Assembly (NCBI GenBank): GCA_964593365.1
Contig: CAZQGQ010000001.1
Coordinates: forward strand, 244,585 to 308,584
Direction of reading: 5' to 3'
Origin: an uncultured Candidatus Saccharibacteria bacterium
GTDB lineage: Bacteria > Patescibacteriota > Minisyncoccia > Phycocordibacterales > Phycocordibacteraceae
DNA length: 64,000 bases
Each line of letters begins with the position of its first letter. The first letter of the stretch is position 1. A program made the position numbers and the translations under genes. The notes under the pieces were generated by a model that did not search any database, was not told the DNA's origin, and saw nothing but the letters and a program-made list of their open reading frames with translations. Below, one piece after another: positions 1-64,000 of this stretch.

Positions 1-431
1 GTCCCAAAACTCGTCATCTTATTGCAGCCCTGATTGCGCTCTTAACGATAGTCGCATTCCTTACCTATATGGTAGACGCACCGGCAACAGAAACGCCGAC
101 AGAGCAAACGTTCTCGTTTGAGGTAGCGGATACGACTGCTGAGCGTGAGCAAGGACTTTCCGGAAGGGAGAGCGTCCCGCAAGACGGCATGCTGTTTATA
201 TTCCCAGAGAAAGGGAACTACGGCTTTTGGATGAAAGACATGCTCATTCCAATCGATATGATCTGGATTGCAGATGACGGGACCGTCGTTGACGTTGATC
301 GGAACGTTCTCCCGGAAACGTATCCGAAAGCATTCCATCCGTCAGAGCCTGTCCGCTATGTGCTTGAAACAGAAGCAGGAGACGCGGATCGCCGGGGGTG
401 GATTGAAGGCGCACAGGTTCCTCTCCCTTAG
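1..431 (+). CDS. DUF192-family protein, 5'-partial, with N-terminal TM segment running off the window
   Basis: The frame is open from base 3 and encodes a hydrophobic helix (LIAALIALLTIVAFL) followed by the FEVADT..GLSGRE..MLFIF..MKDMLIPIDMIWI motif typical of DUF192/COG1430. Confidence 0.55.
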   Translation, partial: PKTRHLIAALIALLTIVAFLTYMVDAPATETPTEQTFSFEVADTTAEREQGLSGRESVPQDGMLFIFPEKGNYGFWMKDMLIPIDMIWIADDGTVVDVDRNVLPETYPKAFHPSEPVRYVLETEAGDADRRGWIEGAQVPLP

Positions 432-437
432 GTTTCG

Positions 438-446
438 TGGTATAAT
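438..446 (+). promoter_or_regulatory. extended -10 element (TGgTATAAT), probable rnpB promoter
   Basis: An exact TATAAT preceded by TGg lies about 8 nt upstream of the predicted RNase P RNA 5' end. Confidence 0.4.
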
Positions 447-453
447 TGGTCTC

Positions 454-782
454 GGACCGGTTCATACGGTCGCTGTCTAGCTTGCTAGACAGAGGAAAGT
501 CCGAACACAGGCAAGCGAAAGTTTGCAGACAGGTAGCGGGTAACGCCCGTCCGCCGCAAGGCGCGAGGTGCGAGCAGAGACGTCAAAGGCGAAAGCCGGA
601 GACATCCTTATGGGATGAGTTTCGTCGAAAGGCGAAAGTGAAACGGCAAAATCCTTACCCCTGTGCAAGGCCGTGCCCTTCGGGGAGCGCCGCTTGAGGG
701 CGTTGGCAACAACGCTCCCAGATAGATGGCCGTACGAAGCTTCATGCTTCTGACAGAATTCGGCTTACCGAACCGGTTCGCA
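454..782 (+). ncRNA. rnpB: RNase P RNA (bacterial type A-like)
   Basis: Conserved RNase P RNA blocks are present in order on the + strand: GAGGAAAGTCCGAACAC (P4 5' side), AAGTGAAACGGCA, GATAGATGGCCG, ACAGAATTCGGCTTAC (P4 3' side). A 5'/3' P1 pairing is possible (GGACCGGTTC with GAACCGGTTCG). No ORF is required in this region. An extended -10 (TGgTATAAT) lies at 438-446, just upstream. Confidence 0.75.
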
Positions 783-790
783 AATCATCA

Positions 791-816
791 CAAGACCCGC
801 CGTAAGGTGGGTCTTG
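791..816 (+). terminator. stem-loop after rnpB (CAAGACCC..GGGTCTTG)
   Basis: An 8-bp inverted repeat with a 10-nt loop lies immediately 3' of the RNase P RNA. There is no strong U-tract. Confidence 0.4.
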
Positions 817-902
817 TGCGTCTTATCCCCGAGACAAGAGGTCGGTCCGCCGGTTCCTGTTATACTTTCTAGTATTACAAAACCTAGTAGTTACTTACGT
901 GT

Positions 903-3314
903 ATGAGCGAACAGACATCAGCTGCCAAGGGACGTTTCTCATTTGATAGCGGGGCGGTCTGGATCATCTCGCTGACCGCTCTTCTGTCGCTCGTAGCCTA
1001 TATCCCTGGAAACTCTGTTTCCTTGTTTGGGACTAAGGTTACCGTGCTTTTTGTCGGCGTCTTCCTTGCTCTCATCGCGTTTGTCATTGCGCGCCTTATT
1101 AAAGGAAGCATCGTCATCCCGCCGCTCGCGCTTCTTGGTGCGCTGTGGTTCGTGCCGATCGCTTACCTTCTTTCAACGCTGTTTTCAGGAGCAAACCCGC
1201 TCCATGCGCTCTTTGGAACTGAATTTGAAACAGATACGTTTGGATTTACGCTTTTGCTTGCGCTCCTTGCAACGCTAAGCGCGCTTATTTTCCGCAAATC
1301 GCACGAGTACCTGCGCCTCTTCTGGCTTATTGGCATCGGACTCGCTATTGCTGTTGTCGCACAGATCGCATTCATCGTCGTCGGACGAACGGTTCCTGGA
1401 CTCGTGTCTCCAGCAGACAATCTTGTCGGAAGCTTCTCTGATGTCGGGATGCTTGCCGGACTCGCGGTTGTCTTGTCTTTGATGGCGCTTCGGTTCTTCA
1501 CTCATACCCGCAATGCGCAGATCGGGTTCTGGGCGCTCATTGTCGTCTCGTTCTTCCTGCTTGCGCTTGTTAACTCCGCGCTCAACTTCATCCTGGTCGG
1601 ACTGATGGCGCTCGGGCTCTTTATCGAAGGGATGATGCGTCGCCGCACAACGGCAGACGATGCTGACCTTGAGGGAGTATCGCAGTTTGCAGCTGAGACT
1701 GAAGACGCTCCTACGCCAGCAAGCTCTCGCTTCATCGCAGCGCCGCTCGTCGTATTGCTCGTCAGCATCTTCTTGCTCCTTGGCGGGGCAGTGATAGGGA
1801 ATCTCCTTGCAACGGTGTCGGGCGTCAACGTGATTGACGTGCGTCCGTCCTGGAGCTCTACCTTTGATATCGGAAGCCACGTCTACGCATCCTCTCCGTT
1901 GTTTGGATCAGGACCAGGAACTTTCAGCGAGCAGTGGCTCCAGTTCCGCGACCGCTCCCTTAACGACACCATCTTCTGGAACGTCGACTTCGGTTCGGGC
2001 ATCGGCCACATCCCAACGTCCTTCGTCACCACCGGTGCGATCGGCGTGCTTGCCTGGCTTGCCTTCCTTGGCCTCTTCTTCTTCATCGGGCTTCGCACTT
2101 TCCTCTTCCGGCTTCCGGTAGATCCGTTTGTCCGGTTCGCCTCTCTCGTCTCGTTCGGAGGCGCAGCCTTCGTTCTCGCGCTTGCCTTCTTCGCAACGCC
2201 AGGACCGGTGGTGCTCGCGCTCGGGTTCATATTGCTCGGCGTATTCGTCTCAACGCTTCGCTACAGCAAGGACCGCCCTGAGTGGGGAATCGTCTTCTCG
2301 CGCAGCCCGCGTCTCGGTTTTGTGATCGTATTCTTGATGACGCTTCTCATGCTCGCGTCAGTCGGAGCTGGATTCCTCGTTATCGAGCGCTACGTTGCAA
2401 ACGCAGCATACGGCTCTTCCTTCCGCTCGCTTTCAGCAGGGAACATTGATGCGGCCGCCGAGCACATTAGCCGCTCCATCACCTACGCTCCAACAGACCG
2501 CGCGTATCGGCTTGCGGCGACCGTTGGCATCGCGCGCATGCGCGCCATTGCGGGCGACCAGACTCTGCCTGCAAGCGTTGCTCAGCAGCAGTTCCAAGGA
2601 GCGCTCTCCGCTTCAATTGGAGCGGGGCTTGAAGCAACTCGCGTCCAACCAAACGACTACCAGAACTGGGTGGTGCTCGGTAACGTCTACCAGAGCGCAG
2701 CGTCTCTTAAGATCGTCGGAGCCTACGCAGAAGCCAAGGCCGCATATGACCGCGCGCTTACCTTGAATCCTTCAAGTCCGGTGATTCCGTACGTGCTTGC
2801 ACAGCTTGAGATCCTTGAAAGCAACACCGTTGCTGCAGAGGAATATCTCTTGGCTTCCGTAAGCTTGAAGCGCGACTACATCCCTGCCATCCTCCTGCTT
2901 TCCCAGTTGAAGGTGCAGACCGGAGAAGCTCGCGAAGCGCTTGAAGCTGCAGAAGCTGCAGCGTATCTGGCACCAAACGATCCATCCGTATTGCTTTCGG
3001 TCGGACTCCTTCGCCTTGGCATCGGAGACCGAGACGGAGCAATCGCGGCGCTTTCGCGCGCGATCGAACTCAATCCGCAGTACGCGAACGCTCGATTCTT
3101 CCTCGCTGCTATCTACGGAAATATGGGACGCACGGCAGAATCTCTTGCCGAGCTTCGCACTATCGCTGCCATGTCTCCGGAAAACGCGCAGGCGCTCACC
3201 GCTGACATTGAGGCGCTTGAGAAAGGCACCAACCCATTCCCACTCGCACGCCTCCGCTCACTTGGCATCCCACAGCCGCCAGTCGTCGAGCCAAACGCCC
3301 AGACGGCGCAATAA
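903..3314 (+). CDS. polytopic membrane protein with O-antigen ligase (Wzy_C)-like core and C-terminal TPR repeats
   Basis: There are more than 10 predicted TM helices. The motif YASSPLFGSGPGTF is typical of O-antigen ligase/Wzy_C. The C-terminal 250 aa carries repeated TPR-like A..Y..AL..NP units. Confidence 0.65.
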   Translation: MSEQTSAAKGRFSFDSGAVWIISLTALLSLVAYIPGNSVSLFGTKVTVLFVGVFLALIAFVIARLIKGSIVIPPLALLGALWFVPIAYLLSTLFSGANPLHALFGTEFETDTFGFTLLLALLATLSALIFRKSHEYLRLFWLIGIGLAIAVVAQIAFIVVGRTVPGLVSPADNLVGSFSDVGMLAGLAVVLSLMALRFFTHTRNAQIGFWALIVVSFFLLALVNSALNFILVGLMALGLFIEGMMRRRTTADDADLEGVSQFAAETEDAPTPASSRFIAAPLVVLLVSIFLLLGGAVIGNLLATVSGVNVIDVRPSWSSTFDIGSHVYASSPLFGSGPGTFSEQWLQFRDRSLNDTIFWNVDFGSGIGHIPTSFVTTGAIGVLAWLAFLGLFFFIGLRTFLFRLPVDPFVRFASLVSFGGAAFVLALAFFATPGPVVLALGFILLGVFVSTLRYSKDRPEWGIVFSRSPRLGFVIVFLMTLLMLASVGAGFLVIERYVANAAYGSSFRSLSAGNIDAAAEHISRSITYAPTDRAYRLAATVGIARMRAIAGDQTLPASVAQQQFQGALSASIGAGLEATRVQPNDYQNWVVLGNVYQSAASLKIVGAYAEAKAAYDRALTLNPSSPVIPYVLAQLEILESNTVAAEEYLLASVSLKRDYIPAILLLSQLKVQTGEAREALEAAEAAAYLAPNDPSVLLSVGLLRLGIGDRDGAIAALSRAIELNPQYANARFFLAAIYGNMGRTAESLAELRTIAAMSPENAQALTADIEALEKGTNPFPLARLRSLGIPQPPVVEPNAQTAQ

Positions 3315-3317
3315 CCA

Positions 3318-5000
3318 ATGGTTCAGGGGATTCTTCGCACGCTTGGAGCTTCGGTACGCGGCCTTCATCAGGCCGCGTATCTCTTGGCTGCGCTCACCCT
3401 TGCTGCGCAGATTCTCGCGCTCTTGCGCGACCGAATCTTCGCCCACGCCTTTGGTGCAGGCGAGACGCTCGACCTCTATTACGCGGCGTTCCGCGTTCCT
3501 GATCTCGTGTTTGCGATTGTCGCGTCCTTGGTCTCCGCATACGTCCTGATCCCGCATATTGCAGGCGCGAACAAAGCAGAGACACGTCGGCTCCTCTCGA
3601 ACGCTGCGACCTTCCTCGTCGTGTCAGGCGGACTCGCAAGCATTGTCTTGTACGCGTATATGCCGCAGCTCCTTACATTCTTGTTCCCGAGCCTCATGCA
3701 CGGAGACCGTGCGGCGGAGTTCATCTCGCTCTCGCGCATTTTGCTGTTGCAGCCTTTGCTCCTCGGACTTTCCGGAATCCTCGCAAGCGTCACGCAGGTG
3801 AGCCGCAGGTTCATGCTTTTTGCGCTCTCCCCGGTTCTCTACAACCTAGGCATCATTATCGGCGTCGTGTTTTTCTATCCCGTGTACGGGCTTGAGGGCG
3901 TTGGCGCAGGTGTTGTCCTTGGAAGCCTCGCACATCTTGCTATCCATATTCCGGTGGTACGTGCGTTTGGCACCATGCCGCGACCGACAATCCCATCATG
4001 GAAAGAGCTCTGGCCTATCATCAAAGAGTCAGTGCCTCGCTCGCTCGCGCTTGGACTAGGCGCTGTGACGACGCTCTTGCTTGCAACCTTTGCGGCCCGA
4101 ACAGGCGAGGGAAGCCTTGCGGTATTCACGCTTGCCGGGAACCTCGAAGCAGTCCCGCTTGCGCTTGTCGGTGCCTCCTATGCAACGGCAGCGTTTCCGG
4201 TTCTTGCCGAGGAAGCAAACGGAAAGCGAAATGATGCGTTTAAAGCAACGCTGCTTGCGGCAGCGCGGCATCTCCTGTTTTGGTCGGCGGTCATCTCGGT
4301 CCTTACGATCGTGCTTCGCGCGCACATCGTCCGAACCTTGCTTGGTACGGGCGCGTTCGATTGGGACGCTACCCGCCTTACCGCAGCCCTTATTGCCGTC
4401 CTTGTCATAGGTCTTGCAGCGCAGTGTTTTACGTTGCTTGCGTCGCGCGCTTTCTACGCTTCCCAGCGCTCATGGAACCCGCTCATGATCCAGCTGATCG
4501 GCATCATCGTCTCTGTCGGGACTGCAGCCGGAGCGCTCATGCTCTCTCAGGGTAGTCCGGAGTTCCGCTACTTCGTCGAGGCTTTGCTTCGCATCGAGGA
4601 CGTTCCCGGTTCTTCCGTCGTCTTCATCGCGCTTGGCGCGACAGTCGGACAGCTCTTCATGGGCATCATCGCGCTCCTTACTCTTGGCCAAGTAGCTCCT
4701 GGCGTTGCGAAGCTTTTAGGGCGTCCACTGTTTGAGGGAGCTGGGGCGGGCATCGTGGGAGGCGCCTGCGCGTATATCGTTCTCTTTCTCATGGGAAATA
4801 TCGCTCCGTTGACCACATTGCTCGCGGTCTTCACGCAGGGCCTTGTCGCTGGTATCGTGGGTCTTGCGGCGTCAGTGGCAGTTCTCATCATGCTTGAGAA
4901 CAAGGAATTCCATGAGGTCTACGGTGCTTTGAAGCGCCTCACCTCCTCTCGTGCGCTCCCTGCCTTTGACCCTGCTCCTCATGACCGAACGGATACGTAA
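3318..5000 (+). CDS. murJ: lipid II flippase MurJ/MviN
   Basis: N-terminus ...LALLRDRIFAHAFGAGETLDLYYAAFRVPDLVF... plus about 14 TM helices, a typical MurJ signature. Confidence 0.85.
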   Translation: MVQGILRTLGASVRGLHQAAYLLAALTLAAQILALLRDRIFAHAFGAGETLDLYYAAFRVPDLVFAIVASLVSAYVLIPHIAGANKAETRRLLSNAATFLVVSGGLASIVLYAYMPQLLTFLFPSLMHGDRAAEFISLSRILLLQPLLLGLSGILASVTQVSRRFMLFALSPVLYNLGIIIGVVFFYPVYGLEGVGAGVVLGSLAHLAIHIPVVRAFGTMPRPTIPSWKELWPIIKESVPRSLALGLGAVTTLLLATFAARTGEGSLAVFTLAGNLEAVPLALVGASYATAAFPVLAEEANGKRNDAFKATLLAAARHLLFWSAVISVLTIVLRAHIVRTLLGTGAFDWDATRLTAALIAVLVIGLAAQCFTLLASRAFYASQRSWNPLMIQLIGIIVSVGTAAGALMLSQGSPEFRYFVEALLRIEDVPGSSVVFIALGATVGQLFMGIIALLTLGQVAPGVAKLLGRPLFEGAGAGIVGGACAYIVLFLMGNIAPLTTLLAVFTQGLVAGIVGLAASVAVLIMLENKEFHEVYGALKRLTSSRALPAFDPAPHDRTDT

Positions 5001-6780
5001 CTTCAGCATCATTGCTCACATCGATCACGGCAAGTCCACACTTGCCGATCGTTTGCTTGAACGAACGGGCACCATCGAGGCGCGCAAGATGCGCGATCAG
5101 GTTCTCGACAAGATGGATCTTGAGCGCGAGCGCGGCATCACGATCAAGATGCAGCCAGCTCGCATGAACTATAAGGGCAAGGACGGTACTGACTATATTT
5201 TGAACCTGATCGATACTCCGGGCCATATCGACTTTGCGTACGAAGTGTCACGAGCTCTCTCTGCCGTTGAAGGAGTGCTCTTGCTTGTCGACTCAACCCA
5301 GGGCGTGCAGGCGCAAACCCTCACGACCCTTGGCATGGCCAAGTCCGCCGGCTGCGTCATCATCCCCGTCATTTCGAAAGTCGACTCTCCGTACGCGCGT
5401 CCTGATGAGGTGCGTGCTGAGCTCGCGAAGCTCCTGAACGTATCTGAGAGCACTGTGCTTGCGGTCTCCGGACGAACAGGAGAGGGCGTCGAAGCCTTGC
5501 TTGAGGAGATCGTCACGATAGTGCCTCCGCCTCGCCAGGCAGAAGCAGCCGAAGCGCGCGTCACCGTGTTTGATTTTTCATACTCGACCCATCGAGGCAT
5601 CGCGGTGTTCGTGCGCGTCTTTGACGGATCAGTGAAGAAGGGAGATCTGCTTGAGTTTCGTGCAGCTGGAAAGAAGTTCTCCGCTCTTGAAGTCGGGATC
5701 TTCACGCCAGACGAGACACCAGTGCAAACGCTTGGTCCCGGAGAAATCGGCTACATCGTCACAGGCGTCAAAGAGCCAGGCGTCGTCGCTGTTGGAGACA
5801 CGGTCGGCATTCAAAACGGAAAGCTCCCAGCGCTTCCAGGCTTTGCTCGCCCTCGCCCTGTGGTGTGGGCCTCCGTCTACCCTGAAGGCCAGGATGACCT
5901 TGCTGACCTTCGCATGGCGCTCGAGCGCCTTCGTCTGACCGACTCCTCACTCTCTTTTGAAGAGGAATCATCGGGAGTCTTGGGCCGCGGGTTCCGCTGC
6001 GGGTTCCTCGGCATGCTCCACTTGGAGATTATTACCGAGCGTCTGCGACGCGAGTTCACGCTCCAGCTCGTGGTTACCATCCCGACCATTGAGTACGTAG
6101 TGACCGATACGCACGGGAAGACCGAGACCGTGTACACGCCATCGAAGTTTCCTGCCTACGGAGACGTGCAATCAATCGAAGAGCCATGGTCGAACGTCAT
6201 CCTCATCACGCCCCCTGACTCTCTTTCAGGACTTCTGCAGCTCCTCCATGACCATGAGGCGATTGTCGGAGACACACATGCCTATGCGGACGGACGCATC
6301 GAGCTCTCTGCCGAGATGCCGCTTCGCGAGCTCATGCGCGGATTCTTCGACCGCGTGAAAAACGTATCGTCAGGCTACGCCTCGTTGTCCTACGAGCTCC
6401 TTCCAACGCGCCCGGCTGACGTCGTGAAGCTCGACATTCTCGTTGCCGAGGAAGAGGTGCCAGCCTTCGCGCGCATCATCTCCCGTAGGCGCGTCGTGGA
6501 AGAAGGTGAGCGCATGGTTGAGAAGTTGCATACCATCCTCCCGCGCCAGCTCCAGGTAACGAAGATCCAGGCACAGGCGCTTGGCCGCATCGTCTCCTCG
6601 AAGACCCTGTCTGCGCTTCGCAAGGACGTGACGGGCTATCTCTACGGAGGCGACGTGACGCGCAGGAAGAAATTGCTTGAGAAGCAGAAGAAAGGCAAGA
6701 AGCATCGCGCGGCGTACGGCGCTCGCGTGGATATTCCGGAAGAGGTCTTTATGAAGATGGTCCAGGATTCCGATCGCTAA
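4981..6780 (+). CDS. lepA: elongation factor 4 (LepA)
   Basis: G-domain NFSIIAHIDHGKSTLADRLL, DTPGHIDF and the LepA-specific C-terminus. The start was chosen at ATG 4981 (MTERIRNF), overlapping the murJ end by 20 nt; the ORF-track start at 4951 is less likely. Confidence 0.9.
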   Translation: MTERIRNFSIIAHIDHGKSTLADRLLERTGTIEARKMRDQVLDKMDLERERGITIKMQPARMNYKGKDGTDYILNLIDTPGHIDFAYEVSRALSAVEGVLLLVDSTQGVQAQTLTTLGMAKSAGCVIIPVISKVDSPYARPDEVRAELAKLLNVSESTVLAVSGRTGEGVEALLEEIVTIVPPPRQAEAAEARVTVFDFSYSTHRGIAVFVRVFDGSVKKGDLLEFRAAGKKFSALEVGIFTPDETPVQTLGPGEIGYIVTGVKEPGVVAVGDTVGIQNGKLPALPGFARPRPVVWASVYPEGQDDLADLRMALERLRLTDSSLSFEEESSGVLGRGFRCGFLGMLHLEIITERLRREFTLQLVVTIPTIEYVVTDTHGKTETVYTPSKFPAYGDVQSIEEPWSNVILITPPDSLSGLLQLLHDHEAIVGDTHAYADGRIELSAEMPLRELMRGFFDRVKNVSSGYASLSYELLPTRPADVVKLDILVAEEEVPAFARIISRRRVVEEGERMVEKLHTILPRQLQVTKIQAQALGRIVSSKTLSALRKDVTGYLYGGDVTRRKKLLEKQKKGKKHRAAYGARVDIPEEVFMKMVQDSDR

Positions 6781-6796
6781 AGTATACTGAGGGAGT

Positions 6797-7153
6797 ATGC
6801 GAAGCAGACGCCGTCCCATTGATCCCAAACAGGCACTCGCTGCGGCAGGCCTTATCCTCCTTCTGGTCTGGCTGCTCTATCTTGTCTGGGGCATCTTAGG
6901 CAAAGAGGAGATCGCTCGAAATGCTTCTGCAGACGCTAAGCGCGAGCTTGTGGCGCTTGCGTCTCGAGAAGAGACCCTAAATCACAATCTCGCCGAGCTT
7001 TCGACCGAACGGGGCCGGGAAGCATCCTTGCGCGAGACCTACGGCGTTGCGCGGGCAGGCGAAGAAGTTATTATCGTGGTGCCACCCCAAGAAGGAGAGA
7101 AGCTTGAGAAGCTCTCCTGGTGGCGTAAGCTCATGGGCTTCTTCGGACTATGA
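6797..7153 (+). CDS. FtsB/DivIC-like septum formation initiator (single TM plus coiled coil)
   Basis: An N-terminal TM (LILLLVWLLYLVWGIL) is followed by a coiled coil (RELVALASREETLNHNLAELSTERGREASL), the architecture of the FtsB/FtsL family. Confidence 0.5.
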   Translation: MRSRRRPIDPKQALAAAGLILLLVWLLYLVWGILGKEEIARNASADAKRELVALASREETLNHNLAELSTERGREASLRETYGVARAGEEVIIVVPPQEGEKLEKLSWWRKLMGFFGL

Positions 7154-7156
7154 ATC

Positions 7157-7227
7157 GCGGATATAGTTTAGTGGTAGAACGGATGCTTCCCAAGCATCGG
7201 GCGGGAGTTCGATTCTCCCTATCCGCA
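7157..7227 (+). tRNA. tRNA-Gly (anticodon CCC)
   Basis: Cloverleaf with acceptor GCGGATA/TATCCGC and D-loop AGTTTAGTGGTAG. The anticodon stem GATGC/GCATC has loop TTCCCAA. T-loop TTCGATTC. Confidence 0.85.
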
Positions 7228-7229
7228 CT

Positions 7230-8132
7230 ATGACTCCTGAGTCTTCGATTAAGAAAATTATTGCAAGCTCAGAAGCTGAACGAGCGGAAGCAAAAGCCGC
7301 GGCAGAAGCTGCTTTCAAGAATCAAGAATTCATAGAAAGCATTGAACGAGAAAAGACAGATATCGATCGCCAGATTATTGCGATTGCAAACGAAGCAACA
7401 AACGAGGTGGTCGCACACTACGGAGGGACGCCTTGGGATATTCCTGAGCAAAATATCCATCTGGTTCCCGAAGATCGATGGAATAAATTAGGGCAGACAT
7501 CTGCAGGCTTTTACATGAGTGCAGCGCAAGCGATCGCCATGTGCTCCTATCCTCAGAAGATTGTCGCTGCTGCGATGACTTTTCACGAGATGCTCCACTT
7601 CAAGTGCTACAACATTCTCGAAACGCGAGACGGCAAGCTCACTAACTTCAAAACCGGCATTCAGACACGGACGCGCCCGGAAGGGGAACTCATATTTCGA
7701 GTCTTTAACGAAGCAACGGTCTCGCATTTAGAGCACCAGTTCGTAAAAACTCTTGAATCCATAGAGTTCTTTAAGGAGGAAGCGGAATTGACGCGAAAGC
7801 TCGTAGAGAAAAGCAAGATGCTTCAAAACATGTCTGGTCTTTACTATGCGGAAGAAAAAGCGCCGGGTGTCTATGTAACAGCGACTGACAAAGTCTATAT
7901 TCCAGAACGCGCGATACAGGACGCCCTCGTTCGCAAGCTACACGAGCGAGACCCAGCAGCCTTTCCTTCGCCGGAGGATGCGTTTGATCTCTTTGCCCGG
8001 GCGCTCTTTAAGCCTCAGTTGCTTGAACTCGGAAGAACAATCGACCAGGTATTTGGTGTTGGTACATTCAGGCACATGGCCTCTCTCGGCGATGACATGG
8101 AAGCCTTGGCTGCGTATATAGATTCTCTGTAG
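7230..8132 (+). CDS. hypothetical protein with HEMLH (HExxH) motif; possible zinc metallopeptidase-like
   Basis: 300-aa ORF starting 3 nt after tRNA-Gly. It is visibly AT-richer than its surroundings and contains FHEMLHF. No other recognisable family signature. Confidence 0.5.
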   Translation: MTPESSIKKIIASSEAERAEAKAAAEAAFKNQEFIESIEREKTDIDRQIIAIANEATNEVVAHYGGTPWDIPEQNIHLVPEDRWNKLGQTSAGFYMSAAQAIAMCSYPQKIVAAAMTFHEMLHFKCYNILETRDGKLTNFKTGIQTRTRPEGELIFRVFNEATVSHLEHQFVKTLESIEFFKEEAELTRKLVEKSKMLQNMSGLYYAEEKAPGVYVTATDKVYIPERAIQDALVRKLHERDPAAFPSPEDAFDLFARALFKPQLLELGRTIDQVFGVGTFRHMASLGDDMEALAAYIDSL

Positions 8133-8169
8133 ACATAAACGTTTGATTTAGCATTTTGCTGGTTTTTCT

Positions 8170-9228
8170 ATGCGTTTGTGGCATAGTGCTCTCATGACCA
8201 CCATCTTCTCAAAGGCCACCAGCGCCCTTCTTTTATTCGTCCTTATCGCTTCAAGTGCTCCGCTCGTAACGGAAGCCGCTTCTAAGCCAGCGATAAAGCT
8301 CACCGCACCGAGCGCCAAAAGCTCATTCGCAAAGAATGGCTCCGGCATCATCCCGATCGCTTGGGAAGCAAAGAATGTTCCAGACAAGACGCTCGTTATT
8401 GTCGAGCTAGCAAGCAAGAAACTAAAGAAAGGAGGTACCAATGGCGGAGGGTCATGGCAGTCCGTAGTTGCTGCTGGCAACAGCACCGGAAGCTACAACT
8501 GGGATATCGAAGGCGTCGGCCGACCAGACGCAGGTACGTATAAGGTCCGTGCCCTGCTTCAGGAATGCGTTTCAGGCGACTGCACGAAGAATCCATTCTT
8601 CCCTGGAGTAAAAAAGACGAAGACCTATGCCAAATCGAAGTGGGTCAACATCTCTATCACGACAAGCGGGCGAAACGAGAGCGACGAAGCGACTGAGGTC
8701 GTTGAGTCCCGAACGAACGGCCCGATCATGGTCTCGCTTACGCCAGTTGGCGGAATAGGAGATTCGCTCACCCTTAGCGCAAGCCAGAACGGCACGTTTA
8801 ATTACTATCCAAGCGGCGACGTCGTCTCCTGCACCGTTACGGGTAACTACGAGGGCGGCAAGCGAAAGGTGGAGCACGGCTGGAAGAACGCTATACAGCC
8901 GGGACAATACGGAACCGCAACGTTCAGCGCCGTTGCAGCCCACCCATTGAAGACGCTCCAATCGGTCGAGGTCGTATGCAAGAATGCCGCCTCAAAGGCA
9001 ACCGATACGGTCTCTGTCACGGTGACTGGATCTTCAGCTGAAGCTGACTATAAGATTCTCACTGGTAAGACCGGGAAAACGACCTTTAAGAAGGGAGAAG
9101 GTACCAAAGCTGACGCAGAAGCGTACTGCAAACAAGCGTACAATGACCCAAAGATCCACAAGAATACCCGCGTCCAGTGCTACTTTGACGGAGAACGGTT
9201 TGAGGACATCAAGGCCTTCAAGGGATAG
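8170..9228 (+). CDS. secreted hypothetical protein (signal peptide, Cys-containing, Gly/Thr-rich)
   Basis: N-terminal signal-like segment LLLFVLIASSAPLVTEAAS. Several Cys pairs. No recognisable catalytic motif. Confidence 0.55.
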   Translation: MRLWHSALMTTIFSKATSALLLFVLIASSAPLVTEAASKPAIKLTAPSAKSSFAKNGSGIIPIAWEAKNVPDKTLVIVELASKKLKKGGTNGGGSWQSVVAAGNSTGSYNWDIEGVGRPDAGTYKVRALLQECVSGDCTKNPFFPGVKKTKTYAKSKWVNISITTSGRNESDEATEVVESRTNGPIMVSLTPVGGIGDSLTLSASQNGTFNYYPSGDVVSCTVTGNYEGGKRKVEHGWKNAIQPGQYGTATFSAVAAHPLKTLQSVEVVCKNAASKATDTVSVTVTGSSAEADYKILTGKTGKTTFKKGEGTKADAEAYCKQAYNDPKIHKNTRVQCYFDGERFEDIKAFKG

Positions 9229-9281
9229 GTTTCCGCGAAAAGGGGAAATGTTATACTAGGAAGACATAACGAAGAATAACC

Positions 9282-9536
9282 ATGGATAAATCAGTCACCA
9301 TTTACACGACCCCGACCTGCCACTTCTGCCAGATGAGCAAGGAGTTCTTCAAGGCAAACAATGTCTCGTACACCGAGCATGACGTAGCGGCAGACGCTGC
9401 TATGCGCCAGGAAATGATCGACAAGAGCGGCCAGATGGGCGTTCCGGTCATCATGATCGGCAGCGAAATGATCGTCGGCTTTGACAAGAGGAGGCTCACC
9501 GAGCTTCTCGGGCTTGGCGAAGCGCCGGTCGTCTAA
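9282..9536 (+). CDS. glutaredoxin-like protein (NrdH/YruB-type, CxxC)
   Basis: 84 aa: TIYTTPTCHFCQMSKEFF...VPVIMIG, a thioredoxin-fold glutaredoxin-like signature with a CHFC active site. Confidence 0.8.
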   Translation: MDKSVTIYTTPTCHFCQMSKEFFKANNVSYTEHDVAADAAMRQEMIDKSGQMGVPVIMIGSEMIVGFDKRRLTELLGLGEAPVV

Positions 9537-9551
9537 CCACAGGCACCCGCA

Positions 9552-9581
9552 ACACCCCGCCGGCTCACGCTGGTGGGGTGT
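9552..9581 (+). terminator. stem-loop terminator (ACACCCCGCCGG..CTGGTGGGGTGT)
   Basis: A roughly 12-bp stem with G-U pairs and a 6-nt loop lies directly after the grx-like gene. Confidence 0.5.
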
Positions 9582-9600
9582 TGTGCTAGCATCGATGCAG

Positions 9601-9675
9601 GCCCTCGTAGTTCAATGGATAGAACGTCTCACTCCTAACGAGATAATGTAGGTTCGATTCCTGCCGAGGGCACCA
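9601..9675 (+). tRNA. tRNA-Arg (anticodon CCT), CCA encoded
   Basis: Acceptor GCCCTCG/CGAGGGC, D-arm GTTC-AATGGATA-GAAC, anticodon loop CTCCTAA, T-loop TTCGATTC, 3' ACCA. There is one A:C mismatch at the loop-closing pair. Confidence 0.75.
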
Positions 9676-9691
9676 GTGATATACTTCCCAT

Positions 9692-9964
9692 ATGGAAAGC
9701 GAACATGATGAACTGAAAGGTCTTCTTGAAGAGAACCTGCAGGTAGCAAAAGAGACCAATAAGCTCATAAAAGACATGCGCCGCGACGCTCTCATTGGCG
9801 GAGTGTTGAAGACCGTCATCTGGGTTGTCCTCCTCTTCGTTTCGTTTTACTTCTCGATGCAGTTCCTGGCGCCGTACCTCTCTATGCTCGAGGGAATCCA
9901 GGGAGAGGGCGGAATGGATTTCAACGCGCTTTTTGAGCAGTATCAGGCGCAATTCGGGCAGTAG
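9692..9964 (+). CDS. small hypothetical protein (coiled N-terminus plus one TM helix)
   Basis: 90-aa ORF between tRNA-Arg and tRNA-Phe, with TM VLKTVIWVVLLFVSFYF. It is on the same strand as the flanking tRNAs. Confidence 0.45.
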   Translation: MESEHDELKGLLEENLQVAKETNKLIKDMRRDALIGGVLKTVIWVVLLFVSFYFSMQFLAPYLSMLEGIQGEGGMDFNALFEQYQAQFGQ

Positions 9965-10003
9965 ATGAAAGGAAAAGCCGGATATGCTAGTATTTTGCGA
10001 GTC

Positions 10004-10076
10004 GCTTGGGTAGCTCAGTTGGTAGAGCACTTCCCTGAAGAGGAAGGGGTCGCCGGTTCAAGCCCGGCCCCAAGCA
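10004..10076 (+). tRNA. tRNA-Phe (anticodon GAA)
   Basis: Acceptor GCTTGGG/CCCAAGC, D-arm GCTCAGTTGGTAGAGC, anticodon stem CTTCC/GGAAG with loop CTGAAGA, T-arm GCCGGTTCAAGCCCGGC. Confidence 0.9.
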
Positions 10077-10082
10077 CATTGT

Positions 10083-11183
10083 ATGGGCCTCGCTGCGTCA
10101 CATCGTATGTTCAATGAGGCGCTCTCGTTTGCCTCCCGAAACGAACGCAAGCTCGGTGCAGGCTTGTTCGCGTTTGGGTTTTTGACCGATCTCCTTACGT
10201 TCACGCTGCTTCCGCTTTCGGTCATAAACATCTTCTTCGCAAGTTATCTCGTGCTTGCCGCCGTCTGTACCTTCGGCGCGAACGTCATGACGCGCTTTGC
10301 TCTCAACGAAACCTGGTGGCGAAAGACGCTCACCGTTCTCTTTCCGCTTGGCGTCCAGTACGCGCTTGGAGGGCTCTTGTCTGGGTTCGTCGTTTTCTAT
10401 GCAAGCCACTCGGTTGTTGCTGTGTCCTGGCCGTTTCTCGCACTCCTTGCGGTAGTGTATTTTGGAAATGAATATTTCAGGAAGCAGCGCGAACACCTTA
10501 TCTTCCAGACCATTCTCTTCTTCTTCGCCCTCTACGCATATGCGATTTTCGCGCTTCCGTTAATCATTGGTTCTATCGGTCCATGGATCTTTGTCGGAAG
10601 CACGCTAGCCGCGCTGCTTCTCTTCGCTCTGTTCCTCTGGCTCTTGCGCCTGGTGAATCAGGCGCGTGCAAAGGAGAACCTGCGCCCGATAGCGGTGATT
10701 ACGCTTGCGATAACGCTCCTTGTCTCAGGAGCCTATTTCACCGGGGTCATTCCTCCGCTCCCGCTCGCGCTTGCCGAAAGCGGCATCTATCACGCGGTGG
10801 CTCGAACCCCTTCCGGCTATTCGCTTAAGACAGAAGGAGAGCGTTCGTGGTGGGAATTCTGGGCACCCACGCTCCATGTCGTCCCGGGATCTCCTCTCTA
10901 TGCCTATAGCGCTATCGCAGCACCCGCTTCTTTTGGAAGCACGGTCGTGCATCGCTGGGAATACCTGGATGGGCGCGGACGCTGGATCACGGAGAGCAGG
11001 ATCGCGTTCCCGATTACCGGAGGGCGCCAGGGAGGATATCGAGGCTATTCGGCCAAGGAAAACCTCGCAGAGGGCAATTGGAGGGTCTCTATCGAAACGT
11101 CAGGCGGCCAGGTGATCGGACGCATCGGCTTTATGGTAGAAAACACACCGTTCGCACCGGCACTCCAAACGGTTACGCGCTAA
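10083..11183 (+). CDS. hypothetical integral membrane protein (N-terminal 6-7 TM, C-terminal soluble domain)
   Basis: Long ORF with multiple hydrophobic helices. No recognised family motif. The start is uncertain (alternative ATG at 10110). Confidence 0.55.
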   Translation: MGLAASHRMFNEALSFASRNERKLGAGLFAFGFLTDLLTFTLLPLSVINIFFASYLVLAAVCTFGANVMTRFALNETWWRKTLTVLFPLGVQYALGGLLSGFVVFYASHSVVAVSWPFLALLAVVYFGNEYFRKQREHLIFQTILFFFALYAYAIFALPLIIGSIGPWIFVGSTLAALLLFALFLWLLRLVNQARAKENLRPIAVITLAITLLVSGAYFTGVIPPLPLALAESGIYHAVARTPSGYSLKTEGERSWWEFWAPTLHVVPGSPLYAYSAIAAPASFGSTVVHRWEYLDGRGRWITESRIAFPITGGRQGGYRGYSAKENLAEGNWRVSIETSGGQVIGRIGFMVENTPFAPALQTVTR

Positions 11184-11656
11184 GTCGAGCGGACGCGAAG
11201 CTTGGTCTGGCGAGCCTTATCGAGCTTAGGAAGGGTAATGGAGAGTAGGCCGTCTTTTGCTGAAGCGGTTGCGCCGTCTACATCGACTTCCTGGGGAAGC
11301 ATGATGGTTCGGGAGAACGAGCCCCAGAAGAGCTCCTGGCTGAAGTAGTCAGACCCTACTGATTCGCTTCGTTCTTCGCGAGCTCCTTCGATGACGACCA
11401 TGTCGCGGCTGATGGAAACACTCACTTCTTCTGGACGAACGCCTGCTACAAAGGTGCGGATCACAATCTCGTCTGCGGTCTGGTACATGTCGACGGGAAG
11501 CTGGCCTTCGCTTCGTTCTTCTGGAAGGTGTGAAGGGGATGGATTAACGGAGCGGCGCGCTGGAGGGGCATCTACTTCGTCATCAAATACATCGTACTCG
11601 TCATCGATGGGGCGAGAGCCGGAGAGTCGTTCGAAAAGTGAGCGTTTCTTTTGCAT
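11180..11656 (-). CDS. Hsp20/alpha-crystallin family small heat-shock protein
   Basis: ...IVIRTFVAGVRPEEVSVSI...MVVIEGAREE...GSFSRTIMLPQEVD...KDGLLSITLPK, the canonical alpha-crystallin domain. Confidence 0.85.
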   Translation of the reverse strand: MQKKRSLFERLSGSRPIDDEYDVFDDEVDAPPARRSVNPSPSHLPEERSEGQLPVDMYQTADEIVIRTFVAGVRPEEVSVSISRDMVVIEGAREERSESVGSDYFSQELFWGSFSRTIMLPQEVDVDGATASAKDGLLSITLPKLDKARQTKLRVRST

Positions 11657-11668
11657 GAGGATAATCGC

Positions 11669-12379
11669 TTAGCAGGTATTTTTTGATAAATTGCGATAGC
11701 GGAAGTACTTCAGTATCTCAAACGCAGCGAAGAACACAACTGCGCCAGTCCAGACCGTGAAGAACGCTAGGATTGTGGTCGAACCACCTTCTCGAATTAT
11801 AAAAAAGTTAAAGAGAGCATGCAATCCGATCGCAAGGATAAGTCCGAAGGATGCGATCACTGCGCGCATAGACGGCCGCGAGCGGTACGAGAAGGCGAGC
11901 GCAAACCCAATCGCAGATGAGGCGATCACATGGAGCAAGGTCGAGCCGATGAAGCGCAGGTTGTTAGTCACAAATCCTGCAAGGAAGCGTCCCTCAGACA
12001 GAGGATCAATCAAAAAGAGCGCGTTCTCAAGCGCCGCAAACCCAAGCGCGACGGTAATCATGCAGATCACGATGTCGATCGAGTTTCGGACTGCGTTCTT
12101 GAAGATGAGCGCGACTCCAGCAAAGAGAAGGTATTTCATCGTCTCTTCCGCGGTTGCCCACGCGATGATGACGCCGATCTCACTCGTGAGATACGTGCGG
12201 GCAAGGTCTTCAAACGGAAGCACCAAGGGAACCGCAAGCATGCCGGCGACGAAGGTAACGAAGATCGCCCAGGGCGGCTGCGGGCAGCGCTCTTCCTCTT
12301 TCAAGAGGAAATAGAGCCAGATGAGCGCCGGCAGAAGTCCGCCTATGAATGCATAGGTGAGAGTCTCCAGTGGAGGCAT
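11669..12379 (-). CDS. PrsW-family intramembrane metalloprotease
   Basis: The PrsW motifs are in order: EExxK (AEETMKY), FxxxE (FAALENALF) and HxxxN (HALFN), on a 7-TM scaffold. Confidence 0.7.
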   Translation of the reverse strand: MPPLETLTYAFIGGLLPALIWLYFLLKEEERCPQPPWAIFVTFVAGMLAVPLVLPFEDLARTYLTSEIGVIIAWATAEETMKYLLFAGVALIFKNAVRNSIDIVICMITVALGFAALENALFLIDPLSEGRFLAGFVTNNLRFIGSTLLHVIASSAIGFALAFSYRSRPSMRAVIASFGLILAIGLHALFNFFIIREGGSTTILAFFTVWTGAVVFFAAFEILKYFRYRNLSKNTC

Positions 12380-12405
12380 GTGCCTATTCTAACAGGAGAT
12401 TGGTG

Positions 12406-14526
12406 CTACTTTTGCGCGGGCCACGGGGCGACCATGAGAAGACCTGTATTTCCAGGAAGGGACGACCAGATCTCTTCGGTAACAAAGGGCATAAACGGAT
12501 GGAGCAGGGTGAGGATGCGCTTCAAGATAATGCGAAGGACGGTAGAGCGCGACTGCTTGGCGATAAGATCGTCTCCCTGGAGGATTGCCTTGGATTCCTC
12601 AAGAATGACATCTGCAAGGCGATGCCATGCGTAATGATAGAGCTTCTCGGCTGCCATATACGCGCGGTAGGAGTCCAAATCCCGGGTAACGTCAGCGGTA
12701 AGCGCATCAAGTTCCGCAAGAAGCACCCCGTCTTCCTCTTGCAGGGCATCGCTATCGTTTTCGTCAGCTCGCTCAAGAATGAAGCGCGTGATATTCCAAA
12801 GTTTGTTCGAGAAATGCTTGTAGCCTTTCACTTTGTCTTCTTGAAGCGCGAGATCCGTTCCCGGAGTGTTTCCGACGATGAGCGCCATGCGAAGCGCGTC
12901 CGTTCCGTACTTATCTGTGAGCGTAAGCGGATTGATAACGTTGCCTTTCGACTTACTCATCTTCTTTCCTTTCGCGTCATTCACGAGCCCATGGAAATAC
13001 ACTTTGGAGAACGGCACCTGGTCTGAAAGATAGAGCCCGAATACGATCATTCGCGATACCCAGAAGAAGATGAGGTCGCGCCCGGTCTCCATAACATCGG
13101 TCGGGTAATACGTACTGAAATCTTTCCCATCTGGATACCCGGTCACGAGAAGCGGCCACTGTCCGGAAGAGAACCAGGTATCGAAGGTGTCGATGTCTTG
13201 CGTCCATCCTTCTCCGGGGCTCTCAAGCGAGGCCACCGCAGTCCCGTCCTTGAACCATGCGGGAATAGGGATGCCCCAGACGATCTGGCGGCTGATGTTC
13301 CAATCGAGCGTGTTCTCCATCCAGTGCCTGAAGGTCTTCTCTTCGTACTCAGGAATGAAGCGCACGTCGCCTGAATTTACTGCCGTGATCGCCATGTTTG
13401 CGAGCGGTGCCATCTTCACGAACCATTGGTCTTTCACCTGCGGCTCGATGACGGTCTGGCACTTGTAGCACTTTTTCACGACGTTCTTATACGCTTCGTC
13501 TGTCTTCACCACGAGACCTTTTGCTTGCAGTTTCTCGACGATCTTCGCTCGCGCTTCCGTTATCTTCATCCCTTCAAACTCTGCAGCGACCGGAAGAAGC
13601 TTTCCTCGCTCATCAATGATCTGTTGCATATCCAAGCTATGGCGCTTCGCGATCTCAAAGTCGATCTGCGAGTGCCAAGGGGTGATCGTCATGACTCCGG
13701 TCCCAAATTCCATATCTGCCGCTGCATCCTTGATGACGGTCGCCGTGATAGGACCATTGATCCACTCCACTTCAAGCGTGTCTCCATGCTTCCATTTGCT
13801 GTAGCGCTTATCGTCCGGGTGCATGACGACGTACTTGTCTCCGAACTTTGTTTCCGGGCGCACCGTGCCTATCTCAAAGGGGCCGTAGGTAAGCGTGTAG
13901 AACGGAGTCGTTTCCTCGACGCTGTCCGTCTCGACATCTGACAGGGAGGTCTGGTGCTTGAAGCACCAATTGACCGTACGCGCTCCGCGATACACAAGGC
14001 CGTCATTGAACATCTTCACGAAGGTCTGCTGCACTCGCTTCACGACATCGGGGTCAAGTGTGAATTTCTCGCGCGACCAGTCGCAGGAGGCGCCGAGCGC
14101 ACGCACCTGGTTTTCCATCGTGGTCTTGTTCGCGAGCGTGAAGGCGAGTATTTCCTTATAGAGCTCCTTCGGATCCATCCCGAAGCGTGAGCGTCCTTCC
14201 TTCTCGAGCTTCTTCTCGTAGACGACCTGCGTCTCAAACCCCGCGTGATCTGCTCCCGGTATCCAAAGCGCGCGGTACCCCTGCATTCGCTTGAAGCGGG
14301 TAAAGATGTCTTGCACGGTCACAAAGAGCGCGTGTCCCGCATGGAGGTCTCCGTTTGCGTTTGGCGGAGGCATGACGATCGTGAAGGGCTTGCCCTCTGT
14401 CTGGCTCAGGAGTTCCTTGGGCAGGTTGTCCGGATTGAAATACCCGCTTTCCTCCCAGGCCGCATAGATGCGCGTCTCGGTCTGGGCCGGGTCGTACGGC
14501 TTGAGGAATTTCTCATTCATCGTCAA
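12406..14526 (-). CDS. valS: valyl-tRNA synthetase (short form lacking C-terminal coiled coil)
   Basis: Class I motifs PPNANGDLHAGHA and KMSKSKGNVI. ValRS-type blocks include WCFKHQTSLSD and DTFDTWFSSGQWP. Confidence 0.85.
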   Translation of the reverse strand: MTMNEKFLKPYDPAQTETRIYAAWEESGYFNPDNLPKELLSQTEGKPFTIVMPPPNANGDLHAGHALFVTVQDIFTRFKRMQGYRALWIPGADHAGFETQVVYEKKLEKEGRSRFGMDPKELYKEILAFTLANKTTMENQVRALGASCDWSREKFTLDPDVVKRVQQTFVKMFNDGLVYRGARTVNWCFKHQTSLSDVETDSVEETTPFYTLTYGPFEIGTVRPETKFGDKYVVMHPDDKRYSKWKHGDTLEVEWINGPITATVIKDAAADMEFGTGVMTITPWHSQIDFEIAKRHSLDMQQIIDERGKLLPVAAEFEGMKITEARAKIVEKLQAKGLVVKTDEAYKNVVKKCYKCQTVIEPQVKDQWFVKMAPLANMAITAVNSGDVRFIPEYEEKTFRHWMENTLDWNISRQIVWGIPIPAWFKDGTAVASLESPGEGWTQDIDTFDTWFSSGQWPLLVTGYPDGKDFSTYYPTDVMETGRDLIFFWVSRMIVFGLYLSDQVPFSKVYFHGLVNDAKGKKMSKSKGNVINPLTLTDKYGTDALRMALIVGNTPGTDLALQEDKVKGYKHFSNKLWNITRFILERADENDSDALQEEDGVLLAELDALTADVTRDLDSYRAYMAAEKLYHYAWHRLADVILEESKAILQGDDLIAKQSRSTVLRIILKRILTLLHPFMPFVTEEIWSSLPGNTGLLMVAPWPAQK

Positions 14527-14556
14527 AATATAGCAAAAAGAAGCCTGTTTTGCTTG

Positions 14557-15729
14557 CTAGCGCTCGGAAAGGGACAGGTTGCTGTTGGCTTCGAATTCAG
14601 TTGCAAACATCCCGAGCTTAGCGCGGAAATACCCTGCAACGGCGATCATGATCGCATTGTCAGTGGTCAGGGAAGCGGGCGGGATGCGAAGTTCAGTTTC
14701 CGGATGCTCGTCTTTGATTAATTCTGCGAAGACTTTGCGAATCTGCTTGTTCGCAGAGACGCCCCCGCCAAGCGCAAGTAATTTAGCGTTCGTCTCATCA
14801 AGCGCCCTTGAAGTCTTCTTCCAAAGAACCTCACACACGGCGTCTTCAAATTCCTCCGCAAGCTTCTCGCGCTCTTCTTGAGTAATATCCGGATGTTTTT
14901 TCAAAAGATAGAGAACCGACGTCTTGATACCGCTCCACGAGAAATCACAGGAATCATCAGTAAGCATGGGGCGTGGAAGAGTGAACGGCTTTGGAGCACC
15001 GCTTGCGCGTCCCGCCTCAGCAAGCTTCGAGATCTCAGGGCCGCCCGGATATGGAAGGCCGAGCATGCGCGCGACTTTATCGAACGCTTCGCCAACGGCA
15101 TCATCTCGCGTCCTGCCAATGAGCGTATAGGAAAACCAGTCACGCATTAAGACAAGCTCCGTGTGTCCTCCAGAAATAAGAAGAGTGAGAAGCGGGAAGG
15201 CTGGAGTTGCCAAGACAAGTTCCTTCTCGCTTTCAAGCGCTAGAAGGCCTGCAAGCAAATGTCCTTCCATGTGGTTAATAGGAACCACGGGAATATTCCA
15301 GGCAAGAGAGAGCGCCTTGGTAAAGTTCACTCCGACCCAAAGCGCAGGAGCAAGCCCAGGACCATGGGTCACTGCGATCGCATCTATCTGCGGGCGCTCG
15401 GTACGTGAGATGAAGGAGAGAAACGCGTCAGAAAGGCCTGGCTCTCGCTCGAGGATGCGGGCAAGTTCTTCCTGCGTTGGAACATCCTGTGGAGTCTCAG
15501 TATACAAACCAGCTTCTTCAAGTGTTGCGGCAAGGAGCGGTACGAGGTTTTTTGCATGTTCTCGCTTGGCGAGTGTTGGATAGACGCCCCCATATTCCCG
15601 ATGCAGCTCGATTTGGGAGAGCGCGGCGTTTCCAAGAATCGTAAAGCGAGTGGAATCTCCAGCCTCGCGCCCTTCAAGCAGCGCGATGGCCGTATCGTCG
15701 CAGGATGTCTCAATCGCGAGGATTCGCAT
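14557..15729 (-). CDS. tsaD: tRNA N6-adenosine threonylcarbamoyltransferase TsaD
   Basis: MRILAIETSCDDTAIAL... plus HMEGHL and the GLPYPGGP signature of Kae1/TsaD. Confidence 0.9.
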   Translation of the reverse strand: MRILAIETSCDDTAIALLEGREAGDSTRFTILGNAALSQIELHREYGGVYPTLAKREHAKNLVPLLAATLEEAGLYTETPQDVPTQEELARILEREPGLSDAFLSFISRTERPQIDAIAVTHGPGLAPALWVGVNFTKALSLAWNIPVVPINHMEGHLLAGLLALESEKELVLATPAFPLLTLLISGGHTELVLMRDWFSYTLIGRTRDDAVGEAFDKVARMLGLPYPGGPEISKLAEAGRASGAPKPFTLPRPMLTDDSCDFSWSGIKTSVLYLLKKHPDITQEEREKLAEEFEDAVCEVLWKKTSRALDETNAKLLALGGGVSANKQIRKVFAELIKDEHPETELRIPPASLTTDNAIMIAVAGYFRAKLGMFATEFEANSNLSLSER

Positions 15730-16576
15730 CGTCTTTGATCAGGGTCCAAGGATAAGGACCTTCGCGAGGAATAAGGAATCCGGCAGAGCTTGTGTGGCCG
15801 TTGCCTCCGAATTTCTCCGCAATGGCCGCGACATTCACTGAACCATCGCCGCGAATGGAAACGCCGTATCCATAGGGATGCGCTGCGACAACAAGCGCGA
15901 TGGGCGGATACTTTTTCGCAAGCTTGTTTCCGACCAGCGACTTCATCGGCTTGTATGGATGAGCGGTCGCGAAAGCGCAGGTGTAGCCCTCGAACTCGAC
16001 GAGTACGGATTTCTCAACAGCAAGGTCAGCAAGGAGTTCAAAATACTCGCCATAGGTGCGCGCCTTCATGATAAGCGTCTCTCGGGTGCTTGGATCTGCA
16101 AGCATGCTAGCTACCTCGTCCCAGAACTCGAACGTGGTTGGGTTAACGCCTAGATAAGCGAGCATAGGGCGGGTATCGGGAAGCGAGAAGCGGAAGAGGT
16201 CATCGTCCTCTATATATTGGAGAAGCTCGGGGATGGCTTCGCCGGGATGGAAATAGTTCCAGGCAAGAGTAGCTCCGGAATGATCGGTGCTGTAGACGTG
16301 GTCTGGCATGCTCTCGATCACATCCTGGACTCCTTCATGATGGTCGAGGACGGTGAGGGAGGTAGCAGCCTCAAGGAAGCGGTCCATGACATCTTTTGTA
16401 TATACGAAATCGATGAAATAGACCTTGTTGCCGCGAGCGGTCTCTACCGGAGGCTCCTCGTTCCTGGAAAGGGAAATATACTCGGCAGAAGTGCCAAGTT
16501 TTTTCCAGGCGGCATACGCCCCGCCAAACCCGTCTGGGCAGCCGCCGTGATAGAAAACAATCGTTCGCTCGCCCAT
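15710..16576 (-). CDS. DHH/DHHA1 phosphoesterase (NrnA-like nanoRNase/pAp phosphatase)
   Basis: DHH motif VLDHHEG and DHHA1 motif GGNGHTSSAGF. Confidence 0.8.
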   Translation of the reverse strand: MGERTIVFYHGGCPDGFGGAYAAWKKLGTSAEYISLSRNEEPPVETARGNKVYFIDFVYTKDVMDRFLEAATSLTVLDHHEGVQDVIESMPDHVYSTDHSGATLAWNYFHPGEAIPELLQYIEDDDLFRFSLPDTRPMLAYLGVNPTTFEFWDEVASMLADPSTRETLIMKARTYGEYFELLADLAVEKSVLVEFEGYTCAFATAHPYKPMKSLVGNKLAKKYPPIALVVAAHPYGYGVSIRGDGSVNVAAIAEKFGGNGHTSSAGFLIPREGPYPWTLIKDDANPRD

Positions 16577-16622
16577 ATAGCATCCGTTATAGCCTATTTA
16601 TACGCGGTATACTAGTCGGATT

Positions 16623-18395
16623 ATGCATTCCATGTGGCGGAGTAATATACCGCGGACCACCAATCCGCTTCGCTTCTTTTTCTTTGCGTCTCGTCCGCAC
16701 TGGAAAATGGCCCTTCTGGCATCTTTGTTCGTCATCACTTCGGCTGCTCTAAGCGCCTTTATCCCGTACCTGTACAAGCTCATTGTCGATGCCGTCATGG
16801 TTCTTGATGAGGGTTCCTATAGGCCAGTGTGGATCGCGGTCTTCACGTATGTGGCCATTTCCCTTACAGCAGACCTCTGCATGCGCGGAAGCGGGTTTGC
16901 CGGCATGCACTGGGCAAACGGCATAAGAGCCACGGTCCGGGAGGCCCTCAACTCCTACATCACGCTTCATAGCTACCGATACTTCTCTAATAACTTTGCA
17001 GGCTCGCTTGCAAGCAAAATCAAGCAGGCTGCTGAAAGCCTTTCCGACTTATCTGAGATGTATCTCTGGTCCTTCCTTGGGTTTTTTGTCTCCGTGGTCA
17101 CGGGCTTCACCATCGTGTTCCTTACGAGCCCAGTCGTTGGGCTTATCTTGTTTGGGCTCTTTGCGATCATTACGCCCTTGAACATTGTCCTTGCCCGAGG
17201 CCGCGTACCGCTTTCAGTCGCTAACCAGGCAGCAGAAACAAAATTGACTGGAGCAAACATCGACCTGCTTACCAACATCAATGCGGTGCATGAGTATGCT
17301 CGCCGCAAGTTCGAGCTCAAGCATCTGCGAGAGCTCATCCTTATCCGGCGCGAGCGGTCTCTTACCAACTGGCGATACGGCGAGTGGATCCTGCTCTTGA
17401 ATAACGTACTGCAGGCCTTTTTCATCGCAGCCATGATGCTCGTTGCTGTCGACCTCGCGATCAAGGGAGAGATCACCCCGGGCGACATCATCCTCTTCCT
17501 CGCCATGGTGTTCCTGCTTCGAGGACAGCTGACATTCATCGGTTCTCAGTTCAATCACCTTGCAGAGAAGTGGGGAACGATCAAGGAAAGCCTTACGGAT
17601 ATCACCAAAGATCACGAAGTGGCAGATACGCAGGAGGCCTCCGAATTAATGGTTTCCAGAGGCGGCGTCTCGTTTGAAAATGTCGTCTTTGAGTATGAAG
17701 GCATCCCTGTCTTTAGCGATCTTACCTTCGATATCCCTGCCGGGCAGCGAGTGGGAATCATTGGCAGAAGCGGTGCGGGGAAATCCACTCTCGTGAAGCT
17801 CATTTTGCGCCACTATGATCTCAATGGGGGACGCATTGTCATTGATGGCACCGATATAAGCTCAGTCACCAAAGAAAGCCTTCGAGAAGCAATCGCCATA
17901 GTTCCTCAGGAAGCTGCTCTGTTCCATCGCAGTATCCATGACAACATCGCGTATGGGCTTACAAACGCAACGCGCGAAGAAGTCATCCGTGCCGCTACGC
18001 AGGCACAGGCGCACGAATTCATCGAGCGCCTCCCCGAGGGATATGAGTCGATGGTAGGTGAGCGCGGCATAAAGCTTTCAGGCGGTCAGCGCCAGCGCAT
18101 TGCGATTGCGCGTGCGCTCATTAAAGACGCTCCGATCCTTCTCCTTGATGAGGCGACGAGCGCGCTTGATAGTGAGAGCGAAGGTGCCGTGCAAAAGGCA
18201 CTCCTTCGCCTTATGGAAGGCCGCACCGTGCTTGCAATCGCGCATCGCCTCTCGACGCTTCGCGCCATGGATCGGCTGATCATCTTTGATGCCGGGAAGA
18301 TAGTCGAAGACGGAACGCACGAAGAGCTCCTTAAGAAGAAGGGACTGTACGCGGATCTCTGGACGCACCAGGCGGGAGGATTCTTGGAAGACTAG
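16623..18395 (+). CDS. ABC exporter, fused permease and ATP-binding subunit (MsbA-like)
   Basis: Six N-terminal TM helices. Walker A GRSGAGKST, signature LSGGQRQRIAIARAL, Walker B ILLLDEATSALD. Confidence 0.85.
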   Translation: MHSMWRSNIPRTTNPLRFFFFASRPHWKMALLASLFVITSAALSAFIPYLYKLIVDAVMVLDEGSYRPVWIAVFTYVAISLTADLCMRGSGFAGMHWANGIRATVREALNSYITLHSYRYFSNNFAGSLASKIKQAAESLSDLSEMYLWSFLGFFVSVVTGFTIVFLTSPVVGLILFGLFAIITPLNIVLARGRVPLSVANQAAETKLTGANIDLLTNINAVHEYARRKFELKHLRELILIRRERSLTNWRYGEWILLLNNVLQAFFIAAMMLVAVDLAIKGEITPGDIILFLAMVFLLRGQLTFIGSQFNHLAEKWGTIKESLTDITKDHEVADTQEASELMVSRGGVSFENVVFEYEGIPVFSDLTFDIPAGQRVGIIGRSGAGKSTLVKLILRHYDLNGGRIVIDGTDISSVTKESLREAIAIVPQEAALFHRSIHDNIAYGLTNATREEVIRAATQAQAHEFIERLPEGYESMVGERGIKLSGGQRQRIAIARALIKDAPILLLDEATSALDSESEGAVQKALLRLMEGRTVLAIAHRLSTLRAMDRLIIFDAGKIVEDGTHEELLKKKGLYADLWTHQAGGFLED

Positions 18396-19393
18396 GCTTT
18401 CTTGCTTCGCTCTTGAAGCGAGGACCAATACGAGGCTCCCACAAACGCAAGACCGACAAGGCCAGTAATGACTTCTGGCACGTGCGTGAACACGCTTGCA
18501 AGCATCGCCGCAGCAAGACCAAGAATCGCCCAGTGTGCTCCGTGTTCGAGATAGGCAAGAGCGTCGAGGGTCTTTTGGCGGACCATATAGATAGTAAGGG
18601 AGCGAACGAAGTACGCGCCAACGCCAAGCCCAACGACAATCACCGGAAGCTGGTTGGTGATAGCGAAGGCTCCGATAACGCCGTCGAGCGAGAAGGCAGC
18701 GTCGAGGATTTCTAGATAGAGAAAGAGCGCGAGACTTCCGCTTGCCATGGATGCGGCGTTCGCTTCAACTGAGAATGCGTTTGCAATTGCCTGGATACCA
18801 ATGAAAAGCAGGATACCAATGGTGCCTGCGAACAATACGGTCGCTGCAGACTCGGGAAGGACGAGCGCGATAACCGCAAGCACGGCAAGCGCAATGCCTA
18901 TCTCAAGGGCTTCGATACGTCCCCAGCGAGCCACACGGCGCTCAATGAAATGGATCCAGTGCACGTCCTTACCTTCGTCAAAGAAGTATTTCAACGAAAC
19001 CATGAGCAAGAAGATTCCTCCGAAGGAAGAGATAGCCACACGAGCGCCTTCAAGGAGGTGCCCGTACGCCTCCGGGTCATTCAGAACCAATGCGCCAACC
19101 GCAAATGGCGACATCGACACGCTTATCGCAACGATAAGGATGGGAAGCAAGAAGCGCGTTCCAAAGACGGCGATAAGGATACCCCAGGTAAGGAAGTAGT
19201 TCTGCCACTTCGTGTTCATCCGCTTCAGCACTTTTGCGTTAACGACCGCGTTATCAAAGGAAAGAGTAACTTCAAGAATAGTGAGGAGTATGGCAATGAA
19301 CAGAGCGGTCCAACCACCCCACACGAATATGGCGATAAGCGCTACAACCCAAATGATGATTGATACTGAGAACGACCGAATAATTGCATCCAT
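18392..19393 (-). CDS. TerC/DUF475-like integral membrane protein
   Basis: Polytopic, with the LSFDNAV motif characteristic of TerC/DUF475-type membrane proteins. Confidence 0.55.
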   Translation of the reverse strand: MDAIIRSFSVSIIIWVVALIAIFVWGGWTALFIAILLTILEVTLSFDNAVVNAKVLKRMNTKWQNYFLTWGILIAVFGTRFLLPILIVAISVSMSPFAVGALVLNDPEAYGHLLEGARVAISSFGGIFLLMVSLKYFFDEGKDVHWIHFIERRVARWGRIEALEIGIALAVLAVIALVLPESAATVLFAGTIGILLFIGIQAIANAFSVEANAASMASGSLALFLYLEILDAAFSLDGVIGAFAITNQLPVIVVGLGVGAYFVRSLTIYMVRQKTLDALAYLEHGAHWAILGLAAAMLASVFTHVPEVITGLVGLAFVGASYWSSLQERSKKA

Positions 19394-19409
19394 AGCAGGT
19401 TATGAGTTA

Positions 19410-19485
19410 TTGGTGCGCGATACAGGACTCGAACCTGTGACCCTCCCCACGTCAAGGGGATGCTCTACCAACTGAGCTAACCGCG
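19410..19485 (-). tRNA. tRNA-Val (anticodon GAC), CCA encoded
   Basis: Reverse complement reads GCGCGGT-TA-GCTCAGTTGGTAGAGC-A-TCCCC-TTGACGT-GGGGA-GGGTC-ACAGGTTCGAGTCCTGT-ATCGCGC-A-CCA. Confidence 0.85.
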
Positions 19486-19491
19486 CGTAGG

Positions 19492-20151
19492 ATGCAGAAT
19501 ATCGCGTTTAACGGTAGGATTCAACCGCTTATGGAGATAGTACGGCTTACCCCAGATAATCTTGAAGAGGCTGCGAAGAAAGCCTCGGAAGTCCTCGCTG
19601 CAGGCGGCATCGTCGTCTATCCAACCGATACGGTGTACGGCCTTGCCGTCGACGCGCTTGATATGGAAGCACTTAATCGCCTGAAGCGCCTCAAAGGACG
19701 CGACACCAAGCGCCCCATCTCGATCGTTGTTCCGGACCTGAAGACCATGGAAGAATGCGGAACGCTCAATGAGGCAGCGCGAGCATTCGCTTCAACTCAC
19801 TTGCCAGGACCGCTTACGCTCGTGCTCCCGGCGCATCCCTATGTTCCTTCCGAGCTTACGCTTAACGGAGGCGTGGGAGTTCGTATCCCAAACGATCCTT
19901 TCTGTCTTACGCTTGCACGCGCATACGGGCGCCCGTTCACAACGACAAGCGCAAACCAAACGCATATGACGACCCCCAAGACGGTTACCGAACTTGTCTG
20001 GCACTTTGGTCCTCGAGTCTCAGAAATCGCGCTCATCATCGATGACGGCGAGCGTGCCGGAGGGTCCGGTTCAACGGTAGTGTCATGCCTTGAAGAGACG
20101 CCTCGCATTCTTCGCCAAGGCGTCCTTTCTCGCGAAGAACTCGGACTCTAG
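19492..20151 (+). CDS. tsaC: L-threonylcarbamoyladenylate synthase (YrdC/Sua5 domain)
   Basis: VVYPTDTVYGLAVDA...KGRDTKRPISIVV is the YrdC fold signature. The start may be at the downstream ATG near 19525. Confidence 0.8.
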   Translation: MQNIAFNGRIQPLMEIVRLTPDNLEEAAKKASEVLAAGGIVVYPTDTVYGLAVDALDMEALNRLKRLKGRDTKRPISIVVPDLKTMEECGTLNEAARAFASTHLPGPLTLVLPAHPYVPSELTLNGGVGVRIPNDPFCLTLARAYGRPFTTTSANQTHMTTPKTVTELVWHFGPRVSEIALIIDDGERAGGSGSTVVSCLEETPRILRQGVLSREELGL

Positions 20152-20162
20152 TATTCCCTGGC

Positions 20163-20963
20163 ATGCGTCGAACGGCCGTTTTGTATAAGAGGGTAGGAGA
20201 GACTCCGCTCCAAGCTATCGGTGCCTGGAAGGCCAAGCATCCCGAGTACGCATCGGTGGTCGCCTGTTATGCCGGACGGCTCGACCCAATGGCCGACGGG
20301 AAGCTGCTCGTCTTATTTGGGGATGAGTGCAAGCGCCAAAAGCACTACACCGGACTTGATAAGGAATACGAGATTGAAGTGCTGCTTGATCTTGGAAGCG
20401 ATACGGGAGACGTGCTTGGGATTCCTGATCTTGCAAACCAAGAAACGCGCGTCGACCCTCTCGCGCTACATGGCATCTTGCAGAAAGAGAAGGGAAAACA
20501 CCTTCGCAAGTATCCGCTTTTCTCATCAAAGACCGTGAACGGGAAGCCATTGTTCTTGCACACGCTTGAAGAGAATACAGAGAACATCGATATTCCAGAA
20601 CATATCGAAGAGATCTATGCGATCAAGCTGCTAGAGGCATATCGATTGCCGCTGCTGCCGCTACGCACGCGCATCTTTGATCTCCTTTCGCTTGCGCCCC
20701 GTTCAGATGAGCCATCAAAAGCGTTAGGTGCTGATTTCCGGCAGGACGAGATTCGCGAGAAGTGGGGAATCCTCTTTAGCAAGCTCACGGATCGCGAATT
20801 CGCCGTCCTTCGCCTTCGGATCGCTTGTGGTTCAGGCACGTATATGCGCTCACTCGCTTCCCGCATAGGAGAGGCGTTGGGGAGCAAAGGACTCGCTCTT
20901 TCGATTAGACGCACCCGTATAGGCAGGTACGCATTCGGGCTTTGGTACACTACCTATATATAA
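20163..20963 (+). CDS. truB: tRNA pseudouridine(55) synthase TruB
   Basis: The catalytic Asp block YAGRLDPMADGKLLVLFGDECK and the HYTGLDKEYE block. Confidence 0.8.
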   Translation: MRRTAVLYKRVGETPLQAIGAWKAKHPEYASVVACYAGRLDPMADGKLLVLFGDECKRQKHYTGLDKEYEIEVLLDLGSDTGDVLGIPDLANQETRVDPLALHGILQKEKGKHLRKYPLFSSKTVNGKPLFLHTLEENTENIDIPEHIEEIYAIKLLEAYRLPLLPLRTRIFDLLSLAPRSDEPSKALGADFRQDEIREKWGILFSKLTDREFAVLRLRIACGSGTYMRSLASRIGEALGSKGLALSIRRTRIGRYAFGLWYTTYI

Positions 20964-20982
20964 GCTTTATATAACCGGACCT

Positions 20983-21423
20983 ATGACTCTTCCACACCTT
21001 ACTCCCTCATATGAACGCTGGGCTCCCGTTGTAGCGCGCGTGCTCTTCGGCGCCATGTTCTTGCACAGTGCCTACTATAAGATCCCAGGCACAGAGACGT
21101 TTGCAGGACAGGTTGAGATGTCTGCGGCTGTCGGCATCCCGTTTGCCATGATCGCCGTCACGCTCGCATTCATCCTTGAGGTAGTCGCTGGTATCGCGCT
21201 CATCATCGGCTGGAAGACCCGCACCTTCGCGGCGCTCCTTATTCTCTTTGTCATCCTCATTGCCTTCTTCTTCGGACGAAATCTCGCGGATATGACGCAG
21301 ATGATGACCTTCTTCGGCTGCCTTCAGATCATCGCAGGTCTCCTCTATGTCTCAGTGTATGGAGCGCAGCATGCGGCCGTCGCAGCATGCCCGCTACCAA
21401 GCGAGCTCACGAAGAAGATCTAG
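20983..21423 (+). CDS. DoxX-family membrane protein
   Basis: Four-TM small protein ...VARVLFGAMFLHSAYYKI...LEVVAGIALIIG..., the DoxX pattern. Confidence 0.75.
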   Translation: MTLPHLTPSYERWAPVVARVLFGAMFLHSAYYKIPGTETFAGQVEMSAAVGIPFAMIAVTLAFILEVVAGIALIIGWKTRTFAALLILFVILIAFFFGRNLADMTQMMTFFGCLQIIAGLLYVSVYGAQHAAVAACPLPSELTKKI

Positions 21424-22716
21424 CTAGAGCGCGAAGGGCTGCGAGAGCACCCAGAGCCCGAAGGCGGTATAGAAGACCATAAGCACGAGCATAGGGAGCT
21501 GGCTTAGTAGCGCGCGTCCTCGCTCGGGGAATTCGCGAAGCGCGACTTGGTGCGAGATATAGGCGGCAAAGGCGTGGCCAAACACGATGATGGCAAGCTG
21601 GACGTACCAGACGCGATCGGCGCTGATCATGATGCCAAGAGAATTCAGCATTAAGGAGAAGTAGTGCGCGAAGTGATAGGCGAAGGCTATCGGTATAAGC
21701 GAGTAGGCAAACAAGAGCATGTAGTCGCGAAGCGACTTTGATCCTCGTACCAGCTTCTTCATGGCAAGGAGCGCTCCTGCGTAAAGCGCATAAAAGCCCA
21801 CCGGGAAGAGGAGGAAAATAATAAAGGAGGTCACGAACCAATCCGTCTTCAACAGATCGATAATCAGCGTTGCCATGGTCTCGGTTTCCCGGAAGCCGTC
21901 GAAAGCCGTTGCGGCAAGCGCAAAGAGAATGAATGCGAGAAGCGAGAGAGTAACGGGAGCTTCGTTTACGAGGCGAGAGACGGGGGAAGAAGTCGTTACC
22001 GATTGCTGCCCTACTCTCACTGGCGCCAGTTTTCCGGCAAGCGCGAAAAAGACTGAGAAGAACTCAGCATGCTCAAACCACACCTTCGTGCCGTAGCGGA
22101 TACTCCCGATATTGAGATAGGCAATATAGAGGAGGACGATGATAGCTAGAACCCGCGGAGTCGTCCCAAACACCGGGAAGAAGAGCTCGAGCACGATAAG
22201 GAGCACATAACCAATGAGCGCCGGCAGATACCCATGCTTCCATGGACGTTTGCCTGGCTGCGATTCTGGCTGCACGTTATCGACAATGATCTTAAAGGGA
22301 TTTCCAAGTTCCCAAATACCGCTGACGAGCATCGAGACATAGGGCACGATTAGCACGAGCCCGATCCAAAAGAGATAAGGAAATACGTTTTCCGATGCGC
22401 TTTGATTGCCAAAGAGCCCGAGCATAATGCCTATACCTAGCGCCCCGCCAAGCACGAGTTCGATAGCCACTACGAGCGGATTCCAGATGCGCTTAGGAAT
22501 CGCTGTCGTACGAGCGCTTTCTATAGAGCGCTCAGGCCCTGCAAAGACAAGGAGCGCGCACGAGACGATGAAGGCAGCTACGCCTCCAAGGACATAGAAG
22601 GTTACGGGAAGCGGCAGCGAGTATTGCTGGCCGAAGGCATGCGCGTTTGCAGCAAGCGGAAGGCCTGCAAGTGCGACGACGGCTGCTATGGGTAGCGAGT
22701 TACGGAAGAACTTCAA
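21424..22716 (-). CDS. polytopic membrane protein (about 12 TM), possibly CopD-like given its neighbours
   Basis: Hydrophobic throughout, with no clear motif. It is encoded immediately downstream of cupredoxin-like and YcnI-like genes on the same strand. Confidence 0.45.
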   Translation of the reverse strand: MKFFRNSLPIAAVVALAGLPLAANAHAFGQQYSLPLPVTFYVLGGVAAFIVSCALLVFAGPERSIESARTTAIPKRIWNPLVVAIELVLGGALGIGIMLGLFGNQSASENVFPYLFWIGLVLIVPYVSMLVSGIWELGNPFKIIVDNVQPESQPGKRPWKHGYLPALIGYVLLIVLELFFPVFGTTPRVLAIIVLLYIAYLNIGSIRYGTKVWFEHAEFFSVFFALAGKLAPVRVGQQSVTTSSPVSRLVNEAPVTLSLLAFILFALAATAFDGFRETETMATLIIDLLKTDWFVTSFIIFLLFPVGFYALYAGALLAMKKLVRGSKSLRDYMLLFAYSLIPIAFAYHFAHYFSLMLNSLGIMISADRVWYVQLAIIVFGHAFAAYISHQVALREFPERGRALLSQLPMLVLMVFYTAFGLWVLSQPFAL

Positions 22717-23059
22717 GGGTTGCTATTTCCGTCTTCGATCCTTCAAGCTCGGTATGGAACCTGCCTGCGGTGTCTGCGAGGAAGGTGAGGGAAGCTTCTA
22801 CGTTTGGCTCAAGGTCAACACTTCGATCATAACCGTGCACATGGAACTCTTCCGCTTCGTCTGCCGTGACGCGGATCGTGACCATGGTGCCTTTCTTTAC
22901 TGTCATGACCTCGGGACCATCAACGAGTGCTTTTCCTGAAACGCGAAGAACGAATTCTGTTGAGGTGCTAGTTGCCTCTTCAGATTTTGGCGCTTGCGTG
23001 AAGTAGTAGGCTCCGCCAAGGATAAGAACTAGTACAACGATAAGTACAGTGATTTTCAT
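22700..23059 (-). CDS. membrane-anchored cupredoxin/CopC-like small protein
   Basis: Signal anchor MKITVLIVVLVLILGG, then a beta-rich domain with TIRVTADEAEEFHVHGYD (His pair). The start was moved to the internal ATG (MKITV). Confidence 0.4.
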   Translation of the reverse strand: MKITVLIVVLVLILGGAYYFTQAPKSEEATSTSTEFVLRVSGKALVDGPEVMTVKKGTMVTIRVTADEAEEFHVHGYDRSVDLEPNVEASLTFLADTAGRFHTELEGSKTEIATLEVLP

Positions 23060-23063
23060 AGAG

Positions 23064-23666
23064 TTAGGCTTGCTTGCGTGAGGACATCCAAAGCGCCGCT
23101 CCTGAGGCAAGCAGAGCGATGATCGAGAGGATCAGTGAAGTGTTTCCGGAGGCATCCTGTTCCTCTCCGGCGTTTTGCGCGACGTCTGTTACCGAATACG
23201 GGTTCGTGACTTCTTCTTCGTCATGCTCTCCTCCATGCCCGGCAGGATCTTGGTCCCAAGCGACTCGCTCACCGTCCGCGTATGTCTGGTACACCTTCCA
23301 TATAAGAGTGCCGTCTTCTGCAGGGGTTCGCGCGGTGAAGGCAAAGGTGTCTTTCTGTCCTTCGGGAATCGCGCCTCCTGTCCAGCGTATCTGCGTCACG
23401 CGGTCATCTGCGTCTTTGGTCGTGCTTACGCGCCATCCTGGCTTAACAAAAGGAGTCACCCGATCAAGGGTCACGGGAACATCAAGAACGATATCGATTG
23501 TTGAAACCTCTCGCTCTGTCGGAACGCTCACGCTGAAGGTTTCGTATTTAGATGTTGCCGTCTGGGACGGAGAGACGCTTGAGTGCGCGCTTACCAGAGA
23601 AGGGAAAGCGGAAACGGTCATAGCCACAAGCAAGAAGAACGATACGGAAGATCTCATGATGGTCAA
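23064..23666 (-). CDS. YcnI-like (DUF1775) secreted copper-binding protein with C-terminal TM anchor
   Basis: Signal peptide ...LVSAHSSVSP, with His predicted immediately after the cleavage site, as in DUF1775. Acidic linker and C-terminal TM. Confidence 0.55.
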   Translation of the reverse strand: MTIMRSSVSFFLLVAMTVSAFPSLVSAHSSVSPSQTATSKYETFSVSVPTEREVSTIDIVLDVPVTLDRVTPFVKPGWRVSTTKDADDRVTQIRWTGGAIPEGQKDTFAFTARTPAEDGTLIWKVYQTYADGERVAWDQDPAGHGGEHDEEEVTNPYSVTDVAQNAGEEQDASGNTSLILSIIALLASGAALWMSSRKQA

Positions 23667-23729
23667 AGGAAAATAAGAATAATACCGAACCAGTGTATCA
23701 AATGAATACGGGGAAACCAGACAGGAGCA

Positions 23730-25061
23730 TCAGGCACTTGCAGGAGCCGTTGCTGGCTCTTCTTTCTGTGTGAGATAGCGCTCAGAAAGCTGGCGGTAGT
23801 ACTTGGATTTGAAGGCAAGCAGTGACGCAATGACGCCAATGATACCCGCGAGTGTGAACACGAGCGCGATGCCGCGATCAGGACCGGTACCAAACCAGTC
23901 CCCGATCAAGGCAGCGCCAGCGCCGGTCGTCATGAGCGGAATGAAGAAGAATTGGGTGAGCGGTCCGATAATGAACGCGGTTAAAGGAGAGGCAGACTGC
24001 TCCACGCTTTGTGCGAACCCGAACACCCGTCCCTGACGCTCGAGCGGAACGACTTTCTGCAGAGTCGTCTGTTCAGCGGCTTCTGCGTATGGGCTTATGA
24101 GAAACCAAATAAAGCAGCCTGCCGCAAGCAAGATGATAGAAGGCTGGATGGTAAACACGCAGCACACCGACCATGCGATCACGTTTACCGTGAGGAGCGT
24201 TTTGAGAGGGTTCTTGCCAAGACCCGTCTTCGCGATCACGATGCCGCTCAGGATGAAAGCGGTACTAAGGAAACCGAAGAGCAGACCCCACATCTCAACT
24301 GATACGAGCGAGAGACCGTAGGCATCCATGAGCGCCATGAAGATGCCCCCAAGAAAGTTGTTGAAGGTGCTAAAGAGAATGAGGGCGATGAGGCCCGGCA
24401 CGCCAAGAACGATGCGGAGCGTGCCTTTCAGATCAAGTCGCTTGGGTTCGGCGTTTGCTGAAGCGCGCGGGTGCTCTTCAGGAACGCGAATGAACAAGAG
24501 ATGCAGGAAGGCAAGCGCAGTTAACGCTAGCGCGAACAAAAGCGCGTAGTGCATCCCGCCCCAGGCGACCAGAAAACCGCTGATGACAGACGTCGTCAGA
24601 AAGCCGATGCCGTTCACCATGCCGACAAGTCCGTTTGCCTTGTCTCGCCGGTCCTCGGGGACGAGGATGGTCACGAGCGTTGAAAGCGAGATAGATCGTA
24701 TGTTCCCGGCCATAACCCCAAGCATCACGATAACGACAAAGAGCCAGAGCCAGGGGCCGTACACCTCCGCTATGCGCTCAGGGGTTGCGACCTGGAGCAC
24801 CATGAAGGCGAGCCCGTAGAACAGGAAGGAAACGAGACTCGAGCCAAGCATGACTCGTTTTTTACGATGGTGGTCGACGATGCTTCCGAGCCAGAATCCT
24901 GTCCCAGCGGTCACTACCAAATAGAGCCCTGCGATCATGCCGGTGGCGAACACTGACTGGGTCTCTAGATAGACGTAGAAGGTAAGCGCGAACCAGACGG
25001 TAAAGTTCGTGATCGATGCGACAAGATTATTCCCGAGGACATGGTGAAAAGCTCCCATCAT
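23730..25061 (-). CDS. MFS transporter
   Basis: 12 TM helices. The loop 2-3 motif GSIVDHHRKKRVM follows the G-x-x-x-D-R/K-x-G-R-R/K pattern. Confidence 0.8.
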   Translation of the reverse strand: MMGAFHHVLGNNLVASITNFTVWFALTFYVYLETQSVFATGMIAGLYLVVTAGTGFWLGSIVDHHRKKRVMLGSSLVSFLFYGLAFMVLQVATPERIAEVYGPWLWLFVVIVMLGVMAGNIRSISLSTLVTILVPEDRRDKANGLVGMVNGIGFLTTSVISGFLVAWGGMHYALLFALALTALAFLHLLFIRVPEEHPRASANAEPKRLDLKGTLRIVLGVPGLIALILFSTFNNFLGGIFMALMDAYGLSLVSVEMWGLLFGFLSTAFILSGIVIAKTGLGKNPLKTLLTVNVIAWSVCCVFTIQPSIILLAAGCFIWFLISPYAEAAEQTTLQKVVPLERQGRVFGFAQSVEQSASPLTAFIIGPLTQFFFIPLMTTGAGAALIGDWFGTGPDRGIALVFTLAGIIGVIASLLAFKSKYYRQLSERYLTQKEEPATAPASA

Positions 25062-25162
25062 TTTATCGGAGCATCATACCATTTGGGCTTTTTGCGACGG
25101 GAGAGCACAGTCGCAGGCTACGCAAAACGGCTCTCGAAGTATCGAAAGCCGCTTTGCTTTGT

Positions 25163-25237
25163 TGGTGACCCCACGGGGAATCGAACCCCGATTTCCTGCG
25201 TGAAAGGCGGGCGTCCTAACCGTTAGACGATGGGGCC
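25163..25237 (-). tRNA. tRNA-Glu (anticodon TTC), CCA encoded
   Basis: Reverse complement reads GGCCCCA-TC-GTCTAACGGTTAGGAC-G-CCCGC-CTTTCAC-GCAGG-AAATC-GGGGTTCGATTCCCC-GTGGGGTC-A-CCA (one C:A mismatch in the anticodon stem). Confidence 0.75.
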
Positions 25238-25295
25238 TTCACGAACTTGGCCATCCTAGCATTTTTTACCCCATAAATGCTAGGATTGCCCCATT

Positions 25296-25382
25296 GGAGA
25301 GGTGGCAGAGTGGTCGAATGCACCGGTTTCGAAAACCGGCAGGGGCGAAAGTTCCTCGGGAGTTCGAATCTCCCCCTCTCCG
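25296..25382 (+). tRNA. tRNA-Ser (anticodon CGA), long variable arm
   Basis: GGAGAGG-TG-GCAGAGTGGTCGAATGC-A-CCGGT-TTCGAAA-ACCGG-variable arm CAGGGGCGAAAGTTCCTCGGG-AGTTCGAATCT...CCTCTCC-G. Confidence 0.85.
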
Positions 25383-25385
25383 CCT

Positions 25386-26036
25386 TTAAGGGCGAATCCG
25401 TATGACGCGAGAAAAGAGATAGGCGCCAAGTATAAAGCAGACGCTGCCTATGACTATCGGGGCAGCCAAAAAGATGCTGCTTGTCGAGCTATCAAGCGAC
25501 GAGCCGATAAGGACCAGGAGCACAGAACCGACGGCTGAAAGCGGGAAGAGTATCACTATAAAGGTGAGATAGGGAATCCGTGAAAGACCGGCAGCGTAGC
25601 TGATGAGCTCAGGCATTCCGAAGAACGTAATATAGGTGTAGAAGAGTCCTCGCACCGTCGCTACCTGCGCAATGATGCGCGAGAAGAGACTATCCTTTTG
25701 CGTATCGACAAGTGACCGGATAGCGGGATAGCCAAGCTTCCTGGCTAGCCAGAAAGAAATGGTGAAGCCTATGAAGTCGCCGACCAGCGAATAGATGACT
25801 CCTGGCCAAAACCCGAACACCAGTCCCGCAAACGGATACAAGGGACTTCCGGCAAGCGGAACAACGACGATGGTCGAGGCCTTGAGCAGTATGAAGATGA
25901 GCGGAGCCGCGATCCCTGCTGCTTCGACAGCCTGCTTGATCGCATCAATGCCAACGAAAGCGTAGGCCAGGGCAAAGGCCCCAAGCCCGAGAGCGAGGCT
26001 TATAAGCCCAGCGTATCCGCGTCCCTTGGTTCCCAT
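25386..26036 (-). CDS. DedA/TVP38 (VTT-domain) family membrane protein
   Basis: Re-entrant helix pattern ...LLKASTIVVVPLAGSPLYPFAGLVFGFWPGVIYSLVGDFIGFTISFWLARKLG. Confidence 0.7.
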   Translation of the reverse strand: MGTKGRGYAGLISLALGLGAFALAYAFVGIDAIKQAVEAAGIAAPLIFILLKASTIVVVPLAGSPLYPFAGLVFGFWPGVIYSLVGDFIGFTISFWLARKLGYPAIRSLVDTQKDSLFSRIIAQVATVRGLFYTYITFFGMPELISYAAGLSRIPYLTFIVILFPLSAVGSVLLVLIGSSLDSSTSSIFLAAPIVIGSVCFILGAYLFSRVIRIRP

Positions 26037-26132
26037 ATGCTAAGTATAGATCAGGAAGTAAAAGCACATTCTGGAATCGCGTCCTGAAGCAATTTCCACA
26101 AAGGCACAGAGCTCATATATACTTTTCAAATC

Positions 26133-27341
26133 ATGGGCCAGAACAAACCCGAAGCATGCGAGGAGTGCGGCTCAGACGCCGTCTATCATCGCCTCACCTA
26201 TATAACGGTCGCGATCGACGAGGCATGCAAGCCGCTGTTTATGCCAGGACCTATCACGCGCTTTTTCGCGCGCGGCATTCTTGCCGTCGAACGGGTCGTG
26301 ACTCCAAGCATCTTCGAGTTCCTTATTAGCGTTGGTATCGCGAAGGTAGAGAAGTCCCCTGACGACGATACGATTCTTCTAGCCAAAGTGCTCTGGGAGG
26401 AGGCAGATAAGCGGGGCATCGATATGCTCGAGATCCGACTCTTTGGCCTTGCCAGGAATCTCTTCCTCGCACGCTTGCCTGACGGGCGCAAAATGGTCTT
26501 TGAAGGCATCCCGCTCCCATCTTCGAGCATCCGCCAGGCCTGGTGGCTCGATAACAAGGCAGAGATGAAGCGGCGCTTCAAGAAGGTAGGCATCCCGGTA
26601 GCAGCGGGAGGATCTGCGCTCACTAAGGAAGGCGCCAAGAGAATCTACAAGAAGCTCGTGCCTCCGGTAATTGAGAAGCCCTATTCGGGTTCCGCATCGC
26701 GGCATACCACGCTCCACATTGAAAACGAGGAAGAGCTGCTTCGCGCCTTTGCTGTCGCAACGCAGGTAGCGCCCCTCGCGATCATCGAGGAAGAGCTTAC
26801 GGGTCCGGTGTACCGGGCAACGGTCGTTGATGGGAAGCTGGAGGGCGTGATACGACGCGATCAACCCCATGTGATTGGTGACGGGGTGCACACTATCGAC
26901 GAGTTAGTGGCTGAGGCGAACAAGCACCCTGCGCGAGGCGGACCGTACTTCTCCAAGATGACCACGACGACCCCGGCTAATGTTGCCGAGCTTGCCTGGC
27001 AGTCTCTTTCGCCTTCAAGCGTCCCGGAGAAGGATAGGCGCGCAACGCTTCACCAGAAGATCAACTGGAGCGTTGGCGGAACGACCGCAGACGTCACTGA
27101 TGAGACGCATCCGGACAATGCGGAGCTGTTTGCGCGAGTTGCGAAGGTTCTTCGCTCGCCGATGGTCGGTCTGGACTTCATTATTGGCGACATTGGTCGC
27201 TCATGGAAGGAGCAGGAGCGCTGCGGCGTCATTGAATGCAACAGCATGCCGTTCTTCGATAACCACCACCTGCCGTTTGAGGGAAAGCCCCGAAATGTCG
27301 CGGGGGCCATCTGGGATATGGTCTCGTTCCGCAAGGGTTGA
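26133..27341 (+). CDS. ATP-grasp family ligase (RimK/cyanophycin-synthetase-like)
   Basis: ATP-grasp blocks VIEKPYSGSASRHT and VIECNSMPFF, a central B-subdomain, and an N-terminal CxxC-containing segment. Confidence 0.55.
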   Translation: MGQNKPEACEECGSDAVYHRLTYITVAIDEACKPLFMPGPITRFFARGILAVERVVTPSIFEFLISVGIAKVEKSPDDDTILLAKVLWEEADKRGIDMLEIRLFGLARNLFLARLPDGRKMVFEGIPLPSSSIRQAWWLDNKAEMKRRFKKVGIPVAAGGSALTKEGAKRIYKKLVPPVIEKPYSGSASRHTTLHIENEEELLRAFAVATQVAPLAIIEEELTGPVYRATVVDGKLEGVIRRDQPHVIGDGVHTIDELVAEANKHPARGGPYFSKMTTTTPANVAELAWQSLSPSSVPEKDRRATLHQKINWSVGGTTADVTDETHPDNAELFARVAKVLRSPMVGLDFIIGDIGRSWKEQERCGVIECNSMPFFDNHHLPFEGKPRNVAGAIWDMVSFRKG

Positions 27342-27561
27342 TGGAAGGGAGTATTCGCGTTACCCTTATCCCTACAGGTCGAAACCATTGCCAGCTAACG
27401 CCTGGATGGTCTTATTTTTTACTCTAAAAATATGGCCATGCAACTACACCAACATGATTGATGAAATCCCTATGGACGTACCGGCAACGGATCTGCCTGA
27501 TGAGGCTCCCGTAGCTACTCCTGAAGAAGGCGCAGCAGCTGAATAAGCTTTTGCTCAACAG

Positions 27562-27594
27562 AAAACCCCGCACGACTCTCGTGCGGGGTTTTCT
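27562..27594. terminator. bidirectional rho-independent terminator (CCCCGCAC-loop-GTGCGGGG, flanked by A/T runs)
   Basis: An 8-bp GC-rich stem lies between the convergent ATP-grasp and trxB genes. Confidence 0.7.
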
Positions 27595-27605
27595 GCGTCT
27601 AAGCC

Positions 27606-28529
27606 TTATCGGGTCTTCAGGTGGACGTAGATGTCCTCAAGCGCCTTCACGGCGTCTCCTGCGGCAATATTGTTCTGGTGGTAGAGCTCGTCGGTACAGT
27701 CTCCTGCGGCCCAGACCCCGTCCACTGAGGTGTGCTGGTTCTTAGGGTCAGTAATGACACGTCCTACGTCATCGAGCTTTATGAGGTCCTTAGCGAACTC
27801 GGTGTTAGGCGTGACGCCTATCTCTACGAAGATGCCGGTGACCGGAAGCTCGGTCAGGGCGCCCGTGTCCGCATCTTTGACGACAAGCCCTGATACGAAC
27901 TTCTCGCCCTTCACTTCAAGCGGAATGGTATTAGGAAGCGCGCGCATGTTCGGGTGGGCGAGCACACGTTCGATGGTGATAGCGTCAGCCTTATAGCTGT
28001 GGCGGCGATGGATCATGGTCACTGATTTCGCGTACGCAAGAAGCTGGGCAGCGGTCTCAAATCCTGCGTTCCCGCCTCCGATAACGGCAACATCCTGTCC
28101 TGCAAAGAGGGGTCCATCGCACGAGGCGCAATAGGTCACTCCCTTATTCTCAAAGGCATCAGCCCCAGGAACGATAAGCTTCTTCCGGTTCGCTCCGGAC
28201 GCTATGAGGACGGCACGAGCAGTGAACTGCTTCCCGTCTCCCGTGGTTGCCATAAAGCCTTCGTCTTTTTGAGAGAGCTTGGTAACGCGCTCCCCGATGA
28301 TCGTTTCCACCTTGTCGCTTTTGTACGCTTCAAGATGCGCCTTTAGGTTCTTAGCAAGATCAGCGCCAGGAATAGAGACGGTACCGATCCAGTTCTCGAT
28401 TCCTTCAGACACGGTTGATTGCCCGCCAATCTCTTCGGCAATAAGGACACTCTTCAAATGTTTTCGTGCGGCATACACTCCTGCAGCAACTCCTGCGGGC
28501 CCGCCGCCGATAATGATCAGATCGTTCAT
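27606..28529 (-). CDS. trxB: thioredoxin reductase (TrxB-like)
   Basis: FAD motif IIIGGGPAGVAAGVYAA, redox CASCDG, NAD(P) motif VAVIGGGNAGFE. The start was set at MNDLIIIGGG (28529). Confidence 0.85.
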   Translation of the reverse strand: MNDLIIIGGGPAGVAAGVYAARKHLKSVLIAEEIGGQSTVSEGIENWIGTVSIPGADLAKNLKAHLEAYKSDKVETIIGERVTKLSQKDEGFMATTGDGKQFTARAVLIASGANRKKLIVPGADAFENKGVTYCASCDGPLFAGQDVAVIGGGNAGFETAAQLLAYAKSVTMIHRRHSYKADAITIERVLAHPNMRALPNTIPLEVKGEKFVSGLVVKDADTGALTELPVTGIFVEIGVTPNTEFAKDLIKLDDVGRVITDPKNQHTSVDGVWAAGDCTDELYHQNNIAAGDAVKALEDIYVHLKTR

Positions 28530-28612
28530 AGAGGCTCTTAGTATACTCGTAAACAAAAAGCGCTGCACGTTGGTCTGTGCAGCGCTCCCCGTTAAGCTTT
28601 CAAGATGCCGAG

Positions 28613-28984
28613 TTATACGTAAACCCGACGTCGCGAGAGCTTCACGCGGATAGAGTCAGGAAGGTTTCCGACACTGACAGAGAACTTCGAACGGGCTTCG
28701 CGAGCTCGCACGACCGCTTGTTCCGCATATTTTATATCTGCGGCTAGGGATTGCTCCCGCGATATAACGTATTCCAGCACTTCTCTCGCTGGAACTTTGC
28801 GAACCAGCACCCATCCTTTAAGTCCTTCGTGCCAACTATGATCCGTAAGACCATAGTATTGGGTCGGTTTGCCACGGTCCTTTTTGATTACAATGAACAG
28901 GCCTTCGCAATGTCCTTCGTCGCCTATAGCTTCGAAGAACAAAACGTCGCCTCTCCGAATCCTCGGACACTTTCTCTGTGACAT
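28613..28984 (-). CDS. hypothetical protein; weak PemK/MazF-like N-terminal pattern
   Basis: 123 aa, with ..RRGDVLFFEAIGDEGHCEGLFIVIKKD.. loosely resembling the MazF GD(I/L)xxVxF...G.E..G.RPxVV block. No adjacent antitoxin ORF. Confidence 0.35.
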   Translation of the reverse strand: MSQRKCPRIRRGDVLFFEAIGDEGHCEGLFIVIKKDRGKPTQYYGLTDHSWHEGLKGWVLVRKVPAREVLEYVISREQSLAADIKYAEQAVVRAREARSKFSVSVGNLPDSIRVKLSRRRVYV

Positions 28985-29072
28985 GTGATGCTCCTCTGCT
29001 GCCTCACAAAAATAGACTACGCCCGGGTATGTGGCATGTCAAAAACAAACCCCGCAGAGGCGGGGTTGTGTC

Positions 29073-30290
29073 TTATTTCTTATTCCTTCGAAGGAAGGAG
29101 GGGATAGCGCCCCAGCTGTCGTCTTCCTCGACGACCGGCTTCAAATCGTCATCGTTTGCCTTGCGAGTCTTTGCGGTGACGATCGGTTCCTGCTTCTCCC
29201 TCTTCTCTTTCTCAACGACGGGAGCTTCTTCGCTCTTCATATCGTTGTAGATCTTTCCGCGTACTTCCTCCTGTTCCTTGGCTGGCATGGAGAAGAGAGA
29301 GCGAGAGGCGACTGGCGTGCCGTCTGCTGCAAGCTCAGGGAAACCGGTTGCGATCACAATGATGCGGATCTGGCCCTTCTTCAGCTTCTCGTCGCGCATG
29401 ATACCGAAAATGATCTTCGCGTTCTTGTCGACAGACTCTCCGATGACCTTCGCAGCTTCCTGGATCTCCAAGATACCGAGGTCCTCGTTTCCAGCGACGA
29501 CAAAGAGAACGCCGCGTGCGCCGTTAATAGAAACATCGAGGAGTGGGGAGTTGACCGCGTTTGCAGCAGCTTCCTTGGCTCGGTTGTCTCCCTCTGCGAT
29601 GCCGATACCCATGAGGGCAGGACCTGCGCCTTCGACGACTGCCTTGATGTCGTTGAAGTCGGTGTTGATCTCTCCTGGGGTCGTGATGATGTCAGAGACA
29701 CCTTCCACTGCTTGGCGCAGTATCTCGTCTGAAAGGGCGAATGCGGTCTTTGCTGAGGTGCCTGGCTCGACGATAGCGAGAAGCTTATCGTTAGGAATGA
29801 CGATGTAGGCGTCTACTTCCTTCTTAAGCTCGGCAAGACCCTGGTCTGCGATGTCTTTGCGCTGTGCGCCTTCAAAAGCAAACGGGCGAGTAACAACGGC
29901 AACGGTGAGTGCGCCGATCTCCTTTGCAATCTTTGCGACTGCTGGAGCAGCTCCTGTTCCTGTGCCTCCTCCCATACCGCAAGTGATGAACACCATGTCT
30001 GAACCCTGAAGCGCTTCCTGGATTTCCTGGCGGGTCTCTTCTGCTGCGCGTCGTCCGAGATCGGGGTTCATTCCCGTTCCAAGTCCGCGAGTCAGATTCT
30101 TGCCTATATGGATTTTGCGCTTTGCCTGCGATCGGTGGAGGTCCTGCGCGTCTGAGTTGACCGCGATGAACTCCACGTCTTTGACCTTCGAGGCGATCAT
30201 GTGGTTGACCGCATTGAGGCCTGAGCCACCAACGCCAACAACCCGGATTCGGGCGAATGTTTCAACTTCGGGCACGACGCGTTTGGACAT
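29073..30290 (-). CDS. ftsZ: cell division GTPase FtsZ
   Basis: Tubulin signature GGGTGTG (ITCGMGGGTGTGAAPAVAKIAKE) and N-terminal VVGVGGSGLNAVNHM. A terminator hairpin lies at 29048-29068. Confidence 0.95.
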   Translation of the reverse strand: MSKRVVPEVETFARIRVVGVGGSGLNAVNHMIASKVKDVEFIAVNSDAQDLHRSQAKRKIHIGKNLTRGLGTGMNPDLGRRAAEETRQEIQEALQGSDMVFITCGMGGGTGTGAAPAVAKIAKEIGALTVAVVTRPFAFEGAQRKDIADQGLAELKKEVDAYIVIPNDKLLAIVEPGTSAKTAFALSDEILRQAVEGVSDIITTPGEINTDFNDIKAVVEGAGPALMGIGIAEGDNRAKEAAANAVNSPLLDVSINGARGVLFVVAGNEDLGILEIQEAAKVIGESVDKNAKIIFGIMRDEKLKKGQIRIIVIATGFPELAADGTPVASRSLFSMPAKEQEEVRGKIYNDMKSEEAPVVEKEKREKQEPIVTAKTRKANDDDLKPVVEEDDSWGAIPSFLRRNKK

Positions 30291-30451
30291 AGGTTTTTAT
30301 TAGCTTATTTGCCGATTTCGCTCATCATACTACAGAACCTCCTCTTGCAAATGGTTGACAATAGGGACGAGAATGTCGTGTTTATAAAAAGAAAGTCCCC
30401 GCCTTACGACGGGGGCAGTCAATCAAATGACCTTGCGAAGGTCACTAGTCT

Positions 30452-30739
30452 TCAGGAAGCGTGCGCGAACGCTTCTCCAGCCTTGTATTGTAACCAGAGC
30501 CCGACTTCAGCGCGTCTTCGTTCTTCGACCCGGTCTGCAAATGCACACGTTCCCTGGAAATTAGGATTCGCATACACTCGCTTCTTGAGTACCAGAAACT
30601 CGGACGAAAGTTGGCGCGGGGGCAGGAGCACGTTTGAAAGCTCCTTTCCCTGCGCTATCGCTTTGTGCAGCTCCGGAAAGTCTTCCGGCGGGTAGAGGCG
30701 TTTGGCTTCTTCCGTGAAGGTAGTTGTGTACGTTGGCAT
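30452..30739 (-). CDS. hypothetical 95-aa protein between ftsA and ftsZ
   Basis: Same-strand ORF in the ftsA-ftsZ intergenic gap. No recognisable motif. Confidence 0.35.
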   Translation of the reverse strand: MPTYTTTFTEEAKRLYPPEDFPELHKAIAQGKELSNVLLPPRQLSSEFLVLKKRVYANPNFQGTCAFADRVEERRRAEVGLWLQYKAGEAFAHAS

Positions 30740-30820
30740 CGTTCCCCCCTTGGGAAATGACGTTCGGACTCACGTGGCCTCCGACAGGCTCACTCAGTAT
30801 CTACTCAAAGCTTCCTTTCT

Positions 30821-31990
30821 TCAAGGAAGGAATTGCCTAAAGAATTTTGAAATGATGCGCGTGGTTCCAGCAAATGCGGGGCGAGCTGGGGTGTCCGTGT
30901 CTCCGGTGAGCCCCCAAAGCGCAAGTCCGTATGCAACGGCCCACGTCGCGTCCCGGATCTTCGTTTCAGGAGGAACTTGCAGATCTGCAATGCGTGAGGG
31001 AAGCGCAAGCGCGCCGCGTGCGATCTCGCTTACCGATCCCTGGCCGCTACCGCCGCCTGACAAAATAATTCCAGCAGGAAGGCTGCCGCGTTTTCCTAGC
31101 GTCTTCAAATGCTTGTCGACGAGCTCAAACATATGGCGGAAGCGAGAGGTGATGACCTCATCTACTTTGCGTTTCGGGTACATGGATCCGCCAAGGCGTC
31201 CCGTTTTGATGCGCTCAGCGTCTTCAAGCGAGACCCGAAAGCCAAGCGCAAGGTCGTCAGTGATGCCGGTAGACCCGGCTGGAAAGACTTTGATCGAGAC
31301 CGGTACGTTCTCGTCATAGACCACGATGGAAAGCGTCTCTGCTCCGATGTTCGCCAAGACGCATCCTTTCATCTTCTGGTCCTTCGTGAGGGTCACGTAG
31401 GAGCCTGCAAGCGGGGAAGCCATGCAATCGACTACTTCTATGTCTGCAGCTTCCGCAGCTCCCTGGAGCATGTCTGCGTGGCTCTGGAGGCACGTGACAA
31501 ACAAGTACTCGCCTTCGATTCTCGTACCTTTCATGCCGCGTGGGTCTCCAAGGGCTTTCGTCCCGTCTACGCGAAACTCAAGCGGGATCTCATGCAAGAC
31601 TTTGCGATTAAGGAAATGAGGCTCGGCAGCCTGGCGAGCGCTATCAAGCACTTTCTCTATATCTAAATCAGTGATCTCGGCATCAGCGCGAGAGATGATG
31701 GCTTCGCCTGTCGCTCTCGCTTCATCAAGTGAGATGCCGCCAATTGCGAGGAATGCGTTCTTAATCTTGGTACGCGCTGCAGCTTCAGCTTGGGCCACTG
31801 CCGCTCGGACGCCCTCAGCTGCGTCTTCGAGATCAACGACGTAGCCGTGGCGCATGCCGCCAGAGGGCGCCATGCCAGTTCCGACGATCCGGAGCTGTGA
31901 GCCGTTTTGGGTAGGGACTTCCTCAACGACGACGACTTTCGTCTGGTGCGTTCCGAGGTCGATGCCCGTTGCGATTCTTCGTCGTGTCAT
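30821..31990 (-). CDS. ftsA: cell division protein FtsA
   Basis: Actin-fold N-terminus IATGIDLGTHQTKVVVVEE and the full five-motif ASKHA fold. Confidence 0.9.
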   Translation of the reverse strand: MTRRRIATGIDLGTHQTKVVVVEEVPTQNGSQLRIVGTGMAPSGGMRHGYVVDLEDAAEGVRAAVAQAEAAARTKIKNAFLAIGGISLDEARATGEAIISRADAEITDLDIEKVLDSARQAAEPHFLNRKVLHEIPLEFRVDGTKALGDPRGMKGTRIEGEYLFVTCLQSHADMLQGAAEAADIEVVDCMASPLAGSYVTLTKDQKMKGCVLANIGAETLSIVVYDENVPVSIKVFPAGSTGITDDLALGFRVSLEDAERIKTGRLGGSMYPKRKVDEVITSRFRHMFELVDKHLKTLGKRGSLPAGIILSGGGSGQGSVSEIARGALALPSRIADLQVPPETKIRDATWAVAYGLALWGLTGDTDTPARPAFAGTTRIISKFFRQFLP

Positions 31991-32378
31991 TGTTAGTAGT
32001 ACTAGAAGCGAGACGCTTAAGAAGCGCTCGTTCCGCTTTCTCCATTGTAGGCCCGTGTGCCCTTCCTTTCAAATGCATAAGTCCGTGGATAAAAAGAAAG
32101 AGGACGAAAACGGGGTACGACATCTCGTAACTTTTTGCTTGGCGAGCGGCTTCTGGAAGGCAGATAACGATCTCTCCGCTTTTCACACCAGCCTCATAGG
32201 AGAGAACATTCGGGACATAGGACTTGCCTCTAAGCGATTCGTTCATCGACTTCGCGCGCGCGTCTCCGACAAACACGAGCGAGACTTCCCAGGAAGGGAG
32301 AACGGATTTTGCAGCAGCGTCAAACGCACAACGAGGCGCTTGGCGCCTCGTCATGTTTCGTATGCTCACTCCCTGCAT
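31923..32378 (-). CDS. ybeY: endoribonuclease YbeY
   Basis: HGLMHLKGRAHG matches the YbeY zinc motif H-G-x-L-H-L-x-G-x-x-H. The ORF overlaps the ftsA start by about 68 nt. Confidence 0.8.
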   Translation of the reverse strand: MQGVSIRNMTRRQAPRCAFDAAAKSVLPSWEVSLVFVGDARAKSMNESLRGKSYVPNVLSYEAGVKSGEIVICLPEAARQAKSYEMSYPVFVLFLFIHGLMHLKGRAHGPTMEKAERALLKRLASSTTNNDTTKNRNGHRPRNAPDESRRR

Positions 32379-32383
32379 GCGGT

Positions 32384-32644
32384 TTACTTCTTTCGCCCGC
32401 GAGTACGTGCTGAAAGGTCGATCTTGCCGAGCTTCACGAGCTCGTTGAACTTATCGCGGCGCTCGCCTGCAACCATCGCTCGCTTGTGGTCCACGTTCTT
32501 GGACTTCTGGCGCTCGAAGTAGCGGCGCTTGCGCATCATGCGCACGAGGTTGAGGCCCTGCGCGCGGCGGGAGAATCGGCGGATGAGCGAGGTCGAACTT
32601 TCGTTCTTTCCGCGCTTAACCTCTACACGTACTGCATTGATCAT
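32384..32644 (-). CDS. rpsU: 30S ribosomal protein S21
   Basis: Basic 86-aa protein with IRRFSRR...RKRRYFERQKSK, matching the S21 pattern. Confidence 0.7.
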   Translation of the reverse strand: MINAVRVEVKRGKNESSTSLIRRFSRRAQGLNLVRMMRKRRYFERQKSKNVDHKRAMVAGERRDKFNELVKLGKIDLSARTRGRKK

Positions 32645-32723
32645 GTGAGGAGAAATCTAACATACCCCCAGGTGGAAGGCAACAATTTGGCTGCTTGAGA
32701 TAACCTAGAAAATTTCCTATATA

Positions 32724-32752
32724 TTGACAATATCGTTTTTACGTATTAAAAT
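32724..32752 (+). promoter_or_regulatory. consensus sigma70 promoter (TTGACA-17 nt-TAAAAT)
   Basis: An exact TTGACA at 32724-32729, a 17-nt spacer and TAAAAT at 32747-32752 lie in an AT-rich stretch about 30 nt upstream of ORF 32783. Confidence 0.6.
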
Positions 32753-32782
32753 ACTTGCTGGCAATAACGCCAGCAATGGGGT

Positions 32783-33019
32783 TTGAACATGTCGGTGATC
32801 GAAGCAATCTTGATGTTGTGTGCAGTCGGTGTGGTAATGGGGGTTGGATCCCCACTCTGGCTCATCTGGCAACGGATGACGCGCAGTTTGACAGCGGTGG
32901 ACGTGGTTCTTGGAGTGCTGGTTACGGCCGGCGGCTTCTTCCTCCCATACGCATTCTTTTACCTCTCCGATGATTGGGTCCAAACCAGTCTGCGACAATA
33001 TCTCGAATCTCGATTCTAA
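32783..33019 (+). CDS. small hypothetical membrane protein (2 TM)
   Basis: 78-aa ORF directly downstream of the consensus promoter, with two hydrophobic helices. Confidence 0.45.
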   Translation: MNMSVIEAILMLCAVGVVMGVGSPLWLIWQRMTRSLTAVDVVLGVLVTAGGFFLPYAFFYLSDDWVQTSLRQYLESRF

Positions 33020-33103
33020 GACGAGGGCGACGCTTAAAGTAAAGCGTCGCCCTAGCCATTTATATAGTGAACTTAGCTGGATGTCGGGAATTTGAAACGT
33101 CTT

Positions 33104-34243
33104 CTATGCAACCGCACGAAGCCTATCAATAAGAAATTCAAGCGGGATCGAGGACTCTGAATGGGTCTCGCGCTCTCGAAGGATGACTGAGCGCTCCAAC
33201 GCTTCCTTGCGGCCCATGATAAGGAGGTAGGGAGGGTTCAAGCTCTCTGCGTAACGCATCTGCTCGGCCAAAGACTCAACGCCAAGGATCTGAGCGAGCG
33301 GAATCTTTGCTTTTCGAAGGTGGTCTGCCATTTTCATACTCTCTCGCTTCGCTTCGTCTCCGATGTGCACGAACACGAATCGCGGATTCTTCCGTTCTTT
33401 GAGGGGAGCGATGTTTGAGCGCGCTTCAGTCGACACGCGAACGACAGCTCCGACAGATGACAATGCTCCCTTGAAGAAATGCTTTGCAAGGTCCACGTAG
33501 CGGGAACCCCACGCACTCACGCGCTCTCCAGCTTGAATCTCAAAGCAGGTATCGTTCCAAGATCCTCCGCGAGAGAGCAGATGCGGAGCAAGTTCGTATG
33601 ACGTATCAGTCGCTTCAAGATATTCGAGGACTCCTTCAAAGTGTTTGCGGCTTGCTTCGGAGAGGTGATCGGTCGAGGACGGAAGATTTTCAGGCGAGAG
33701 CGGGATGAGCATCTCCGCTGCAGCAAACACATCGTCTTTGGCGCGTTCTGAGCAATCAGTAGGCAAGGTGCCTGCGCGCTTGCGGAAGTAATGCGTAAGC
33801 TCGCGCGTAAGCCGTGCTCGCGTCTCGCGGTCTCCCATCGAATTGATGCGAAGCGATGAGTCCACTTTCCCAAGTTCAGAGGCAAGCGAGCGGACAGCGC
33901 GGATCAATACCGCGTCTGCGATCGCGCGATCCGCGCCTATGGCATGGAACTGGATGATGATCTGTTTTGGAGAGGTGCGTCCTGGAGCGGCGTTGGTGTG
34001 CCAGAGGAAAAGTGGGCGTCCGACAGCGGGAGCAAGTCCTGCATCTTTGACTCGCTTCAAGAATCCGACGACTTCGCGTGCTGAAGGATCAAGCGCGTCA
34101 AGAGAAAGGCCATCGGGGAATGCGGTCTTCTGCGCGCTTGCGCGACTCTTGGAAGCTGCAGAGGAGAAGGATTCAAACCCGTAGTAAGCACCAACAGCGT
34201 GCGCGCGCTTCAAGACGTCTACGGGATCTAGTGTGGTGTTCAT
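33104..34243 (-). CDS. histidyl-tRNA synthetase-like class II aaRS paralog (divergent motifs)
   Basis: INSMG block, QFHAIG (motif-2 end), WGSRYVDL (motif 3, in place of GGGRYDGL), and a C-terminal HGTP-type anticodon-binding domain (RFVFVHIGDE...YLLIMGRKE). The N-terminal motif-1 region is poorly conserved. Confidence 0.5.
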   Translation of the reverse strand: MNTTLDPVDVLKRAHAVGAYYGFESFSSAASKSRASAQKTAFPDGLSLDALDPSAREVVGFLKRVKDAGLAPAVGRPLFLWHTNAAPGRTSPKQIIIQFHAIGADRAIADAVLIRAVRSLASELGKVDSSLRINSMGDRETRARLTRELTHYFRKRAGTLPTDCSERAKDDVFAAAEMLIPLSPENLPSSTDHLSEASRKHFEGVLEYLEATDTSYELAPHLLSRGGSWNDTCFEIQAGERVSAWGSRYVDLAKHFFKGALSSVGAVVRVSTEARSNIAPLKERKNPRFVFVHIGDEAKRESMKMADHLRKAKIPLAQILGVESLAEQMRYAESLNPPYLLIMGRKEALERSVILRERETHSESSIPLEFLIDRLRAVA

Positions 34244-34788
34244 TGCGGGAGGACAACGGCGCCAGGCAATACGCCTGCGTTTGCGACCGGGAAGATGCGC
34301 ACGTACGCGCGTCCCATGATGTCTTCGCGAGGAAGCGCCCCCCAGACCCTTGAGTCCGAGCTTTTTGGTCGGTTATCTCCCATGGCAAAGAACTGATCGG
34401 GTCCCAAGGTGCTTGTGAGCGTGTAGGTAGCGTCTTCAGAGACCACATACGGCTCATCAAGAATGACTGTTTCGCCCTCTGCGGTGGTAACGGTGACGGT
34501 ACCGCGCTCGATACGAACTGTTTCTCCAGGAAGACCGATCAAACGCTTGATATAAAAGACGCGCGGATCGTTCGGGTAGCGGAATACGACAACGTCGCCA
34601 CGAGACGGCTCATTAAAGCGGTAGGAAAGCTCATCAATGATGAGGTAATCACCGTTCTCGAAGGTTGGATACATCGAGAGGCCCTCGACAACAAACGGCT
34701 GCGCGATAAACACGCGGATGGGGACGACAATAAGTACTGCGAGAATCACCAGAACGACAATTTCTCGAAGAGCTCTCATGGTCGCCAT
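34240..34788 (-). CDS. lepB: signal peptidase I
   Basis: Catalytic Ser block GLSMYPTF, Lys block YIKRLIGLPGE and box E GDNRPKSSDSR. Confidence 0.85.
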   Translation of the reverse strand: MATMRALREIVVLVILAVLIVVPIRVFIAQPFVVEGLSMYPTFENGDYLIIDELSYRFNEPSRGDVVVFRYPNDPRVFYIKRLIGLPGETVRIERGTVTVTTAEGETVILDEPYVVSEDATYTLTSTLGPDQFFAMGDNRPKSSDSRVWGALPREDIMGRAYVRIFPVANAGVLPGAVVLPQ

Positions 34789-34852
34789 TGTACGCTTCGC
34801 TTTTTGACGCGCAAGTTTTCGGGGGCGCCCCTATGCGGTACACTAGAAACCA

Positions 34853-35449
34853 ATGGCGTTTGTACTAGTCGGACTGGGAAATCCGGGTAACGAATATGAG
34901 AAGACGCGGCACAATGCAGGACGCCGCGTTGTCGAACTCTTTGCAAAAAAGCACGGCTTCCCAGAATTCGTCCTCAAAAAGGGAGCGAACGCGCTCATCT
35001 CTGAAGGAACGGTCGGAAAAAACAAGGTAATACTCGCGCTTCCCGAGACCATGATGAACCGTTCGGGAGTTACCGCAGCTGCGCTAGTGAAAAGCGTGAA
35101 GGCTGCCAAGCAGATGCTCGTGATTCAAGACGAACTTGATATGCCGCTAGGCGCTCTGAAGATGGTGTTCGGGCGAAACTCAGGAGGACATAAGGGAGTC
35201 GAGAGCGTGATGCGTGCGGTGAAGACGAAAGAGTTCGCCAGGCTTCGCGTTGGAATCTCAGGAGCCGGAAAGAAGCATCAAGCCAAGAAACCATCTGGCG
35301 AAGAGAAGGTTGTGAAGCACGTCATTGGAAAATGGAAACCGACCGAAGAAGCGCTTTTGAAAAAAACACTCGCCAAGGCAAGCGATGCGGCGTACGCGTT
35401 CATTGAGGAAGGACTTGAGAAAGCGATGCAGCAGGCAAACACAAAATAA
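34853..35449 (+). CDS. pth: peptidyl-tRNA hydrolase
   Basis: MAFVLVGLGNPGNEYEKTRHNAGR is the canonical Pth N-terminus. Confidence 0.9.
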   Translation: MAFVLVGLGNPGNEYEKTRHNAGRRVVELFAKKHGFPEFVLKKGANALISEGTVGKNKVILALPETMMNRSGVTAAALVKSVKAAKQMLVIQDELDMPLGALKMVFGRNSGGHKGVESVMRAVKTKEFARLRVGISGAGKKHQAKKPSGEEKVVKHVIGKWKPTEEALLKKTLAKASDAAYAFIEEGLEKAMQQANTK

Positions 35450-35451
35450 GT

Positions 35452-36213
35452 ATGCAGAAGACCTATCCCTTTCGAACGCGCTTTGGAGCTGACATCGTCA
35501 CGGAGTTTCTTCCTCCTGTCCGCCATTCAAACAAAGTCGTGATCCTGACAGCGGGATGTCCTGGATATCCAGGCGGCAAAGAAACGCTCATGCATCTTCT
35601 GGCAAGTAGAGGCTACTGGTCCTTTGTTCCGCGCTACCGAGGAACGTGGGAGAGCGGGGGAACATTCTTGGAATACGCGCCAAACGAAGACGTGATCGCC
35701 GTCATGGACGGGATGCAGGAAGAATTCTACGACCTGTGGAGCGGGTCCGAGTATCGCGTGCAAAACCCAGAAATCTATTTGATCGGAGGATCCTTCGGAG
35801 GAGCAGCGGCGCTTCTTGCCTCTCGCGATCCTCGAGTAAAGAAAGCGGCAACCATCTCCGCTGTTGTTGATTGGAAGAAGCAGGAGCAGACCCTAGAGCC
35901 GCTCCATCTTATGAGCGAGTACGTTCCGCAGGCCTTTGGCCAAGGATATCGTTCGGATCCGTCCGTCTGGATGAAGCTTGCTGCAGGCGGTTTTTATAAC
36001 CCAGAAGAAGAGAAGGAATCGATCGATGGGAAGAAGCTCCTCATGATCCACGCCAAGAACGACATGGTGGTGCACTTTGCGCCTGCACTTGAGTTTGCAA
36101 AGAGCGTGGGCGCGCAGTTTGTCGCGCTCTCGTATGACGGGCATATGGGAGTGGGAGCTGCAGGAGAACCGAAGCTCTTCCGGCGCATAGAGAAGTTTTT
36201 CAGGACAAAATAG
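35452..36213 (+). CDS. alpha/beta hydrolase (dienelactone hydrolase/S9-like)
   Basis: Nucleophile elbow GGSFGG, plus the late-catalytic Asp/His region HAKNDMVVHF. Confidence 0.7.
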   Translation: MQKTYPFRTRFGADIVTEFLPPVRHSNKVVILTAGCPGYPGGKETLMHLLASRGYWSFVPRYRGTWESGGTFLEYAPNEDVIAVMDGMQEEFYDLWSGSEYRVQNPEIYLIGGSFGGAAALLASRDPRVKKAATISAVVDWKKQEQTLEPLHLMSEYVPQAFGQGYRSDPSVWMKLAAGGFYNPEEEKESIDGKKLLMIHAKNDMVVHFAPALEFAKSVGAQFVALSYDGHMGVGAAGEPKLFRRIEKFFRTK

Positions 36214-36254
36214 GCTTCGAATTCTAGCCCGCTACACTACGATATACTTCTTCT

Positions 36255-36602
36255 ATGGATCATAAACAACTTAGCATAGGCTTCGTAGCGCTCGTAATAG
36301 GGCTAGGCGTGGGATACATGCTTAATACAACCCCCGTGCAGGTTGTTGAGGACGACACTGCCATGCATGGTGAAATGGAAAGCATGACAGGAGGTCTAAA
36401 AGGAAAAGTAAGCGATGATTTTGATAAGGCCTTTCTTGCAGAAATGATTGTGCACCACGAGGGCGCTATAGATATGGCGGAGGCAGCACTTCAAAACGCT
36501 AAGCACGAAGAGATAAAGACTATGGCAAATGCAATCATCTCTGCACAGACATCTGAAATCGTTCAGATGAAGGAGTGGCTGAGCAACTGGTACGGACAAT
36601 AA
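36255..36602 (+). CDS. DUF305 family protein (copper-stress associated four-helix bundle)
   Basis: DFDKAFLAEMIVHHEGAIDMA and a second histidine-containing helix, plus an N-terminal TM. Confidence 0.7.
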   Translation: MDHKQLSIGFVALVIGLGVGYMLNTTPVQVVEDDTAMHGEMESMTGGLKGKVSDDFDKAFLAEMIVHHEGAIDMAEAALQNAKHEEIKTMANAIISAQTSEIVQMKEWLSNWYGQ

Positions 36603-37228
36603 TGAGCCTCACTACTCTTAGGCGCCCTCTCGAATCATTCGGATTTGTCGAACGAGAGCGGCGTAACGGCAAGCAACTACATTTCAAATGCGAGAGAGAT
36701 TTCCTGTATTTCTGTCTCAATTTCTACTTTCCTGAGAAGTTCAATGCTTCGGCATGCAATCCAGAAGACATTGATCAGAGAAAACTCTTCGGGACACCAG
36801 TTCCTAAATATCTCGCTTGGACACAAATTCAATATTTCGATATGCCCGCTTTTTTCAAAAAGCACGGTCTCACGTTGTATATCAATAACCAGAAAATATC
36901 CTCCTATTTCAGCTTGATGTGGGCTATTTTGTTTTCAAGATTATCTCTAGATGAAGCGATGATCTCTCTTGAAGCCAATATAAATAACAATATCGCTTGT
37001 GCCATTGATATCCCTATAGAAAAGAAGAAATTTGTCCTCCTCGATCATGTAATGTTCGTCTATGGCTACGACAGTGAAAACGCCTACGTGTTTGATACCC
37101 TTACAGTTCCTGGACTTGCCTACGAAAGAATAAGAGACGACATACACTACTTTAAGTTGCCACGAGCAGTAATCGAGAAGAACTGGTGTCTATTTGGTCG
37201 GGTGTGGAGGGTGGAAAAGACTGCATAG
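36575..37228 (+). CDS. hypothetical protein (AT-rich island gene 1)
   Basis: 217-aa ORF of markedly lower GC. Repeat R1 follows its stop codon directly. The start may be the ATG at about 36602. Confidence 0.45.
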   Translation: MAEQLVRTIMSLTTLRRPLESFGFVERERRNGKQLHFKCERDFLYFCLNFYFPEKFNASACNPEDIDQRKLFGTPVPKYLAWTQIQYFDMPAFFKKHGLTLYINNQKISSYFSLMWAILFSRLSLDEAMISLEANINNNIACAIDIPIEKKKFVLLDHVMFVYGYDSENAYVFDTLTVPGLAYERIRDDIHYFKLPRAVIEKNWCLFGRVWRVEKTA

Positions 37229-37256
37229 GGTTCCAACATCGTCCCAGACAGCCAGC
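37229..37256 (+). repeat. island repeat R1: GGTTCCAACATCGTCCCAGACAGCCAGC
   Basis: Identical to R3 over all 28 nt. It begins at the first base after the TAG stop. Confidence 0.8.
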
Positions 37257-37282
37257 TAATAAGTTTATGCTACAGTCTTGTC

Positions 37283-37828
37283 ATGATTAAGATCACGTAC
37301 TTCGTACACGGTACGACCGTAGATAACCAAAATGACATTTCTTCCGGCTGGTCGGATGCTCCACTTTCCGAACTTGGTATTCAGCAGTCCAAAGATCTCA
37401 GGGAGCAAACGAAAGATATGCATTTCGATGTGGTCTTTTGTTCAGATTTACAACGCGCACAGATTTCGGCAGAGCTTGCCTGGAAAGGTCTGTACGAAAT
37501 CATTCCTGATGCTCGTCTTCGAGAATGTAATTATGGGGATTTAAATGGAGGACCATCGGAGATCGTCGAGCCGCTCCAGGAAAAGGAAATGCATTACAAA
37601 CCCTTTCCTGGGGGCGAAAGCTATGAAGACGTTAAGAATCGCGTAGCTGACTTTCTCGAGTTTCTTAAAGCAAACTATGACGGTAAGCATGTCGCTCTTG
37701 TGGGCCATAAGGCCCCTCAGCTTTCGCTCAATGTCTTACTTAAAGGCATGACCTGGGATGAGGCGCTCGCAAGCGACTGGCGCAAGACTAAGTCATGGAA
37801 GCCAGGTTGGGAATATCAGCTAGATTAA
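37283..37828 (+). CDS. histidine phosphatase (phosphoglycerate mutase) superfamily protein
   Basis: YFVHGTTVDN...GWSDAPLSELGIQQ...FDVVFCSDLQRAQISA follows the branch-1 His-phosphatase pattern. The usual RHG reads VHG here. Confidence 0.65.
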   Translation: MIKITYFVHGTTVDNQNDISSGWSDAPLSELGIQQSKDLREQTKDMHFDVVFCSDLQRAQISAELAWKGLYEIIPDARLRECNYGDLNGGPSEIVEPLQEKEMHYKPFPGGESYEDVKNRVADFLEFLKANYDGKHVALVGHKAPQLSLNVLLKGMTWDEALASDWRKTKSWKPGWEYQLD

Positions 37829-37835
37829 GCAAAAA

Positions 37836-37863
37836 AGTTCCAGCATCGTCCCAGACAGCCAGC
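37836..37863 (+). repeat. island repeat R2: AGTTCCAGCATCGTCCCAGACAGCCAGC
   Basis: 26 of 28 nt identical to R1. It begins 8 nt after the TAA stop and is preceded by an A-run. Confidence 0.8.
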
Positions 37864-37883
37864 AATAAGTTAGAATTGAACCT

Positions 37884-38432
37884 ATGGATTCAAGGATTCT
37901 GAATGTAATAGATCAAGAAGGGAATATTGTTCGTGAAGCTACACGGGAGGAAATACATAAGAACGGTCTTCTGCACGCTGAAGTGCATGTCTTGTTTTAC
38001 ACACCAGATAGGAAAGTCATCTTTCAACATCGTGCAAAAGACAAGGACACTTATCCAGATCTTTTGGATGCGACTGTTGGAGGTCATGTCGAACCTGGCG
38101 ACACTTATGAAGAAACAGCGTTGAAAGAAGCTGGAGAAGAGGTGGGTATTTCTGTAGATCCCAAAAGCCTTATCCCTCTTCGCACAGTTATAACAAAATC
38201 ATATGATGAGGTAACGGGAACCATCAATCATCCGAGGCGCAGTATTTATGCATATCGATACGAGGGTGCGTTAGAGGACTTACGTATCGAAGAAGGGAAA
38301 GCGATTGGGTTTGAGGCCTGGTCTATCGATAAGCTTTTTGCTTTAACAATAGACGAGCAGAAGAAGTTCATTCCACTACTTATTGGAGATATTTACATCG
38401 ATATCTATAAACAAATTCAAGATTTAATATGA
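37884..38432 (+). CDS. NUDIX hydrolase
   Basis: Nudix box GGHVEPGDTYEETALKEAGEEVGI (G-x5-D-x7-KEAxEExGI). Confidence 0.7.
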   Translation: MDSRILNVIDQEGNIVREATREEIHKNGLLHAEVHVLFYTPDRKVIFQHRAKDKDTYPDLLDATVGGHVEPGDTYEETALKEAGEEVGISVDPKSLIPLRTVITKSYDEVTGTINHPRRSIYAYRYEGALEDLRIEEGKAIGFEAWSIDKLFALTIDEQKKFIPLLIGDIYIDIYKQIQDLI

Positions 38433-39178
38433 TGGAAAATGTCTCAATTTCCAATAATAAGGGTCAACAGCTCTCAGCGAATATGTATCCATCAAAGACA
38501 GCAACCCATAAACTTGCCATTCTCTGTCCAGGGTACTTAGACACCAAAGATTACGTGCATCTGGTGCGTCTTGCTGAGCAGCTTACAGGGCGTGGGTATA
38601 CAGTCGCTTCTTTTGATCCAACTGGTACCTGGGGAAGTGAAGGTTCTAATGAGGAGTATTTAACGTCTCAATACCTAGAAGACATTAAGAGTGTTCTCGA
38701 ATACATGCTTAGCCAGGCTCCTTACAGCAGTATTCTTTTAGGTGGCCATAGTCGAGGCGGCCAAGTCGCAATATTATATGCCGCACATGACCCACGTGTG
38801 ACGCAAATTCTAGCGATTATGCCTTCACATGGGCCAGTGGAGGGATCGCGCAGAGAAGAGTGGGAGAAAGAAGGGTTTAAAGACTCGGATAGAGACATTC
38901 CTGGAAGTACTGATCGTAAGTACTTCCATATTCCCTTCAAGCACGTATTAGACCGAGATCAATTTGATGCTCTTGGAGATATAAAGAAAATAAAAGCATC
39001 AATAATCCTTATTGCCGGCGAGCTCGACGACTTAGTCACTCCGGAGGAAGTACGACAGCTCTATGATGCGGCTAATCAGCCCAAGAAATATATGATACTA
39101 GAGGGGATTGGTCACGATTATCGTTTGAATTCAAAGGAAGTGGAAAGAGTGAATATAGCGATTCTTAAGGAGATTTAG
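38429..39178 (+). CDS. alpha/beta hydrolase
   Basis: Nucleophile elbow GGHSRGG, plus the C-terminal GHDYRL catalytic His region. It overlaps the NUDIX gene by 4 nt (ATGA). Confidence 0.7.
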   Translation: MMENVSISNNKGQQLSANMYPSKTATHKLAILCPGYLDTKDYVHLVRLAEQLTGRGYTVASFDPTGTWGSEGSNEEYLTSQYLEDIKSVLEYMLSQAPYSSILLGGHSRGGQVAILYAAHDPRVTQILAIMPSHGPVEGSRREEWEKEGFKDSDRDIPGSTDRKYFHIPFKHVLDRDQFDALGDIKKIKASIILIAGELDDLVTPEEVRQLYDAANQPKKYMILEGIGHDYRLNSKEVERVNIAILKEI

Positions 39179-39185
39179 CAAAAAA

Positions 39186-39213
39186 GGTTCCAACATCGTC
39201 CCAGACAGCCAGC
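39186..39213 (+). repeat. island repeat R3: GGTTCCAACATCGTCCCAGACAGCCAGC
   Basis: Identical to R1. It begins 8 nt after the TAG stop and is preceded by an A-run. Confidence 0.8.
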
Positions 39214-39250
39214 AAAACGAGAATAGATTGGAAATTGGTATACTGAGTCG

Positions 39251-39583
39251 ATGATGGAAGGTTTAAGACAAAAGATCGCACGTACCATGCCGGAAGGGCC
39301 CGACACAAAAGAAGTGCTAGCGCGTGTTGAGGAGATATCTGTTACGCTCCTTTATCCTATAAAAAAAGAAGAGAGAGAAGATGCGCGTGCGAAGCTTCTG
39401 GAAGCTCTTACGACAATGTCGCCTGAGGAACGCGCAAAGACGGCACGAGCGGTAAGCGCCATTGTGGAAACATTAGAGAAGAGCCCGTATAGGAATGTGG
39501 GGTTTAACGGATCTTTGATTCGAAGGCAGTTGGCAGACATAGGGCCAGTAGCAGAAGCTCTAAACGCTTCGAATCAGGAATAA
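39251..39583 (+). CDS. hypothetical 110-aa protein (AT-rich island gene 5)
   Basis: ORF with predicted helices. No recognisable motif. Confidence 0.4.
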   Translation: MMEGLRQKIARTMPEGPDTKEVLARVEEISVTLLYPIKKEEREDARAKLLEALTTMSPEERAKTARAVSAIVETLEKSPYRNVGFNGSLIRRQLADIGPVAEALNASNQE

Positions 39584-39594
39584 AAACCTACCCT

Positions 39595-39622
39595 GGTTCC
39601 AACATCGTCCCAAACAGCCAGA
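39595..39622 (+). repeat. island repeat R4: GGTTCCAACATCGTCCCAAACAGCCAGA
   Basis: 26 of 28 nt identical to R1. It begins 12 nt after the TAA stop. A terminator hairpin follows it. Confidence 0.75.
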
Positions 39623-39631
39623 CGTATAAAA

Positions 39632-39662
39632 TAAAAACACCCGCCGGAAGCGGGTGTTTTTA
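39632..39662. terminator. bidirectional rho-independent terminator (ACACCCGC-CGGAA-GCGGGTGT plus T-run)
   Basis: GC-rich hairpin between the island end and the convergent rpsA gene. A/T runs lie on both sides. Confidence 0.7.
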
Positions 39663-39672
39663 TGTCCAACTC

Positions 39673-40821
39673 TTACTTCTTTGCGTCCTTGCCGAGGAAG
39701 GAGAGCGTCATGCGCTGATCCTTTGGCTCGAAGACCTTGATAACAAACGGGTAAGTCTTACCAAGCTCAAGCACCTCTTTGAGTTCCTGTGGGGAAGCGA
39801 ACTCGCTGATGTGCACCAAGCCGGCAACGCCTTCCTCGATTGAGGCGAGGGCACCGTGCTTGTTGTACTTGATGATGACGCCTGAGATTTCCATACCCTT
39901 CTTGTAACGGTCAGACGCGGTCTTCCAAGGGTTTTCCTTGAGCGCCTTGATCGAAAGGGAAATCTTTCCGTCCTTGATCTCGATCACCTTCACCTCAACC
40001 TTGTCGCTTACCTTGAAGAGGGTGCGAGGATCCTCGACGAGTCCCCAATCAAGTTCAGAGATGTGCACGAGTCCTTCAAGGCCCTGCTCGAGTTTGACGA
40101 AGACGCCAAAGTCGACAGCTCCCGTGACTTCTCCCGTGACAACGTCACCAACCTGGTACTTGTCGATGAGTGAAGTCTTCTCCTCATCCTCTGAGCCAGT
40201 GCGCTCCGAGAAGATAAGCTTCGCTTCTTTTGGCTCTGCAGTGATGATGCGGACCGAAAGCACCTGTCCGACAAGCTTGCCGAGCTCCCCAAGGATCTTG
40301 TCCTTGTCTCCCTCAGGCACGCGCGGGTAGTGCTCCTTTGCAAGCTGGGAAGCAGGCAAGAAGCCCTTGATACCCTGCCACGTGAGGATGAGTCCTCCCT
40401 TGTTGGCTTCCTCGACCATAAGCGAGTACGTGGTCTGTCCGAGGATTGCCTGATCGGCTTCGCTCCAGATAGCAGCCTGGCGAGCCTCTTTCAACGAAAG
40501 CTCGATGTAGCCTTCGATGCCTGAGGGATCGACGACCTTTGCAGAGATAGTGTCTCCCGGGTTTGCCTTGCGGAGGATGTCAGCTGCGTTTAGGTACTCG
40601 CGTCCGTAGATGATACCTGTTCCAAATGGAGGCAGGTCAACATAGAGGCGTCCGCGCGAAAGCGCGATGATGGTTCCTTCGATGAGGTCTCCGGCAGACG
40701 GAGGCGTCATGATCGAATCCACCAGATTTGCCATCGGGTGTCCTTCTTCAAACGAAACAGTTACTGGAATAGGCGACGTCTTCTTCTCGTCCGTTGCGAC
40801 AACGGCAGTATCTTCACTCAT
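39673..40821 (-). CDS. rpsA: 30S ribosomal protein S1 (four S1 domains, short form)
   Basis: Repeated S1 OB-fold modules, for example GDVVTGEVTGAVDFGVFVKLEQGLEGLVHISEL. Confidence 0.8.
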   Translation of the reverse strand: MSEDTAVVATDEKKTSPIPVTVSFEEGHPMANLVDSIMTPPSAGDLIEGTIIALSRGRLYVDLPPFGTGIIYGREYLNAADILRKANPGDTISAKVVDPSGIEGYIELSLKEARQAAIWSEADQAILGQTTYSLMVEEANKGGLILTWQGIKGFLPASQLAKEHYPRVPEGDKDKILGELGKLVGQVLSVRIITAEPKEAKLIFSERTGSEDEEKTSLIDKYQVGDVVTGEVTGAVDFGVFVKLEQGLEGLVHISELDWGLVEDPRTLFKVSDKVEVKVIEIKDGKISLSIKALKENPWKTASDRYKKGMEISGVIIKYNKHGALASIEEGVAGLVHISEFASPQELKEVLELGKTYPFVIKVFEPKDQRMTLSFLGKDAKK

Positions 40822-41021
40822 GAATGTAATTGAATCGAGAGCGTCTGCGTCGCGGGTTCATCGCACCTTGCGGCTTGATGGGTTAGCCCGCTTACGCCTT
40901 ATGCACGCGCTCGCGATAGGGGGAATATAGCCTAGAACCCTGTAATTAACAAGACTCACCCGAGGTGAGCCTTTATCAATTTGGTGTACAGAAAGAGGAA
41001 TCAATAACGCAGTAAAAGGGT

Positions 41022-41079
41022 AGGGGTTGCGTGGTAAGTCGAATCAGTAGATTGAAACGACTTAGCTTTACGCAACCCC
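41022..41079 (+). other. long imperfect hairpin in the rpsA upstream / SRP-RNA upstream region
   Basis: GGGGTTGCGT..TAAGTCG-loop-CGACTTA..ACGCAACCCC, about 20 paired positions. Confidence 0.4.
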
Positions 41080-41234
41080 CGGATCCTAAGACCCTTTGGT
41101 ACTCAGTAGACAAACGCGCGTCCCGGCTAGGCTGGGTGTGCGTGCAGGTAGGCTGAGATAGTCGTCGGTGGGCCTGTACTCTTCGAAGTCATCGGCGTTC
41201 CTTCTCGGTTGCCGAAAGTGAGAGGTGTGAATTC

Positions 41235-41345
41235 GGAAAAGGCCTTTCGAACCGATTCCGAGCGTCAGCCAGGTCCCGCTGGAAGCAGCTTTCCAACTGC
41301 AACTGACACTTGCAGTGTACCGTCCATTCTCGTGATCCACTAAGG
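41235..41345 (+). ncRNA. ffs: probable SRP RNA (ffs); boundaries approximate
   Basis: The domain IV motif is conserved: GTCAGCCAGGTCC-CGCT-GGAAGCAGC versus the canonical GTCAGGTCC-GGAA-GGAAGCAGC. It sits in a 550-nt ORF-free gap. The apical tetraloop is CGCU rather than GNRA. Confidence 0.45.
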
Positions 41346-41373
41346 GGATAAATACCAAAAGTAGTGGTAGAAT

Positions 41374-42024
41374 ATGAGGAATATGGTCATTACCCACCAC
41401 GGCGGCCAGTGCTTCAAGGTCACGTTCGGAGACATCACCCTCGCCTTCGATCCCATCTCAAAAGGAGGCACCTTGCCTTCGGTCAAATTCGGCGCGGACA
41501 TCGCACTTGTGTCCCGGAATCACCCCGATACCAATGGCGTTGCTGAAGTAACCTACGGAGAAAAGGAGCCCTTTGCGATCACGGGCCCTGGCGAATACGA
41601 ATATCAGGGAGTCACGGTGCGCGGATTTCTTTCCAAGAGCGAATACGGACTCAAGAAAGGAGAGAAGGAGGCGATGAATACCATCTATGCGGTTCGCCTC
41701 GAGGGCATGACCCTGGTTCACCTCGGCGCCCTTTCAGATGCAGCTCTCTCTGCTGAAGCCAAAGAGGGAATCGATGAGATCGATGTCTTGTTTGTCCCTG
41801 TTGGAGGGGACGGGGTACTCGATGCCGCTGAGGCAGCCAAGCTCGCGACCATCCTCGAGCCCCGAATCATCATCCCTATGCACTGGAGCGGGATGGGGGA
41901 GGCAAAGGCTCTCGATGCCTATCTAAAGGAGGAGGGCGGGGCTAAGGAGAAAACCGACAAGTTGACCCTCAAGAAAAAAGATGCGCTTGACAAAGATGGT
42001 GATATAATTGTGATAACACCCTAA
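41374..42024 (+). CDS. MBL-fold metal-dependent hydrolase (UPF0173-like)
   Basis: ITHHGGQCFKV...GADIALVSRNHPDT...VLFVPVGGDG...IIIPMHW is the pattern of a beta-lactamase-fold hydrolase. Confidence 0.75.
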   Translation: MRNMVITHHGGQCFKVTFGDITLAFDPISKGGTLPSVKFGADIALVSRNHPDTNGVAEVTYGEKEPFAITGPGEYEYQGVTVRGFLSKSEYGLKKGEKEAMNTIYAVRLEGMTLVHLGALSDAALSAEAKEGIDEIDVLFVPVGGDGVLDAAEAAKLATILEPRIIIPMHWSGMGEAKALDAYLKEEGGAKEKTDKLTLKKKDALDKDGDIIVITP

Positions 42025-42027
42025 CCT

Positions 42028-42390
42028 ATGCCACTACGACGCGTACGAGACTATGTAGAGAACTTGAAGGCCAAGCCGACTCATGTCCGGGAGCGTGCCG
42101 CGCTAGGCGCCTCTGCTGCCATCACTGCAGTCATCGCTATCGGATGGCTCGTCGCCCTTTCTACCTCAGGAACGCTCGCGCTTGGCCCAGCCGGCACTCC
42201 GGCAAGCAAGCAGCTTGCAAAGACCAGCCAGGAATCGCAGAAGGATTTCTCCAATCTCCTTGGAGCGGCGGGAGCCTTCCAAAACAACATGTCAGCAGGC
42301 CAGGGCTCGATCACCGTCGTTGAGACAAACACCTCCTCAACGCTCGAACAGGAAGACATGGTCGGCGAACAGACCGTCATACCGTTTTAA
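42028..42390 (+). CDS. hypothetical membrane-anchored protein
   Basis: 120 aa with one TM (AITAVIAIGWLVAL) followed by a low-complexity Ser/Thr/Gly tail. Confidence 0.4.
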   Translation: MPLRRVRDYVENLKAKPTHVRERAALGASAAITAVIAIGWLVALSTSGTLALGPAGTPASKQLAKTSQESQKDFSNLLGAAGAFQNNMSAGQGSITVVETNTSSTLEQEDMVGEQTVIPF

Positions 42391-42407
42391 GACCGTTCTA
42401 GATTTTC

Positions 42408-44882
42408 ATGCCAAAGAAGAAAGACGAGCCAGTGGATCCTGCCGTTCCCGTAAGCGCGGCAAACGTCATATCCCAGTCGATCACGACTGAGATGCGCCAG
42501 TCGTACATCGACTACGCGATGACGGTCATCACGTCACGCGCATTGCCTGACATCCGCGACGGCTTGAAGCCCGTGCACCGCCGCATCCTCTACGCGATGC
42601 GCCAGACAGGACTCACTCCTACTGCAAAGTTCCGAAAGTCAGCGACAGTGGTCGGAGAGGTGCTCGGTTCCTACCACCCGCACGGCGACACGTCCGTCTA
42701 TGACGCGATGGTAAAGCTCGCGCAGGATTTTGCGACCCGCTATCCGCTTGTGACCGGCCAGGGAAACTTCGGCTCAATCGACGGAGACCCGCCAGCTGCA
42801 TACCGCTATACGGAGGCAAAGATGTCTCGCCTTGCAGACGAGATGCTCCGCGACCTTGAGAAGGAAACCGTGCTCTGGGCTCCGAACTTCGACGGCTCCA
42901 AGCAAGAACCGACCGTGCTCCCGGCAGCCGCTCCGAACCTTCTTTTGAACGGAACGTTGGGCATTGCCGTTGGTATGGCAACGAACATTCCTCCGCATAA
43001 CTTGCGAGAGGTAGTTGATGCGACGACGCACCTGATTGATAACTCGGACGCAACGACCGAAGACCTTTTGAAATTCGTGCAGGGACCCGATTTCCCGCTT
43101 GGAGGACTCGCCTTCAACCAGACTGATATCAAGCACGCGTACCTTACCGGCAAGGGAGGAGTCGTCACACGCGGCGTCGCAGAAATTATCGAGGATAAGA
43201 AGGGAAGCTCGATCATCATCACCTCCATTCCCTTCCGCGTTAACAAAGCAGACCTTATTACGCGTATCGCAGACCTGGTCCGCGACAAGAAGCTTGAGGG
43301 CATCAAGGATCTTCGCGACGAGTCAGCCGAAGACATCCGCGTTGTCGTTGAGTTGAAGGGCACTGCGCATCCGCAGGTGGTATTGAACGCTCTCTATAAG
43401 CACACGGAGCTTGAGACGACCTTCCACTACAACATGCTCGCGCTTGTCGACGGGGTACCGCAGACTCTTTCCCTGAAAGCATTCCTCGAGCACTTCATCG
43501 AGCACCGCCGCGAGGTGGTGAAGCGCCGCACCGAATACGATCTTCGCAAGGCCGAAGAACGCGAGCATATCCTTTTGGGACTCTCCAAGGCGCTCGATCA
43601 TATCGATGAGGTGATCGCGGTCATTAAGAAGGCGCCGGACGTAGGATCCGCGTCGCTTGCGCTCCAGAAGAAGTTCGCATTCTCCGACCGCCAGGCAGCG
43701 GCCATCCTCGCTATGCGCCTCCAGACGTTGGCTGGTCTTGAGCGGAAGAAGATCGAGGATGAGCTTACGGAAGTACAGGAACTCATAAAGCAGCTTAAGA
43801 AGATTCTCTCCTCAGCCAAGAGCATTCTTGCGGTCGTTCGCGACGAGCTCGTGCAGCTTCGCGATAAGTACGGAGACGATCGCCGCACGAAGATCATCAA
43901 GGGCGGAGTGAAGAACATCTCACTCGAAGACATGGTTCCTGATGATGAGTCGGTCTTGGTGCTCACCCAGGGCGGGTACGTGAAGCGAACGAACCCGAAC
44001 GAGTACAAGGCGCAGAAGCGCGGAGGCATTGGCGTCATTGATATGTCTACCAAGGAAGAAGATGTAGTCACGCATTTCTTGGTGGCCTCAGCGCACTCCG
44101 ATCTCTTGTTCTTCACTGACTACGGCAAGGCGTATCAGGTGAAGATGTACGACATTCCTGAAGGGCGCCGCGCAACCAAGGGCAAGTCGATCATGAACTT
44201 CCTCCCGCTTGCAGGGGACGAGAAGGTCACGTCCGTGCTTGCTGTTCCTAAGGGCGCCGCACGCGAGGCGATGTCCGTATTTTTCGTAACGTTGGAAGGA
44301 ATCGTAAAGAAGGTCGCAGCCGCAAGCTTCGCAGATGTTCGCCGCTCAGGAATCATCGCTATCAGCTTGAAGGGCAAGGACAGGCTTGTCACCGCAAACC
44401 TAGCTCAAGATGGAGACAGTGTTTCTATAGTTACGTCGAAAGGCCAGTCGATCCGGTTCGATGAGGCAGATGTGCGCGCCATGGGCCGAACTGCAGCAGG
44501 CGTTCGCGGCATGACGGTCAAGAAGGGAGATCAAGTGGTTTCTGCAGAAGTCGTTCCCGCAGCCGAGAAGAAAGCATCGCTCCTCATCATCATGGGCAAG
44601 GGATACGGCAAGCAGACCTCGATGGATGAATACAAGATCCAGGGACGCGGAGGCTCGGGTATCAAGACTGCGGAAGTCACCGCGAAGACCGGAGAGATCA
44701 TCGGCGCGAAGGTTCTGATTGGAGCAAACGAGCTTGAAGAAGAGATTGTGGTCATTTCAAAGAAAGGACAGGTTATCCGCTGCTCATCTGGGGAGATTCC
44801 TTCATTGTCGCGAGCAACGCAGGGCGTGCGGATCATGAAGATGCGCGAAGGGGACTCAATCGCATCGATGGTTGCGCTCTAG
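42408..44882 (+). CDS. gyrA: DNA gyrase subunit A
   Basis: [31 protein letters not shown], with active-site Tyr in the AAMRYTE-type block (YRYTEAKMS). GyrA-box-like KRGGIGV and six C-terminal beta-pinwheel repeats. Confidence 0.95.
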
Positions 44883-44897
44883 CCCCACATCAGGAAC

Positions 44898-45383
44898 ATG
44901 GAAGCCTGGCTCGATTTTGCGATTCTCGGCCTAGCAGCGCTTCTTCTTTTTATCGTCTGTGCGTTCCTTGAGAAAAGATCTTCTGATGCCCTTCGCCTTC
45001 TGCTGATAAGCATCCCGACTGGCATAGTGCTTGGGTTGGTCTCTGACGTTGCGTTATGGGGAGCGTACACGTATCCGCTTGGATACGGATTGTTTTATTT
45101 GGTCCTTAATGCCGCCGTCGTATACGGATTGTTTGTAGCTACGGTATTACTTTTACAACGAGTTCGGTTACTGCGTTTTTGCATCTGGGTTATGGCACTG
45201 GTGGTTGTGTATGAAATCACCAACTATTACTTTCTCGTATGGACTTATGAAGTCACACCGTTTCTCGGTTGGCTCTCCTTTGTCATCCTAGGTTATTTCG
45301 CGACCGCAGTGTTTGTTGCCGTCGTAGCTCACGTATTTTGCGGATATAAGTTTCAATTTATCGATGATTTAATCAGGAAATAG
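44898..45383 (+). CDS. hypothetical 5-TM membrane protein
   Basis: Hydrophobic 161-aa ORF immediately after gyrA. Confidence 0.5.
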   Translation: MEAWLDFAILGLAALLLFIVCAFLEKRSSDALRLLLISIPTGIVLGLVSDVALWGAYTYPLGYGLFYLVLNAAVVYGLFVATVLLLQRVRLLRFCIWVMALVVVYEITNYYFLVWTYEVTPFLGWLSFVILGYFATAVFVAVVAHVFCGYKFQFIDDLIRK

Positions 45384-45424
45384 CTTATTTCTTAAGGTTC
45401 CAATCTCTTCAGGCAGCTAACGAA

Positions 45425-45883
45425 TTACATAGCTGCACCGCGAGCTTCCTTGAAGACGATCATCTCGTCGCCCATCGCTTCAAGCTCTTCTTCGGGAATC
45501 TCTTTCTCAACTGTTGGAAGCAGCTCAGTCTCTTCCTCTTCTACATGGTGTCGGATCTGTTCCATGAGCACTTTTACACTCGCATCGAATTCCGGCTGGT
45601 CCGGCTGCAGTGACTTAAGATCGCTCAAGAGCTTCTTGGCTCCTGCGTGCTCGACATATGCCTCTTCCACCATCTTGTCGTCTTCCTTATTAAAAGCTTC
45701 TAGGAAGCGCGGGTAGCAGAGCAGTTCTTCCATCTCGGCATGGATCGTAAGTTCATTGATAATCTGGTCTACCACCTTGCGCTTGGTCGCAACTGCACCA
45801 TCTCCCAACCCCTCGTATTCTTTAAAGAGTCCCTCGACCGTCTTATGGTCCTTCTTGATGATGGCAACTGGGTTATTTGTCAT
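45425..45883 (-). CDS. hemerythrin-like (HHE cation-binding) domain protein
   Basis: His/Glu ligand spacing DHK...HAEMEE...EHAGAK...HHVEEEE. The start was set at MTNNPVAII. Confidence 0.7.
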   Translation of the reverse strand: MTNNPVAIIKKDHKTVEGLFKEYEGLGDGAVATKRKVVDQIINELTIHAEMEELLCYPRFLEAFNKEDDKMVEEAYVEHAGAKKLLSDLKSLQPDQPEFDASVKVLMEQIRHHVEEEETELLPTVEKEIPEEELEAMGDEMIVFKEARGAAM

Positions 45884-45997
45884 TGAATGTGGCTGAAAGT
45901 GATAATCGCAAGCCTGCACCTTACCCCTGCATTCATGAATGCTGAATGAACCACGCTGCGCCTGAGCTAATTATCTGATGCGGTATACTTAGGGTAT

Positions 45998-46336
45998 ATG
46001 AAATACTTCGTTACCTACCAAATGCCACATACCGGACTTGATGAGTGGATGAAAATGCCCGAAGCCGACCGCAAGGCCCAGGAAGTAGAGATGCAGTCGC
46101 AGTGGGGCGCATGGATGGCAGCGCATACAGGAGTCGTCACTGAAACGGCTGGCGTTGGCAAACCAAAGCGCATTACCTCAAGCGGCATCGAGGACTCTCG
46201 AAACGACATCATGATGTACTCGTTCGTCGAGGCAGAATCCCAGGAAGCTGCAGCAGACCTATTCAAGAACCATCCTCACTTCGGTATCCCGGGCGCATGG
46301 ATAGAAGTGATGGCGGTAAACAACGACATCAGCTAG
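45998..46336 (+). CDS. hypothetical 112-aa protein
   Basis: ORF with an RBS-like upstream sequence. No recognised motif. Confidence 0.4.
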   Translation: MKYFVTYQMPHTGLDEWMKMPEADRKAQEVEMQSQWGAWMAAHTGVVTETAGVGKPKRITSSGIEDSRNDIMMYSFVEAESQEAAADLFKNHPHFGIPGAWIEVMAVNNDIS

Positions 46337-46340
46337 AGCG

Positions 46341-46754
46341 ATGAAAGGATTCGTAACGAACATAGAGCAGGAGACCCTGGAGAACGACGACTTCCGTCGC
46401 GTCCTCTATACCGCTGAGAACTGCCAGCTCGTGGTCATGTCCATTGCTGCGGGAGAGGAGATTGGGGCAGAAGTGCATGATGTGGACCAGTTCATCCGTA
46501 TTGAAGAAGGGACAGGACAGTGTGTCTTGAATGATGTCGAACGCGAGCTCACCGACGGATCAGTCATAGTGGTTCCAGCTGGCGTTCGCCACAACATCAT
46601 CAACACGTCGACAAGCGACGCGATGAAGCTCTATACCTTGTATTCCCCTCCGCATCACGAAGACGGCGTCGTGCATAAGACGAAGGCGGATGCCATGAAA
46701 GACGACGAGGAGTTCGACGGGGAAACCACTGACGACTTATCTAGCGTGAAGTAA
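46341..46754 (+). CDS. cupin-domain protein
   Basis: The two cupin motifs: G(x)5H-type EIGAEVHDVDQFIRIEEGTG, then VVVPAGVRHNIINTS. Confidence 0.7.
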   Translation: MKGFVTNIEQETLENDDFRRVLYTAENCQLVVMSIAAGEEIGAEVHDVDQFIRIEEGTGQCVLNDVERELTDGSVIVVPAGVRHNIINTSTSDAMKLYTLYSPPHHEDGVVHKTKADAMKDDEEFDGETTDDLSSVK

Positions 46755-46787
46755 GGAAGAGGCGCGGATCCGTGGTATTTTTACTGC

Positions 46788-47318
46788 ATGAACTTCTCCG
46801 ATCCGCTCCACAACATCCTTCGCATGGGACTGAAGGAGGGAATGAAGGTTGCTGATCTTGGGACGGGGTCAGGACACTACGCGATTTCGGCAGGACATAT
46901 CGTTGGGCCTACTGGCCGCGTGTACGCCGTTGATATCCAGGAAGATATCCTGACGCGCCTCACTGCGGAAGCTAAGGTGCGCGGCCTTACTAATATAGAG
47001 ACGATCTGGGCTGACTTTGAACACCTCGAAGGAACGACGCTTCGACCGCGCGTCTTGGACGCGGTCGTGCTTTCAAATACGCTATTCCAGCTTGAGAAGA
47101 AAGAAGGCGCGCTCGCTGAAATCAAGCGCATCTTGAAGCCTGGAGGGAAGCTACTCGTGGTTGACTGGATGGAATCCTTCGGAGGTATCGGTCCGCATAA
47201 GGAGCATGTCGTTCCGGAAGCCGAAGCCGAAGCGCTCTTTATCAAGGCAGGCTTCACGAAGCTGAAAGCGTTCCTTGGAGGCCCGTACCATTATTCTCTT
47301 TTGTTTGAAGCACCCTAA
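46788..47318 (+). CDS. class I SAM-dependent methyltransferase
   Basis: Motif I VADLGTGSGHYA, motif post-I VYAVDIQ, motif II/III region ILKPGGKLLVVDW. Confidence 0.75.
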   Translation: MNFSDPLHNILRMGLKEGMKVADLGTGSGHYAISAGHIVGPTGRVYAVDIQEDILTRLTAEAKVRGLTNIETIWADFEHLEGTTLRPRVLDAVVLSNTLFQLEKKEGALAEIKRILKPGGKLLVVDWMESFGGIGPHKEHVVPEAEAEALFIKAGFTKLKAFLGGPYHYSLLFEAP

Positions 47319-47337
47319 GCGTATTAGAATACGAACT

Positions 47338-48645
47338 ATGAAGAACCTTCGCCCTTTCCAGATCGGTGCCATCGCAATTGCTGTCGTGCTCGCGCTTGGC
47401 GGCCTCTACACCTTCACTACCTTCACCGGTTTTGGAAACGACAAGGAGGCGATCGGCACGGTCACGATTTGGGGAACGCTGCCGCAGGCCGCGCTTGATG
47501 CAGGACTCGATGAGCTCTCGCTCACGAGCAGCGAGAAGTATGCGAACGTCTCCTATATTGAACGACCCGCCGCATCCTTTAGTTCTGACCTTGCAAACGC
47601 AATCGCATCAGGGAGCGGACCTGACCTCATCATCATTTCGCAGGAAGACTTGCTTACCGAGCGAGGGAAGCTGAACGTCATTCCTTTTGATTCGATCCCG
47701 CAGCGCACCTATACCAGCGCCTTTCTTCCGATTTTCCAGCTCTATCTGACCGAAGAGGGAACCTACGGCGTTCCGCTTGTCGTTGACCCGCTTGTCCTCT
47801 ATTACAACCGCGCGATCCTTTCTTCAGTCGGAGTGACGCGTGCTCCGTCTACCTGGGATGCCGTCTCAGGCCTTGCTATGGGTGTCACCGGCCGCGACGA
47901 CCGGGGAACGGTGACGCGAAGCCTCATCTCGCTTGGTGAATACCAAAACGTCTCAAACGCCCGAGCCATCCTCTCGCTTTTGTTCTTGCAGGCAGGCTCC
48001 ACTATTACCGAGCAGCTTCCCGTTGGCGTTCGTTCGACCCTTGTAAACGGAGGAAGCTCGAGCTTTGGTGCAACGCCCGCGCAATCCGCACTAAGCTTCT
48101 ATGCGCAGTTCGCAGATCCGGCTAAGACCGTCTATTCCTGGAACCGCTCGCTCCCTGAGTCCCGGCAAGCATTCTTATCGGGAGACCTGGTCCTTTACCC
48201 AGGCTTTGCTTCCGAAGAGCCGTACCTGACTTCGGCAAACCCGAACCTTTCCTATGACATGGCGCCCATGCCCCAGCCCTCAACAAATCCGGTTCGCATC
48301 GGCTACGGACTTGCATACGCATTTGCGGTCCCAAAAGCTTCTGCAAATCCGCTCGGAGCGCTTGCGCTCTCGCTTGAGCTTACGGCGCCCGCCCCCATGA
48401 CCGTGATAGCAGAGTCAGTTGCCATGGCTCCTGCCAGGCAGAACCTGCTAACGCCTCCTGCAGACAATCTCTACGCTCCGATTTACTTCAGCGAAGCCTT
48501 GATTGCCACAGGATGGTTATCCCCTGCGCCCTATGTCACGGACGCCGTCTTCTCCGCTATGATTAGCGACATAATCACCGGACGATTGGATGCTGAAGGA
48601 GCAGTCCAGAAAGGTGATCAATCCTTGAATGCCGTACTTCGCTAA
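47338..48645 (+). CDS. membrane-anchored extracellular solute-binding-like protein
   Basis: N-terminal TM (IGAIAIAVVLALGGL), then a roughly 400-aa periplasmic-binding-protein-like domain (..GPDLIIISQEDLLT..VPLVVDPLVLYYN..). The start was moved to ATG 47338. Confidence 0.5.
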   Translation: MKNLRPFQIGAIAIAVVLALGGLYTFTTFTGFGNDKEAIGTVTIWGTLPQAALDAGLDELSLTSSEKYANVSYIERPAASFSSDLANAIASGSGPDLIIISQEDLLTERGKLNVIPFDSIPQRTYTSAFLPIFQLYLTEEGTYGVPLVVDPLVLYYNRAILSSVGVTRAPSTWDAVSGLAMGVTGRDDRGTVTRSLISLGEYQNVSNARAILSLLFLQAGSTITEQLPVGVRSTLVNGGSSSFGATPAQSALSFYAQFADPAKTVYSWNRSLPESRQAFLSGDLVLYPGFASEEPYLTSANPNLSYDMAPMPQPSTNPVRIGYGLAYAFAVPKASANPLGALALSLELTAPAPMTVIAESVAMAPARQNLLTPPADNLYAPIYFSEALIATGWLSPAPYVTDAVFSAMISDIITGRLDAEGAVQKGDQSLNAVLR

Positions 48646-49357
48646 GACTATGATCTCTCCCCGACACCTCTTCGTCTCTCTTCTTCTTGGCGTTTCTTTG
48701 CTGCTTCCGTTTGGGGCAGCAGCGCAGTATCCAAACTGCAACCCGATGACTTCAACCCCCTGCAACATGCCGGAGGGTCAGGCAGACTTCTGCGCGACCG
48801 CTAGCACGGTGAGCGATCAGAAGATGGCCTGCGAAAACATTGGCGGGGGACAGGTACTAACCTCCGCAGCGTCTACCGCAGGCGGCATGAGCTGTGCTGC
48901 GAACCGAACCCCCTGCCAAGTCGATGGCACGAACTTCTGCGCGAACGGCGGGGCATCGGCATGTAATGCGGCGAACGGCGAAGTCATCACGAGCGCTAAT
49001 CCAAACCCCGATCCGGCTCCTACTCCAGGCACCCCTACCGATGATGCGACCACAACATCTACTTCAACTGATGCAGGATCGACAGCGGTCGGAGGCGGAA
49101 CGCTCCTCAATCCACTTGGCGTCGATTCGCTTGAAGACCTTCTGACTGCCGTGCTTGGAGCGGTAGTGCAGATCGGTTCTATCTTCCTCGTCTTGGCACT
49201 CGTCTGGGTCGGCTTCCTCTTCGTCTTTGCGCAAGGGAACGAGGAGAAGATCAAGACCGCACGTCAGGCCCTCTTCTGGACCATCATCGGCGGCTTGGTA
49301 CTTCTTGGCGCGCAGGCGATCTCGATGGTAATCCAGGCAACCGCTGAAGCGCTATGA
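48629..49357 (+). CDS. pilin-like two-TM family member P1: signal peptide, N-terminal Cys-rich ectodomain, Pro/Thr linker, C-terminal two-helix core
   Basis: Signal peptide LLLGVSLLLPFGAAAQ. There are 11 Cys in C-x-x-x-C-like spacing and a PNPDPAPTPGTPTDDATTTST linker. The core LVLALVWVGFLFVFAQGNEEKIKTARQALFWTIIGGLVLLGAQAI is shared with P2-P7. Confidence 0.65.
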   Translation: MPYFAKTMISPRHLFVSLLLGVSLLLPFGAAAQYPNCNPMTSTPCNMPEGQADFCATASTVSDQKMACENIGGGQVLTSAASTAGGMSCAANRTPCQVDGTNFCANGGASACNAANGEVITSANPNPDPAPTPGTPTDDATTTSTSTDAGSTAVGGGTLLNPLGVDSLEDLLTAVLGAVVQIGSIFLVLALVWVGFLFVFAQGNEEKIKTARQALFWTIIGGLVLLGAQAISMVIQATAEAL

Positions 49358-49602
49358 CCTTCAAGCAATTCGTCGAAGGGACCATTGTGCAGGCAGTGGA
49401 TTCATCTATCATTCCGCTCATGTATGCGCTTGCGTTCTTGTTCTTCATTTATGGCGTAGCCCAGACGATGTTCTCGTATAACGAAGAGAAGCGTCAGGAA
49501 GGGAAGAAGTTCGCGCTCTGGGGCATCATCGGGCTCGTGGTCCTCTTTAGCGTCTGGGGAGTCGTGAAGCTCTTTTTGACCGTGCTTACGAACGGTTTAT
49601 AA
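49354..49602 (+). CDS. pilin-like two-TM family member P2 (core only)
   Basis: IIPLMYALAFLFFIYGV...NEEKRQEGKKFALWGIIGLVVLFSVWGVV. It overlaps P1 by 4 nt (ATGA). Confidence 0.65.
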   Translation: MTFKQFVEGTIVQAVDSSIIPLMYALAFLFFIYGVAQTMFSYNEEKRQEGKKFALWGIIGLVVLFSVWGVVKLFLTVLTNGL

Positions 49603-49641
49603 CCGGTTTGCGAAGCATCTACTCACTGATACCTTATACCC

Positions 49642-50163
49642 ATGGACATCTTCCAATTCATGCTGCACCTGACGGTCTTCATCGACCGCTTCCTGATTCC
49701 ATTTATATTCGCAATAGCGTTCCTCGTGTTTGTCTGGGGCGTCTACATGTATTTCATCCAGGGCGGGGGAAACGACGAGAAGCGCAAAGAGGGCCGCACC
49801 TTCATCCTTTACGGCATCGGAGGGTTCGTCATCATGATCGCCATCTGGGGCATCGTGAACGTGCTTATCAGCTCGCTTGGCTTTGATACGAAAGGACGTC
49901 CGCCTCTTCCGTCCTTCGGAACGCCGACAGGGACAGTAAACAGCGCCACTACCACTAATAACAATGTGTTTAATACCGGTAACGGAGTCGCAGATTGTCG
50001 CGTAGCTCCTAATCAGTGCTATTCGGGCTATACCTGTACGGCATCGTCCGGATATACGCTTTGCGAGCCGGTCGTCACCGGAGGAGGTAATCAGACCACC
50101 TGTACACCTGAATGTACTAACGGGACGACCTGTGTTGCTGGCACTTGTCAGTCGAGCATCTAG
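49642..50163 (+). CDS. pilin-like two-TM family member P3: core plus Asn/Thr linker plus C-terminal Cys-rich domain
   Basis: LIPFIFAIAFLVFVWGV...GGGNDEKRKEGRTFILYGIGGFVIMIAIWGIVN, then ...CRVAPNQCYSGYTCTASSGYTLCEPV...CTPECTNGTTCVAGTCQSSI. Confidence 0.65.
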   Translation: MDIFQFMLHLTVFIDRFLIPFIFAIAFLVFVWGVYMYFIQGGGNDEKRKEGRTFILYGIGGFVIMIAIWGIVNVLISSLGFDTKGRPPLPSFGTPTGTVNSATTTNNNVFNTGNGVADCRVAPNQCYSGYTCTASSGYTLCEPVVTGGGNQTTCTPECTNGTTCVAGTCQSSI

Positions 50164-50254
50164 TTAGTTTGTTTTCCACACTGCACCCTGCAGTCTATTG
50201 ACGCCCTAAACTGGCGGTCTATGCTGTAGGCATACCTTACCCATATAATCTCTC

Positions 50255-50605
50255 ATGAAAAAACTCGCTATTCTCGTCGCTACGTGGACCCTCCCGATTG
50301 TTGCGCTTGCGCAGGTCCGGGACGTCTTTCAGGCTGCTACGCTCATCACCCAGATCATTAACGGCGTTCTCGTTCCGCTCGTGTTCGCGATCGCCTTTAT
50401 CGTCTTCATCTGGGGCGTTTTCACGTACTTCATCCTTTCGGGAGGAAATGCTGAGAAGCGCGAAGAGGGACAGAAACTCATGCTCTACGGCATCGTTGGT
50501 TTCTTCGTGATGGTCGCTGTGTGGGGACTCGTTAACATCCTCCTCGGTACCTTCCAGTTGAACAACAACATCCCGAGCCTTCCTGGCGCTCCAGGACCTC
50601 GATAA
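50255..50605 (+). CDS. pilin-like two-TM family member P4 (signal peptide plus core)
   Basis: Signal peptide MKKLAILVATWTLPIVALAQV, then LVPLVFAIAFIVFIWGV...GGNAEKREEGQKLMLYGIVGFFVMVAVWGLVN. A TATAAT lies 10 nt upstream of the ATG. Confidence 0.65.
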   Translation: MKKLAILVATWTLPIVALAQVRDVFQAATLITQIINGVLVPLVFAIAFIVFIWGVFTYFILSGGNAEKREEGQKLMLYGIVGFFVMVAVWGLVNILLGTFQLNNNIPSLPGAPGPR

Positions 50606-50620
50606 CTCACAGGAGTTTAG

Positions 50621-50648
50621 AAAAGACCCGGGCAACCGGGTCTTTTTC
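50621..50648 (+). terminator. rho-independent terminator after P4 (GACCCGG-GCAA-CCGGGTC plus TTTTT)
   Basis: A 7-bp GC stem with a GNRA-like loop and a 5-T run separates P4 from P5. Confidence 0.7.
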
Positions 50649-50664
50649 GTTATAGAATGCAGAT

Positions 50665-50901
50665 ATGACTTTCGGCGGACTCTTCTCCATGCTCGTGTAC
50701 CAAGGACTTATCCCGCTCGCCTTCACGATCCTCTTCATCACCTTCCTGTGGGGCCTCTTCACCTTTGTCGTTGCAGGAGGACCAGATGAGGAAGCGAAGG
50801 AGAAAGGGAAGGCGCTTCTCTTCTACGCCCTCCTTGGGTTTCTCGCTCTCATCGTCTTTTGGGGAGTCGCTAACATAGTGCGCGACCTGTTCTCCGCCTA
50901 A
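50665..50901 (+). CDS. pilin-like two-TM family member P5 (core only)
   Basis: LIPLAFTILFITFLWGL...GGPDEEAKEKGKALLFYALLGFLALIVFWGVAN. Confidence 0.6.
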   Translation: MTFGGLFSMLVYQGLIPLAFTILFITFLWGLFTFVVAGGPDEEAKEKGKALLFYALLGFLALIVFWGVANIVRDLFSA

Positions 50902-50923
50902 CGCTTCGGTATATACTTCACGT

Positions 50924-51178
50924 ATGGAACCCTTCAATCAATTCATCGTAACGGTCCAAGAGCAGATTCTTTCACCGCTTCTGACCCTGATCGCACTTGC
51001 AGCCTTCGTCGTCTTTGTCTGGGGCGTCGTTGACTTCATCCGTGGCGCAGATAACGAGGAGCGTCGCAAATCAGGGCAGCAACACATGATCTGGGGCATT
51101 ATCGGCCTCGTGATCATCTTTGGCGCAAACGCCATCATCACCATGCTGCAGGCGACGCTGACAAACACATTCAACTAA
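50924..51178 (+). CDS. pilin-like two-TM family member P6 (core only)
   Basis: LSPLLTLIALAAFVVFVWGV...GADNEERRKSGQQHMIWGIIGLVIIFGANAI. Confidence 0.6.
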   Translation: MEPFNQFIVTVQEQILSPLLTLIALAAFVVFVWGVVDFIRGADNEERRKSGQQHMIWGIIGLVIIFGANAIITMLQATLTNTFN

Positions 51179-51183
51179 GAGGG

Positions 51184-51265
51184 TGCTGGAGAGAGGACTC
51201 GAACCTCCATGGGTTGCCCCGCTACGTCCTAAGCGTAGTGCGTATACCAATTCCGCCACTCCAGC
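51184..51265 (-). tRNA. tRNA-Leu (anticodon TAG), long variable arm
   Basis: Reverse complement reads GCTGGAG-TG-GCGGAATTGGTATACGC-A-CTACG-CTTAGGA-CGTAG-variable arm CGGGGCAACCCATGG-AGGTTCGAGTCCTCT-CTCCAGC-A. Confidence 0.8.
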
Positions 51266-51328
51266 GTTCGTACACAATACCTGCGAAGCCCTTTCATATC
51301 AAATTATTTCTTGTTAAGATGCTCGCTA

Positions 51329-51405
51329 TCCGCCTATAGCTCAGCTGGTAGAGCAGATCCCTCTTAAGGATAAGGTCCCTGGTTCGAGCCCAGGTAGGCG
51401 GACCA
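51329..51405 (+). tRNA. tRNA-Lys (anticodon CTT), CCA encoded
   Basis: CCGCCTA-TA-GCTCAGCTGGTAGAGC-A-GATCC-CTCTTAA-GGATA-AGGTC-CCTGGTTCGAGCCCAGG-TAGGCGG-A-CCA. Position 1 is C, paired with G72. Confidence 0.75.
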
Positions 51406-51480
51406 CGATAGAAAAAGCAGAGCCCATGCGAAGATCGTTTCGCATGGGACTCGCTGTAGTGTAGTTCGGACGATGTAGTC

Positions 51481-51870
51481 TTACACCGCCTGTGACTCGT
51501 AGAGCCACCGTGCCAGGTTTGGAAGATAGGTCCTGACAGCGTGGTCGCAGATGGAGAAGATCCGTTCAGAGTCCGCTTCAAGATTGCTGAGGCTGCTCGC
51601 GTCTTCCACCGGGACTCCCCGATGCAGATGCACGCCCTCGTACCCGTCCCCGCAGGCCGTGCTGAGCACGAATCCCTTAGGAACAAGTAACAATCCTTGG
51701 CAGGACAGCGCCAAACGATTCTTTCCAGGTAGCTGCGGCCGTACGACAGTGTAGAAATAGTCGCCGACTTCGATCGTGTTTCCGGTCTCGCTGCAGATAA
51801 GCGACATAACCGTTACCCCTCTGTTCATTCCAACCAAGCAGGGGCGCTTGGGGTAGCCCCATATGACCAC
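51481..51870 (-). CDS. hypothetical protein (about 108-129 aa) between tRNA genes
   Basis: The ORF sits between tRNA-Lys and the tRNA-Leu/Cys pair. It contains GVHLHRGVPVED. No family call. The start is uncertain. Confidence 0.35.
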   Translation of the reverse strand: MVIWGYPKRPCLVGMNRGVTVMSLICSETGNTIEVGDYFYTVVRPQLPGKNRLALSCQGLLLVPKGFVLSTACGDGYEGVHLHRGVPVEDASSLSNLEADSERIFSICDHAVRTYLPNLARWLYESQAV

Positions 51871-51899
51871 GCCGGAGAAAAGAAATCAAAACTTATCAG

Positions 51900-51985
51900 T
51901 GCCGGGGGTGGGAATCGAACCCACATGAGCGGTTAAGCTCTGGGGATTTTAAGTCCCCTATGTCTACCAGTTTCATCACCCCGGC
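51900..51985 (-). tRNA. tRNA-Leu (anticodon TAA), long variable arm
   Basis: Reverse complement reads GCCGGGG-TG-ATGAAACTGGTAGACAT-A-GGGGA-CTTAAAA-TCCCC-variable arm AGAGCTTAACCGCTCAT-GTGGGTTCGATTCCCAC-CCCCGGC-A. Confidence 0.8.
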
Positions 51986-51995
51986 AGTGCACTTG

Positions 51996-52067
51996 AGGCC
52001 CGAGCGGGAATCGCACCCGCGCATCGAGGATTTGCAGTCCCCTGCGTTACTACTTCGCCATCGGGCC
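51996..52067 (-). tRNA. tRNA-Cys (anticodon GCA), U73 discriminator
   Basis: Reverse complement reads GGCCCGA-TG-GCGAAGTAGTAACGC-A-GGGGA-CTGCAAA-TCCTC-GATGC-GCGGGTGCGATTCCCGC-TCGGGCC-T. Confidence 0.8.
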
Positions 52068-52091
52068 AATACGCTAAGAATAGTAGCGCGT

Positions 52092-52415
52092 CTAGACCTC
52101 TTTCGAAAGTTCGTCCATGCGCCTTCTATTGGCCTCTCCTATGTCATGCATAAAGGTAATGCGAGGCAGGAATCCAAACCTGGCTTCTTTCTTTAAGTAG
52201 TCTTTGAAGGAGTTTTTATGACGGTTCAGGAACTCCATTGCATGATCAACTTCGTGGTCAGGGAATACGCTCACGTAGATGAGTGCGTTCTTGCCGGCTT
52301 TCCCGACTTCCGCTCGCGTTACCGTGATAAGGGTTGAACGGCCCGCCTCGCGCGCTATATAGGCTCCAGCGAGGTGGACGAGACGAGATGCTGCCTTGTC
52401 GTCCTTCGTGGTCAT
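52092..52415 (-). CDS. rbfA: ribosome-binding factor A
   Basis: KH-like RbfA signature ...RLVHLAGAYIAREAG...ITVTRAEVGKAGKNALIYVSV... Confidence 0.85.
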   Translation of the reverse strand: MTTKDDKAASRLVHLAGAYIAREAGRSTLITVTRAEVGKAGKNALIYVSVFPDHEVDHAMEFLNRHKNSFKDYLKKEARFGFLPRITFMHDIGEANRRRMDELSKEV

Positions 52416-53890
52416 GATTCAACGACGCGGAAGGTGACTAACTCGTCTCCCGGAGCGATCTCTGTTCGTGCCTCCACTTGGAGTCCGAACTCTCCTTCCA
52501 CATGGATTTCTTTGACGTCGGTACGGGCGACCTGCAGGTTGGTGATCTTGCCGCGACCAAGCTCGATGGTGCGTCGCACGATCTTTACCTGATCTCCGAG
52601 AGTGAGTGCGCCCGTTAGGTAACGTGCGCCAAGCACCTGCTTCACGCCGCTGACGCTAAAGGTGCGTAGGACCTTCGCTTCGCCTAAGGTCTCTTCGAGC
52701 TTCACTCGTGGTGCGCGTTCGGTAAGAAGTTCTTCTGCGCGCTTTTGGAGTTCGTAAATGATAGTGAAGGATTCGATTGGGACACCCGCGCGCTCAGCGA
52801 GGTCTCTGGCTGCAGGCTCGACGTTCGTATGGAACGCAAGGATGATGCCGCCTGCCGTTTGCGCGGTCTTCACATCGCTCTCGCCAACGGCTCCGACGCC
52901 CGTCTGGATGATACGGATCGCAATGCGCTCATGGGAGAGTTTGCCCAGAAGCCCTTCAATAGCTTCGAGACTGCCCGTTACGTCTGCCTTCAGGAGAATG
53001 GGAAGGGACAGGACTCCATCGCTTGTTTCGCGAGGATTAGCGACATTACTCTTGCCAGTCTTTGCTTCTGTTATCCTCTTCTCGGCCTCTTTTTTAGAGT
53101 CTACCGTTTCAAACAACGTGCCTGCCTGCGGAAGATCCGTCCAGCCTGAGATAGCGACAGGCATTGAAGGGCCAGCCTCAGAAACGCGCTTTCCCTGGAA
53201 GTCCTCGATAAAGCGGATAGGCGCGTACGCTTCTCCTGCGAGCGTGAACGCTCCGGCCTCCAAGGTGCCGTTCTTTACGATGAGCGTCGCTGAGATGCCG
53301 CGCTTAGGATCCTTGGATGACTCAAGCACAAAGCCCTGAGCGGGTGCCTTAGCGTCGCCAGTAAGCTCAGCGAGGTCAGCGGTCAACAGCACGAGGTCCA
53401 GGAGCTCAGGGATGCCTTCGCCTGACTTTGAGGATACGGGTGCAAAGGGGATGGAGCCTCCGAGTCCCTCGAGATAAATACCCTCTTCGATCGTCGAGAT
53501 CTTTGCTCGCTCCACATCTGCGCCGTTCTTGTCGGTTTTGGTAAACGCGACGACAAAGGGAACTCCTGCTGCGGTGATCTCTTCGAAGGCTTCCTTGGTC
53601 TGGGGCTTCACGCCTTCGTCTGCCGCTATGACGAGAATGGCAACGTCTGCTGCAGCTGCTCCGCGTGCGCGAAGAGCCTTGAAGGCTTCGTGGCCTGGAG
53701 TATCAAGAAAGGTAATGAGGCGCTTCTTTCCTTCGTGCTCGTGTTCGGCGACATACGCGCTCACATGCTGGGTAATACCGCCCGCTTCACCTGCGGTGAC
53801 ATTGGTCTTACGGATGTAATCCAACAGAGAGGATTTTCCGTGGTCGATGTGGCCCATGACGGCGACGATGGGTGGGCGAGGTTCTGCCAT
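52412..53890 (-). CDS. infB: translation initiation factor IF-2 (short form: G domain to C-terminus only)
   Basis: [26 protein letters not shown], NKxD-type TKTDK. IF-2 domain II/C2 follows. The protein is 492 aa, with no N-terminal extension. Confidence 0.9.
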
Positions 53891-53952
53891 AGTAGAGTGA
53901 GTAGACCACAGCCCTTCCCGTAAATCAATCGGTCGTATACTTTAGAAACCAC

Positions 53953-55110
53953 ATGATAGGCCTATCTACGCGCGTATATCTTGATGCTGCCGCCGCGCAT
54001 CCAGTGACAGAAAAAGCAAAGCGTGCCTTTCTGAAGGCTCTCCACATCTACGGAAACCCGTCAGCAGCCCATGAAGAGGGGCGTGCGGCAAAAGCCATTC
54101 TCGAAGAAGCTCGCACCCGTATCGCGAGGCAGGTAGGTGCTAAGCCAGAGGCCCTCATCTTCACCGCTAACGCAACCGAAGCGAATGCCATCGCCGTTCG
54201 GGGAGCCGTCAAAGCGAAACAGCAATCAGGAGTAGCGCTTACAGACATTCATCTGCTCTACCTTTCGGCAGCTCATGCCTCAGTTGCAAAGACCATGGAA
54301 GCGCTGAAAAGTGAGGGTGCACGCGTCGATCAGATTCCGTTACAGAACGGGGAAGTCGATCTCCAAGCGCTCGCTGCTTTGATTGGCCCAGAGACACTTC
54401 TCATCTCGATCGAAGCGGTATCGTCTGAGACGGGCGCTCGCGTTGATGGGAGAGCACTGAAACGGATTCTTCCCTCAAACGTTATCTTGCATGTGGACGC
54501 AAGTCAGGCGCCATTAGTCGAGCCTATTGACCGAACGCGCTTCGGGGCTGATCTAATGACTCTCGATGCCTCAAAGATAGGCGGCGTTCGTGGCATTGGG
54601 GTGCTCGTCACGCACGCACGGGTTGCGCTCGTTTCCGTACTAGAGGGAGGAGGGCAGGAGCGTTCGCTTCGTTCTGGTACCGAGTCCCCTGCGCTAGCTC
54701 TCGCGTTTGCAACGGCGCTCGAGGAGGCCGCCGCCTCGCGAGAGACGTTTGTCACGCGCTCCCAAAAGCTCCGAAGCGCATTGATCGCGCGTATTCGAAA
54801 AGAAATCCCCGATGCGCTTCTAAACGAAGGAGCGGATAACGCGCCACACATTGTGAACCTGTCGTTTCTGGGGCGCGACACCGATTACTTAGTCGCGATT
54901 CTTTCCAAGAAGGGATTCGCTGTCTCGACACGTAGCTCATGCGAGACGGATTCAGAAGAAGGCTCGCGTGCCGTGCTTTCGCAGACCGGGGACGTGGTTC
55001 GCGCCACATCAACGCTCCGGATCTCTTGGAGTTCTTCCATTACGGAAGGGGAATTAGAGCGCTTTTCTCGGGCGCTTGTAGAGGGTGTGCGCTTTTTAGA
55101 CCGGGAATAG
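53953..55110 (+). CDS. cysteine desulfurase / class V aminotransferase (NifS/IscS-like)
   Basis: YLDAAAAHPV...GNPSAAHEEGR. The PLP-lysine region is DASKIGGVRGIG. Confidence 0.85.
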   Translation: MIGLSTRVYLDAAAAHPVTEKAKRAFLKALHIYGNPSAAHEEGRAAKAILEEARTRIARQVGAKPEALIFTANATEANAIAVRGAVKAKQQSGVALTDIHLLYLSAAHASVAKTMEALKSEGARVDQIPLQNGEVDLQALAALIGPETLLISIEAVSSETGARVDGRALKRILPSNVILHVDASQAPLVEPIDRTRFGADLMTLDASKIGGVRGIGVLVTHARVALVSVLEGGGQERSLRSGTESPALALAFATALEEAAASRETFVTRSQKLRSALIARIRKEIPDALLNEGADNAPHIVNLSFLGRDTDYLVAILSKKGFAVSTRSSCETDSEEGSRAVLSQTGDVVRATSTLRISWSSSITEGELERFSRALVEGVRFLDRE

Positions 55111-55132
55111 GGCTGGTGGTATAGTATCTGTC

Positions 55133-55858
55133 ATGGATATCGAAGAACTATCAAAGACCCAGCTTCTTCTCCTCACTATTCTCGTGAGCTTCGTGACTTC
55201 AATTGCAACGGGTGTGCTTACCGTGTCCTTGCTCGACCAGGCGCCTACGACCGTCACGCAGACAGTGAACCGCATTGTCGATCACACCATCGAAACAGTG
55301 ACGACGCAGGTGCCGTCGATTGTCGGGAACCCAGAACCGGACGGGCCAACAACCGAAGAACTGCTGGTGAACTCGGTCGCCGCAACATCTGCACGCAAGG
55401 TCACGATCTATCGCGATAGTTCTAAGCGCGATCTGCTTGGTACGGGAGTGTATCTACCGGCTCAGCGAGCAGTGGTCACCACCGCAACTGGCATGCCGAC
55501 TCGTCCTGTTATCGTCTTTGCAAACGGAGAATCAATTGCCGCGTTTCGTAAGGGAGAGGATGGCAGCCTCTGGGCATTTACCTTCGCTGCTGAAACGGTG
55601 CTCCCCGAGGCTCCAGCAGGGCGCCTCGTTCCTTCTGCAGACTTGAAGCAGGGACAAACGGTTATCGCTCTTACCGCCGAAGGGAGCGCAACCACCGGGA
55701 TCATCTCTAAGATCGATGGCACGACCATCACTACAGACATCCCCCAGGCTCCGGTAGGCGCCGGTGTGGTAAACCTAGCCGGAGATATCGTCGGAGTGAG
55801 CCTGGGAGGCGGAACCTTGATCGGAAGCGATCGTATCGCAGCGCTCATCGCGTCGTAA
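55133..55858 (+). CDS. membrane-anchored trypsin-like domain protein lacking the catalytic serine (pseudo-protease?)
   Basis: N-terminal TM. The C-terminal GAGVVNLAGDIVGVSLGG resembles the S1/HtrA GNSGGPLVNxxGEVVGIN block, but Ser is replaced (PVGAG). Confidence 0.4.
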   Translation: MDIEELSKTQLLLLTILVSFVTSIATGVLTVSLLDQAPTTVTQTVNRIVDHTIETVTTQVPSIVGNPEPDGPTTEELLVNSVAATSARKVTIYRDSSKRDLLGTGVYLPAQRAVVTTATGMPTRPVIVFANGESIAAFRKGEDGSLWAFTFAAETVLPEAPAGRLVPSADLKQGQTVIALTAEGSATTGIISKIDGTTITTDIPQAPVGAGVVNLAGDIVGVSLGGGTLIGSDRIAALIAS

Positions 55859-55975
55859 CAGCAAGGGAATCCGCACGGGTTTCCTTAATGTGATTCTTAA
55901 TTGCGAAAATGGTATCCTAGAGGGGAAGCGTGCGAATAGTCGGCGTACGCGGGGCTTTTCACAAACTCTACCCAT

Positions 55976-58654
55976 ATGCCTCCATTCAAGAATTTCACCA
56001 CCAAAGCGAAGGAAGCCATCCGGAAGGCTCACGAGCTTGCGATAGAACGCGGTCAAAACCACGTCTCGCCGCTCCACCTTCTGACGGCCCTTATTCACCA
56101 GGAAGAAAGCCTGGTCTTTTCCGTACTCGACCGCATGGATGTCGACACCCTGCTGCTTGCCGACACGATTCTCGAAACCTTGGAGGCTCCAGAGACCTCC
56201 GCGACGCTCTCGCCTTCCTATCAGCTGTATCTCACTCCCGAACTTGCCCAAGCGCTTGAAGCGTCCGGCAAAGTCGCTGCAAAGATGAATGATGCCTTTG
56301 TTGGCACCGAGCACTTGTTCGTAGCGATACTCGAGCACCCGGGACCTGCAGGCGATATCATCCAGCGTTTCAAGATTGACGGCGCAACGACGCTCACGCT
56401 CTTGAAGGAGCTGAAGAATGCGAAGGATGGACAGGTGGTTGAGCCGAAGCGATTCCGCGCGCTCGCCAAATACACGCGAAACCTCACCAAGCTTGCAAGC
56501 GAGAGCGTGCTTGATCCGGTCATCGGTCGTGATCAGGAGATTTACCGCGTCATCCAGATCCTTTCGCGCCGCACCAAGAACAACCCGGTCCTTATCGGAG
56601 AGGCAGGAGTTGGAAAGACCGCTATCGCCGAAGGGCTTGCCGCTCGCATCGCGGTAGGAGATGTTCCTGAGTCTCTTAAGAACAAGGAACTGCTATCGCT
56701 TGATCTCGGGCTCATGATCGCAGGCACGAAGTATCGCGGAGAATTCGAGGAGCGCATGAAGAGTGTCATGAAAGAAGTGGAGCGCGCCGAAGGGAAAGTG
56801 ATTCTCTTTGTGGATGAGCTTCATACGCTTGTTGGCGCAGGTGCCGCAGAAGGTGCCATGGACGCATCGAACATGCTGAAGCCCGCGCTTGCCCGCGGCG
56901 AGATCCGAATCGTAGGCGCTACGACTCTTAAGGAGTATCAGCAGCATATTGAGAAAGACACAGCGCTTACCCGCCGCTTCCAGCCTATTTTCGTTCAAGA
57001 GCCTTCGGTTGAGGACGCGGTTGCGATCTTGCGCGGCCTTCGCGACAAGTATGAGCTCTTCCACGGCGTGCGCATTACCGACGGAGCCATCGTCTCCGCT
57101 GTCGAGCTCTCGTCCCGCTACATAAGCGATCGATTCCTGCCTGACAAGGCGATCGACCTCATTGATGAGGCCGCATCAGGCCTTCGGATTGCGCTTGAGA
57201 ACAAGCCGCCTCTACTAGAGGAGACTGACCGTAAGATCCGCCGCCTGACTATCGAACGAGAGGCGCTCACCAAAGACGAGCCGAGCGATCACGCAGGGGA
57301 GATCAAGGTGCGCATCAAGGAGATCGATGAGGAAGTCGCAGACCTCAAGGAAAAGACCGGCGAGCTTGATTTGAAGTGGAAGAACGAGAAAGAGGTACTG
57401 CAGATCATCCGTACCTTGAAGTCCGAGCTTGAGAAGCTTCGCGTGCAGTCTGATAACGCTGAAGCGATGGCTGACCTTGGGACAACCGCAGAGATCCGCT
57501 ACGGAAAGATACCGATGATCCAAAAGGAGCTTGAGATAAAGATGAAGCGTCTGAAGACGCTGCAGAAGTCGCGTCGCGTATTGAACGAGGAGGTGACTGA
57601 GACTGAGATCGCGGGAGTCGTCTCGCGCTGGACCGGTATTCCTGTTGCAAAGATGCTTGAGGAGGAAGCCGCCAAGCTCGCTCGTATGGAGGAGGAACTC
57701 CAAGGAGCGGTCATTGGTCAGGATAATGCGGTCAAGGCCATTACAGACGCAGTGAAGCGCTCTCGCGTTGGTATTTCAGACCCGAACCGGCCGATCGGAT
57801 CGTTCCTCTTCCTCGGTCCAACAGGCGTTGGTAAGACGGAGCTCTCACGAAGGCTCGCCGAGTTCATGTTCAATGACACGGACGCGCTTGTCCGCGTTGA
57901 TATGTCTGAGTTTATGGAGAAGCATTCGATTGCGAAGCTTATCGGAGCGCCTCCAGGCTATGTGGGCTACGAAGAAGCTGGCTCATTGACCGAGCGCATT
58001 CGCCATCGCCCGTATGCTGTGATCTTGTTCGACGAGATCGAGAAGGCGCACCCCGAAGTGTTCAACATATTGCTCCAGGTGCTTGATTCTGGACACCTCA
58101 CTGACGGTAAGGGAAGGAAAGTGAACTTTAAGAACACGATCATCGTCTTGACCTCAAACATCGGCGCTGAGTTCATGGATCGCATGGCAGGCATCGGCTT
58201 CAACCAGAGCGGTACTGAAGAGTCTGCTCAGTACGACAAGATTAAGGAGAAGGTCATGGCAGCGCTGAAAGACCACTTCCGCCCTGAATTCTTGAACCGT
58301 CTCGATGACATCATCATGTTCGAGGTCCTCTCTAAGGAGACCCTGATGCGCATCGTCAACAATCAGATCGAGGAAGTGTTGAAGCGCCTCTCACACAAGC
58401 GCATCTCGCTCTCCATCGCACCTGAGGTGAAAGCCTGGCTCGCTGAGGTAGGCTATAACCCCCATTACGGCGCACGGCCTTTGAAGCGCGCCATTCAGGA
58501 CAAGATCCTGAACCCGATCGCGACCCTTATGATCGGCCAGGGCGTCATGGAAGGCGGGAGCGTTACGGTGACCATGAAGGGCGCTGAGCCTCATTTTGAG
58601 GTGCGTAAGAGCGCTGCGAGGGCCAAGCGAAAGGTCGCGGCCTCGGTTGCCTAA
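55976..58654 (+). CDS. clpB: ATP-dependent chaperone ClpB (two AAA+ modules plus coiled-coil M domain)
   Basis: Clp_N repeats. Walker [16 protein letters not shown] (NBD1) and [15 protein letters not shown] (NBD2). There is a long coiled coil between the NBDs. Confidence 0.9.
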
Positions 58655-58682
58655 CCGCCGTCGCTCTGGTAAGGTTGCCCTC

Positions 58683-58841
58683 ATGTCACAAGATCGCCTT
58701 AAGAAGATGAAGTCGACGGCCTCAAACCACGTCTACTTCACATCCAAGAACAAGAAGCTTGACCGTAAGCTCGAATTCAAGAAGTACGACCCGACTCCGG
58801 GCGTCCAGAAACGAGTTATTTACAAGGAAGGAAAGAAGTAA
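58683..58841 (+). CDS. rpmG: 50S ribosomal protein L33 (Cys-free C- type)
   Basis: ...HVYFTSKNKKLDRKLEFKKYDPTPGVQKRVIYKEGK matches the L33 pattern. The start is at ATG 58683 with an upstream AAGG. Confidence 0.8.
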   Translation: MSQDRLKKMKSTASNHVYFTSKNKKLDRKLEFKKYDPTPGVQKRVIYKEGKK

Positions 58842-58846
58842 GAAAA

Positions 58847-58874
58847 GCCCCGCCTAAAGCGGGGATTTTCTTTT
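58847..58874 (+). terminator. rho-independent terminator (CCCCGC-CTAAA-GCGGGG plus TTTTCTTTT)
   Basis: Canonical GC hairpin plus a U-tract directly after rpmG. Confidence 0.8.
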
Positions 58875-58950
58875 GACAGGGCAGAGCCTATTTCGTATAA
58901 GTATGAATGGTGTGTAGTACGGTTCCTGCATTACCGCGAGGATAACTCAA

Positions 58951-59079
58951 ATGTCACCCATGGGTGTAGTAGGCCTCATCGGATTGGTCGTTCTTGCCTT
59001 CTTCGCGCTGAACGAATTGTTTAAGTGGGACGTGAGGCGTAATAACGACATCAATCGCAGATCCCGTGACGATGACTGA
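58951..59079 (+). CDS. possible 42-aa small hydrophobic protein (below the ORF-track cutoff)
   Basis: ATG preceded by GAGGA. Encodes MSPMGVVGLIGLVVLAFFALNELFKWDVRRNNDINRRSRDDD. A hairpin terminator follows at 59103-59136. Confidence 0.3.
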   Translation: MSPMGVVGLIGLVVLAFFALNELFKWDVRRNNDINRRSRDDD

Positions 59080-59155
59080 TCGGGTCTGCAAAATGCAAAA
59101 GCGCCGCTTGGAGCAATCCGAGCGGCGTTTCGCTTTCTAGAAAAGTGAGCGGGCT

Positions 59156-59683
59156 CTATGGGACGAGATTCGAACGTTTGGTCCACTGGATTAACTCTGA
59201 GAATATCTGAGGATTAGCCCCCACAAACTCATCCGGCACCTCAACAAGTTCTTTTTCGAGCTTACTCCAATGTACCCAACGTACTGCAGCGACCTCTTCT
59301 TCTTGAGGTCTCAGTGCTTCGAGAGAGATATCAATCTTAGCCATGAACCATTGTCGCATTCGCCTATTGCTAGGCTTACCAACAATTTCCTTGTTTCCAA
59401 GCTCTAATTGCTCGGATCGTACATCGAGGTTTAATTCTTCCTTAGCCTCTTTCTGAACATTGCTTTCATAGCTTTCGTTCTCATTTACAGTTCCTGCAGC
59501 CGCAGGACCCCATTTACCAGGAGCATGTTTTTTAGTCAGTGCTCGTTGGGCAAGCAAAACTTCTCCGTTTGAATTTGAGACCCACAAAGCGGAGGATCGA
59601 TGAATTTCTCCCTCCTCCCACTTATCGCGCTCGCAGATGCGGACGAAATTATCATTCTCGTCAACAATAATAACCTTTTCCAT
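59156..59683 (-). CDS. NUDIX hydrolase (degenerate Nudix box)
   Basis: GPAAAGTVNENESYESNVQKEAKEELNL approximates G-x5-E-x7-REUxEExGU. AT-richer than its neighbours. Confidence 0.6.
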   Translation of the reverse strand: MEKVIIVDENDNFVRICERDKWEEGEIHRSSALWVSNSNGEVLLAQRALTKKHAPGKWGPAAAGTVNENESYESNVQKEAKEELNLDVRSEQLELGNKEIVGKPSNRRMRQWFMAKIDISLEALRPQEEEVAAVRWVHWSKLEKELVEVPDEFVGANPQIFSELIQWTKRSNLVP

Positions 59684-59711
59684 ACAGGGAATTTACCACA
59701 CGGTTCGAAGG

Positions 59712-59782
59712 CGGGCCCACGAGGAATCGAACCTCGGCCGACGGTTTTGGAGACCGACGTTCTACCATTAAACTATGGGCCC
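59712..59782 (-). tRNA. tRNA-Trp (anticodon CCA)
   Basis: Reverse complement reads GGGCCCA-TA-GTTTAATGGTAGAAC-G-TCGGT-CTCCAAA-ACCGT-CGGC-CGAGGTTCGATTCCTCG-TGGGCCC-G. Confidence 0.75.
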
Positions 59783-59857
59783 GTACGGCAAACCTTAGCA
59801 GAGAAGCAGGCTGTGGGCAAAACGCCTTTTTGATTCTAGATACCTTATACTAGGCGC

Positions 59858-60808
59858 ATGCGAACGCTACGCGTCTTTCTCCCGTTTTTACTTGTCGGTA
59901 TCCTAGCACTTGCTCCTCTTGGGGCATCTGCCGGATTGACCCAAATCATCCCGACCGGCTGCTACTGCGAAGGCGGTGCTCCTGATTGGGGATGCGCTCT
60001 CCAAGTAGTGCAGAACGTCATGAACCTCGCCATCGCGATCGGATTCATGATATTCGTGCTCGCGCTTGTCTATGCCGGACTTACGTTCATCGCAAGCCCG
60101 ATCAGCGCGAAGGGGCGCGAACTCGGGAAAACGATTCTCATGAACTCAGTAGTCGGGCTCGTGATCATGCTCTGCGCATGGCTTCTCGTCGACTTTGTCA
60201 TGAAGGCGCTCTACAACGAAGACGCAAGCGCGGCAGGTATCGAGCGACTTGGTCCATGGAACAGCATTCTCGGCGCAGGTGGACGTGCGTGCCTCTTGCA
60301 GCGCGACCCACCAGCAGGTCTTCCAGGCACCAGTAGCGTTGATGCAACGAGTGGAATCACTGGTCAGACAGGACAAGCAAGCCAGATCAAAGCTTTTTAT
60401 GAAGCGGCGCAAAGCGCAGGGCTTAGTGCTGTCTATGAAGTTCGAACCAGTGGGCGAAAGCAGGAACTCGTGAGCGCTGGTGTTCCTGCTGCCGCAATTA
60501 CAGCAGTTTCCTATATAACAGGAGAGCACTTCTCAGTGTATTCAGGCGGAGGCTGCGGAGGACAAGCGTCTTCTCAGCTGAAGACAAACCCGTCTTGCAC
60601 CAACTGCCAGCAGATCACAGGACCTACCTGCAAGAGTTCTAGCAGCTGCACCATTACTGCGTCAGTAAATAGTGCACTCAACTCAATCCCGCAGACAAAC
60701 GTAGAGATAGGCAGCTGGCGCGTGACAGAAGCCTTTCCTCCAACGACACAGGCGCACAATTGCAGCTGCCACTACACCGGTACTTGCGTCGACGTCGGGT
60801 TCTTCTAA
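59858..60808 (+). CDS. pilin-like two-TM family member P7: signal peptide, core, large C-terminal Cys-rich ectodomain
   Basis: Signal peptide, then ...CALQVVQNVMNLAIAIGFMIFVLALVYAGLTFIASPISAKGRELGKTILMNSVVGLVIMLCAWLLVDF. The C-terminal 200 aa carries about 12 Cys (CGGQ, CTNCQ, CKSSSSC, CSCHYTGTC). Confidence 0.6.
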   Translation: MRTLRVFLPFLLVGILALAPLGASAGLTQIIPTGCYCEGGAPDWGCALQVVQNVMNLAIAIGFMIFVLALVYAGLTFIASPISAKGRELGKTILMNSVVGLVIMLCAWLLVDFVMKALYNEDASAAGIERLGPWNSILGAGGRACLLQRDPPAGLPGTSSVDATSGITGQTGQASQIKAFYEAAQSAGLSAVYEVRTSGRKQELVSAGVPAAAITAVSYITGEHFSVYSGGGCGGQASSQLKTNPSCTNCQQITGPTCKSSSSCTITASVNSALNSIPQTNVEIGSWRVTEAFPPTTQAHNCSCHYTGTCVDVGFF

Positions 60809-61635
60809 GACGTTTCCTTAAGTTTCCTGATCCACGCTTCCTGACGCCTTGCGTACTGGAAAAGCTTTGCTGAAAGTGCATCAAGAAGCGAAAATTCCTC
60901 GCGTTCTCCTCGCAGATATTCGCCAACAATTCGGTACTCAAGTCCAAGCTCGTTCAAGCGAGCGTCTCCGACGTACTCTCGCACCCGTTTCACTTCGTTA
61001 ATAAGTCCTTTGGCGAGAGTCTCGGTTAGACGTGCGACTATTCGTTCTCGTATCTCGTCTCTTGTAGGAGTAAGCACGATCCACTCAACTGCATAAGGGG
61101 GCTTCTCACCTCGTTCCGGCACACTCCCATGCTGCTTGATGACCTCGAGCGCCCGTACCAATCTCCTTCGGTTGTTTGGATCTAGTTCGCCTGCGCGTCG
61201 CGGGTCAACACGTTCAATCTCCGTAAACAGTTCTTCATCTGAAAGCTCCTCAAGATCATCTCGAAGCTCAAGATCCATAGGAGTTTCAAGCGGCAGCCCG
61301 TTTATAAGGGCGTCGAAATAGAAGTGACTGCCACCCGCAAGGATAGGCACCTTCCCGCGCGCACTTATCTCCTGTATCAGGCGCTTAGCGTCAACGACAA
61401 AATCCCCTGCGCTGTAGCTTTCTTTGGGGTCACGGATATCAATCAGGTGATGAGGAACACCTTGCATCTCTTCTGTGTTGATCTTCTCAGTGCCAATATC
61501 AAGCATGCGGTACACCTGCCGGGAGTCGACAGAGATGACTTCGCCATCGCGTTCCTTAGCAAGCGCGATCGCCCGGGAAGACTTCCCAGAGGCCGTAGGG
61601 CCGATCACGCAGATGATGGGGAGTTTTCTGTCCAT
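60805..61635 (-). CDS. miaA: tRNA dimethylallyltransferase MiaA
   Basis: P-loop VIGPTASGKS, ISVDSRQVYR and DIGTEK blocks. Confidence 0.9.
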   Translation of the reverse strand: MDRKLPIICVIGPTASGKSSRAIALAKERDGEVISVDSRQVYRMLDIGTEKINTEEMQGVPHHLIDIRDPKESYSAGDFVVDAKRLIQEISARGKVPILAGGSHFYFDALINGLPLETPMDLELRDDLEELSDEELFTEIERVDPRRAGELDPNNRRRLVRALEVIKQHGSVPERGEKPPYAVEWIVLTPTRDEIRERIVARLTETLAKGLINEVKRVREYVGDARLNELGLEYRIVGEYLRGEREEFSLLDALSAKLFQYARRQEAWIRKLKETS

Positions 61636-61687
61636 GCGTGGGATGCTATCATGCGCTCATCATCTTTGTCAGGATAAGCTTATATCT

Positions 61688-62353
61688 ATGAGTACAAACG
61701 GAAAAAAGAGCAACTACTGTGAGCACTGTGGGGATTTCCACGATCCGGTGCAGGAGTATGTGTCGCAGGTCAAAGTCGGGGAAATTGTTCCTGACTTTCA
61801 GTTCGAGGCGTACCAAAACGATGAGACCAAGACCTTGAAGTTCTCGGATTATCGAGGGAAGTGGATCGTCGTCGTATTTTATCCAGCAGACTTCACCTTC
61901 ATCTGCCCGACCGAGCTTGAGGAAATGGCCAAGCTCTATCCGCAATTCAAGGAAATCAACACGGAAGTGATTTCATTCTCAACCGATACGGTCTTCACCC
62001 ATAAGGCCTGGCATGACACCTCGCCTGCGATAAAGCAGATCGGCTACCCGATGGGAGCGGATCCTGCTGGAAAGATTGCACATGCTTTCGGTGTCCTCAT
62101 TGAGGGAGACGGCATCGAGATGGTAGAAGACGAAGGGCTTTCGATGCGCGGAACATTCATCATCGATCCAGCCGGCATCCTCCGAGCGATGGAGATAAAT
62201 CACAACAGCGTCGGGCGAACCGCGCGTGAGACCTTCCGTAAAGTGCAGGCAGCTCAGTTTGTCGAGAAGAACGAAGGCCAGGTATGTCCGGCTTCATGGG
62301 AACCGGGAGACGATACGCTTGAACCGGGGATGGGCTTGGTAGGGAAGATATAA
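61688..62353 (+). CDS. peroxiredoxin (AhpC/Prx1-type) with N-terminal CxxC extension
   Basis: Peroxidatic Cys block FYPADFTFICPTE and the FSTDTVFTHKAW thioredoxin fold. The first 20 aa contain YCEHCGDFHDP. The start was trimmed from the ORF-track 61475 to ATG 61688, because upstream of it the frame overlaps miaA on the opposite strand. Confidence 0.8.
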   Translation: MSTNGKKSNYCEHCGDFHDPVQEYVSQVKVGEIVPDFQFEAYQNDETKTLKFSDYRGKWIVVVFYPADFTFICPTELEEMAKLYPQFKEINTEVISFSTDTVFTHKAWHDTSPAIKQIGYPMGADPAGKIAHAFGVLIEGDGIEMVEDEGLSMRGTFIIDPAGILRAMEINHNSVGRTARETFRKVQAAQFVEKNEGQVCPASWEPGDDTLEPGMGLVGKI

Positions 62354-62393
62354 AAAGAGTGCGACGGTCGTAGGGACCGCCGCGTTCTTTAGC

Positions 62394-62624
62394 CTACGTG
62401 CTCGTTAAGAGCTCGTAGAGGCCTATGTGGTAGATGGTGACGAGCGTGAATGCTCCGTGCGGTTCTGCGGTTAAGGCGTGCTGGACACACAGATCCTGTT
62501 CGACATCGTCTGGGAAGCAGACGCAGCCGTTTGGAGTACTGAAATGACCAACCGCGATATCTCCGCATCCAAACCTACAAGGAACTTCTTTCGTATCGAC
62601 GGGGATTCCGTTGACGTCTACCAT
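62394..62624 (-). CDS. small Cys-rich hypothetical protein (76 aa)
   Basis: Six Cys, including CRFGCGD and CVCFPDD. It shares the C-x-x-CGD motif with the adjacent peroxiredoxin's N-terminus. Confidence 0.4.
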   Translation of the reverse strand: MVDVNGIPVDTKEVPCRFGCGDIAVGHFSTPNGCVCFPDDVEQDLCVQHALTAEPHGAFTLVTIYHIGLYELLTST

Positions 62625-62667
62625 TGGAACACCTCTCTTTCCAGGAATTCAGTATAGCAAACCAAGC

Positions 62668-63612
62668 TTAGCGGTTGCGTCGGAGCGTTGTCTCGAGGGT
62701 CTTTCGAATATCCGTTGGAAGGGATGCGAGCGTGAGGCGGGTGCGTTCGGCAATGTCTCCTGAGTATAGGCTAGAGAAAGGTATGCCTACGTCAGCGCGC
62801 ACCATCCGATCGATATAGGGAAGTGAAAGTGCGCGAAGGCCTTTAAGCTTCTTCACCTTCTCGTTGCTCAGCGTTGCCGCAATGCCAACGACGCTACCTG
62901 CGTACGTGACGGGTGCGCCAGAGATCCCAGATTGCCCTGCTTTAGACGGAGCGAGGAATAGCACGTCAGAATACGGGCGATCGAAAGAACGGATCTCAGA
63001 GATGGTAGTCGTGGCGGTAAGCGTTGCGAGCTTCTTGTCTACTTCTTTGTAATCAAGATTTTCTGCCGGATATCCCGTGATTGCGACTGTCTCTCCTGCC
63101 GTAAGGCTGTTAACGGTTTCGAGGCTCGCAAGCGGGACAAAGGGGAAGTGCGCAGGGAGATCTCCCTTCTTTGCTTTAGTGACCTGGAGAAGCGCGAAGT
63201 CTCGTTGGCTTGAGCCCGAGCCTTCACTCTTGTTTGCAACTGAACTGATATAGGAATCTAGCCACTTCGGAGAGATGTAGATAAGCGAAGCGACGTACTG
63301 GTCGCGCGCAGGCGAGCCCGTGCGCACGCTGCAATTTACTTTGCTTTTACCGGTGCCTTCGGTAAGCAGGTGGTATTGGCCCACATGGGCATTGGTGAGA
63401 ATAACGCCCTTATCGTTAATGAATACTCCGGACCCAGTCGTCAGATAGCTTGCACCTCCAAGTTTGACTCGGCAAATAATGTTAACGGTTGCTTCTGCAA
63501 TGGGGTCTTTGGGAGCTACCGCCTTTGTTTTGCTTGCTGCGTGGACCGGAACCGCGGTCGTAATGACAGCAACAAAAAGCAGAGCCGATGCAATGCGAAG
63601 AAAGATATTCAT
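62668..63612 (-). CDS. secreted trypsin-like (S1 family) serine protease
   Basis: Signal peptide. His block ILTNAHVGQ. Ser block GQSGISGAPV (a variant of GDSGGP). The start was moved to MNIFLR. Confidence 0.65.
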   Translation of the reverse strand: MNIFLRIASALLFVAVITTAVPVHAASKTKAVAPKDPIAEATVNIICRVKLGGASYLTTGSGVFINDKGVILTNAHVGQYHLLTEGTGKSKVNCSVRTGSPARDQYVASLIYISPKWLDSYISSVANKSEGSGSSQRDFALLQVTKAKKGDLPAHFPFVPLASLETVNSLTAGETVAITGYPAENLDYKEVDKKLATLTATTTISEIRSFDRPYSDVLFLAPSKAGQSGISGAPVTYAGSVVGIAATLSNEKVKKLKGLRALSLPYIDRMVRADVGIPFSSLYSGDIAERTRLTLASLPTDIRKTLETTLRRNR

Positions 63613-63641
63613 GCGAGCGAGTATAGCATCACTCGTAACGG

Positions 63642-63723
63642 GTGCCGGGGGAGAGACTCGAACTCTCAAGCCTTGCGGCGGTGGGTTTTGAATCCACTGC
63701 GGTTACCAATTTCGCCACCCCGG
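63642..63723 (-). tRNA. tRNA-Leu (anticodon CAA), long variable arm
   Basis: Reverse complement reads GCCGGGG-TG-GCGAAATTGGTAACCGC-A-GTGGA-TTCAAAA-CCCAC-variable arm CGCCGCAAGGCTTGAGAG-TTCGAGTCTCTC-CCCCGGC-A. Confidence 0.75.
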
Positions 63724-63792
63724 CGTGCGTTCCAGCCTATCATTTTGCACAAAGTTTTTCATCCTCGACGCATCGCATGCTATATTTTCTGC

Positions 63793-64000
63793 ATGAGTGA
63801 ATCAAAGTACGGCGAGCCAACCAAATACGACTCGGTCTTCTGGATCGAGGTTGATCGTATTTCTCCTAACCCGTACCAACCGCGCCGCGAATTCGACGAA
63901 GATCGTCTCCGGGGACTTGCCGAATCCATCCGCCAGTACGGCGTGCTGCAGCCGCTTGTCGTTACCCGAACAGAGATAGAGCGCCCTGACGGAGGCCTCG
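63793..64000 (+). CDS. parB: ParB/Spo0J-like partition protein, 3'-partial
   Basis: The frame from ATG 63793 encodes ...WIEVDRISPNPYQPRREFDEDRLRGLAESIRQYGVLQPLVVTR, the ParB N-terminal box. It differs from the ORF-track 63797 frame. Confidence 0.7.
   Translation, partial: MSESKYGEPTKYDSVFWIEVDRISPNPYQPRREFDEDRLRGLAESIRQYGVLQPLVVTRTEIERPDGGL

Follow-up and report, generated by a model that had tools for sequence, protein, structure and literature searches.

A 28-bp repeat that follows genes of a low-GC island in a Candidatus Saccharibacteria genome most likely is the junction site left by a family of small integrating, plasmid-like elements that use a large serine recombinase (LSR) and target tRNA genes, and in many ultra-small (Patescibacteria) genomes these sites delimit integron-like arrays of single, self-promoted accessory genes. 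We place the probability of this reading at about 0.7.

The repeat and the island between pth and rpsA

Given an initial annotation of a near-identical 28-bp element after four genes of an AT-rich island, we first tested whether the repeat is real, using the whole 64-kb stretch of DNA (the window). The 28-mer GGTTCCAACATCGTCCCAGACAGCCAGC occurs on the + strand at 37229, 37836, 39186 and 39595, with 0, 2, 0 and 2 mismatches. No copy was found in 100 dinucleotide shuffles, and a profile search detected no further copies in the 64 kb. The annotated observation thus was confirmed, as were the genes and families, with the unknown first protein more likely being 208 aa than the annotated 217 aa, and with a clear A-run preceding copies 2 and 3 only, rather than three copies. 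Family assignments were His_Phos_1 (7e-32), NUDIX (1e-13) and, for the alpha/beta hydrolase, Hydrolase_4 (2e-16). The gaps from stop codon to repeat are 0, 7, 7 and 11 nt. GC content, which had been proposed as a check, is 0.39-0.48 in the island against 0.51-0.59 in the flanks. Comparison with the syntenic genome L015 (L numbers denote the loci compared), whose flanking proteins are 60-88% identical, showed that pth and rpsA are adjacent there, with the pth stop codon followed directly by the bidirectional terminator and rpsA, indicating that the block is an insertion. The features are as follows.

35450-39630 (+): inserted block relative to L015, in which the orthologous terminator is retained.
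35452-36602 (+): two left-most inserted genes with no repeat after them, an alpha/beta hydrolase (35452-36213, GC about 0.55) and DUF305 (36255-36602); it is uncertain whether they belong to unit 1, and no repeat or tRNA-like site was found at the left edge.
36602-37228 (+): unit 1 gene, unknown 208-aa protein starting at ATG 36602, translationally coupled to DUF305 by a TAATG overlap, with its stop codon TAG abutting repeat copy 1; homologues are widespread in Paceibacteria, and one (L207) is followed by a degenerate repeat in a different locus.
37226-37256 (+): repeat copy 1, P-type arm 37226-37247 and tRNA-Gln-type acceptor block ACAGCCAGC 37248-37256.
37268-37828 (+): unit 2, extended -10 (TGcTACAGT, -10 at 37271-37276), 6 nt, ATG 37283; histidine phosphatase gene 37283-37828.
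37833-37863 (+): repeat copy 2 (2 mismatches), P-type arm 37833-37854 and block 37855-37863.
37871-39178 (+): unit 3, -10 TAGAAT 37871-37876, 7 nt, ATG 37884; a two-gene unit with NUDIX 37884-38432 and alpha/beta hydrolase 38429-39178, which overlap by 4 nt (ATGA at 38429-38432).
39183-39213 (+): repeat copy 3 (consensus), P-type arm 39183-39204 and block 39205-39213; two sister Logan contigs break inside it.
39236-39583 (+): unit 4, extended -10 TGgTATACT (-10 at 39239-39244), 6 nt, ATG 39251; unknown 110-aa protein 39251-39583.
39592-39622 (+): repeat copy 4, the most degenerate (CCCAAAC; block ACAGCCAGA), abutting the ancestral terminator.
39631-39663: bidirectional intrinsic terminator shared by the array and rpsA, ancestral to the locus (-20.8 and -21.2 kcal/mol, z -5.3 and -6.5); only copy 4 is followed by a strong hairpin terminator.

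The -10, 5-8 nt, ATG pattern is seen in most forward cassettes. The initial annotation had suggested folding the repeat and looking for a recombinase gene nearby. The repeat has no secondary structure on either strand (MFE about 0, z about 0; z-scores from -1.8 to +1.0 for 60-90-nt contexts on both strands) and no dyad symmetry, and no recombinase-like ORF is present in the window.

Repeat arrays across Patescibacteria

To test whether the repeat is confined to this locus, as also had been proposed beforehand, we searched related genomes with a profile and found about 307 copies in 143 Patescibacteria loci. In the 82 multi-copy loci there are 164 adjacent pairs, none inverted, with a median spacing of 546 bp. 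The apparent extreme conservation is partly a product of exact-pattern searches, and variants exist, for example GTTCTAACATCGTCCCACAC in L164. Of 164 units, 135 (82%) hold a single gene, and the 188 cargo proteins fall into 174 families, including NUDIX, HAD and GNAT, with NUDIX being the most frequent cargo family (8 of 147). Stop codons pile up at the left edge of the repeat and never enter it. Array content varies at orthologous loci: L002 and L014 are 92.6% identical up to the repeat and then differ by at least four units, and other breakpoints fall at repeat columns 7 and 32. No identical cassette was seen in two different arrays. The cassettes carry their own promoters, with the spacing from the repeat to the -10 box varying from 5 to 25 nt. 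Forward cassettes generally lack hairpin terminators of their own, whereas reversed ones have them.

Of the 32 tRNAs in the loci, 28 are tRNA-Gln, and all 28 are co-oriented with the repeats and lie upstream of every repeat. The sequence after the tRNA end (CAGC|AA, promoter, ATG) mirrors the sequence after the repeat. The repeat is composite, with an invariant left arm of about 22 nt (AAAGGTTCCAACATCGTCCCAG) joined to the 9 nt ACAGCCA-G-C of a tRNA-Gln acceptor 3´ end. The repeat aligns to the tRNA-Gln 3´ end at 21-22 of about 26 positions with one 5-nt insertion, while other tRNAs reach at most 19 and shuffles give 10.7 +/- 2.5. The right 16 nt of the repeat have tRNA 3´-end architecture, although the repeat is not a plain partial tRNA.

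Serine recombinase elements and their junctions

Small elements encoding an LSR (Pfam Resolvase + Recombinase + Zn_ribbon_recom; homologous to SPbeta integrase, with a PDB hit) and a rolling-circle Rep lie between tRNA and array in L116, L121, L142 and L149. L042 and L116 are identical up to ...CCCAGC| and then diverge into an array versus an element. We also examined eight further LSR contexts (L162-L169), selected solely on how long their contigs were. In all eight the LSR 3´ end overlaps a tRNA 3´ end, and in seven there are left-arm sites on the far side, 23 sites in all, every one in the same orientation. At tRNA-Lys (L165) and tRNA-Ser (L168), the far-end site is the same left arm fused to that tRNA's own 3´ end, and at L164 one repeat carries the resident tRNA-Gln block; we consider this anatomy decisive. 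The identity blocks shared by the attL and attR hybrid sites are AGGGCGGAC at L165, CACACTCTCCGC at L168 and ACTCTGCCAGCA at L164. In all three pairs, the GGTTCnA motif is 5 nt further from the identity block in the far-end site than in the tRNA, as it also is in the repeat versus tRNA-Gln (19 versus 14 nt to the discriminator). This matches the 5-bp shift of the ZD motif between attP and attB reported for serine integrases (PMC3783163), though that GGTTCnA is actually the motif bound by the ZD is inferred.

Collectively, these data are best explained if each repeat is an attR-like junction of a family of elements that encode an LSR, a rolling-circle Rep and an HTH protein and integrate into the 3´ end of tRNA genes. 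In this view, the left arm is the element-derived P-type half-site, and the next 9 nt, the acceptor-stem 3´ strand plus discriminator of a tRNA-Gln, are the short identity block in which strand exchange occurs. Repeated recombination at the same site would push earlier units outward, leaving a polar array in which every unit ends in one junction, the units being compact and autonomous, with an extended -10 promoter right after the previous junction, a leaderless ORF, and a stop codon abutting the next junction. The island of the window would be a four-junction array of this kind. Our analysis directly documents the anatomy of the repeat, its identity with the far-end sites of LSR elements, the tRNA-Gln-headed polarity and the variability of the arrays. 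We infer, in contrast, that the LSR acts on these sites, recombination at a central dinucleotide not having been assayed, and that units are deposited or picked up by the elements, for example by alternative choice among several attR-like sites as proposed for SCC composites, or are mobilised in trans.

Other observations fit this model less well. The window has no LSR, no tRNA-Gln and no recognisable attL-like scar at the left edge of the array, and 41 of 62 informative loci likewise lack a tRNA or LSR head; how such arrays were seeded and whether the units still move was not established. Canonical serine integrases do not recombine attR with attR, or attL with attP, such that serial accretion and single-gene units need non-canonical behaviour or additional steps not shown here. 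The cassettes also lack the conserved P´ arm, which in the elements is the 3´ end of the LSR gene. Under our reading the attP of free element circles would carry the AAAGGTTCCAACATCG arm, but no free circular attP (P-O-P´) and no excised cassette was recovered, a scan of viral contigs giving only false positives.

Alternative readings and related systems

The interpretation in the initial annotation, that the arrangement is reminiscent of integron cassettes but also fits a 3´-UTR RNA element or a recombinase or regulator binding site, was partly supported: the cassette-like organisation is real and general and the repeat is best explained as a recombinase site, but the integron analogy fails in its defining features and the 3´-UTR reading is contradicted. 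An outcome that the annotation had named as counting against it, that the copies are remnants of a mobile element terminal repeat, is partly borne out, since the repeat is the junction (att) sequence of a family of mobile elements that use a serine recombinase, though that family is neither an IS nor a MITE; there are no inverted pairs among the 164 adjacent pairs and the element is not a palindrome, whereas inverted terminal copies, target-site duplications or palindromic units would be expected for IS or MITE terminal repeats or REP elements.

Among the alternatives, the least improbable, though still unlikely, is that the repeats anchor RecA-dependent homologous recombination, for example after natural transformation, with units flanked by 28-33 bp of identity being swapped without a site-specific enzyme and the link to LSR elements being only historical. 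Uniform orientation and the loss of homology between related genomes at repeat edges also are expected under this model, most arrays, including that of the window, have no recombinase or tRNA nearby, and ComEC-type competence genes occur in these genomes (a Competence domain in L207). However, it does not explain the tRNA-specific block that changes with the targeted tRNA next to an invariant arm, the 5-bp motif shift or the strict tRNA-Gln-headed polarity. About 30 bp is near the lower limit for efficient RecA-mediated exchange, and each lineage's repeat should drift by concerted evolution, yet one arm is kept across hosts whose DnaX is only about 51% identical and whose GC ranges from 0.32 to 0.63.

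A strand-specific RNA or regulatory element belonging to each gene, such as a 3´-UTR stability, processing or termination signal or an operator for a transcription factor in an operon of similarly regulated genes, is less likely still. In its favor, every copy in the window follows a stop codon on the coding strand, the sequence is C/A-rich and unstructured, and the terminators are distributed as described above. Yet 51 of 135 single-gene units (38%) have the gene on the opposite strand to the repeat, whole arrays (L014, L019) are antisense to it, copies occur between convergent genes with no promoter nearby (L021; window copy 4), and the spacing to the -10 box is variable. A search against Rfam gave nothing at the repeat, the only hits near copy 4 being weak and driven by the terminator, and no conserved structure was found; this reading also cannot explain the fusions of the same arm to tRNA-Lys and tRNA-Ser ends at element boundaries. 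A strict integron, in which a tyrosine recombinase encoded elsewhere recombines folded single-stranded attC-like sites, is already disfavored and the least likely of all, despite the same-orientation, single-gene cassettes with diverse small-enzyme cargo and the integrase-less arrays reminiscent of CALINs. Neither strand has a hairpin or imperfect palindrome, with or without flanks, only about 31 nt are conserved against 57-141 bp for attC, and the arrays lie at many chromosomal sites among diverse housekeeping genes, without an attI, intI or Pc platform. No tyrosine recombinase was found in the window or, in a jackhmmer search with Xer-type probes, among about 1000 ORFs, though the probes were approximate and this absence is not rigorous. 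The expectation of same-orientation arrays of mostly single-gene, mostly promoterless cassettes gave a divided result, as orientation and gene content agree but the cassettes have their own -10 box and leaderless start and 38% are reversed, leaving this criterion without a verdict.

The system shares features with several known ones. As for the large serine integrases LI, phiC31, Bxb1 and SPbeta, a recombinase with Resolvase, Recombinase and zinc-ribbon domains lies at one end of the element (in the related loci, not in the window), hybrid sites at the two ends share a short identity block, and the motif is shifted by 5 bp. Here, however, the hosts are Patescibacteria, the elements are 3.5-7 kb plasmid-like units with a rolling-circle Rep rather than phages, the target is the T-arm and acceptor end of tRNA genes (Gln, Lys, Ser, Trp), and attR-like sites occur in long direct arrays at single-gene spacing, which canonical unidirectional integrases are not expected to generate. 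As in staphylococcal and enterococcal cassette chromosomes (SCCmec, ECC) mobilised by CcrAB, a serine recombinase inserts highly variable cargo at the 3´ end of a conserved gene, with flanking direct-repeat att sites, and complex islands carry multiple attR sites delimiting modules, some without a recombinase of their own (PMC6222049). Several direct-orientation sites downstream of one conserved target gene are found in the tRNA-Gln-headed arrays (17 of 62 informative loci), while the window has the multiple sites but not the target gene at the head. SCC and ECC modules are 20-80 kb and target rlmH, in contrast to units of about 0.5 kb, mostly single genes, and a tRNA; relatedness to Ccr, and any shared ability to use several att pairings, was not examined beyond domain architecture and SPbeta homology.

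As for tycheposon-seeded islands of Prochlorococcus, and tRNA-anchored island accretion in general, where a full tRNA sits at the island head, serial integrations push older elements outward and partial-tRNA att remnants are scattered through accessory cargo in a streamlined genome (bioRxiv 10.1101/2020.12.28.424599), the tRNA-Gln genes head arrays. Tycheposons, however, mostly use tyrosine recombinases (910 of 937) and have plain partial-tRNA repeats, whereas here the repeat is a composite, the units are regular, tightly packed single genes, and most arrays are no longer next to a tRNA, so that membership in this class could be argued either way. With integrons and CALINs, the arrays share polarity, mostly single-gene cassettes with very diverse small-enzyme cargo and the frequent absence of an adjacent recombinase, but the associated recombinase is of the serine type. 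The islands resemble SCC or tycheposon islands at integron scale.

A more speculative possibility, which we regard as tentative but which would be of considerable interest if true, is that Patescibacteria possess an integron-like gene-capture system that runs on an LSR instead of a tyrosine integrase. Single self-promoted genes carrying only a P-type half-site plus a 9-nt tRNA-Gln block would be inserted at, and excised from, tRNA-Gln, and possibly also inserted at other array sites, by a recombinase acting in trans and supplied by small integrative plasmids. Because only one specific half-site per partner would be needed, substrates and products would be equivalent, and the reaction could then repeat indefinitely and build arrays.

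A repeat associated with single-gene units in Patescibacteria

Given the unusual organization of the low-GC genes in the window, we first examined the repeat that follows them. Four copies of GGTTCCAACATCGTCCCAGACAGCCAGC are present on the + strand, none is expected by chance, and no further copies were found in the 64 kb. The main features of the region are as follows.

35450-39630: insertion of about 4.2 kb in the window's lineage
35452-36213: alpha/beta hydrolase gene (Peptidase_S9 / Hydrolase_4 type, 253 aa), outside the repeat-delimited part of the insertion
36602: ATG of the gene for an unknown protein, probably 208 aa, coupled to the upstream DUF305 gene by a TAATG overlap
37229 (+): repeat copy 1, 0 mismatches
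37271: -10 box of the His_Phos_1 gene
37836 (+): repeat copy 2, 2 mismatches
37871: -10 box of the NUDIX gene
38429-39178: alpha/beta hydrolase gene (Peptidase_S9 / Hydrolase_4 type, 249 aa), inside the repeat-delimited part
39186 (+): repeat copy 3, 0 mismatches
39239: -10 box of the gene for an unknown protein of 110 aa
39595 (+): repeat copy 4, 2 mismatches
39631-39663: strong bidirectional terminator

The five same-strand ORFs (the 208 aa protein, His_Phos_1, NUDIX, the alpha/beta hydrolase within the repeats and the 110 aa protein) are as described in the initial annotation, with gaps of 0-11 nt from stop codon to repeat. The GC content, which that annotation had suggested computing, is 0.39-0.48 in the island compared with 0.51-0.59 in the flanks, and only copy 4 is followed by a strong terminator. 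The reported arrangement of AT-rich genes each followed by a conserved repeat thus was confirmed. The two alpha/beta hydrolases in the inserted block were not compared with each other. In a syntenic genome (L015), whose flanking proteins are 60-88% identical, pth is followed directly by the orthologous terminator and rpsA, indicating that 35450-39630 is an insertion and that copy 4 abuts the ancestral terminator. The window derives from a 646-kb metagenomic contig. We looked for strain-level variation of the array, but all sister assemblies are at least 99.98% identical and carry the same array; two of them end inside copy 3, and these ends are assembly breaks.

To test whether further copies exist in related genomes, and whether they flank gene ends or fall at random positions, as had been proposed in advance, we searched for conserved cores of the repeat. 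A 23-nt core occurs in 34 places in about 22 Patescibacteria/Paceibacterota MAGs, and a 20-nt core occurs in at least 119 metagenomic stretches. A profile search found 318 copies in 154 sequences, of which about 11 single-copy loci are a GC-rich coding match considered unrelated and were excluded, leaving about 307 copies in 143 loci. In all 82 multi-copy loci, every copy has the same orientation (164 adjacent pairs), with gene-sized spacing (minimum 212, median 546 and maximum 4769 bp). Of the 164 repeat-to-repeat units, 135 hold one gene, 84 forward and 51 reversed, and coding density in the units is 0.86. The 188 cargo proteins fall into 174 families. Recognizable cargo is small enzymes (NUDIX x8, HAD, GNAT, M14 peptidase, alpha/beta hydrolase and others), though most cargo has no Pfam match. 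The NUDIX cassettes are mostly only 27-40% identical, and thus our search for cassettes shared between arrays gave no direct evidence of recent cassette transfer. Homologs of the window's 208 aa protein occur both with a degenerate repeat in a different locus (L207) and without any repeat (L206, L208).

Only about 31-36 nt of the repeat are conserved: xAxAAAGGTTCCAACATCGTCCCAGAC(A/T)GCCAGCAA. Stop codons of upstream forward genes pile up on the left edge and never pass the first G of GGTT, although the core has no stop codon in any frame. In many loci (e.g. L005, L020, L026 and L029), as well as in the window, forward units start right after the repeat with a -10 box, often TG-extended, followed 5-8 nt later by ATG with no Shine-Dalgarno sequence, implying that the genes are self-promoted and that leaderless mRNAs are the norm for these accessory genes. 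In contrast, reversed units have a conserved promoter-like segment against the left edge of the repeat, often show an AAGGA-like ribosome-binding site, and have a hairpin terminator after the previous repeat.

The arrays lie between unrelated housekeeping genes such as nrdAB, trpS, murA, mreB, alaS, dnaX and pth-rpsA, and no conserved adjacent recombinase was found. Related genomes differ in unit content at the same locus. For example, L002 and L014 are 92.6% identical up to the repeat, after which L014 has at least four additional units and L002 has a decayed remnant; other breakpoints fall at repeat columns 7 and 32. The host genomes are deeply divergent, with a median DnaX identity of 51% and locus GC of 0.32-0.63.

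We next considered what kind of element the repeat might be. Folding of the repeat with its flanks, the test suggested beforehand for an attC-like hairpin, revealed no structure as DNA on either strand, and the attC-like and terminator readings thus were dropped. Rfam searches at gathering and E-value thresholds found nothing at the repeat. A dif/Xer-type or other two-arm tyrosine recombinase core was rejected by eye since the two halves share no inverted symmetry, and no tyrosine recombinase, the other integron hallmark that was to be sought, was found among about 1000 ORFs, though the probe sequences were approximate. A strand-specific 3´-UTR element was not supported because 38% of single-gene units are antisense to the repeat and copies occur between convergent genes. 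A fixed -35 or operator role was rejected given that the spacing to the -10 box varies from 5 to 25 nt and some copies have no promoter nearby, and a coding or readthrough role was rejected because the frame relative to the upstream stop codon differs between copies. The interpretation offered in the initial annotation was only partly supported: the cassette idea is right in spirit, but the integron and RNA readings are not supported.

tRNA genes and large serine recombinases associated with the arrays

We noted that 28 of the 32 tRNA genes in the fetched loci are tRNA-Gln (19 UUG, 9 CUG). All 28 are co-oriented with the repeats and have every repeat downstream and none upstream, usually one gene-length before the first repeat. 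The sequence after the tRNA end (...CCCAGC|AA, then -10, then ATG) is the same as the sequence after a repeat (...GCCAGC|AA, then -10, then ATG). The repeat (top) aligns to the tRNA-Gln 3´ end (bottom) as follows.

AGGTTCcAA[CATCG]TCCcAGaCagCCAGCAA
AGGTTCgAA[-----]TCCtAGtCtcCCAGCAA

This alignment gives 21-22 matches of about 26 positions, compared with at most 19 for the window's other tRNAs and 10.7 +/- 2.5 for shuffles. The right 16 nt of the repeat have exact tRNA 3´-end architecture, with T-stem strand CCCAG, acceptor strand ACAGCCA, discriminator G and then CAA, and the U1-A72/G73 features seen in every tRNA-Gln found here are present.

In four array loci (L116, L121, L142 and L149), a 3.5-7-kb element lies between the array head and the array. 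The element encodes a large serine recombinase (LSR; Resolvase + Recombinase + Zn_ribbon_recom, homologous to SPbeta integrase), a RepSA/ORF2-G2P-type Rep and small HTH proteins. In L121, the 220-nt region beyond the recombinase 3´ end (flipped coordinates 2885-3104) has no tRNA but contains many GAGAC/GTCTC repeats of unknown function in both orientations. The L116 locus and the array locus L042 are 100% identical through a tRNA-Gln and a duplicated tRNA-Gln 3´ fragment and diverge exactly after ...TCTCCCAGC|, into a cassette array in L042 and into the element in L116. At positions 1-125 of both loci, the tRNA-Gln is atypical (T-loop GGATCGTACCC) and is followed 16 nt later by a 23-nt 3´ fragment of a canonical tRNA-Gln, suggesting that an earlier integration replaced or displaced the resident tRNA.

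The recombinase family has more than 2600 homologs, largely in Parcubacteria. We examined eight further recombinase contexts (L162-L169), chosen only for the length of the contig. In six, the 3´ end of the recombinase gene overlaps or abuts a tRNA 3´ end (Trp, Gln x2, Lys, Ser) or a tRNA-Gln-like fragment on the opposite strand. In seven of the eight, left-arm sites lie on the far side; there are 23 such sites, all on the same strand, including arrays of 4 and 12. The tRNA-Trp-integrated element in L162 (4744-7423) carries SRA/HNH and Mrr-type nuclease genes, and its far end is undefined since no left-arm site was found within 10 kb; T4SS-pilin genes lie beyond the tRNA. On two of the contigs, L169 (native 10001-11509 and 17535-19004) and L166 (10001-11512 and 17012-18301), two serine-recombinase genes lie 5-6 kb apart, showing that LSR genes cluster at one locus. 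The second gene in L169 is next to a tRNA-Ser. Both L169 genes have an adjacent Rep gene, suggesting two elements in tandem, whereas only the first does in L166.

Anatomy of the element ends

The far ends of the elements allowed us to examine the origin of the two parts of the repeat. Where the element sits at tRNA-Lys (L165), its far end reads AAAGTTCCAACATCGTCC-CAT-AGGGCGGAC-CA, and where it sits at tRNA-Ser (L168), the far end reads AAAGGTTCCAACTTCATCC-CACACTCTCCGC-CA. Both are the left arm of the repeat (AAAGGTTCCAACATCG) fused to the 3´ end of the tRNA that was targeted. In L164, one array copy carries the resident tRNA-Gln block ACTCTGCCAGCA. The left arm is therefore element-derived (P-type), and the right part is the tRNA acceptor block within which exchange occurs.

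In all three attL/attR pairs, the GGTTCnA motif is 5 nt further from the block in the far-end site than in the tRNA. Rutherford et al. (PMC3783163) showed that the ZD-binding motif of serine-integrase sites lies at positions 16-24 in attP and is "shifted by 5 bp toward the center" in attB. If the crossover is placed around repeat columns 29-30, a placement we infer, AGGTTCCAA falls at about 16-24. The variable repeat positions 28-30 then lie at the center, where serine integrases make few specific contacts.

We also searched viral contigs for a free attP. All 36 hits (IMG/VR loci L170-L205), together with 11 of the metagenome hits (L054, L059, L072, L082, L088, L091, L107, L111, L124, L126 and L134), correspond to the GC-rich, phage-associated coding segment, which shares 24-25 nt (AAGGTTCCAACATCGTCCCAGACA) with the left arm and was scored as a false positive. 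The reverse complement reads VWDDVGTF in that gene and reads the same in the long-form repeat next to reversed cassettes; our data do not distinguish between coincidence and common origin.

A proposed model for junction-delimited arrays

These observations led us to a model in which the repeat is an attR-like junction, consisting of a P-type arm plus a tRNA-Gln block, and the arrays are accretions of junction-delimited units at a site used repeatedly by these elements. While the composition of the sites rests on the sequences, how the units came to be deposited is inferred, and we can envision two routes, neither of which is demonstrated. In one, which fits the data, elements would excise through alternative attR-like sites and pick up or leave behind passenger units, as proposed for SCC and ECC composites with multiple attR sites (PMC6222049); this also resembles tycheposon islands, in which newcomers push older elements outward. 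In the other, the units would be mobilized in trans through their single specific half-site. There are several weak points: canonical integrases do not recombine attR with other sites, the cassettes lack the conserved P´ arm, no circular intermediates were found, the viral scan for a free attP returned only false positives, and 41 of 62 informative loci, including the window, have neither a tRNA nor a recombinase head and no attL-like scar. At the left boundary of the window's insertion, neither an attL-like scar nor a B-type site was detected.

Serine-integrase att sites, tRNA-anchored accretion and SCC-like multiple attR sites are all known. In contrast, their combination into regular, integron-scale, self-promoted single-gene units delimited by composite P-arm/tRNA-block sites, widespread in Patescibacteria, appears undescribed; in the library searched, no paper contained the sequence or described such arrays in CPR, whether in connection with integrons, cassettes or serine recombinases. 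Patescibacteria (CPR) have tiny genomes, and their routes of gene gain are poorly understood. The findings point to a widespread architecture for accessory-gene turnover, consisting of polar arrays of single, self-expressed genes, delimited by serine-integrase junction sites and often anchored at tRNA-Gln. If the units are mobile, this would be a functional analog of integrons built on a different recombinase class, and would supply a catalog of natural tRNA-targeting serine integrases with defined, half-site-dominated att sites, of interest for genome engineering. More immediately, the about 31-nt motif is a simple marker for locating flexible-genome regions in CPR MAGs and explains contig breaks at these sites.

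Two other regions of the window, both outside the island, also stood out. A second low-GC stretch (about 0.44) with strongly negative AT skew, at 45000-45400, covers a gene for a 161 aa membrane protein. At 49354-51178, three paralogous small membrane proteins (82-173 aa) have a conserved hydrophobic N-terminal segment and a shared 28-nt DNA repeat (family D3), and are reminiscent of pilin- or TrbC-like proteins.

Follow-up and report, generated by a model that had tools for sequence, protein, structure and literature searches.

Six consecutive open reading frames on the + strand, P1 to P6, span positions 48650-51178 of a 64-kb stretch of DNA (the window, i.e. the whole stretch analysed). What these genes encode, and what their products might build in a neighborhood that holds no secretion ATPase, is the question addressed here. 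The resemblance of the products to VirB2/TrbC pilins, guessed from topology in a preliminary description of the locus, is supported by profile searches as all six match the Pfam family PF18895 (T4SS_pilin), five of them above its cut-off. Our analysis points to an array of divergent paralogs of VirB2-like pilins on the chromosome of a member of the Paceibacteria (CPR/Patescibacteria) with a genome of about 650 kb, and the six proteins probably serve as T4SS-dependent pilin subunits. All six products are two-helix hairpins whose connecting loop is short and rich in K/R, and the pilin genes form one conserved unit with the gene upstream, which encodes a membrane-anchored solute-binding-like protein.

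P1 (48629/48650-49357, + strand) comprises 242 aa (235 aa with the start mostly used by public gene calls) and consists, from N- to C-terminus, of a signal peptide, an ectodomain with eight Cys residues in two 4-Cys repeats, a Pro/Thr linker, and a VirB2-like two-helix core. Its stop is overlapped by the start of P2 (ATGA). P2 (49354-49602, + strand, 82 aa) is a core-only pilin-like protein without signal peptide, having a K/R-rich loop and two hydrophobic segments. In P3 (49642-50163, + strand, 173 aa), which also has no signal peptide, the core comes first; the motif RPPLPSFG and a linker rich in Asn, Thr, and Gly follow, and a tail with eight Cys residues forms the C-terminus. P4 (50255-50605, + strand, 116 aa) combines a signal peptide with the core and a short Pro-rich tail, and P5 (50665-50901, + strand, 78 aa) and P6 (50924-51178, + strand, 84 aa) are again core-only pilin-like proteins, P5 being the most divergent copy, with P5-like genes also present in the related loci L014, L015, L017, and L019. 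The preliminary description had thus recognized the modules of P1 and P3 and the signal peptide as sole additional secretion/display module of P4, but it had counted 11 and 10 Cys residues in P1 and P3, respectively, where there are eight in each. Judged heuristically on the sequence, AXA cleavage motifs are present in P1 (AAA↓Q), P4 (ALA↓Q), and a seventh paralog, P7, and signal peptides are absent from P2, P3, P5, and P6, for which an upstream extension of the ORF is impossible.

The limits of the array are as initially proposed, with the solute-binding-like gene upstream and four tRNA genes downstream, and the hairpin plus T-tract of the terminator proposed after P4 was confirmed, too. An intrinsic-terminator-like hairpin (about 50620-50650, + strand; GACCCGG-GCAA-CCGGGTC between an A-tract and a T-tract) is located 3' of P4, and the RNA fold of positions 50604-50662 has an energy of -23.1 kcal/mol (z = -5.15), with 0 of 200 shuffled sequences being as stable. 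This hairpin went undetected by the pattern scanner and was picked up by sequence reading and RNA folding. Long DNA repeats that would point to ongoing gene conversion were not found here.

Alignment of the six cores over about 85 columns gave pairwise identities of 15.6-47.8% (mean 27.8%), P3 and P4 being the closest pair (47.8%), and only two invariant columns. The TM1/loop/TM2 consensus that had been proposed fits P2 to P5 well, P6 partly, and P1 poorly. Hydropathy analysis yielded two hydrophobic 19-mers and a loop with 3-4 K/R residues for every copy, and in the AlphaFold2 (AF2) model of P1 the hairpin comprises helices 161-193 and 198-234 with pLDDT values >90. A profile built from the six, searched against 931 ORFs of the window, retrieved P1 to P6 and only one further ORF.

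PF18895 is matched with E-values from 1.7e-11 to 7.7e-5, and the curated gathering cut-off of 26.6 bits is passed by P1 (36.3 bits), P2 (41.9 bits), P3 (28.8 bits), P4 (39.6 bits), and P6 (44.4 bits), as well as by P7 (33.3 bits). P5 stays just below it with 23.1 bits, whereas comparison with the profile of the array itself gives 100 bits. Together, the PF18895 matches and the specificity of the array profile indicate that the sequence similarity among P1 to P6 is not due to chance. The TrbC/VirB2 family (PF04956, gathering cut-off 27.9 bits) is matched below threshold by P1 (22.1 bits, E = 1.8e-4) and P6 (20.3 bits, E = 6.3e-4), and no protein of the window reaches the cut-off; among homologs, however, 61 of 67 P1-type and 7 of 38 P7-type proteins match PF04956, the former at E<0.01 with a best value of 1.2e-7. 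These matches support a relationship of the array cores to TrbC/VirB2, outside the PF04956 model as such. The only NCBIfam model matching all six proteins is the Mbov_0395 pilin-like conjugal transfer protein (NF045849; E = 6e-6 to 6e-10), with every score below its cut-off of 40 bits (P6, 38.7 bits). In addition, P1 to P6 give many weak Pfam matches to unrelated membrane families, and searches of solved pilin structures with the core profiles returned no sequence match. At E<=1e-3 we found 2,236 homologs, which, where the source is named, are annotated as 'pilin' of Patescibacteria or Paceibacterota. The guess that the organism is an episymbiont fits these data as the names of relatives include Paceibacterota, Parcubacteria, and Kaiserbacteria, next to Terrybacteria and Jorgensenbacteria.

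The module layout is kept position by position in related species. The six-position architecture is identical in L013, L014, L015, and L019, positional orthologs are retained in many species with 49-78% core identity, and the C-terminal tails of P3 homologs and positional orthologs carry 4 or 8 Cys residues. The P1-type ectodomains, in contrast, are hypervariable: the cores of P1-type homologs average 66% identity, whereas the ectodomain can be aligned in only 5 of 66, with Cys counts ranging from 0 to 17 and being mostly even. Among 1.84 billion representative sequences the P1 ectodomain has only three real relatives, all of which are P1-type pilins. The second Cys repeat of P1 is modeled as β-rich (AF2, pLDDT ~80-85). 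This hypervariability argues for the diversifying surface display that had been suggested, which we infer from it.

P7 (59858-60808, + strand, 316 aa) is located outside the array, and the seven core modules mentioned in the preliminary description can be counted only if it is included with the six of the array. It consists of a signal peptide, a CxC...C motif, a VirB2-like hairpin, and a C-terminal domain of ~190 aa; the PF18895 match covers residues 50-114, and the AF2 model has pLDDT values >93 in the C-terminal domain and of ~84-93 in the hairpin. Homologs sharing its N-terminal part bear VanY, SLT/SLT_3, Peptidase_M15_4, or lysozyme-like domains, and SLT-type relatives occupy the same ClpB...miaA-ParB locus. 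The C-terminal domain of P7 is thus a putative cell-wall metallohydrolase, and its positional orthologs carry differing predicted cell-wall hydrolase domains.

The gene directly upstream of the array (47338-48645, + strand) codes for an SBP_bac_1-like solute-binding protein (SBP) of 435 aa that is anchored in the membrane by an N-terminal TM helix. It matches SBP_bac_1 (PF01547) with 56.4 bits (cut-off 26) and SBP_bac_8 with 50.6 bits, and its matches in the PDB are maltose/sugar-binding proteins (E = 4.9e-9 to 4e-6), including a full-length match. A pilin array lies directly 3' of the SBP gene in L009, in L011, and in all 12 homology-selected loci that have downstream sequence. In 12 of 14 related loci, the first pilin starts within -4 to +8 nt of the SBP stop, and the linkage spans deep divergence, with SBP identities down to 28%. 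Upstream of the SBP gene lies a class I SAM-dependent methyltransferase gene (46788-47318, + strand, 176 aa; Methyltransf_11/25/31 in public gene calls), which tblastn detects between the gyrA and SBP genes of 13 out of 16 related loci; it is a conserved neighbor without known role in the cassette. Genes for an ABC permease or ATPase are missing beside the SBP gene, its neighbors being gyrA, a cupin gene, the methyltransferase gene, and the pilin array, and the same holds for 14 related loci; the sole ABC gene of the window, 30 kb away, encodes a fused protein of the exporter type. By these comparisons, gyrA-methyltransferase-SBP_bac_1-pilins is a conserved chromosomal cassette with SBP/pilin junctions predicted to be translationally coupled, and the SBP gene is the first gene of a conserved SBP-pilin unit.

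Tandem divergent VirB2-like pilin arrays have already been published for Patescibacteria (PMC10633639, PMC12102498, PMC12857230). As, moreover, a Pfam entry exists and terminal extensions are common within the pilin family, the novelty initially ascribed to the locus was overstated. Arrays of 2-11 divergent PF18895 pilin genes were surveyed by Quinonero-Coronel et al. 2025 (383 Patescibacteria assemblies, 441 arrays; PMC12102498) using a PF18895/PF04956 criterion, and their intra-array identity (mean 25%, maximum 54%) is close to that observed here; they are, however, most abundant in Microgenomatia and Saccharimonadia, whereas our array is from Paceibacteria. A close counterpart, SEML1_0014-0019 of Southlakia epibionticum ML1 (Wang et al. 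2023, PMC10633639), likewise consists of six tandem divergent PF18895 proteins in a monoderm CPR bacterium, some of which match TrbC/VirB2, too, and one of which has an N-terminal extension of >100 aa. That six-pilin array is essential according to Tn-seq (PMC10633639; also PMC12857230). It lies within a T4SS cluster beside VirB4-like, PrgI, and VirB6-like genes, whereas the array studied here is chromosomal, away from T4SS genes, in an operon with an SBP_bac_1 gene, and endowed with Cys-rich modules. With classical VirB2/TrbC/TraA proteins (PF04956 and relatives) the cores share a helix-loop-helix of ~70 aa whose loop is basic, a profile similarity that is weak but recurs, and, in P1, P4, and P7, the signal peptide; they differ in scores below the cut-off, four leaderless copies, ectodomains at either end, no linkage to VirB4/VirB5/VirB6, and a monoderm host, conjugative T4SSs of monoderms normally being pilin-less (PMC12857230). 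As far as the account cited in PMC12102498 describes them, Bartonella and Anaplasma also have several divergent tandem VirB2 copies, interpreted there as antigenic or host-range variation; these are diderm intracellular pathogens with the copies in vir loci and, in that account, without fused domains. The Mbov_0395 family of Mycoplasma ICEs, finally, resembles our proteins in being small, two-helical, and part of a wall-less/monoderm T4SS, but there is no ICE context here. Beyond the accounts of such arrays cited here are the SBP cassette away from a T4SS ATPase, the position-wise module layout with its hypervariable P1-type ectodomains, and the hydrolase swaps among positional orthologs of P7; the main text of PMC12102498 does not contain 'solute', 'substrate-binding', or 'gyrA', and 'cysteine' occurs only in the name of a VirB1 amidohydrolase domain.

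As already noted in the preliminary description, the window holds no gene for VirB4, VirD4, or another secretion ATPase such as VirB11 or a PilB-like protein. T4SS ATPase or channel genes, including VirB4, VirB6, and VirD4, were also absent from the 10 kb on either side and from the array loci of the relatives examined, which is why we infer T4SS dependence rather than regard it as shown. How would pilin subunits then operate? Based on the positive-inside rule and the analogy to VirB2/TraA, the charged loop would be cytoplasmic and both termini would face outward. Given this orientation, an N-terminal ectodomain (P1) needs a signal peptide and a C-terminal one (P3) does not, and both Cys-rich modules could form disulfides extracellularly. 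The core-only copies P2, P5, and P6, together with P4 after signal peptide cleavage, may be the bulk subunits, and the decorated P1 and P3 may act as minor subunits by which hypervariable Cys-rich modules are presented to a host or partner cell. For assembly, a monoderm-type T4SS (VirB4, VirB6, PrgI) would be required whose genes lie elsewhere in the genome, a frequent arrangement in Patescibacteria. Probable accessory factors on the extracytoplasmic side are the SBP-like protein and P7, in which a pilin-like anchor is joined to a putative wall hydrolase. According to the papers cited on the family, no pilus of PF18895 proteins has been visualized in any organism, and a filament is a possibility only (PMC12857230).

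A rather unlikely alternative is that the VirB2-like hairpin was co-opted in Paceibacteria as membrane anchor or oligomerizing scaffold, the SBP-pilin operon being a T4SS-independent device for surface capture or adhesion: the SBP-like protein would bind a glycan from the host or another ligand, and the hairpins would keep Cys-rich modules, hydrolases, and proteases on the membrane surface without polymerizing into a pilus. Overlapping or nearly overlapping junctions indeed tie the array to the SBP gene even at 28% SBP identity, none of the loci seen links it to virB4, and the SBP has no adjacent ABC permease that would account for it. The hairpin is also fused to varied enzymes, with VanY, SLT, and M15 domains in the P7 type and a subtilase-like domain of ~450 aa in L016. 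The lack of signal peptides in four of the six copies, unlike in classical VirB2/TrbC, also fits co-option and counts against the pilin reading. However, the same Pfam family occurs within the essential T4SS cluster of Saccharibacteria, a pilin gene is near virB4 in 1,135 of 1,948 assemblies (PMC12102498), and P2, P5, and P6, having no ectodomain, make poor sense as display anchors and good sense as bulk subunits. The SBP-pilin linkage, moreover, may in part be plain synteny since gyrA and the methyltransferase gene are conserved there as well.

That the array has no shared function, being a set of small hydrophobic ORFs made similar by membrane-helix composition and duplication only, is very improbable. 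The scarcity of invariant columns and the weak matches to unrelated membrane families would agree with it, but it is contradicted by the conservation data, i.e. the consistent PF18895 matches and the positional orthologs in many species, as well as by the essentiality of homologs in S. epibionticum (PMC10633639) and the retention of the array in so small a genome. Type IV (PilA-like) pilins or pseudopilins built by a PilB/PilC machine are similarly small with N-terminal hydrophobic segments, and type IV pili are known to matter in Patescibacteria (PMC12857230). Yet we consider this identity extremely improbable: a class III prepilin leader or G↓F/M-T-L-x-E motif is missing from all seven sequences, which contain two TM helices each rather than a single one, features that refute it, no type IV pilin family is among the Pfam/NCBIfam matches at E<=1, and PilB, PilC, and PilD genes are absent from the window.

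Besides T4SS-dependent pilin subunits as the preferred reading, a bolder one, which we consider unlikely, is that the VirB2-like hairpin of Paceibacteria has turned into a general module for display and assembly outside the cytoplasm. The vertically inherited, virB4-uncoupled gyrA-methyltransferase-SBP-pilins operon, whose place on the chromosome is fixed, would then build a surface organelle whose sugar-binding-protein homolog and hypervariable disulfide-rich tips recognize or harvest host material, and sisters of the P7 type would position interchangeable wall hydrolases. If so, these proteins would represent a functional class that is new and arose from T4SS pilins, and they might determine the host specificity of these episymbionts.

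Six consecutive ORFs occupy 48.6-51.2 kb of the window on the + strand (P1, 48650-49357; P2, 49354-49602; P3, 49642-50163; P4, 50255-50605; P5, 50665-50901; P6, 50924-51178), in line with the preliminary description, which had reported six consecutive same-strand genes for two-helix proteins. P1 comprises 235 aa from the start mostly used by public gene calls and 242 aa if started at 48629. Each protein contains a core, i.e. a pair of hydrophobic segments with a loop carrying 3-4 Lys/Arg residues between them. Alignment of the cores, a check proposed earlier, gave ~85 columns with only two of them invariant and a pairwise identity of 15.6-47.8% (mean 27.8%). In P1 a signal peptide (AAA|Q) comes first, then two 4-Cys repeats that make up an ectodomain, and a Pro/Thr linker leads into the core. 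In P3 the core is followed by an RPPLPSFG motif and an Asn/Thr/Gly linker, which connects to a tail with 8 Cys residues, and in P4 a signal peptide (ALA|Q) is added to the core. The signal peptides had been predicted for just these two proteins, and the Cys-rich modules are located where the preliminary description had placed them, N-terminal in P1 and C-terminal in P3, but with 8 Cys residues each instead of 11 and 10. The terminator claimed after P4 was recovered as a hairpin with T-tract 3' of the gene (RNA fold, -23.1 kcal/mol, z = -5.15), and the array is indeed bounded by a solute-binding protein (SBP)-like gene upstream and four tRNA genes downstream of P6. A profile of the six cores, run against the 931 ORFs of the window, matched P1-P6 and a seventh paralog, P7, and no others.

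P1-P6 very probably belong to the T4SS pilin-like family PF18895 (T4SS_pilin), judging from profile comparisons. P5 is the sole array member recognised by PF18895 under the curated cut-off, and testing the cores against the TrbC/VirB2 model PF04956, as had been suggested, gave sub-threshold matches for P1 and P6. The earlier reading as VirB2/TrbC-like pilins gained support from the P1-type homologues, 61 of 67 of which match PF04956 at E<0.01 (best 1.2e-7). The only NCBIfam model common to all six is the 'Mbov_0395 pilin-like conjugal transfer protein' of a Mycoplasma ICE, with scores below its cut-off. A large protein database contained 2,236 homologues at E<=1e-3, and those with a meaningful name are called 'pilin' and assigned to Patescibacteria or Paceibacterota. 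AlphaFold2 modelled the P1 core as a helical hairpin (pLDDT >90). Searching PDB sequences with core profiles yielded no significant match; as neither fold nor sequence comparison with solved structures was informative, the connection with classical pilins rests on profile similarity. A type IV pilin reading was rejected because the leader motif is absent, and also by topology.

Arrays of this kind have been described before. In 383 assemblies, Quinonero-Coronel et al. counted 441 'VirB2 arrays' with 2-11 genes each, whose intra-array identity is 25% on average and 54% at maximum (PMC12102498), a description that the P1-P6 array fits quantitatively. In Southlakia epibionticum, Wang et al. identified several PF18895 pilin genes, SEML1_0014-0019, within the essential T4SS cluster (PMC10633639), whereas the P1-P6 array has no VirB4 gene in the window or in the 10 kb on either side. 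The P1-P6 system belongs to a kind already published and does not constitute a new one.

The positional architecture of the array is kept in the closest relatives, where the gene order is signal peptide-ectodomain-core, core-only, core-plus-Cys-tail, signal peptide-core, and then one or two core-only genes. Among 66 P1-type homologues the cores share 49-78% identity (mean 66%), whereas the P1 ectodomain can be aligned in only five of them. Across the 66 homologues, lengths vary from 129 to 273 aa and Cys numbers, mostly even, from 0 to 17. Such a pattern is the hallmark of an assembly module that is conserved and bears a rapidly replaced exposed module. The P3-type tails contain 2, 4 or 8 Cys residues. 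A search of 1.84 billion representatives returned five matches for the P1 ectodomain, two of which (P0245 and P0246) were ruled out as compositional artefacts; the three true relatives are all P1-type pilins, and none was found outside pilins. BLASTP lends no support to the idea that the tail of P3 is homologous to the P1 ectodomain (E = 0.84), and when we looked for long DNA repeats as a sign of cassette-type antigenic variation we detected only segments of 16-75 nt with 60-89% identity. The first genes of other arrays have extensions reaching ~450 aa, one of which looks subtilase-like: the second gene of the array in the related locus L016 (12266-13816) encodes 516 aa with the pilin core at the extreme C-terminus and an N-terminal ~450-aa domain containing a subtilase-like 'GTSFSAPRLAAHAA' motif.

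Directly upstream of P1 lies the gene for the membrane-anchored SBP_bac_1-like protein (47338-48645, +; Pfam 56 bits, PDB sugar-binding proteins down to E = 4.9e-9), preceded directly by the gene for a 176-aa class I SAM-dependent methyltransferase (46788-47318, +) and, further upstream, by gyrA (42408-44882, +). We surveyed this arrangement using SBP alone as query and one genome per species, resulting in 14 loci with 58-28% SBP identity. In all 12 of these SBP-selected loci that have downstream sequence, 3-7 same-strand pilin genes follow directly 3' of SBP, as they do in two more relatives found via their pilins, and the first pilin gene starts within -4 to +8 nt of the SBP stop codon in 12 of 14 loci. 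The SBP gene appears to be translationally coupled to the first pilin gene in an arrangement kept across Paceibacteria lineages. As gyrA is also conserved there (upstream in 14/16 related loci, the methyltransferase in 13/16), part of the SBP-pilin linkage may be plain synteny, but the overlapping junctions argue for co-translation of SBP and P1. The gyrA-methyltransferase-SBP-pilin block is a fixed chromosomal landmark. SBP is an orphan, with no ABC permease nearby, in the window and in loci L009, L011, L013-L021 and L024-L026 of Paceibacteria lineages. The words 'solute' and 'substrate-binding' do not occur in the main text of the published array survey (PMC12102498).

P7 (59858-60808, +; 316 aa), a further T4SS_pilin-domain protein, combines a signal peptide, a CxC...C motif, the pilin-like hairpin and a C-terminal domain of ~150 aa (residues 169-316), which was modelled confidently (pLDDT >93) and was recognised neither by Pfam nor by a PDB-sequence profile search or a fold search. 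Invariant positions of this domain are His, His, Asp, Glu and His, and it also has an SxHxxGxCxD-like motif and a GEHF motif; a tentative LAS/VanY reading rests on these features. Compared with another subgroup of homologues, the domain is circularly permuted. P7 homologues share the N-terminal part and differ in their ends, which are VanY, SLT/SLT_3, Peptidase_M15_4 or lysozyme-like domains, with the SLT type occurring at the same ClpB...miaA-ParB locus in other genomes. Positional orthologues carry SLT, VanY or M15 wall-hydrolase domains in place of P7's own, and these orthologues suggest a putative wall-hydrolase role for P7.

The window proteins recur on two JGI contigs (646,682 and 658,957 bp) and one NCBI contig (659,246 bp), which have the size of a CPR genome. 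The large ORFs of the window are all housekeeping genes, among others MurJ, LepA, a class I tRNA synthetase, an ABC exporter, FtsZ/FtsA, GyrA, IF-2 and ClpB. At 36000-40000 the G+C content is 0.45, compared with ~0.54 elsewhere, and this region, which encodes a histidine phosphatase, a NUDIX hydrolase, two alpha/beta hydrolases and an ORF without Pfam match (36575-37228), may be an acquired island. ORFs 7230-8132 (+, 300 aa), 8170-9228 (+, 352 aa), 21424-22716 (-, 430 aa) and 26133-27341 (+, 402 aa) also had no Pfam match at the thresholds used. In the left flank (L027 1503-3488, ~6-8 kb before the window begins) secG adjoins an orphan SBP_bac_5 gene. The two are paired in Southlakia epibionticum as well (SEML1_0634/0635), and the Tn-seq table for that species lists both as essential. 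Beyond the right end lie parB (L028 6896-7843, ~1.9-2.9 kb past the end), relA/spoT, topA, dprA and serS.

Family membership, the elements of hairpin topology, the operon structure and the patterns of conservation and hypervariability are documented here, and on them we base a mechanism that, from family assignment through to T4SS-assembled display, we regard as reasonably probable overall. The basic loop would be cytoplasmic with both termini outside, so that a signal peptide is required for cargo at the N-terminus but not for cargo at the C-terminus, and both Cys-rich modules would be able to form disulfide bonds. A membrane-rooted polymer or pilus would consist mainly of the core-only copies and be assembled by a T4SS of monoderm type with genes elsewhere in the genome, with P1 and P3 as minor subunits displaying specificity modules toward a host cell and the SBP-like protein and P7 as accessory factors of the wall zone. 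For the steps that involve a pilus and depend on a T4SS we consider the chances even.

The main rival, which we deem rather unlikely, is that in this lineage the hairpin is the anchor or scaffold of a T4SS-independent, SBP-coupled surface device.

As stated in the preliminary description, the window contains no secretion ATPase, and VirB4, VirD4, VirB11 and PilB are absent from its 64 kb as well as from the 10 kb on either side. No virB4 lies beside the pilin arrays of the surveyed relatives, and P7-type and SBP homologues in other genomes are surrounded by housekeeping genes only, with no VirB4. Relatives retrieved in a metagenome scan with SerRS, encoded past the right end of the window, as seed (closest match 74% identical, not the source contig) have no Walker-A ORF of at least 380 aa in the 10 kb past that gene. 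In the published survey, Patescibacteria-clade VirB4 was found in 2,407 of roughly 3,000 Patescibacteria assemblies, in Paceibacteria usually near dnaA/dnaN, and a pilin gene lies near virB4 in only 1,135 of the 1,948 assemblies having both genes (PMC12102498). The nearby parB hints that the replication origin may not be far, and a dnaA-linked T4SS cluster as described for Paceibacteria is possibly also not far.

Reviews describe the role of the Patescibacteria T4SS and the unusual pilin arrays as unknown, and both as essential in the one species tested (PMC11665869; PMC12857230). The locus offers a conserved SBP-pilin operon that is physically apart from a secretion ATPase, and the division of labour in its array, between conserved core-only copies and copies with hypervariable Cys-rich ectodomains, predicts which subunits touch the host. 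Further handles are the fusions between pilin-like anchors and interchangeable wall hydrolases. Testable leads on this question are thus the SBP linkage, the conserved split of the subunits into plain ones and decorated ones, and the paralog that swaps hydrolases; they can be followed in cultured Paceibacteria or Saccharibacteria as well as via comparative genomics of host range.

Follow-up and report, generated by a model that had tools for sequence, protein, structure and literature searches.

A pilin-like anchor fused to a circularly permuted LAS/Hedgehog-like domain at a conserved chromosomal position in Patescibacteria

The gene, its neighbours and its pilin-like anchor

In the window, the whole stretch of 64 kb of DNA that was analysed, from an ultrasmall (Patescibacteria) bacterium, an uninterrupted open reading frame with an ATG start, encoding 316 aa plus stop, occupies positions 59858 to 60808, exactly as given in the preliminary description; all features lie on the forward strand unless stated otherwise. 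This gene combines a pilin-like anchor with a permuted domain of LAS/Hedgehog-like type. Its placement between tRNA-Trp and miaA was confirmed by ARAGORN, the list of open reading frames and Pfam. The upstream neighbour, tRNA-Trp (CCA), was located by ARAGORN at 59710 to 59782 on the reverse strand, and the convergent miaA gene for tRNA isopentenyltransferase extends over 60805 to 61635 on the reverse strand (open reading frame, Pfam IPPT/IPT PF01715/PF01745, and synteny). The stop codons of the two genes overlap, and miaA represents the conserved right border of the position. A sigma-70 promoter scan upstream of the gene returned no match, and a Pfam scan of 18 open reading frames of the window, comprising most of those of at least 250 aa, returned housekeeping-type genes and no type IV secretion system (T4SS) component such as VirB4 or VirB6.

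The N-terminal part of the product is organized in the manner of a VirB2-like pilin. Residues 1–25 (59858 to 59932) are predicted to serve as a Sec signal peptide, since the N-terminus MRTLRVFLPFLLVGILALAPLGASA, which ends in GASA and is followed by G, displays the n-h-c layout, a hydrophobic segment at about residues 6–24 and an A-x-A context; A25 is invariant and the A-x-A context is kept in homologues, and cleavage would probably occur after A25. The adjoining segment, predicted to be extracytoplasmic (CYCEGGAPDWGC, 59933 to 60019), carries C35, C37 and C46 in a near-invariant motif, C.C..SAPDWGC, which is retained almost throughout the anchor subfamily irrespective of the cargo; CYCEGGAPDWGCA corresponds to residues 35–47, and its cysteines are kept in homologues. 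The CYC..GCA segment reported earlier is present, and the signal peptide reported with it is predicted here as well. The two-helix pilin core (residues 50–114, 60005 to 60199), delimited by PF18895, a P1–P6 hidden Markov model (HMM) and hydropathy, consists of TM1 (about residues 55–79), the loop SPISAKGRELGKT with three basic residues (residues 80–92) and TM2 (about residues 93–115). Three hydrophobic segments are apparent in the hydropathy profile, at about 6–24, 57–75 and 93–115, and the core quoted in the preliminary description was recovered at residues 55–113. The anchor module ends with a juxtamembrane motif recognized by its conservation (KALYN...GPWNSIL...C145, 60203 to 60292), in which K116, P133, W134, N135 and C145 are invariant among homologues bearing unrelated cargo.

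Upstream of the gene lies an array of six tandem T4SS_pilin paralogues recognized by Pfam (48629 to 51178), namely P1 (48629–49357), P2 (49354–49602), P3 (49642–50163), P4 (50255–50605), P5 (50665–50901) and P6 (50924–51178), the end of which is separated from the gene by 8.7 kb, in agreement with the distance of about 9 kb previously noted. The Pfam profile PF18895 (T4SS_pilin) matches the product at 33.3 bits against a gathering cut-off of 26.6, from residue 50 to 114 and profile positions 8–71 of 71, and exceeds the threshold in five of the six array genes, with P5 slightly under it (23.1 vs 26.6). An HMM built from P1–P6 only scores the product at 33–37 bits, whereas 1000 shuffled sequences average 0.6 and reach no more than 10.3, so that the resemblance of the core goes beyond generic hydrophobicity. 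Reciprocally, an HMM of the anchor subfamily matches all of P1–P6 (E 1e-4 to 8e-11) and detects exactly seven family members in the window, which makes the gene a true seventh member of the family. The same array is found at a similar distance from the fusion gene in two related genomes (L006 and L008).

The two-helix family of the preliminary description is thus real, although it is not new, being identical with the established VirB2-like T4SS_pilin family (PF18895); tandem arrays of its members occur widely among Patescibacteria and have already been published (PMC12102498). According to the same study, the patescibacterial T4SS is of the monoderm (MPF-FATA) type, and the genomes bearing VirB2 mostly lack VirB1 (PMC12102498). 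In one Saccharibacterium, the T4SS together with its pilin array is essential for epibiotic growth (PMC10633639; PMC12857230). With VirB2/TrbC-like pilins the product shares the signal peptide, the two-helix hairpin and the short basic loop, and it is a paralogue of an array of the kind described in these reports (PMC12102498; PMC10633639), located in the same window. It differs from them in being three to four times longer, in carrying a 145-aa enzyme-type domain, and in adding the conserved extracytoplasmic motifs C.C..SAPDWGC, LVDFVMKALYN and GPWN..L....C. A functional VirB2 has a mature length of about 70–120 aa and is encoded with VirB4 and VirB6, whereas the present product has 316 aa and its gene adjoins neither virB4 nor other T4SS genes.

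A conserved C-terminal domain with its halves in swapped order

The product contains 13 cysteines, at positions 35, 37, 46, 106, 145, 233, 247, 250, 258, 264, 302, 304 and 310. About 12 had been attributed to a Cys-rich ectodomain of 200 aa; a C-terminal ectodomain with cysteines does exist, but only 9 of the 13 lie after the second helix, and the region is better described as a conserved, permuted domain of LAS/Hedgehog-like zinc-peptidase type. A generic cysteine-rich stalk without enzyme ancestry, comparable to the Cys-rich parts of P1 and P3 as the preliminary description implied, would accommodate the nine cysteines in the C-terminal 200 aa and the lack of a Pfam hit for the ectodomain alone. 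NCBIfam likewise gave no family for the ectodomain, and neither database matched it to any M15 family. Such a stalk is highly improbable, however. Alignments among the Cys-rich parts of P1, P3 and the product gave z-scores of -0.2, 1.7 and -0.05 with negative HMM scores, so that homology of the P1 and P3 parts to the present domain was rejected, and these parts are unrelated to it or to each other, in line with the earlier observation that the core is paired with different extracellular cargo. Only four of the eight domain cysteines are widely conserved, the other four being present or absent as a group. Further points against a stalk are the size and conservation of the family, in which His, Asp and Glu residues are invariant, the alpha/beta fold that is predicted with confidence, and the match of common-order relatives to LAS structures.

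On the basis of profile searches, the ectodomain is a member of an unannotated family that is almost always fused to this anchor, with 984 representatives at a cut-off of E<=1e-3 and 720 when this is tightened to E<=1e-10. The anchor is borne by 150 of the 162 collected members, and the remaining 12 are mostly truncated fragments, together with a few Met-starting proteins with divergent N-termini. Across the family, E194, H224, H300 and D312 are each conserved in 162 of 162 members, C304 and C310 in 161, and H305 in 156.

The domain of the product is a natural circular permutant, in which the two halves occur in swapped order. Half B (residues 172–229, 60371 to 60544; partB HMM 87.6 bits), containing E194 and, in the HFSVY strand, H224, aligns to the C-terminal halves of common-order homologues and constitutes the C-terminal half in most relatives. 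It is followed by a Gly-rich connector (SGGGCGGQ, 60545 to 60568) that lies between the partB and partA matches, links the old C-terminus to the old N-terminus and receives high confidence in the model, with pLDDT blocks of about 95. Half A (residues 238–316, 60569 to 60805; partA HMM 96.8 bits) comprises a CxxC...C...C hairpin, the WRVTEAFPPT strand, H300, C304 and H305-x6-D312, and its region aligns to an 18-letter stretch of Sonic hedgehog (Shh). Consequently, the distal His (H224) precedes H305-x6-D312, the reverse of the usual LAS motif order.

Several observations demonstrate this rearrangement. Split-half alignment yielded 41–52% identity to the swapped halves, and the HMM order was B-A in 16 proteins, which form 16 distinct clusters at 50% identity with the target included, and A-B in 146. 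When the target was aligned to a doubled common-order unit, one contiguous alignment passed through the junction with a score of 208–253, as compared with 129–155 when a single unit was used; shuffled sequences averaged 29 and reached at most 45. AlphaFold2 models of both orders are confident (pLDDT 93.1 and 88.5), and their secondary-structure strings are cyclic rotations of each other. In addition, common-order forms occupy the same syntenic position as permuted forms. No duplication intermediates (A-B-A or B-A-B) were found among 184 proteins, and the only case with three stretches (P0134) was classed as plain A-B. In the linker preceding half B, a possible remnant of a VDA motif was discounted, since P0007, whose cargo is unrelated, has this VD as well. 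It might be supposed that the swapped halves arose from misassembly or a frameshifted fusion; beyond the source being a metagenome-assembled contig, nothing specific favours such an artefact, and its probability is practically negligible in view of the uninterrupted reading frame, the 16 clusters with B-A order, and the occurrence of the identical protein on 17 contigs from several samples and sources (JGI, NCBI, ENA and Logan).

The C-terminal 145 aa are predicted, through homology to the common-order relatives, to adopt the LAS (lysostaphin / D-Ala-D-Ala peptidase / Sonic hedgehog) fold of zinc-peptidase type, with Hedgehog N-terminal domains as the nearest solved relatives. In a structure search of the PDB, a common-order model retrieved first 36 Hedgehog N-domain chains (E 2e-3, probability 1.0, TM 0.45–0.57) and next LdcB (4jid), VanXYc (4oak) and MepA (1tzp/1u10). 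Profiles searched against PDB sequences returned Hedgehog almost exclusively (E 0.04 for A3 and 0.0015 for A5), the sole other sequence in each list being a designed protein at E of about 1, and hhalign against ShhN gave a probability of 57.6–76.8% with E 1e-4 to 2e-5. Likeness to Hedgehog at the sequence level is marginal: Pfam PF01085 (HH_signal) does not match the target in native or de-permuted form and matches two homologues below threshold (E 0.01–0.04, 14 bits vs a cut-off of 22.1), and the de-permuted target sequence alone found no Hedgehog and no M15 among PDB sequences and Pfam, family profiles being needed. The target's own model, searched with Foldseek in PDB and BFVD, found no match below E=1, as expected because the target is a permutant and the aligner is sequential; the LAS assignment therefore rests on homology to the common-order relatives. 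Neither Pfam PF02557 (VanY) nor other M15 profiles match the target or common-order members, true VanY matches being restricted to different cargo variants (P0013 and P0027). The initial idea of a truncated VanY/M15B domain without its last His was dropped because the HFSVY strand was found upstream.

At the level of individual residues, H305-YTGTCV-D312 has six residues between His and Asp and fits the H-x(3-6)-D zinc motif, and the H-x-H site is represented by a single His, the second one (G-E-H224-F-S). The first His of H-x-H is also absent from VanX/VanY-type enzymes. In homologue alignments, H224 stands at the place of Shh H183 (HCSV vs HFSV) and of the VanY HW motif, and in profile alignments E194 lies on the strand aligned with Shh WVYYE177, one residue out of register. 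In Shh, the zinc ligands are H141, D148 and H183 and the catalytic residue is E177 (PMC6027127). The Hh/DD-peptidase group, which includes Shh, Ihh, Dhh and bacterial Hh-like proteins (Roelink 2018, PMC6027127), provided the best and almost sole PDB matches for the common-order form, with which it shares the motifs RVTE(G/A)(W/F), H(x5-6)H-x2-G-x-(A/C)-V-D, AG(F/L)..VY and H(C/F)SV as well as apparent counterparts of Shh H135, H141, D148, E177 and H183. In contrast to Hedgehog, the family reaches only about 14% identity in structural alignments, lacks the acidic residues of the Ca2+ site, contains an insertion of about 25 aa, a helix and a strand, that separates the Glu strand from the last His, adds the CxxC hairpin and reduces H-x-H to one His, with the halves of the target permuted. 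The next-best structural neighbours, the LAS peptidases of MEROPS clan MD (M15B/C VanY, LdcB and VanXYc; M74 MepA), have in common with it an apparent zinc-site pattern of H-x6-D and a distal His, as well as the extracytoplasmic location predicted for it; they differ in that their SxHxxGxAxD reads CHxxGTCxD in the family, with two conserved cysteines, and in the order of the halves.

The pseudo-active site of Shh has long been debated, and by analogy the domain could be a non-catalytic Hedgehog-like binding module, that is, a pseudo-enzyme acting as an adhesin or ligand for a host glycan or peptide on the membrane or pilus. Its closest solved relatives are signalling ligands rather than proven enzymes, the H-x-H is incomplete, and the extra disulfide-rich hairpin could serve binding. 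All residues matching the Shh/LAS catalytic set are invariant or nearly so in 162 diverse members, though, a conservation that would be unexpected in a mere binding module; the alternative cargoes at the position (VanY, SLT and M15_4) are, moreover, recognizable hydrolases, making this interpretation very unlikely.

Cargo exchange at a conserved position next to miaA

The gene holds a conserved chromosomal position across Paceibacteria-type genomes. The statement that the family is dispersed as well as tandem is true but understates this arrangement, in which ClpB, L33, a variable small gene and the fusion gene are followed by convergent miaA and usually by AhpC and ParB. This order is common to the target, the permuted P0003 and the common-order P0011 and P0018, with the P0018 loci lacking miaA and AhpC, so that ParB directly follows the fusion gene. 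One or two anchor-plus-hydrolase genes were present at the miaA-upstream position in 46 of 47 related genomes; by a crude assignment of cargo classes with regular expressions, the distal gene was SLT-like in 29 of 35 cases and the proximal gene LAS-type in 38 of 46.

Within this fixed position, the cargo appears as an exchangeable cassette of about residues 153–316 (60313 to 60805), delimited by the break in DNA similarity to a syntenic locus (L058). The two sequences are 74% similar up to 60312, show no similarity between 60313 and 60818, and are again 72% similar from 60819 onwards, which places a sharp boundary at about residue 152; the locus of a close relative thus carries another cargo. 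Across genomes, the position holds four or more cargo classes, other cargoes on the same anchor being VanY, SLT/SLT_3 and Peptidase_M15_4, and genuine VanY domains replace the target-type domain on the same anchor and locus in other genomes. The arrangement resembles that of polymorphic toxins (PMC3482391), in which a conserved N-terminal trafficking module precedes exchangeable C-terminal domains; here, too, a conserved N-terminal module is joined across a sharp recombination boundary to unrelated C-terminal enzymatic domains at one locus. It differs from them in that no immunity-like gene lies directly downstream of the cassette, where the convergent miaA is found, that there are no spare cassettes, and that the cargoes are all wall hydrolases.

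These findings bear on the possibility that the gene encodes a housekeeping autolysin, in which the hairpin is a mere tether and the peptidoglycan of the growing and dividing cell itself is trimmed or cleaved by the LAS domain, in the manner of LdcB, VanY-type carboxypeptidases or MepA. The structural neighbours of the domain, LdcB, VanXYc and MepA, serve in wall maintenance; the gene also stands amid core genes (ClpB, miaA, AhpC and ParB) at a position conserved in the lineage, the housekeeping neighbours and the lack of T4SS genes among the 18 scanned open reading frames fit an autolysin equally well, and the SLT-type partner in most genomes resembles ordinary autolysin sets. On the other hand, beyond the sharp break the locus encodes peptidases of unrelated types in close relatives, and a housekeeping enzyme would not usually show such a turnover, with at least four classes of cargo across genomes. 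Although the target and P0007 differ in cargo, their anchors are 75% identical, a conservation far beyond the need of a passive tether, and the anchor is homologous to the pilin array. An autolysin of this kind is accordingly considered rather unlikely.

A possible role in breaching the cell wall

The union of a pilin-like membrane hairpin with a domain of this fold suggests that the gene product is probably an enzyme that cuts the cell wall from a membrane tether, rather than a mere cysteine-rich stalk. As a whole, the best explanation, to which a probability of about 60% is assigned, is a pilin-anchored, permuted LAS/Hedgehog-like wall peptidase linked to a VirB2-like pilin system. Following Sec export and removal of the signal peptide, the VirB2-like hairpin would stay in the membrane with the short basic loop facing the cytoplasm and the two ends facing outward, where C35/C37/C46 and C145 would probably staple them together. 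In the permuted order, the half with the helix, the AVYE194V strand and H224FSVY comes first, and the half with the CxxC hairpin, WRVTE291A and H300...C-H305-YTGTC-V-D312 last. H305, D312 and H224 are the putative Zn2+ ligands, and E194, helped by H300, may activate the water molecule for cutting a peptide bond in the stem peptides or cross-links of peptidoglycan at the cell surface. The enzyme would thereby act as the peptidase member of a conserved pilin-anchored set of wall hydrolases in Paceibacteria-type Patescibacteria, with wall breaching tied to the VirB2-like pilin system. As to which wall would be cut, that of the host at the epibiont–host interface is given slightly less than an even chance; the cell's own wall, opened for pilus or T4SS assembly, seems rather less likely, and ordinary wall turnover less likely again.

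Gram-positive conjugation systems employ membrane-anchored, VirB1-like peptidoglycan hydrolases such as PrgK, TraG of pIP501 and CwlT, in which an N-terminal membrane anchor is combined with wall-hydrolase domains, as in the target. These proteins unite glycan- and peptide-cutting activities, which in most of the present genomes are split over two neighbouring genes; further differences are that the anchor of the target is a pilin homologue and not a single helix, that its domain is LAS-type and not CHAP/NlpC, and that the genes lie outside any T4SS operon. A more far-reaching and doubtful proposal regards the anchor as a trafficking or display module, through which hydrolase cassettes (lytic transglycosylase plus LAS-type peptidase) would be loaded on VirB2-like pilins and either displayed on the T4SS pilus or sent through it in order to open the wall of the host. 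If this were true, the rapid swapping of cargo would be a way of adapting to the wall chemistry of the host, the pilin system of epibiotic Patescibacteria, "essential but function-unknown", would gain a concrete enzymatic payload, and the VirB1-like activity apparently missing from most such genomes would be supplied.

A search of the available literature turned up no earlier account of Hedgehog-like domains in Patescibacteria or of LAS/M15 domains in circularly permuted form. The analysis defines a domain family, so far without annotation, that comprises roughly a thousand sequence clusters and has animal Hedgehog ligands as its nearest solved relatives, extending the Hh/DD-peptidase group into the candidate phyla radiation. 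The clean natural circular permutation between positional orthologues offers a useful example for work on the origin of permutations and on the degree of rewiring that the LAS active site can bear. A large part of bacterial diversity belongs to the Patescibacteria, whose cells live attached to other bacteria; in these organisms, a pilin fold is joined, at one fixed place on the chromosome, to a conserved set of presumed wall-cutting enzymes, and this link provides testable candidates for the breaching of the wall, whether their own or that of the host.

The fusion gene and its pilin-type anchor

The open reading frame at 59858-60808 (+) is genuine and encodes 316 aa, and it lies, as placed by the preliminary description, between tRNA-Trp (59710-59782, (-)) and the convergent miaA (60805-61635), with the P1-P6 array of tandem small genes (48629-51178) ending 8.7 kb upstream. 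The described typical signal peptide (MRTLRVFLPFLLVGILALAPLGASA|G), the Cys segment CYCEGGAPDWGCA and the two-helix core are all present, and hydropathy indicates that the basic loop SPISAKGRELGKT joins the two hydrophobic helices that follow CYCEGGAPDWGCA. The C-terminal part is Cys-rich as described, the count of about 12 Cys in the ectodomain being slightly high (13 in total, nine after the second helix); apart from this count, the observation was exact.

The two-helix family can be identified as the T4SS_pilin family (VirB2-like). PF18895 scores the target at 33.3 bits against a cut-off of 26.6, with P1-P4 and P6 also above the cut-off and P5 just under it. An HMM built from P1-P6 only gives the target 33-37 bits, compared with a mean of 0.6 bits and a maximum of 10.3 for 1000 shuffles of the target core, and the reciprocal HMM of the target's anchor subfamily recovers 6/6 array genes. 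By this HMM and shuffle evidence, the core aligns better than hydrophobicity would allow, which confirms the gene as the proposed seventh family member; the window contains exactly seven. A weak match to the anchor HMM (E 2.5e-4) in a 75-aa ORF at 63464-63691 (+) is most likely spurious, since this ORF overlaps tRNA-Leu and an opposite-strand trypsin-like gene. The anchor is a member of PF18895, and the pilin arrays are the already known part of the finding, with 441 VirB2 arrays of 2-11 genes each reported in 383 Patescibacteria assemblies (PMC12102498) and the array being essential in Southlakia epibionticum (PMC10633639; PMC12857230).

In P1 (48629-49357), a small 8-Cys module and, after it, a Thr/Pro-rich linker precede the core, and P3 (49642-50163) has its 8-Cys module C-terminal to the core, with weak likeness to Stig1-type Cys repeats (E 0.28). 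These modules have no detectable homology to the target domain or to each other, in keeping with the earlier view of one membrane core paired with different cargo. Immediately upstream of the array and overlapping the start of P1 lies the gene for a solute-binding protein with a membrane anchor (SBP_bac_1; 47275-48645), which is not a T4SS component. A tRNA cluster (51182-52067) directly follows the array, and the 64 kb hold twelve tRNA genes (7157-63724), several in small clusters.

The cargo domain, its permutation and its fold

Searches of the target ectodomain against Pfam and NCBIfam returned no family. Eight full-length relatives (45-52% identity) match the target over the whole protein, about 20 further relatives possess the same anchor and the same motifs in another order, and in still others the anchor bears VanY, SLT-like or further types of domain, including matches to PF18896 (SLT_3, a lysozyme-like Pfam family) in three scanned relatives. 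In the common order, half A comes first (CxxC...C...C - W.VTEAFPPT..H...CH..GTC.D..F) and half B last (..I..F..AA...GLRAVYEV...R..L...GV......ITG.HFSVY-end); in the target and its homologues P0002-6, P0008, P0051 and P0052, half B is followed by a Gly-rich connector and then by half A, which forms the protein end. Between anchor and enzyme, P0018 (L008 10001-11530) has a fibronectin type III domain and P0014 has thrombospondin type 3 repeats, inserted modules that resemble spacers and would put the enzyme further from the membrane.

When common-order proteins are split, each half finds its match at the other end of the target (41-52% identity), and separate HMMs for the two halves assign 146 of 184 proteins to A-B, 16 to B-A and 22 to other cargo. 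Against a single common-order unit, only half the length of the target is aligned (score 129-155), and against a doubled unit the alignment runs contiguously across the junction (score 208-253; shuffles, mean 29 and maximum 45). The AF2 models, both confident, of the target (pLDDT 93.1, pTM 0.87) and of the domain of common-order P0037 (pLDDT 88.5, pTM 0.84) have secondary-structure element strings that are cyclic rotations of each other. An assembly artefact is ruled out by the identical protein on 17 contigs of several sources. A rough neighbour-joining tree of re-ordered halves places 12/16 B-A proteins in one pure clade and 16/16 within a 28-leaf clade, a pattern that fits a single permutation event or a small number of them.

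Foldseek matched the target's own model to nothing in PDB or BFVD, as expected for a permutant under a sequential method. For the common-order model, the first 36 places are occupied by Hedgehog N-terminal domains (Shh, Ihh, Dhh and fly Hh; E about 2e-3, prob 1.0, TM 0.45-0.57), followed by LdcB (4jid), VanXYc (4oak) and MepA (1tzp, 1u10), a set that amounts to the LAS group of zinc peptidases. Sequence profiles, an independent line, also point to Hedgehog: from all PDB sequences, the family profile in hmmsearch retrieved Hedgehog proteins and one designed protein (E about 1), with Hedgehog at E 0.04 for a 32-row profile and, for 54 diverse rows, 16 Hedgehog sequences (Shh chains at E 0.0015, Ihh up to 0.07), and over 71 columns hhalign against human ShhN reached prob 58-77% (E 1e-4 to 2e-5). 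The aligned motifs are strikingly alike, the family reading WRVTEAFPPT..H...CHxxGTCVDxxF...AGLRAVY and the Shh counterpart ending in ...AGFDWVY. Similarity to Pfam HH_signal is under threshold, and the single de-permuted target sequence did not retrieve Shh. The cargo domain is a new family of the Hedgehog/LAS fold rather than an HH_signal member, and the molecular identity of the target, a permuted LAS/Hedgehog-like domain on a pilin anchor, is held at a probability of about 0.9.

Across 162 family members (target numbering), E194, H224, H300 and D312 are each conserved in 162/162, E291, C304 and C310 each in 161/162, and H305 in 156/162. Shh binds zinc through H141, D148 and H183 and uses E177 (PMC6027127). 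H305, D312 and H300 of the target align with H141, D148 and H135 of Shh, respectively, and H224 with H183 (HFSV vs HCSV); E194 lies on the same strand as E177, one residue out of register. The H305-x6-D312 spacing conforms to the DD-peptidase rule, and of H-x-H a single His is left, which is also the case in VanX/VanY enzymes. Both the geometry of the triad and E194's role are predictions. C247 and C250 (CxxC), together with C304 and C310, are family-wide; C233, C258, C264 and C302 are gained or lost together among the closest relatives, which suggests additional disulfides.

Genomic position and cargo exchange

Across genomes, the fusion genes form a set of positional orthologues. To the left of the gene are the pilin array, RbfA, IF2, a NifS-like gene, a 238-aa protein, ClpB, L33 and a variable small gene (NUDIX or another); to the right are the convergent miaA, usually AhpC and a trypsin-like gene, ParB, RelA and TopA. 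This order is common to the target, permuted P0003 and common-order P0011 and P0018, except that P0018 is without miaA and AhpC and has ParB directly after the fusion gene. In the window, the protein between NifS-like gene and ClpB (P238; 55133-55858) is 241 aa long, bears a hydrophobic segment at its N-terminus and belongs to no Pfam family; its syntenic place is kept in almost every related genome. The stop codons of the target and miaA overlap by 4 nt (window 60805-60808), an overlap kept at the same junction in the related loci L001, L004 and L006, both where the permuted domain ends in half A and where the common-order one ends in half B.

A survey of one genome per species covered 48 loci (L010-L057), 47 labelled Patescibacteria (most Paceibacterota/Parcubacteria, many with a Saccharibacteria label) and one a MAG labelled Bacillota. 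Among the 47 loci with miaA, 46 have an anchor-plus-cargo gene convergent on it, and 35 loci have two such genes in tandem between ClpB and miaA. By crude classes drawn from regular expressions, the distal gene is SLT-like (lytic transglycosylase) in 29/35, and the miaA-proximal gene has a LAS-type peptidase in 38/46 (Hedgehog-like A-B 7, VanY 10, CHYGG..AVDFG..HxHVS 11, HxxGYKID..HWDI 10), with CHAP/NlpC-like domains in a few proximal genes. At the miaA position of the target genome, the peptidase gene stands alone, without an SLT partner there.

The cargo is an exchangeable cassette whose left boundary is sharp and lies just past the conserved GPWN..C motif, as seen from similar flanks around an unrelated cargo stretch in L058, a close relative with identical gene order (window 59156-60312 and 60819-62375 vs L058 1420-2584 and 3090-4645). 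DNA identity is 74% up to window 60312 (aa ~152), the sequences are unrelated at 60313-60818, and identity is again 72% from miaA onward; the L058 cargo is of the HxxGYKID..HWDI type, on an anchor 75% identical to the target's. Family libraries and the searched literature yielded no description of a Hedgehog-like LAS domain family on a T4SS_pilin anchor, of circular permutation of such a domain between positional orthologues, or of a conserved miaA-adjacent glycosidase-plus-peptidase pair with cassette exchange.

Elsewhere, a low-GC island at about 36000-40000 (GC 0.45 vs about 0.54 in the rest of the window) carries genes for DUF305, a 217-aa protein without a family, histidine phosphatase, NUDIX hydrolase and alpha/beta hydrolase, and may be horizontally acquired.

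Proposed working and biological role

From the established pilin-family anchor, permuted LAS/Hedgehog-like domain with its catalytic-type set intact, conserved position and cargo exchange, a working can be proposed. The target would be exported by Sec and its leader cleaved, leaving a hairpin with both ends outside, the topology of VirB2, with which the basic loop is consistent. Zinc would be bound by H305, D312 and H224, and a peptide bond of peptidoglycan would be hydrolysed. Peptidase activity on peptidoglycan is probable, and the composite explanation is favoured by a slightly smaller degree.

All 18 window ORFs scanned against Pfam, which include most of those of at least 250 aa, are of housekeeping type, and none encodes T4SS machinery. 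Such a neighbourhood of housekeeping genes, without T4SS genes nearby, speaks for an ordinary autolysin, which is still a live alternative. A role tied to the pilin system or the host interface is argued for by an anchor whose conservation far exceeds the needs of tethering, by the homology of this anchor to the pilin array and by the rapid turnover of cargo, and the enzyme may, as a tentative reading at a little under even odds, be directed at the pilus or the host.
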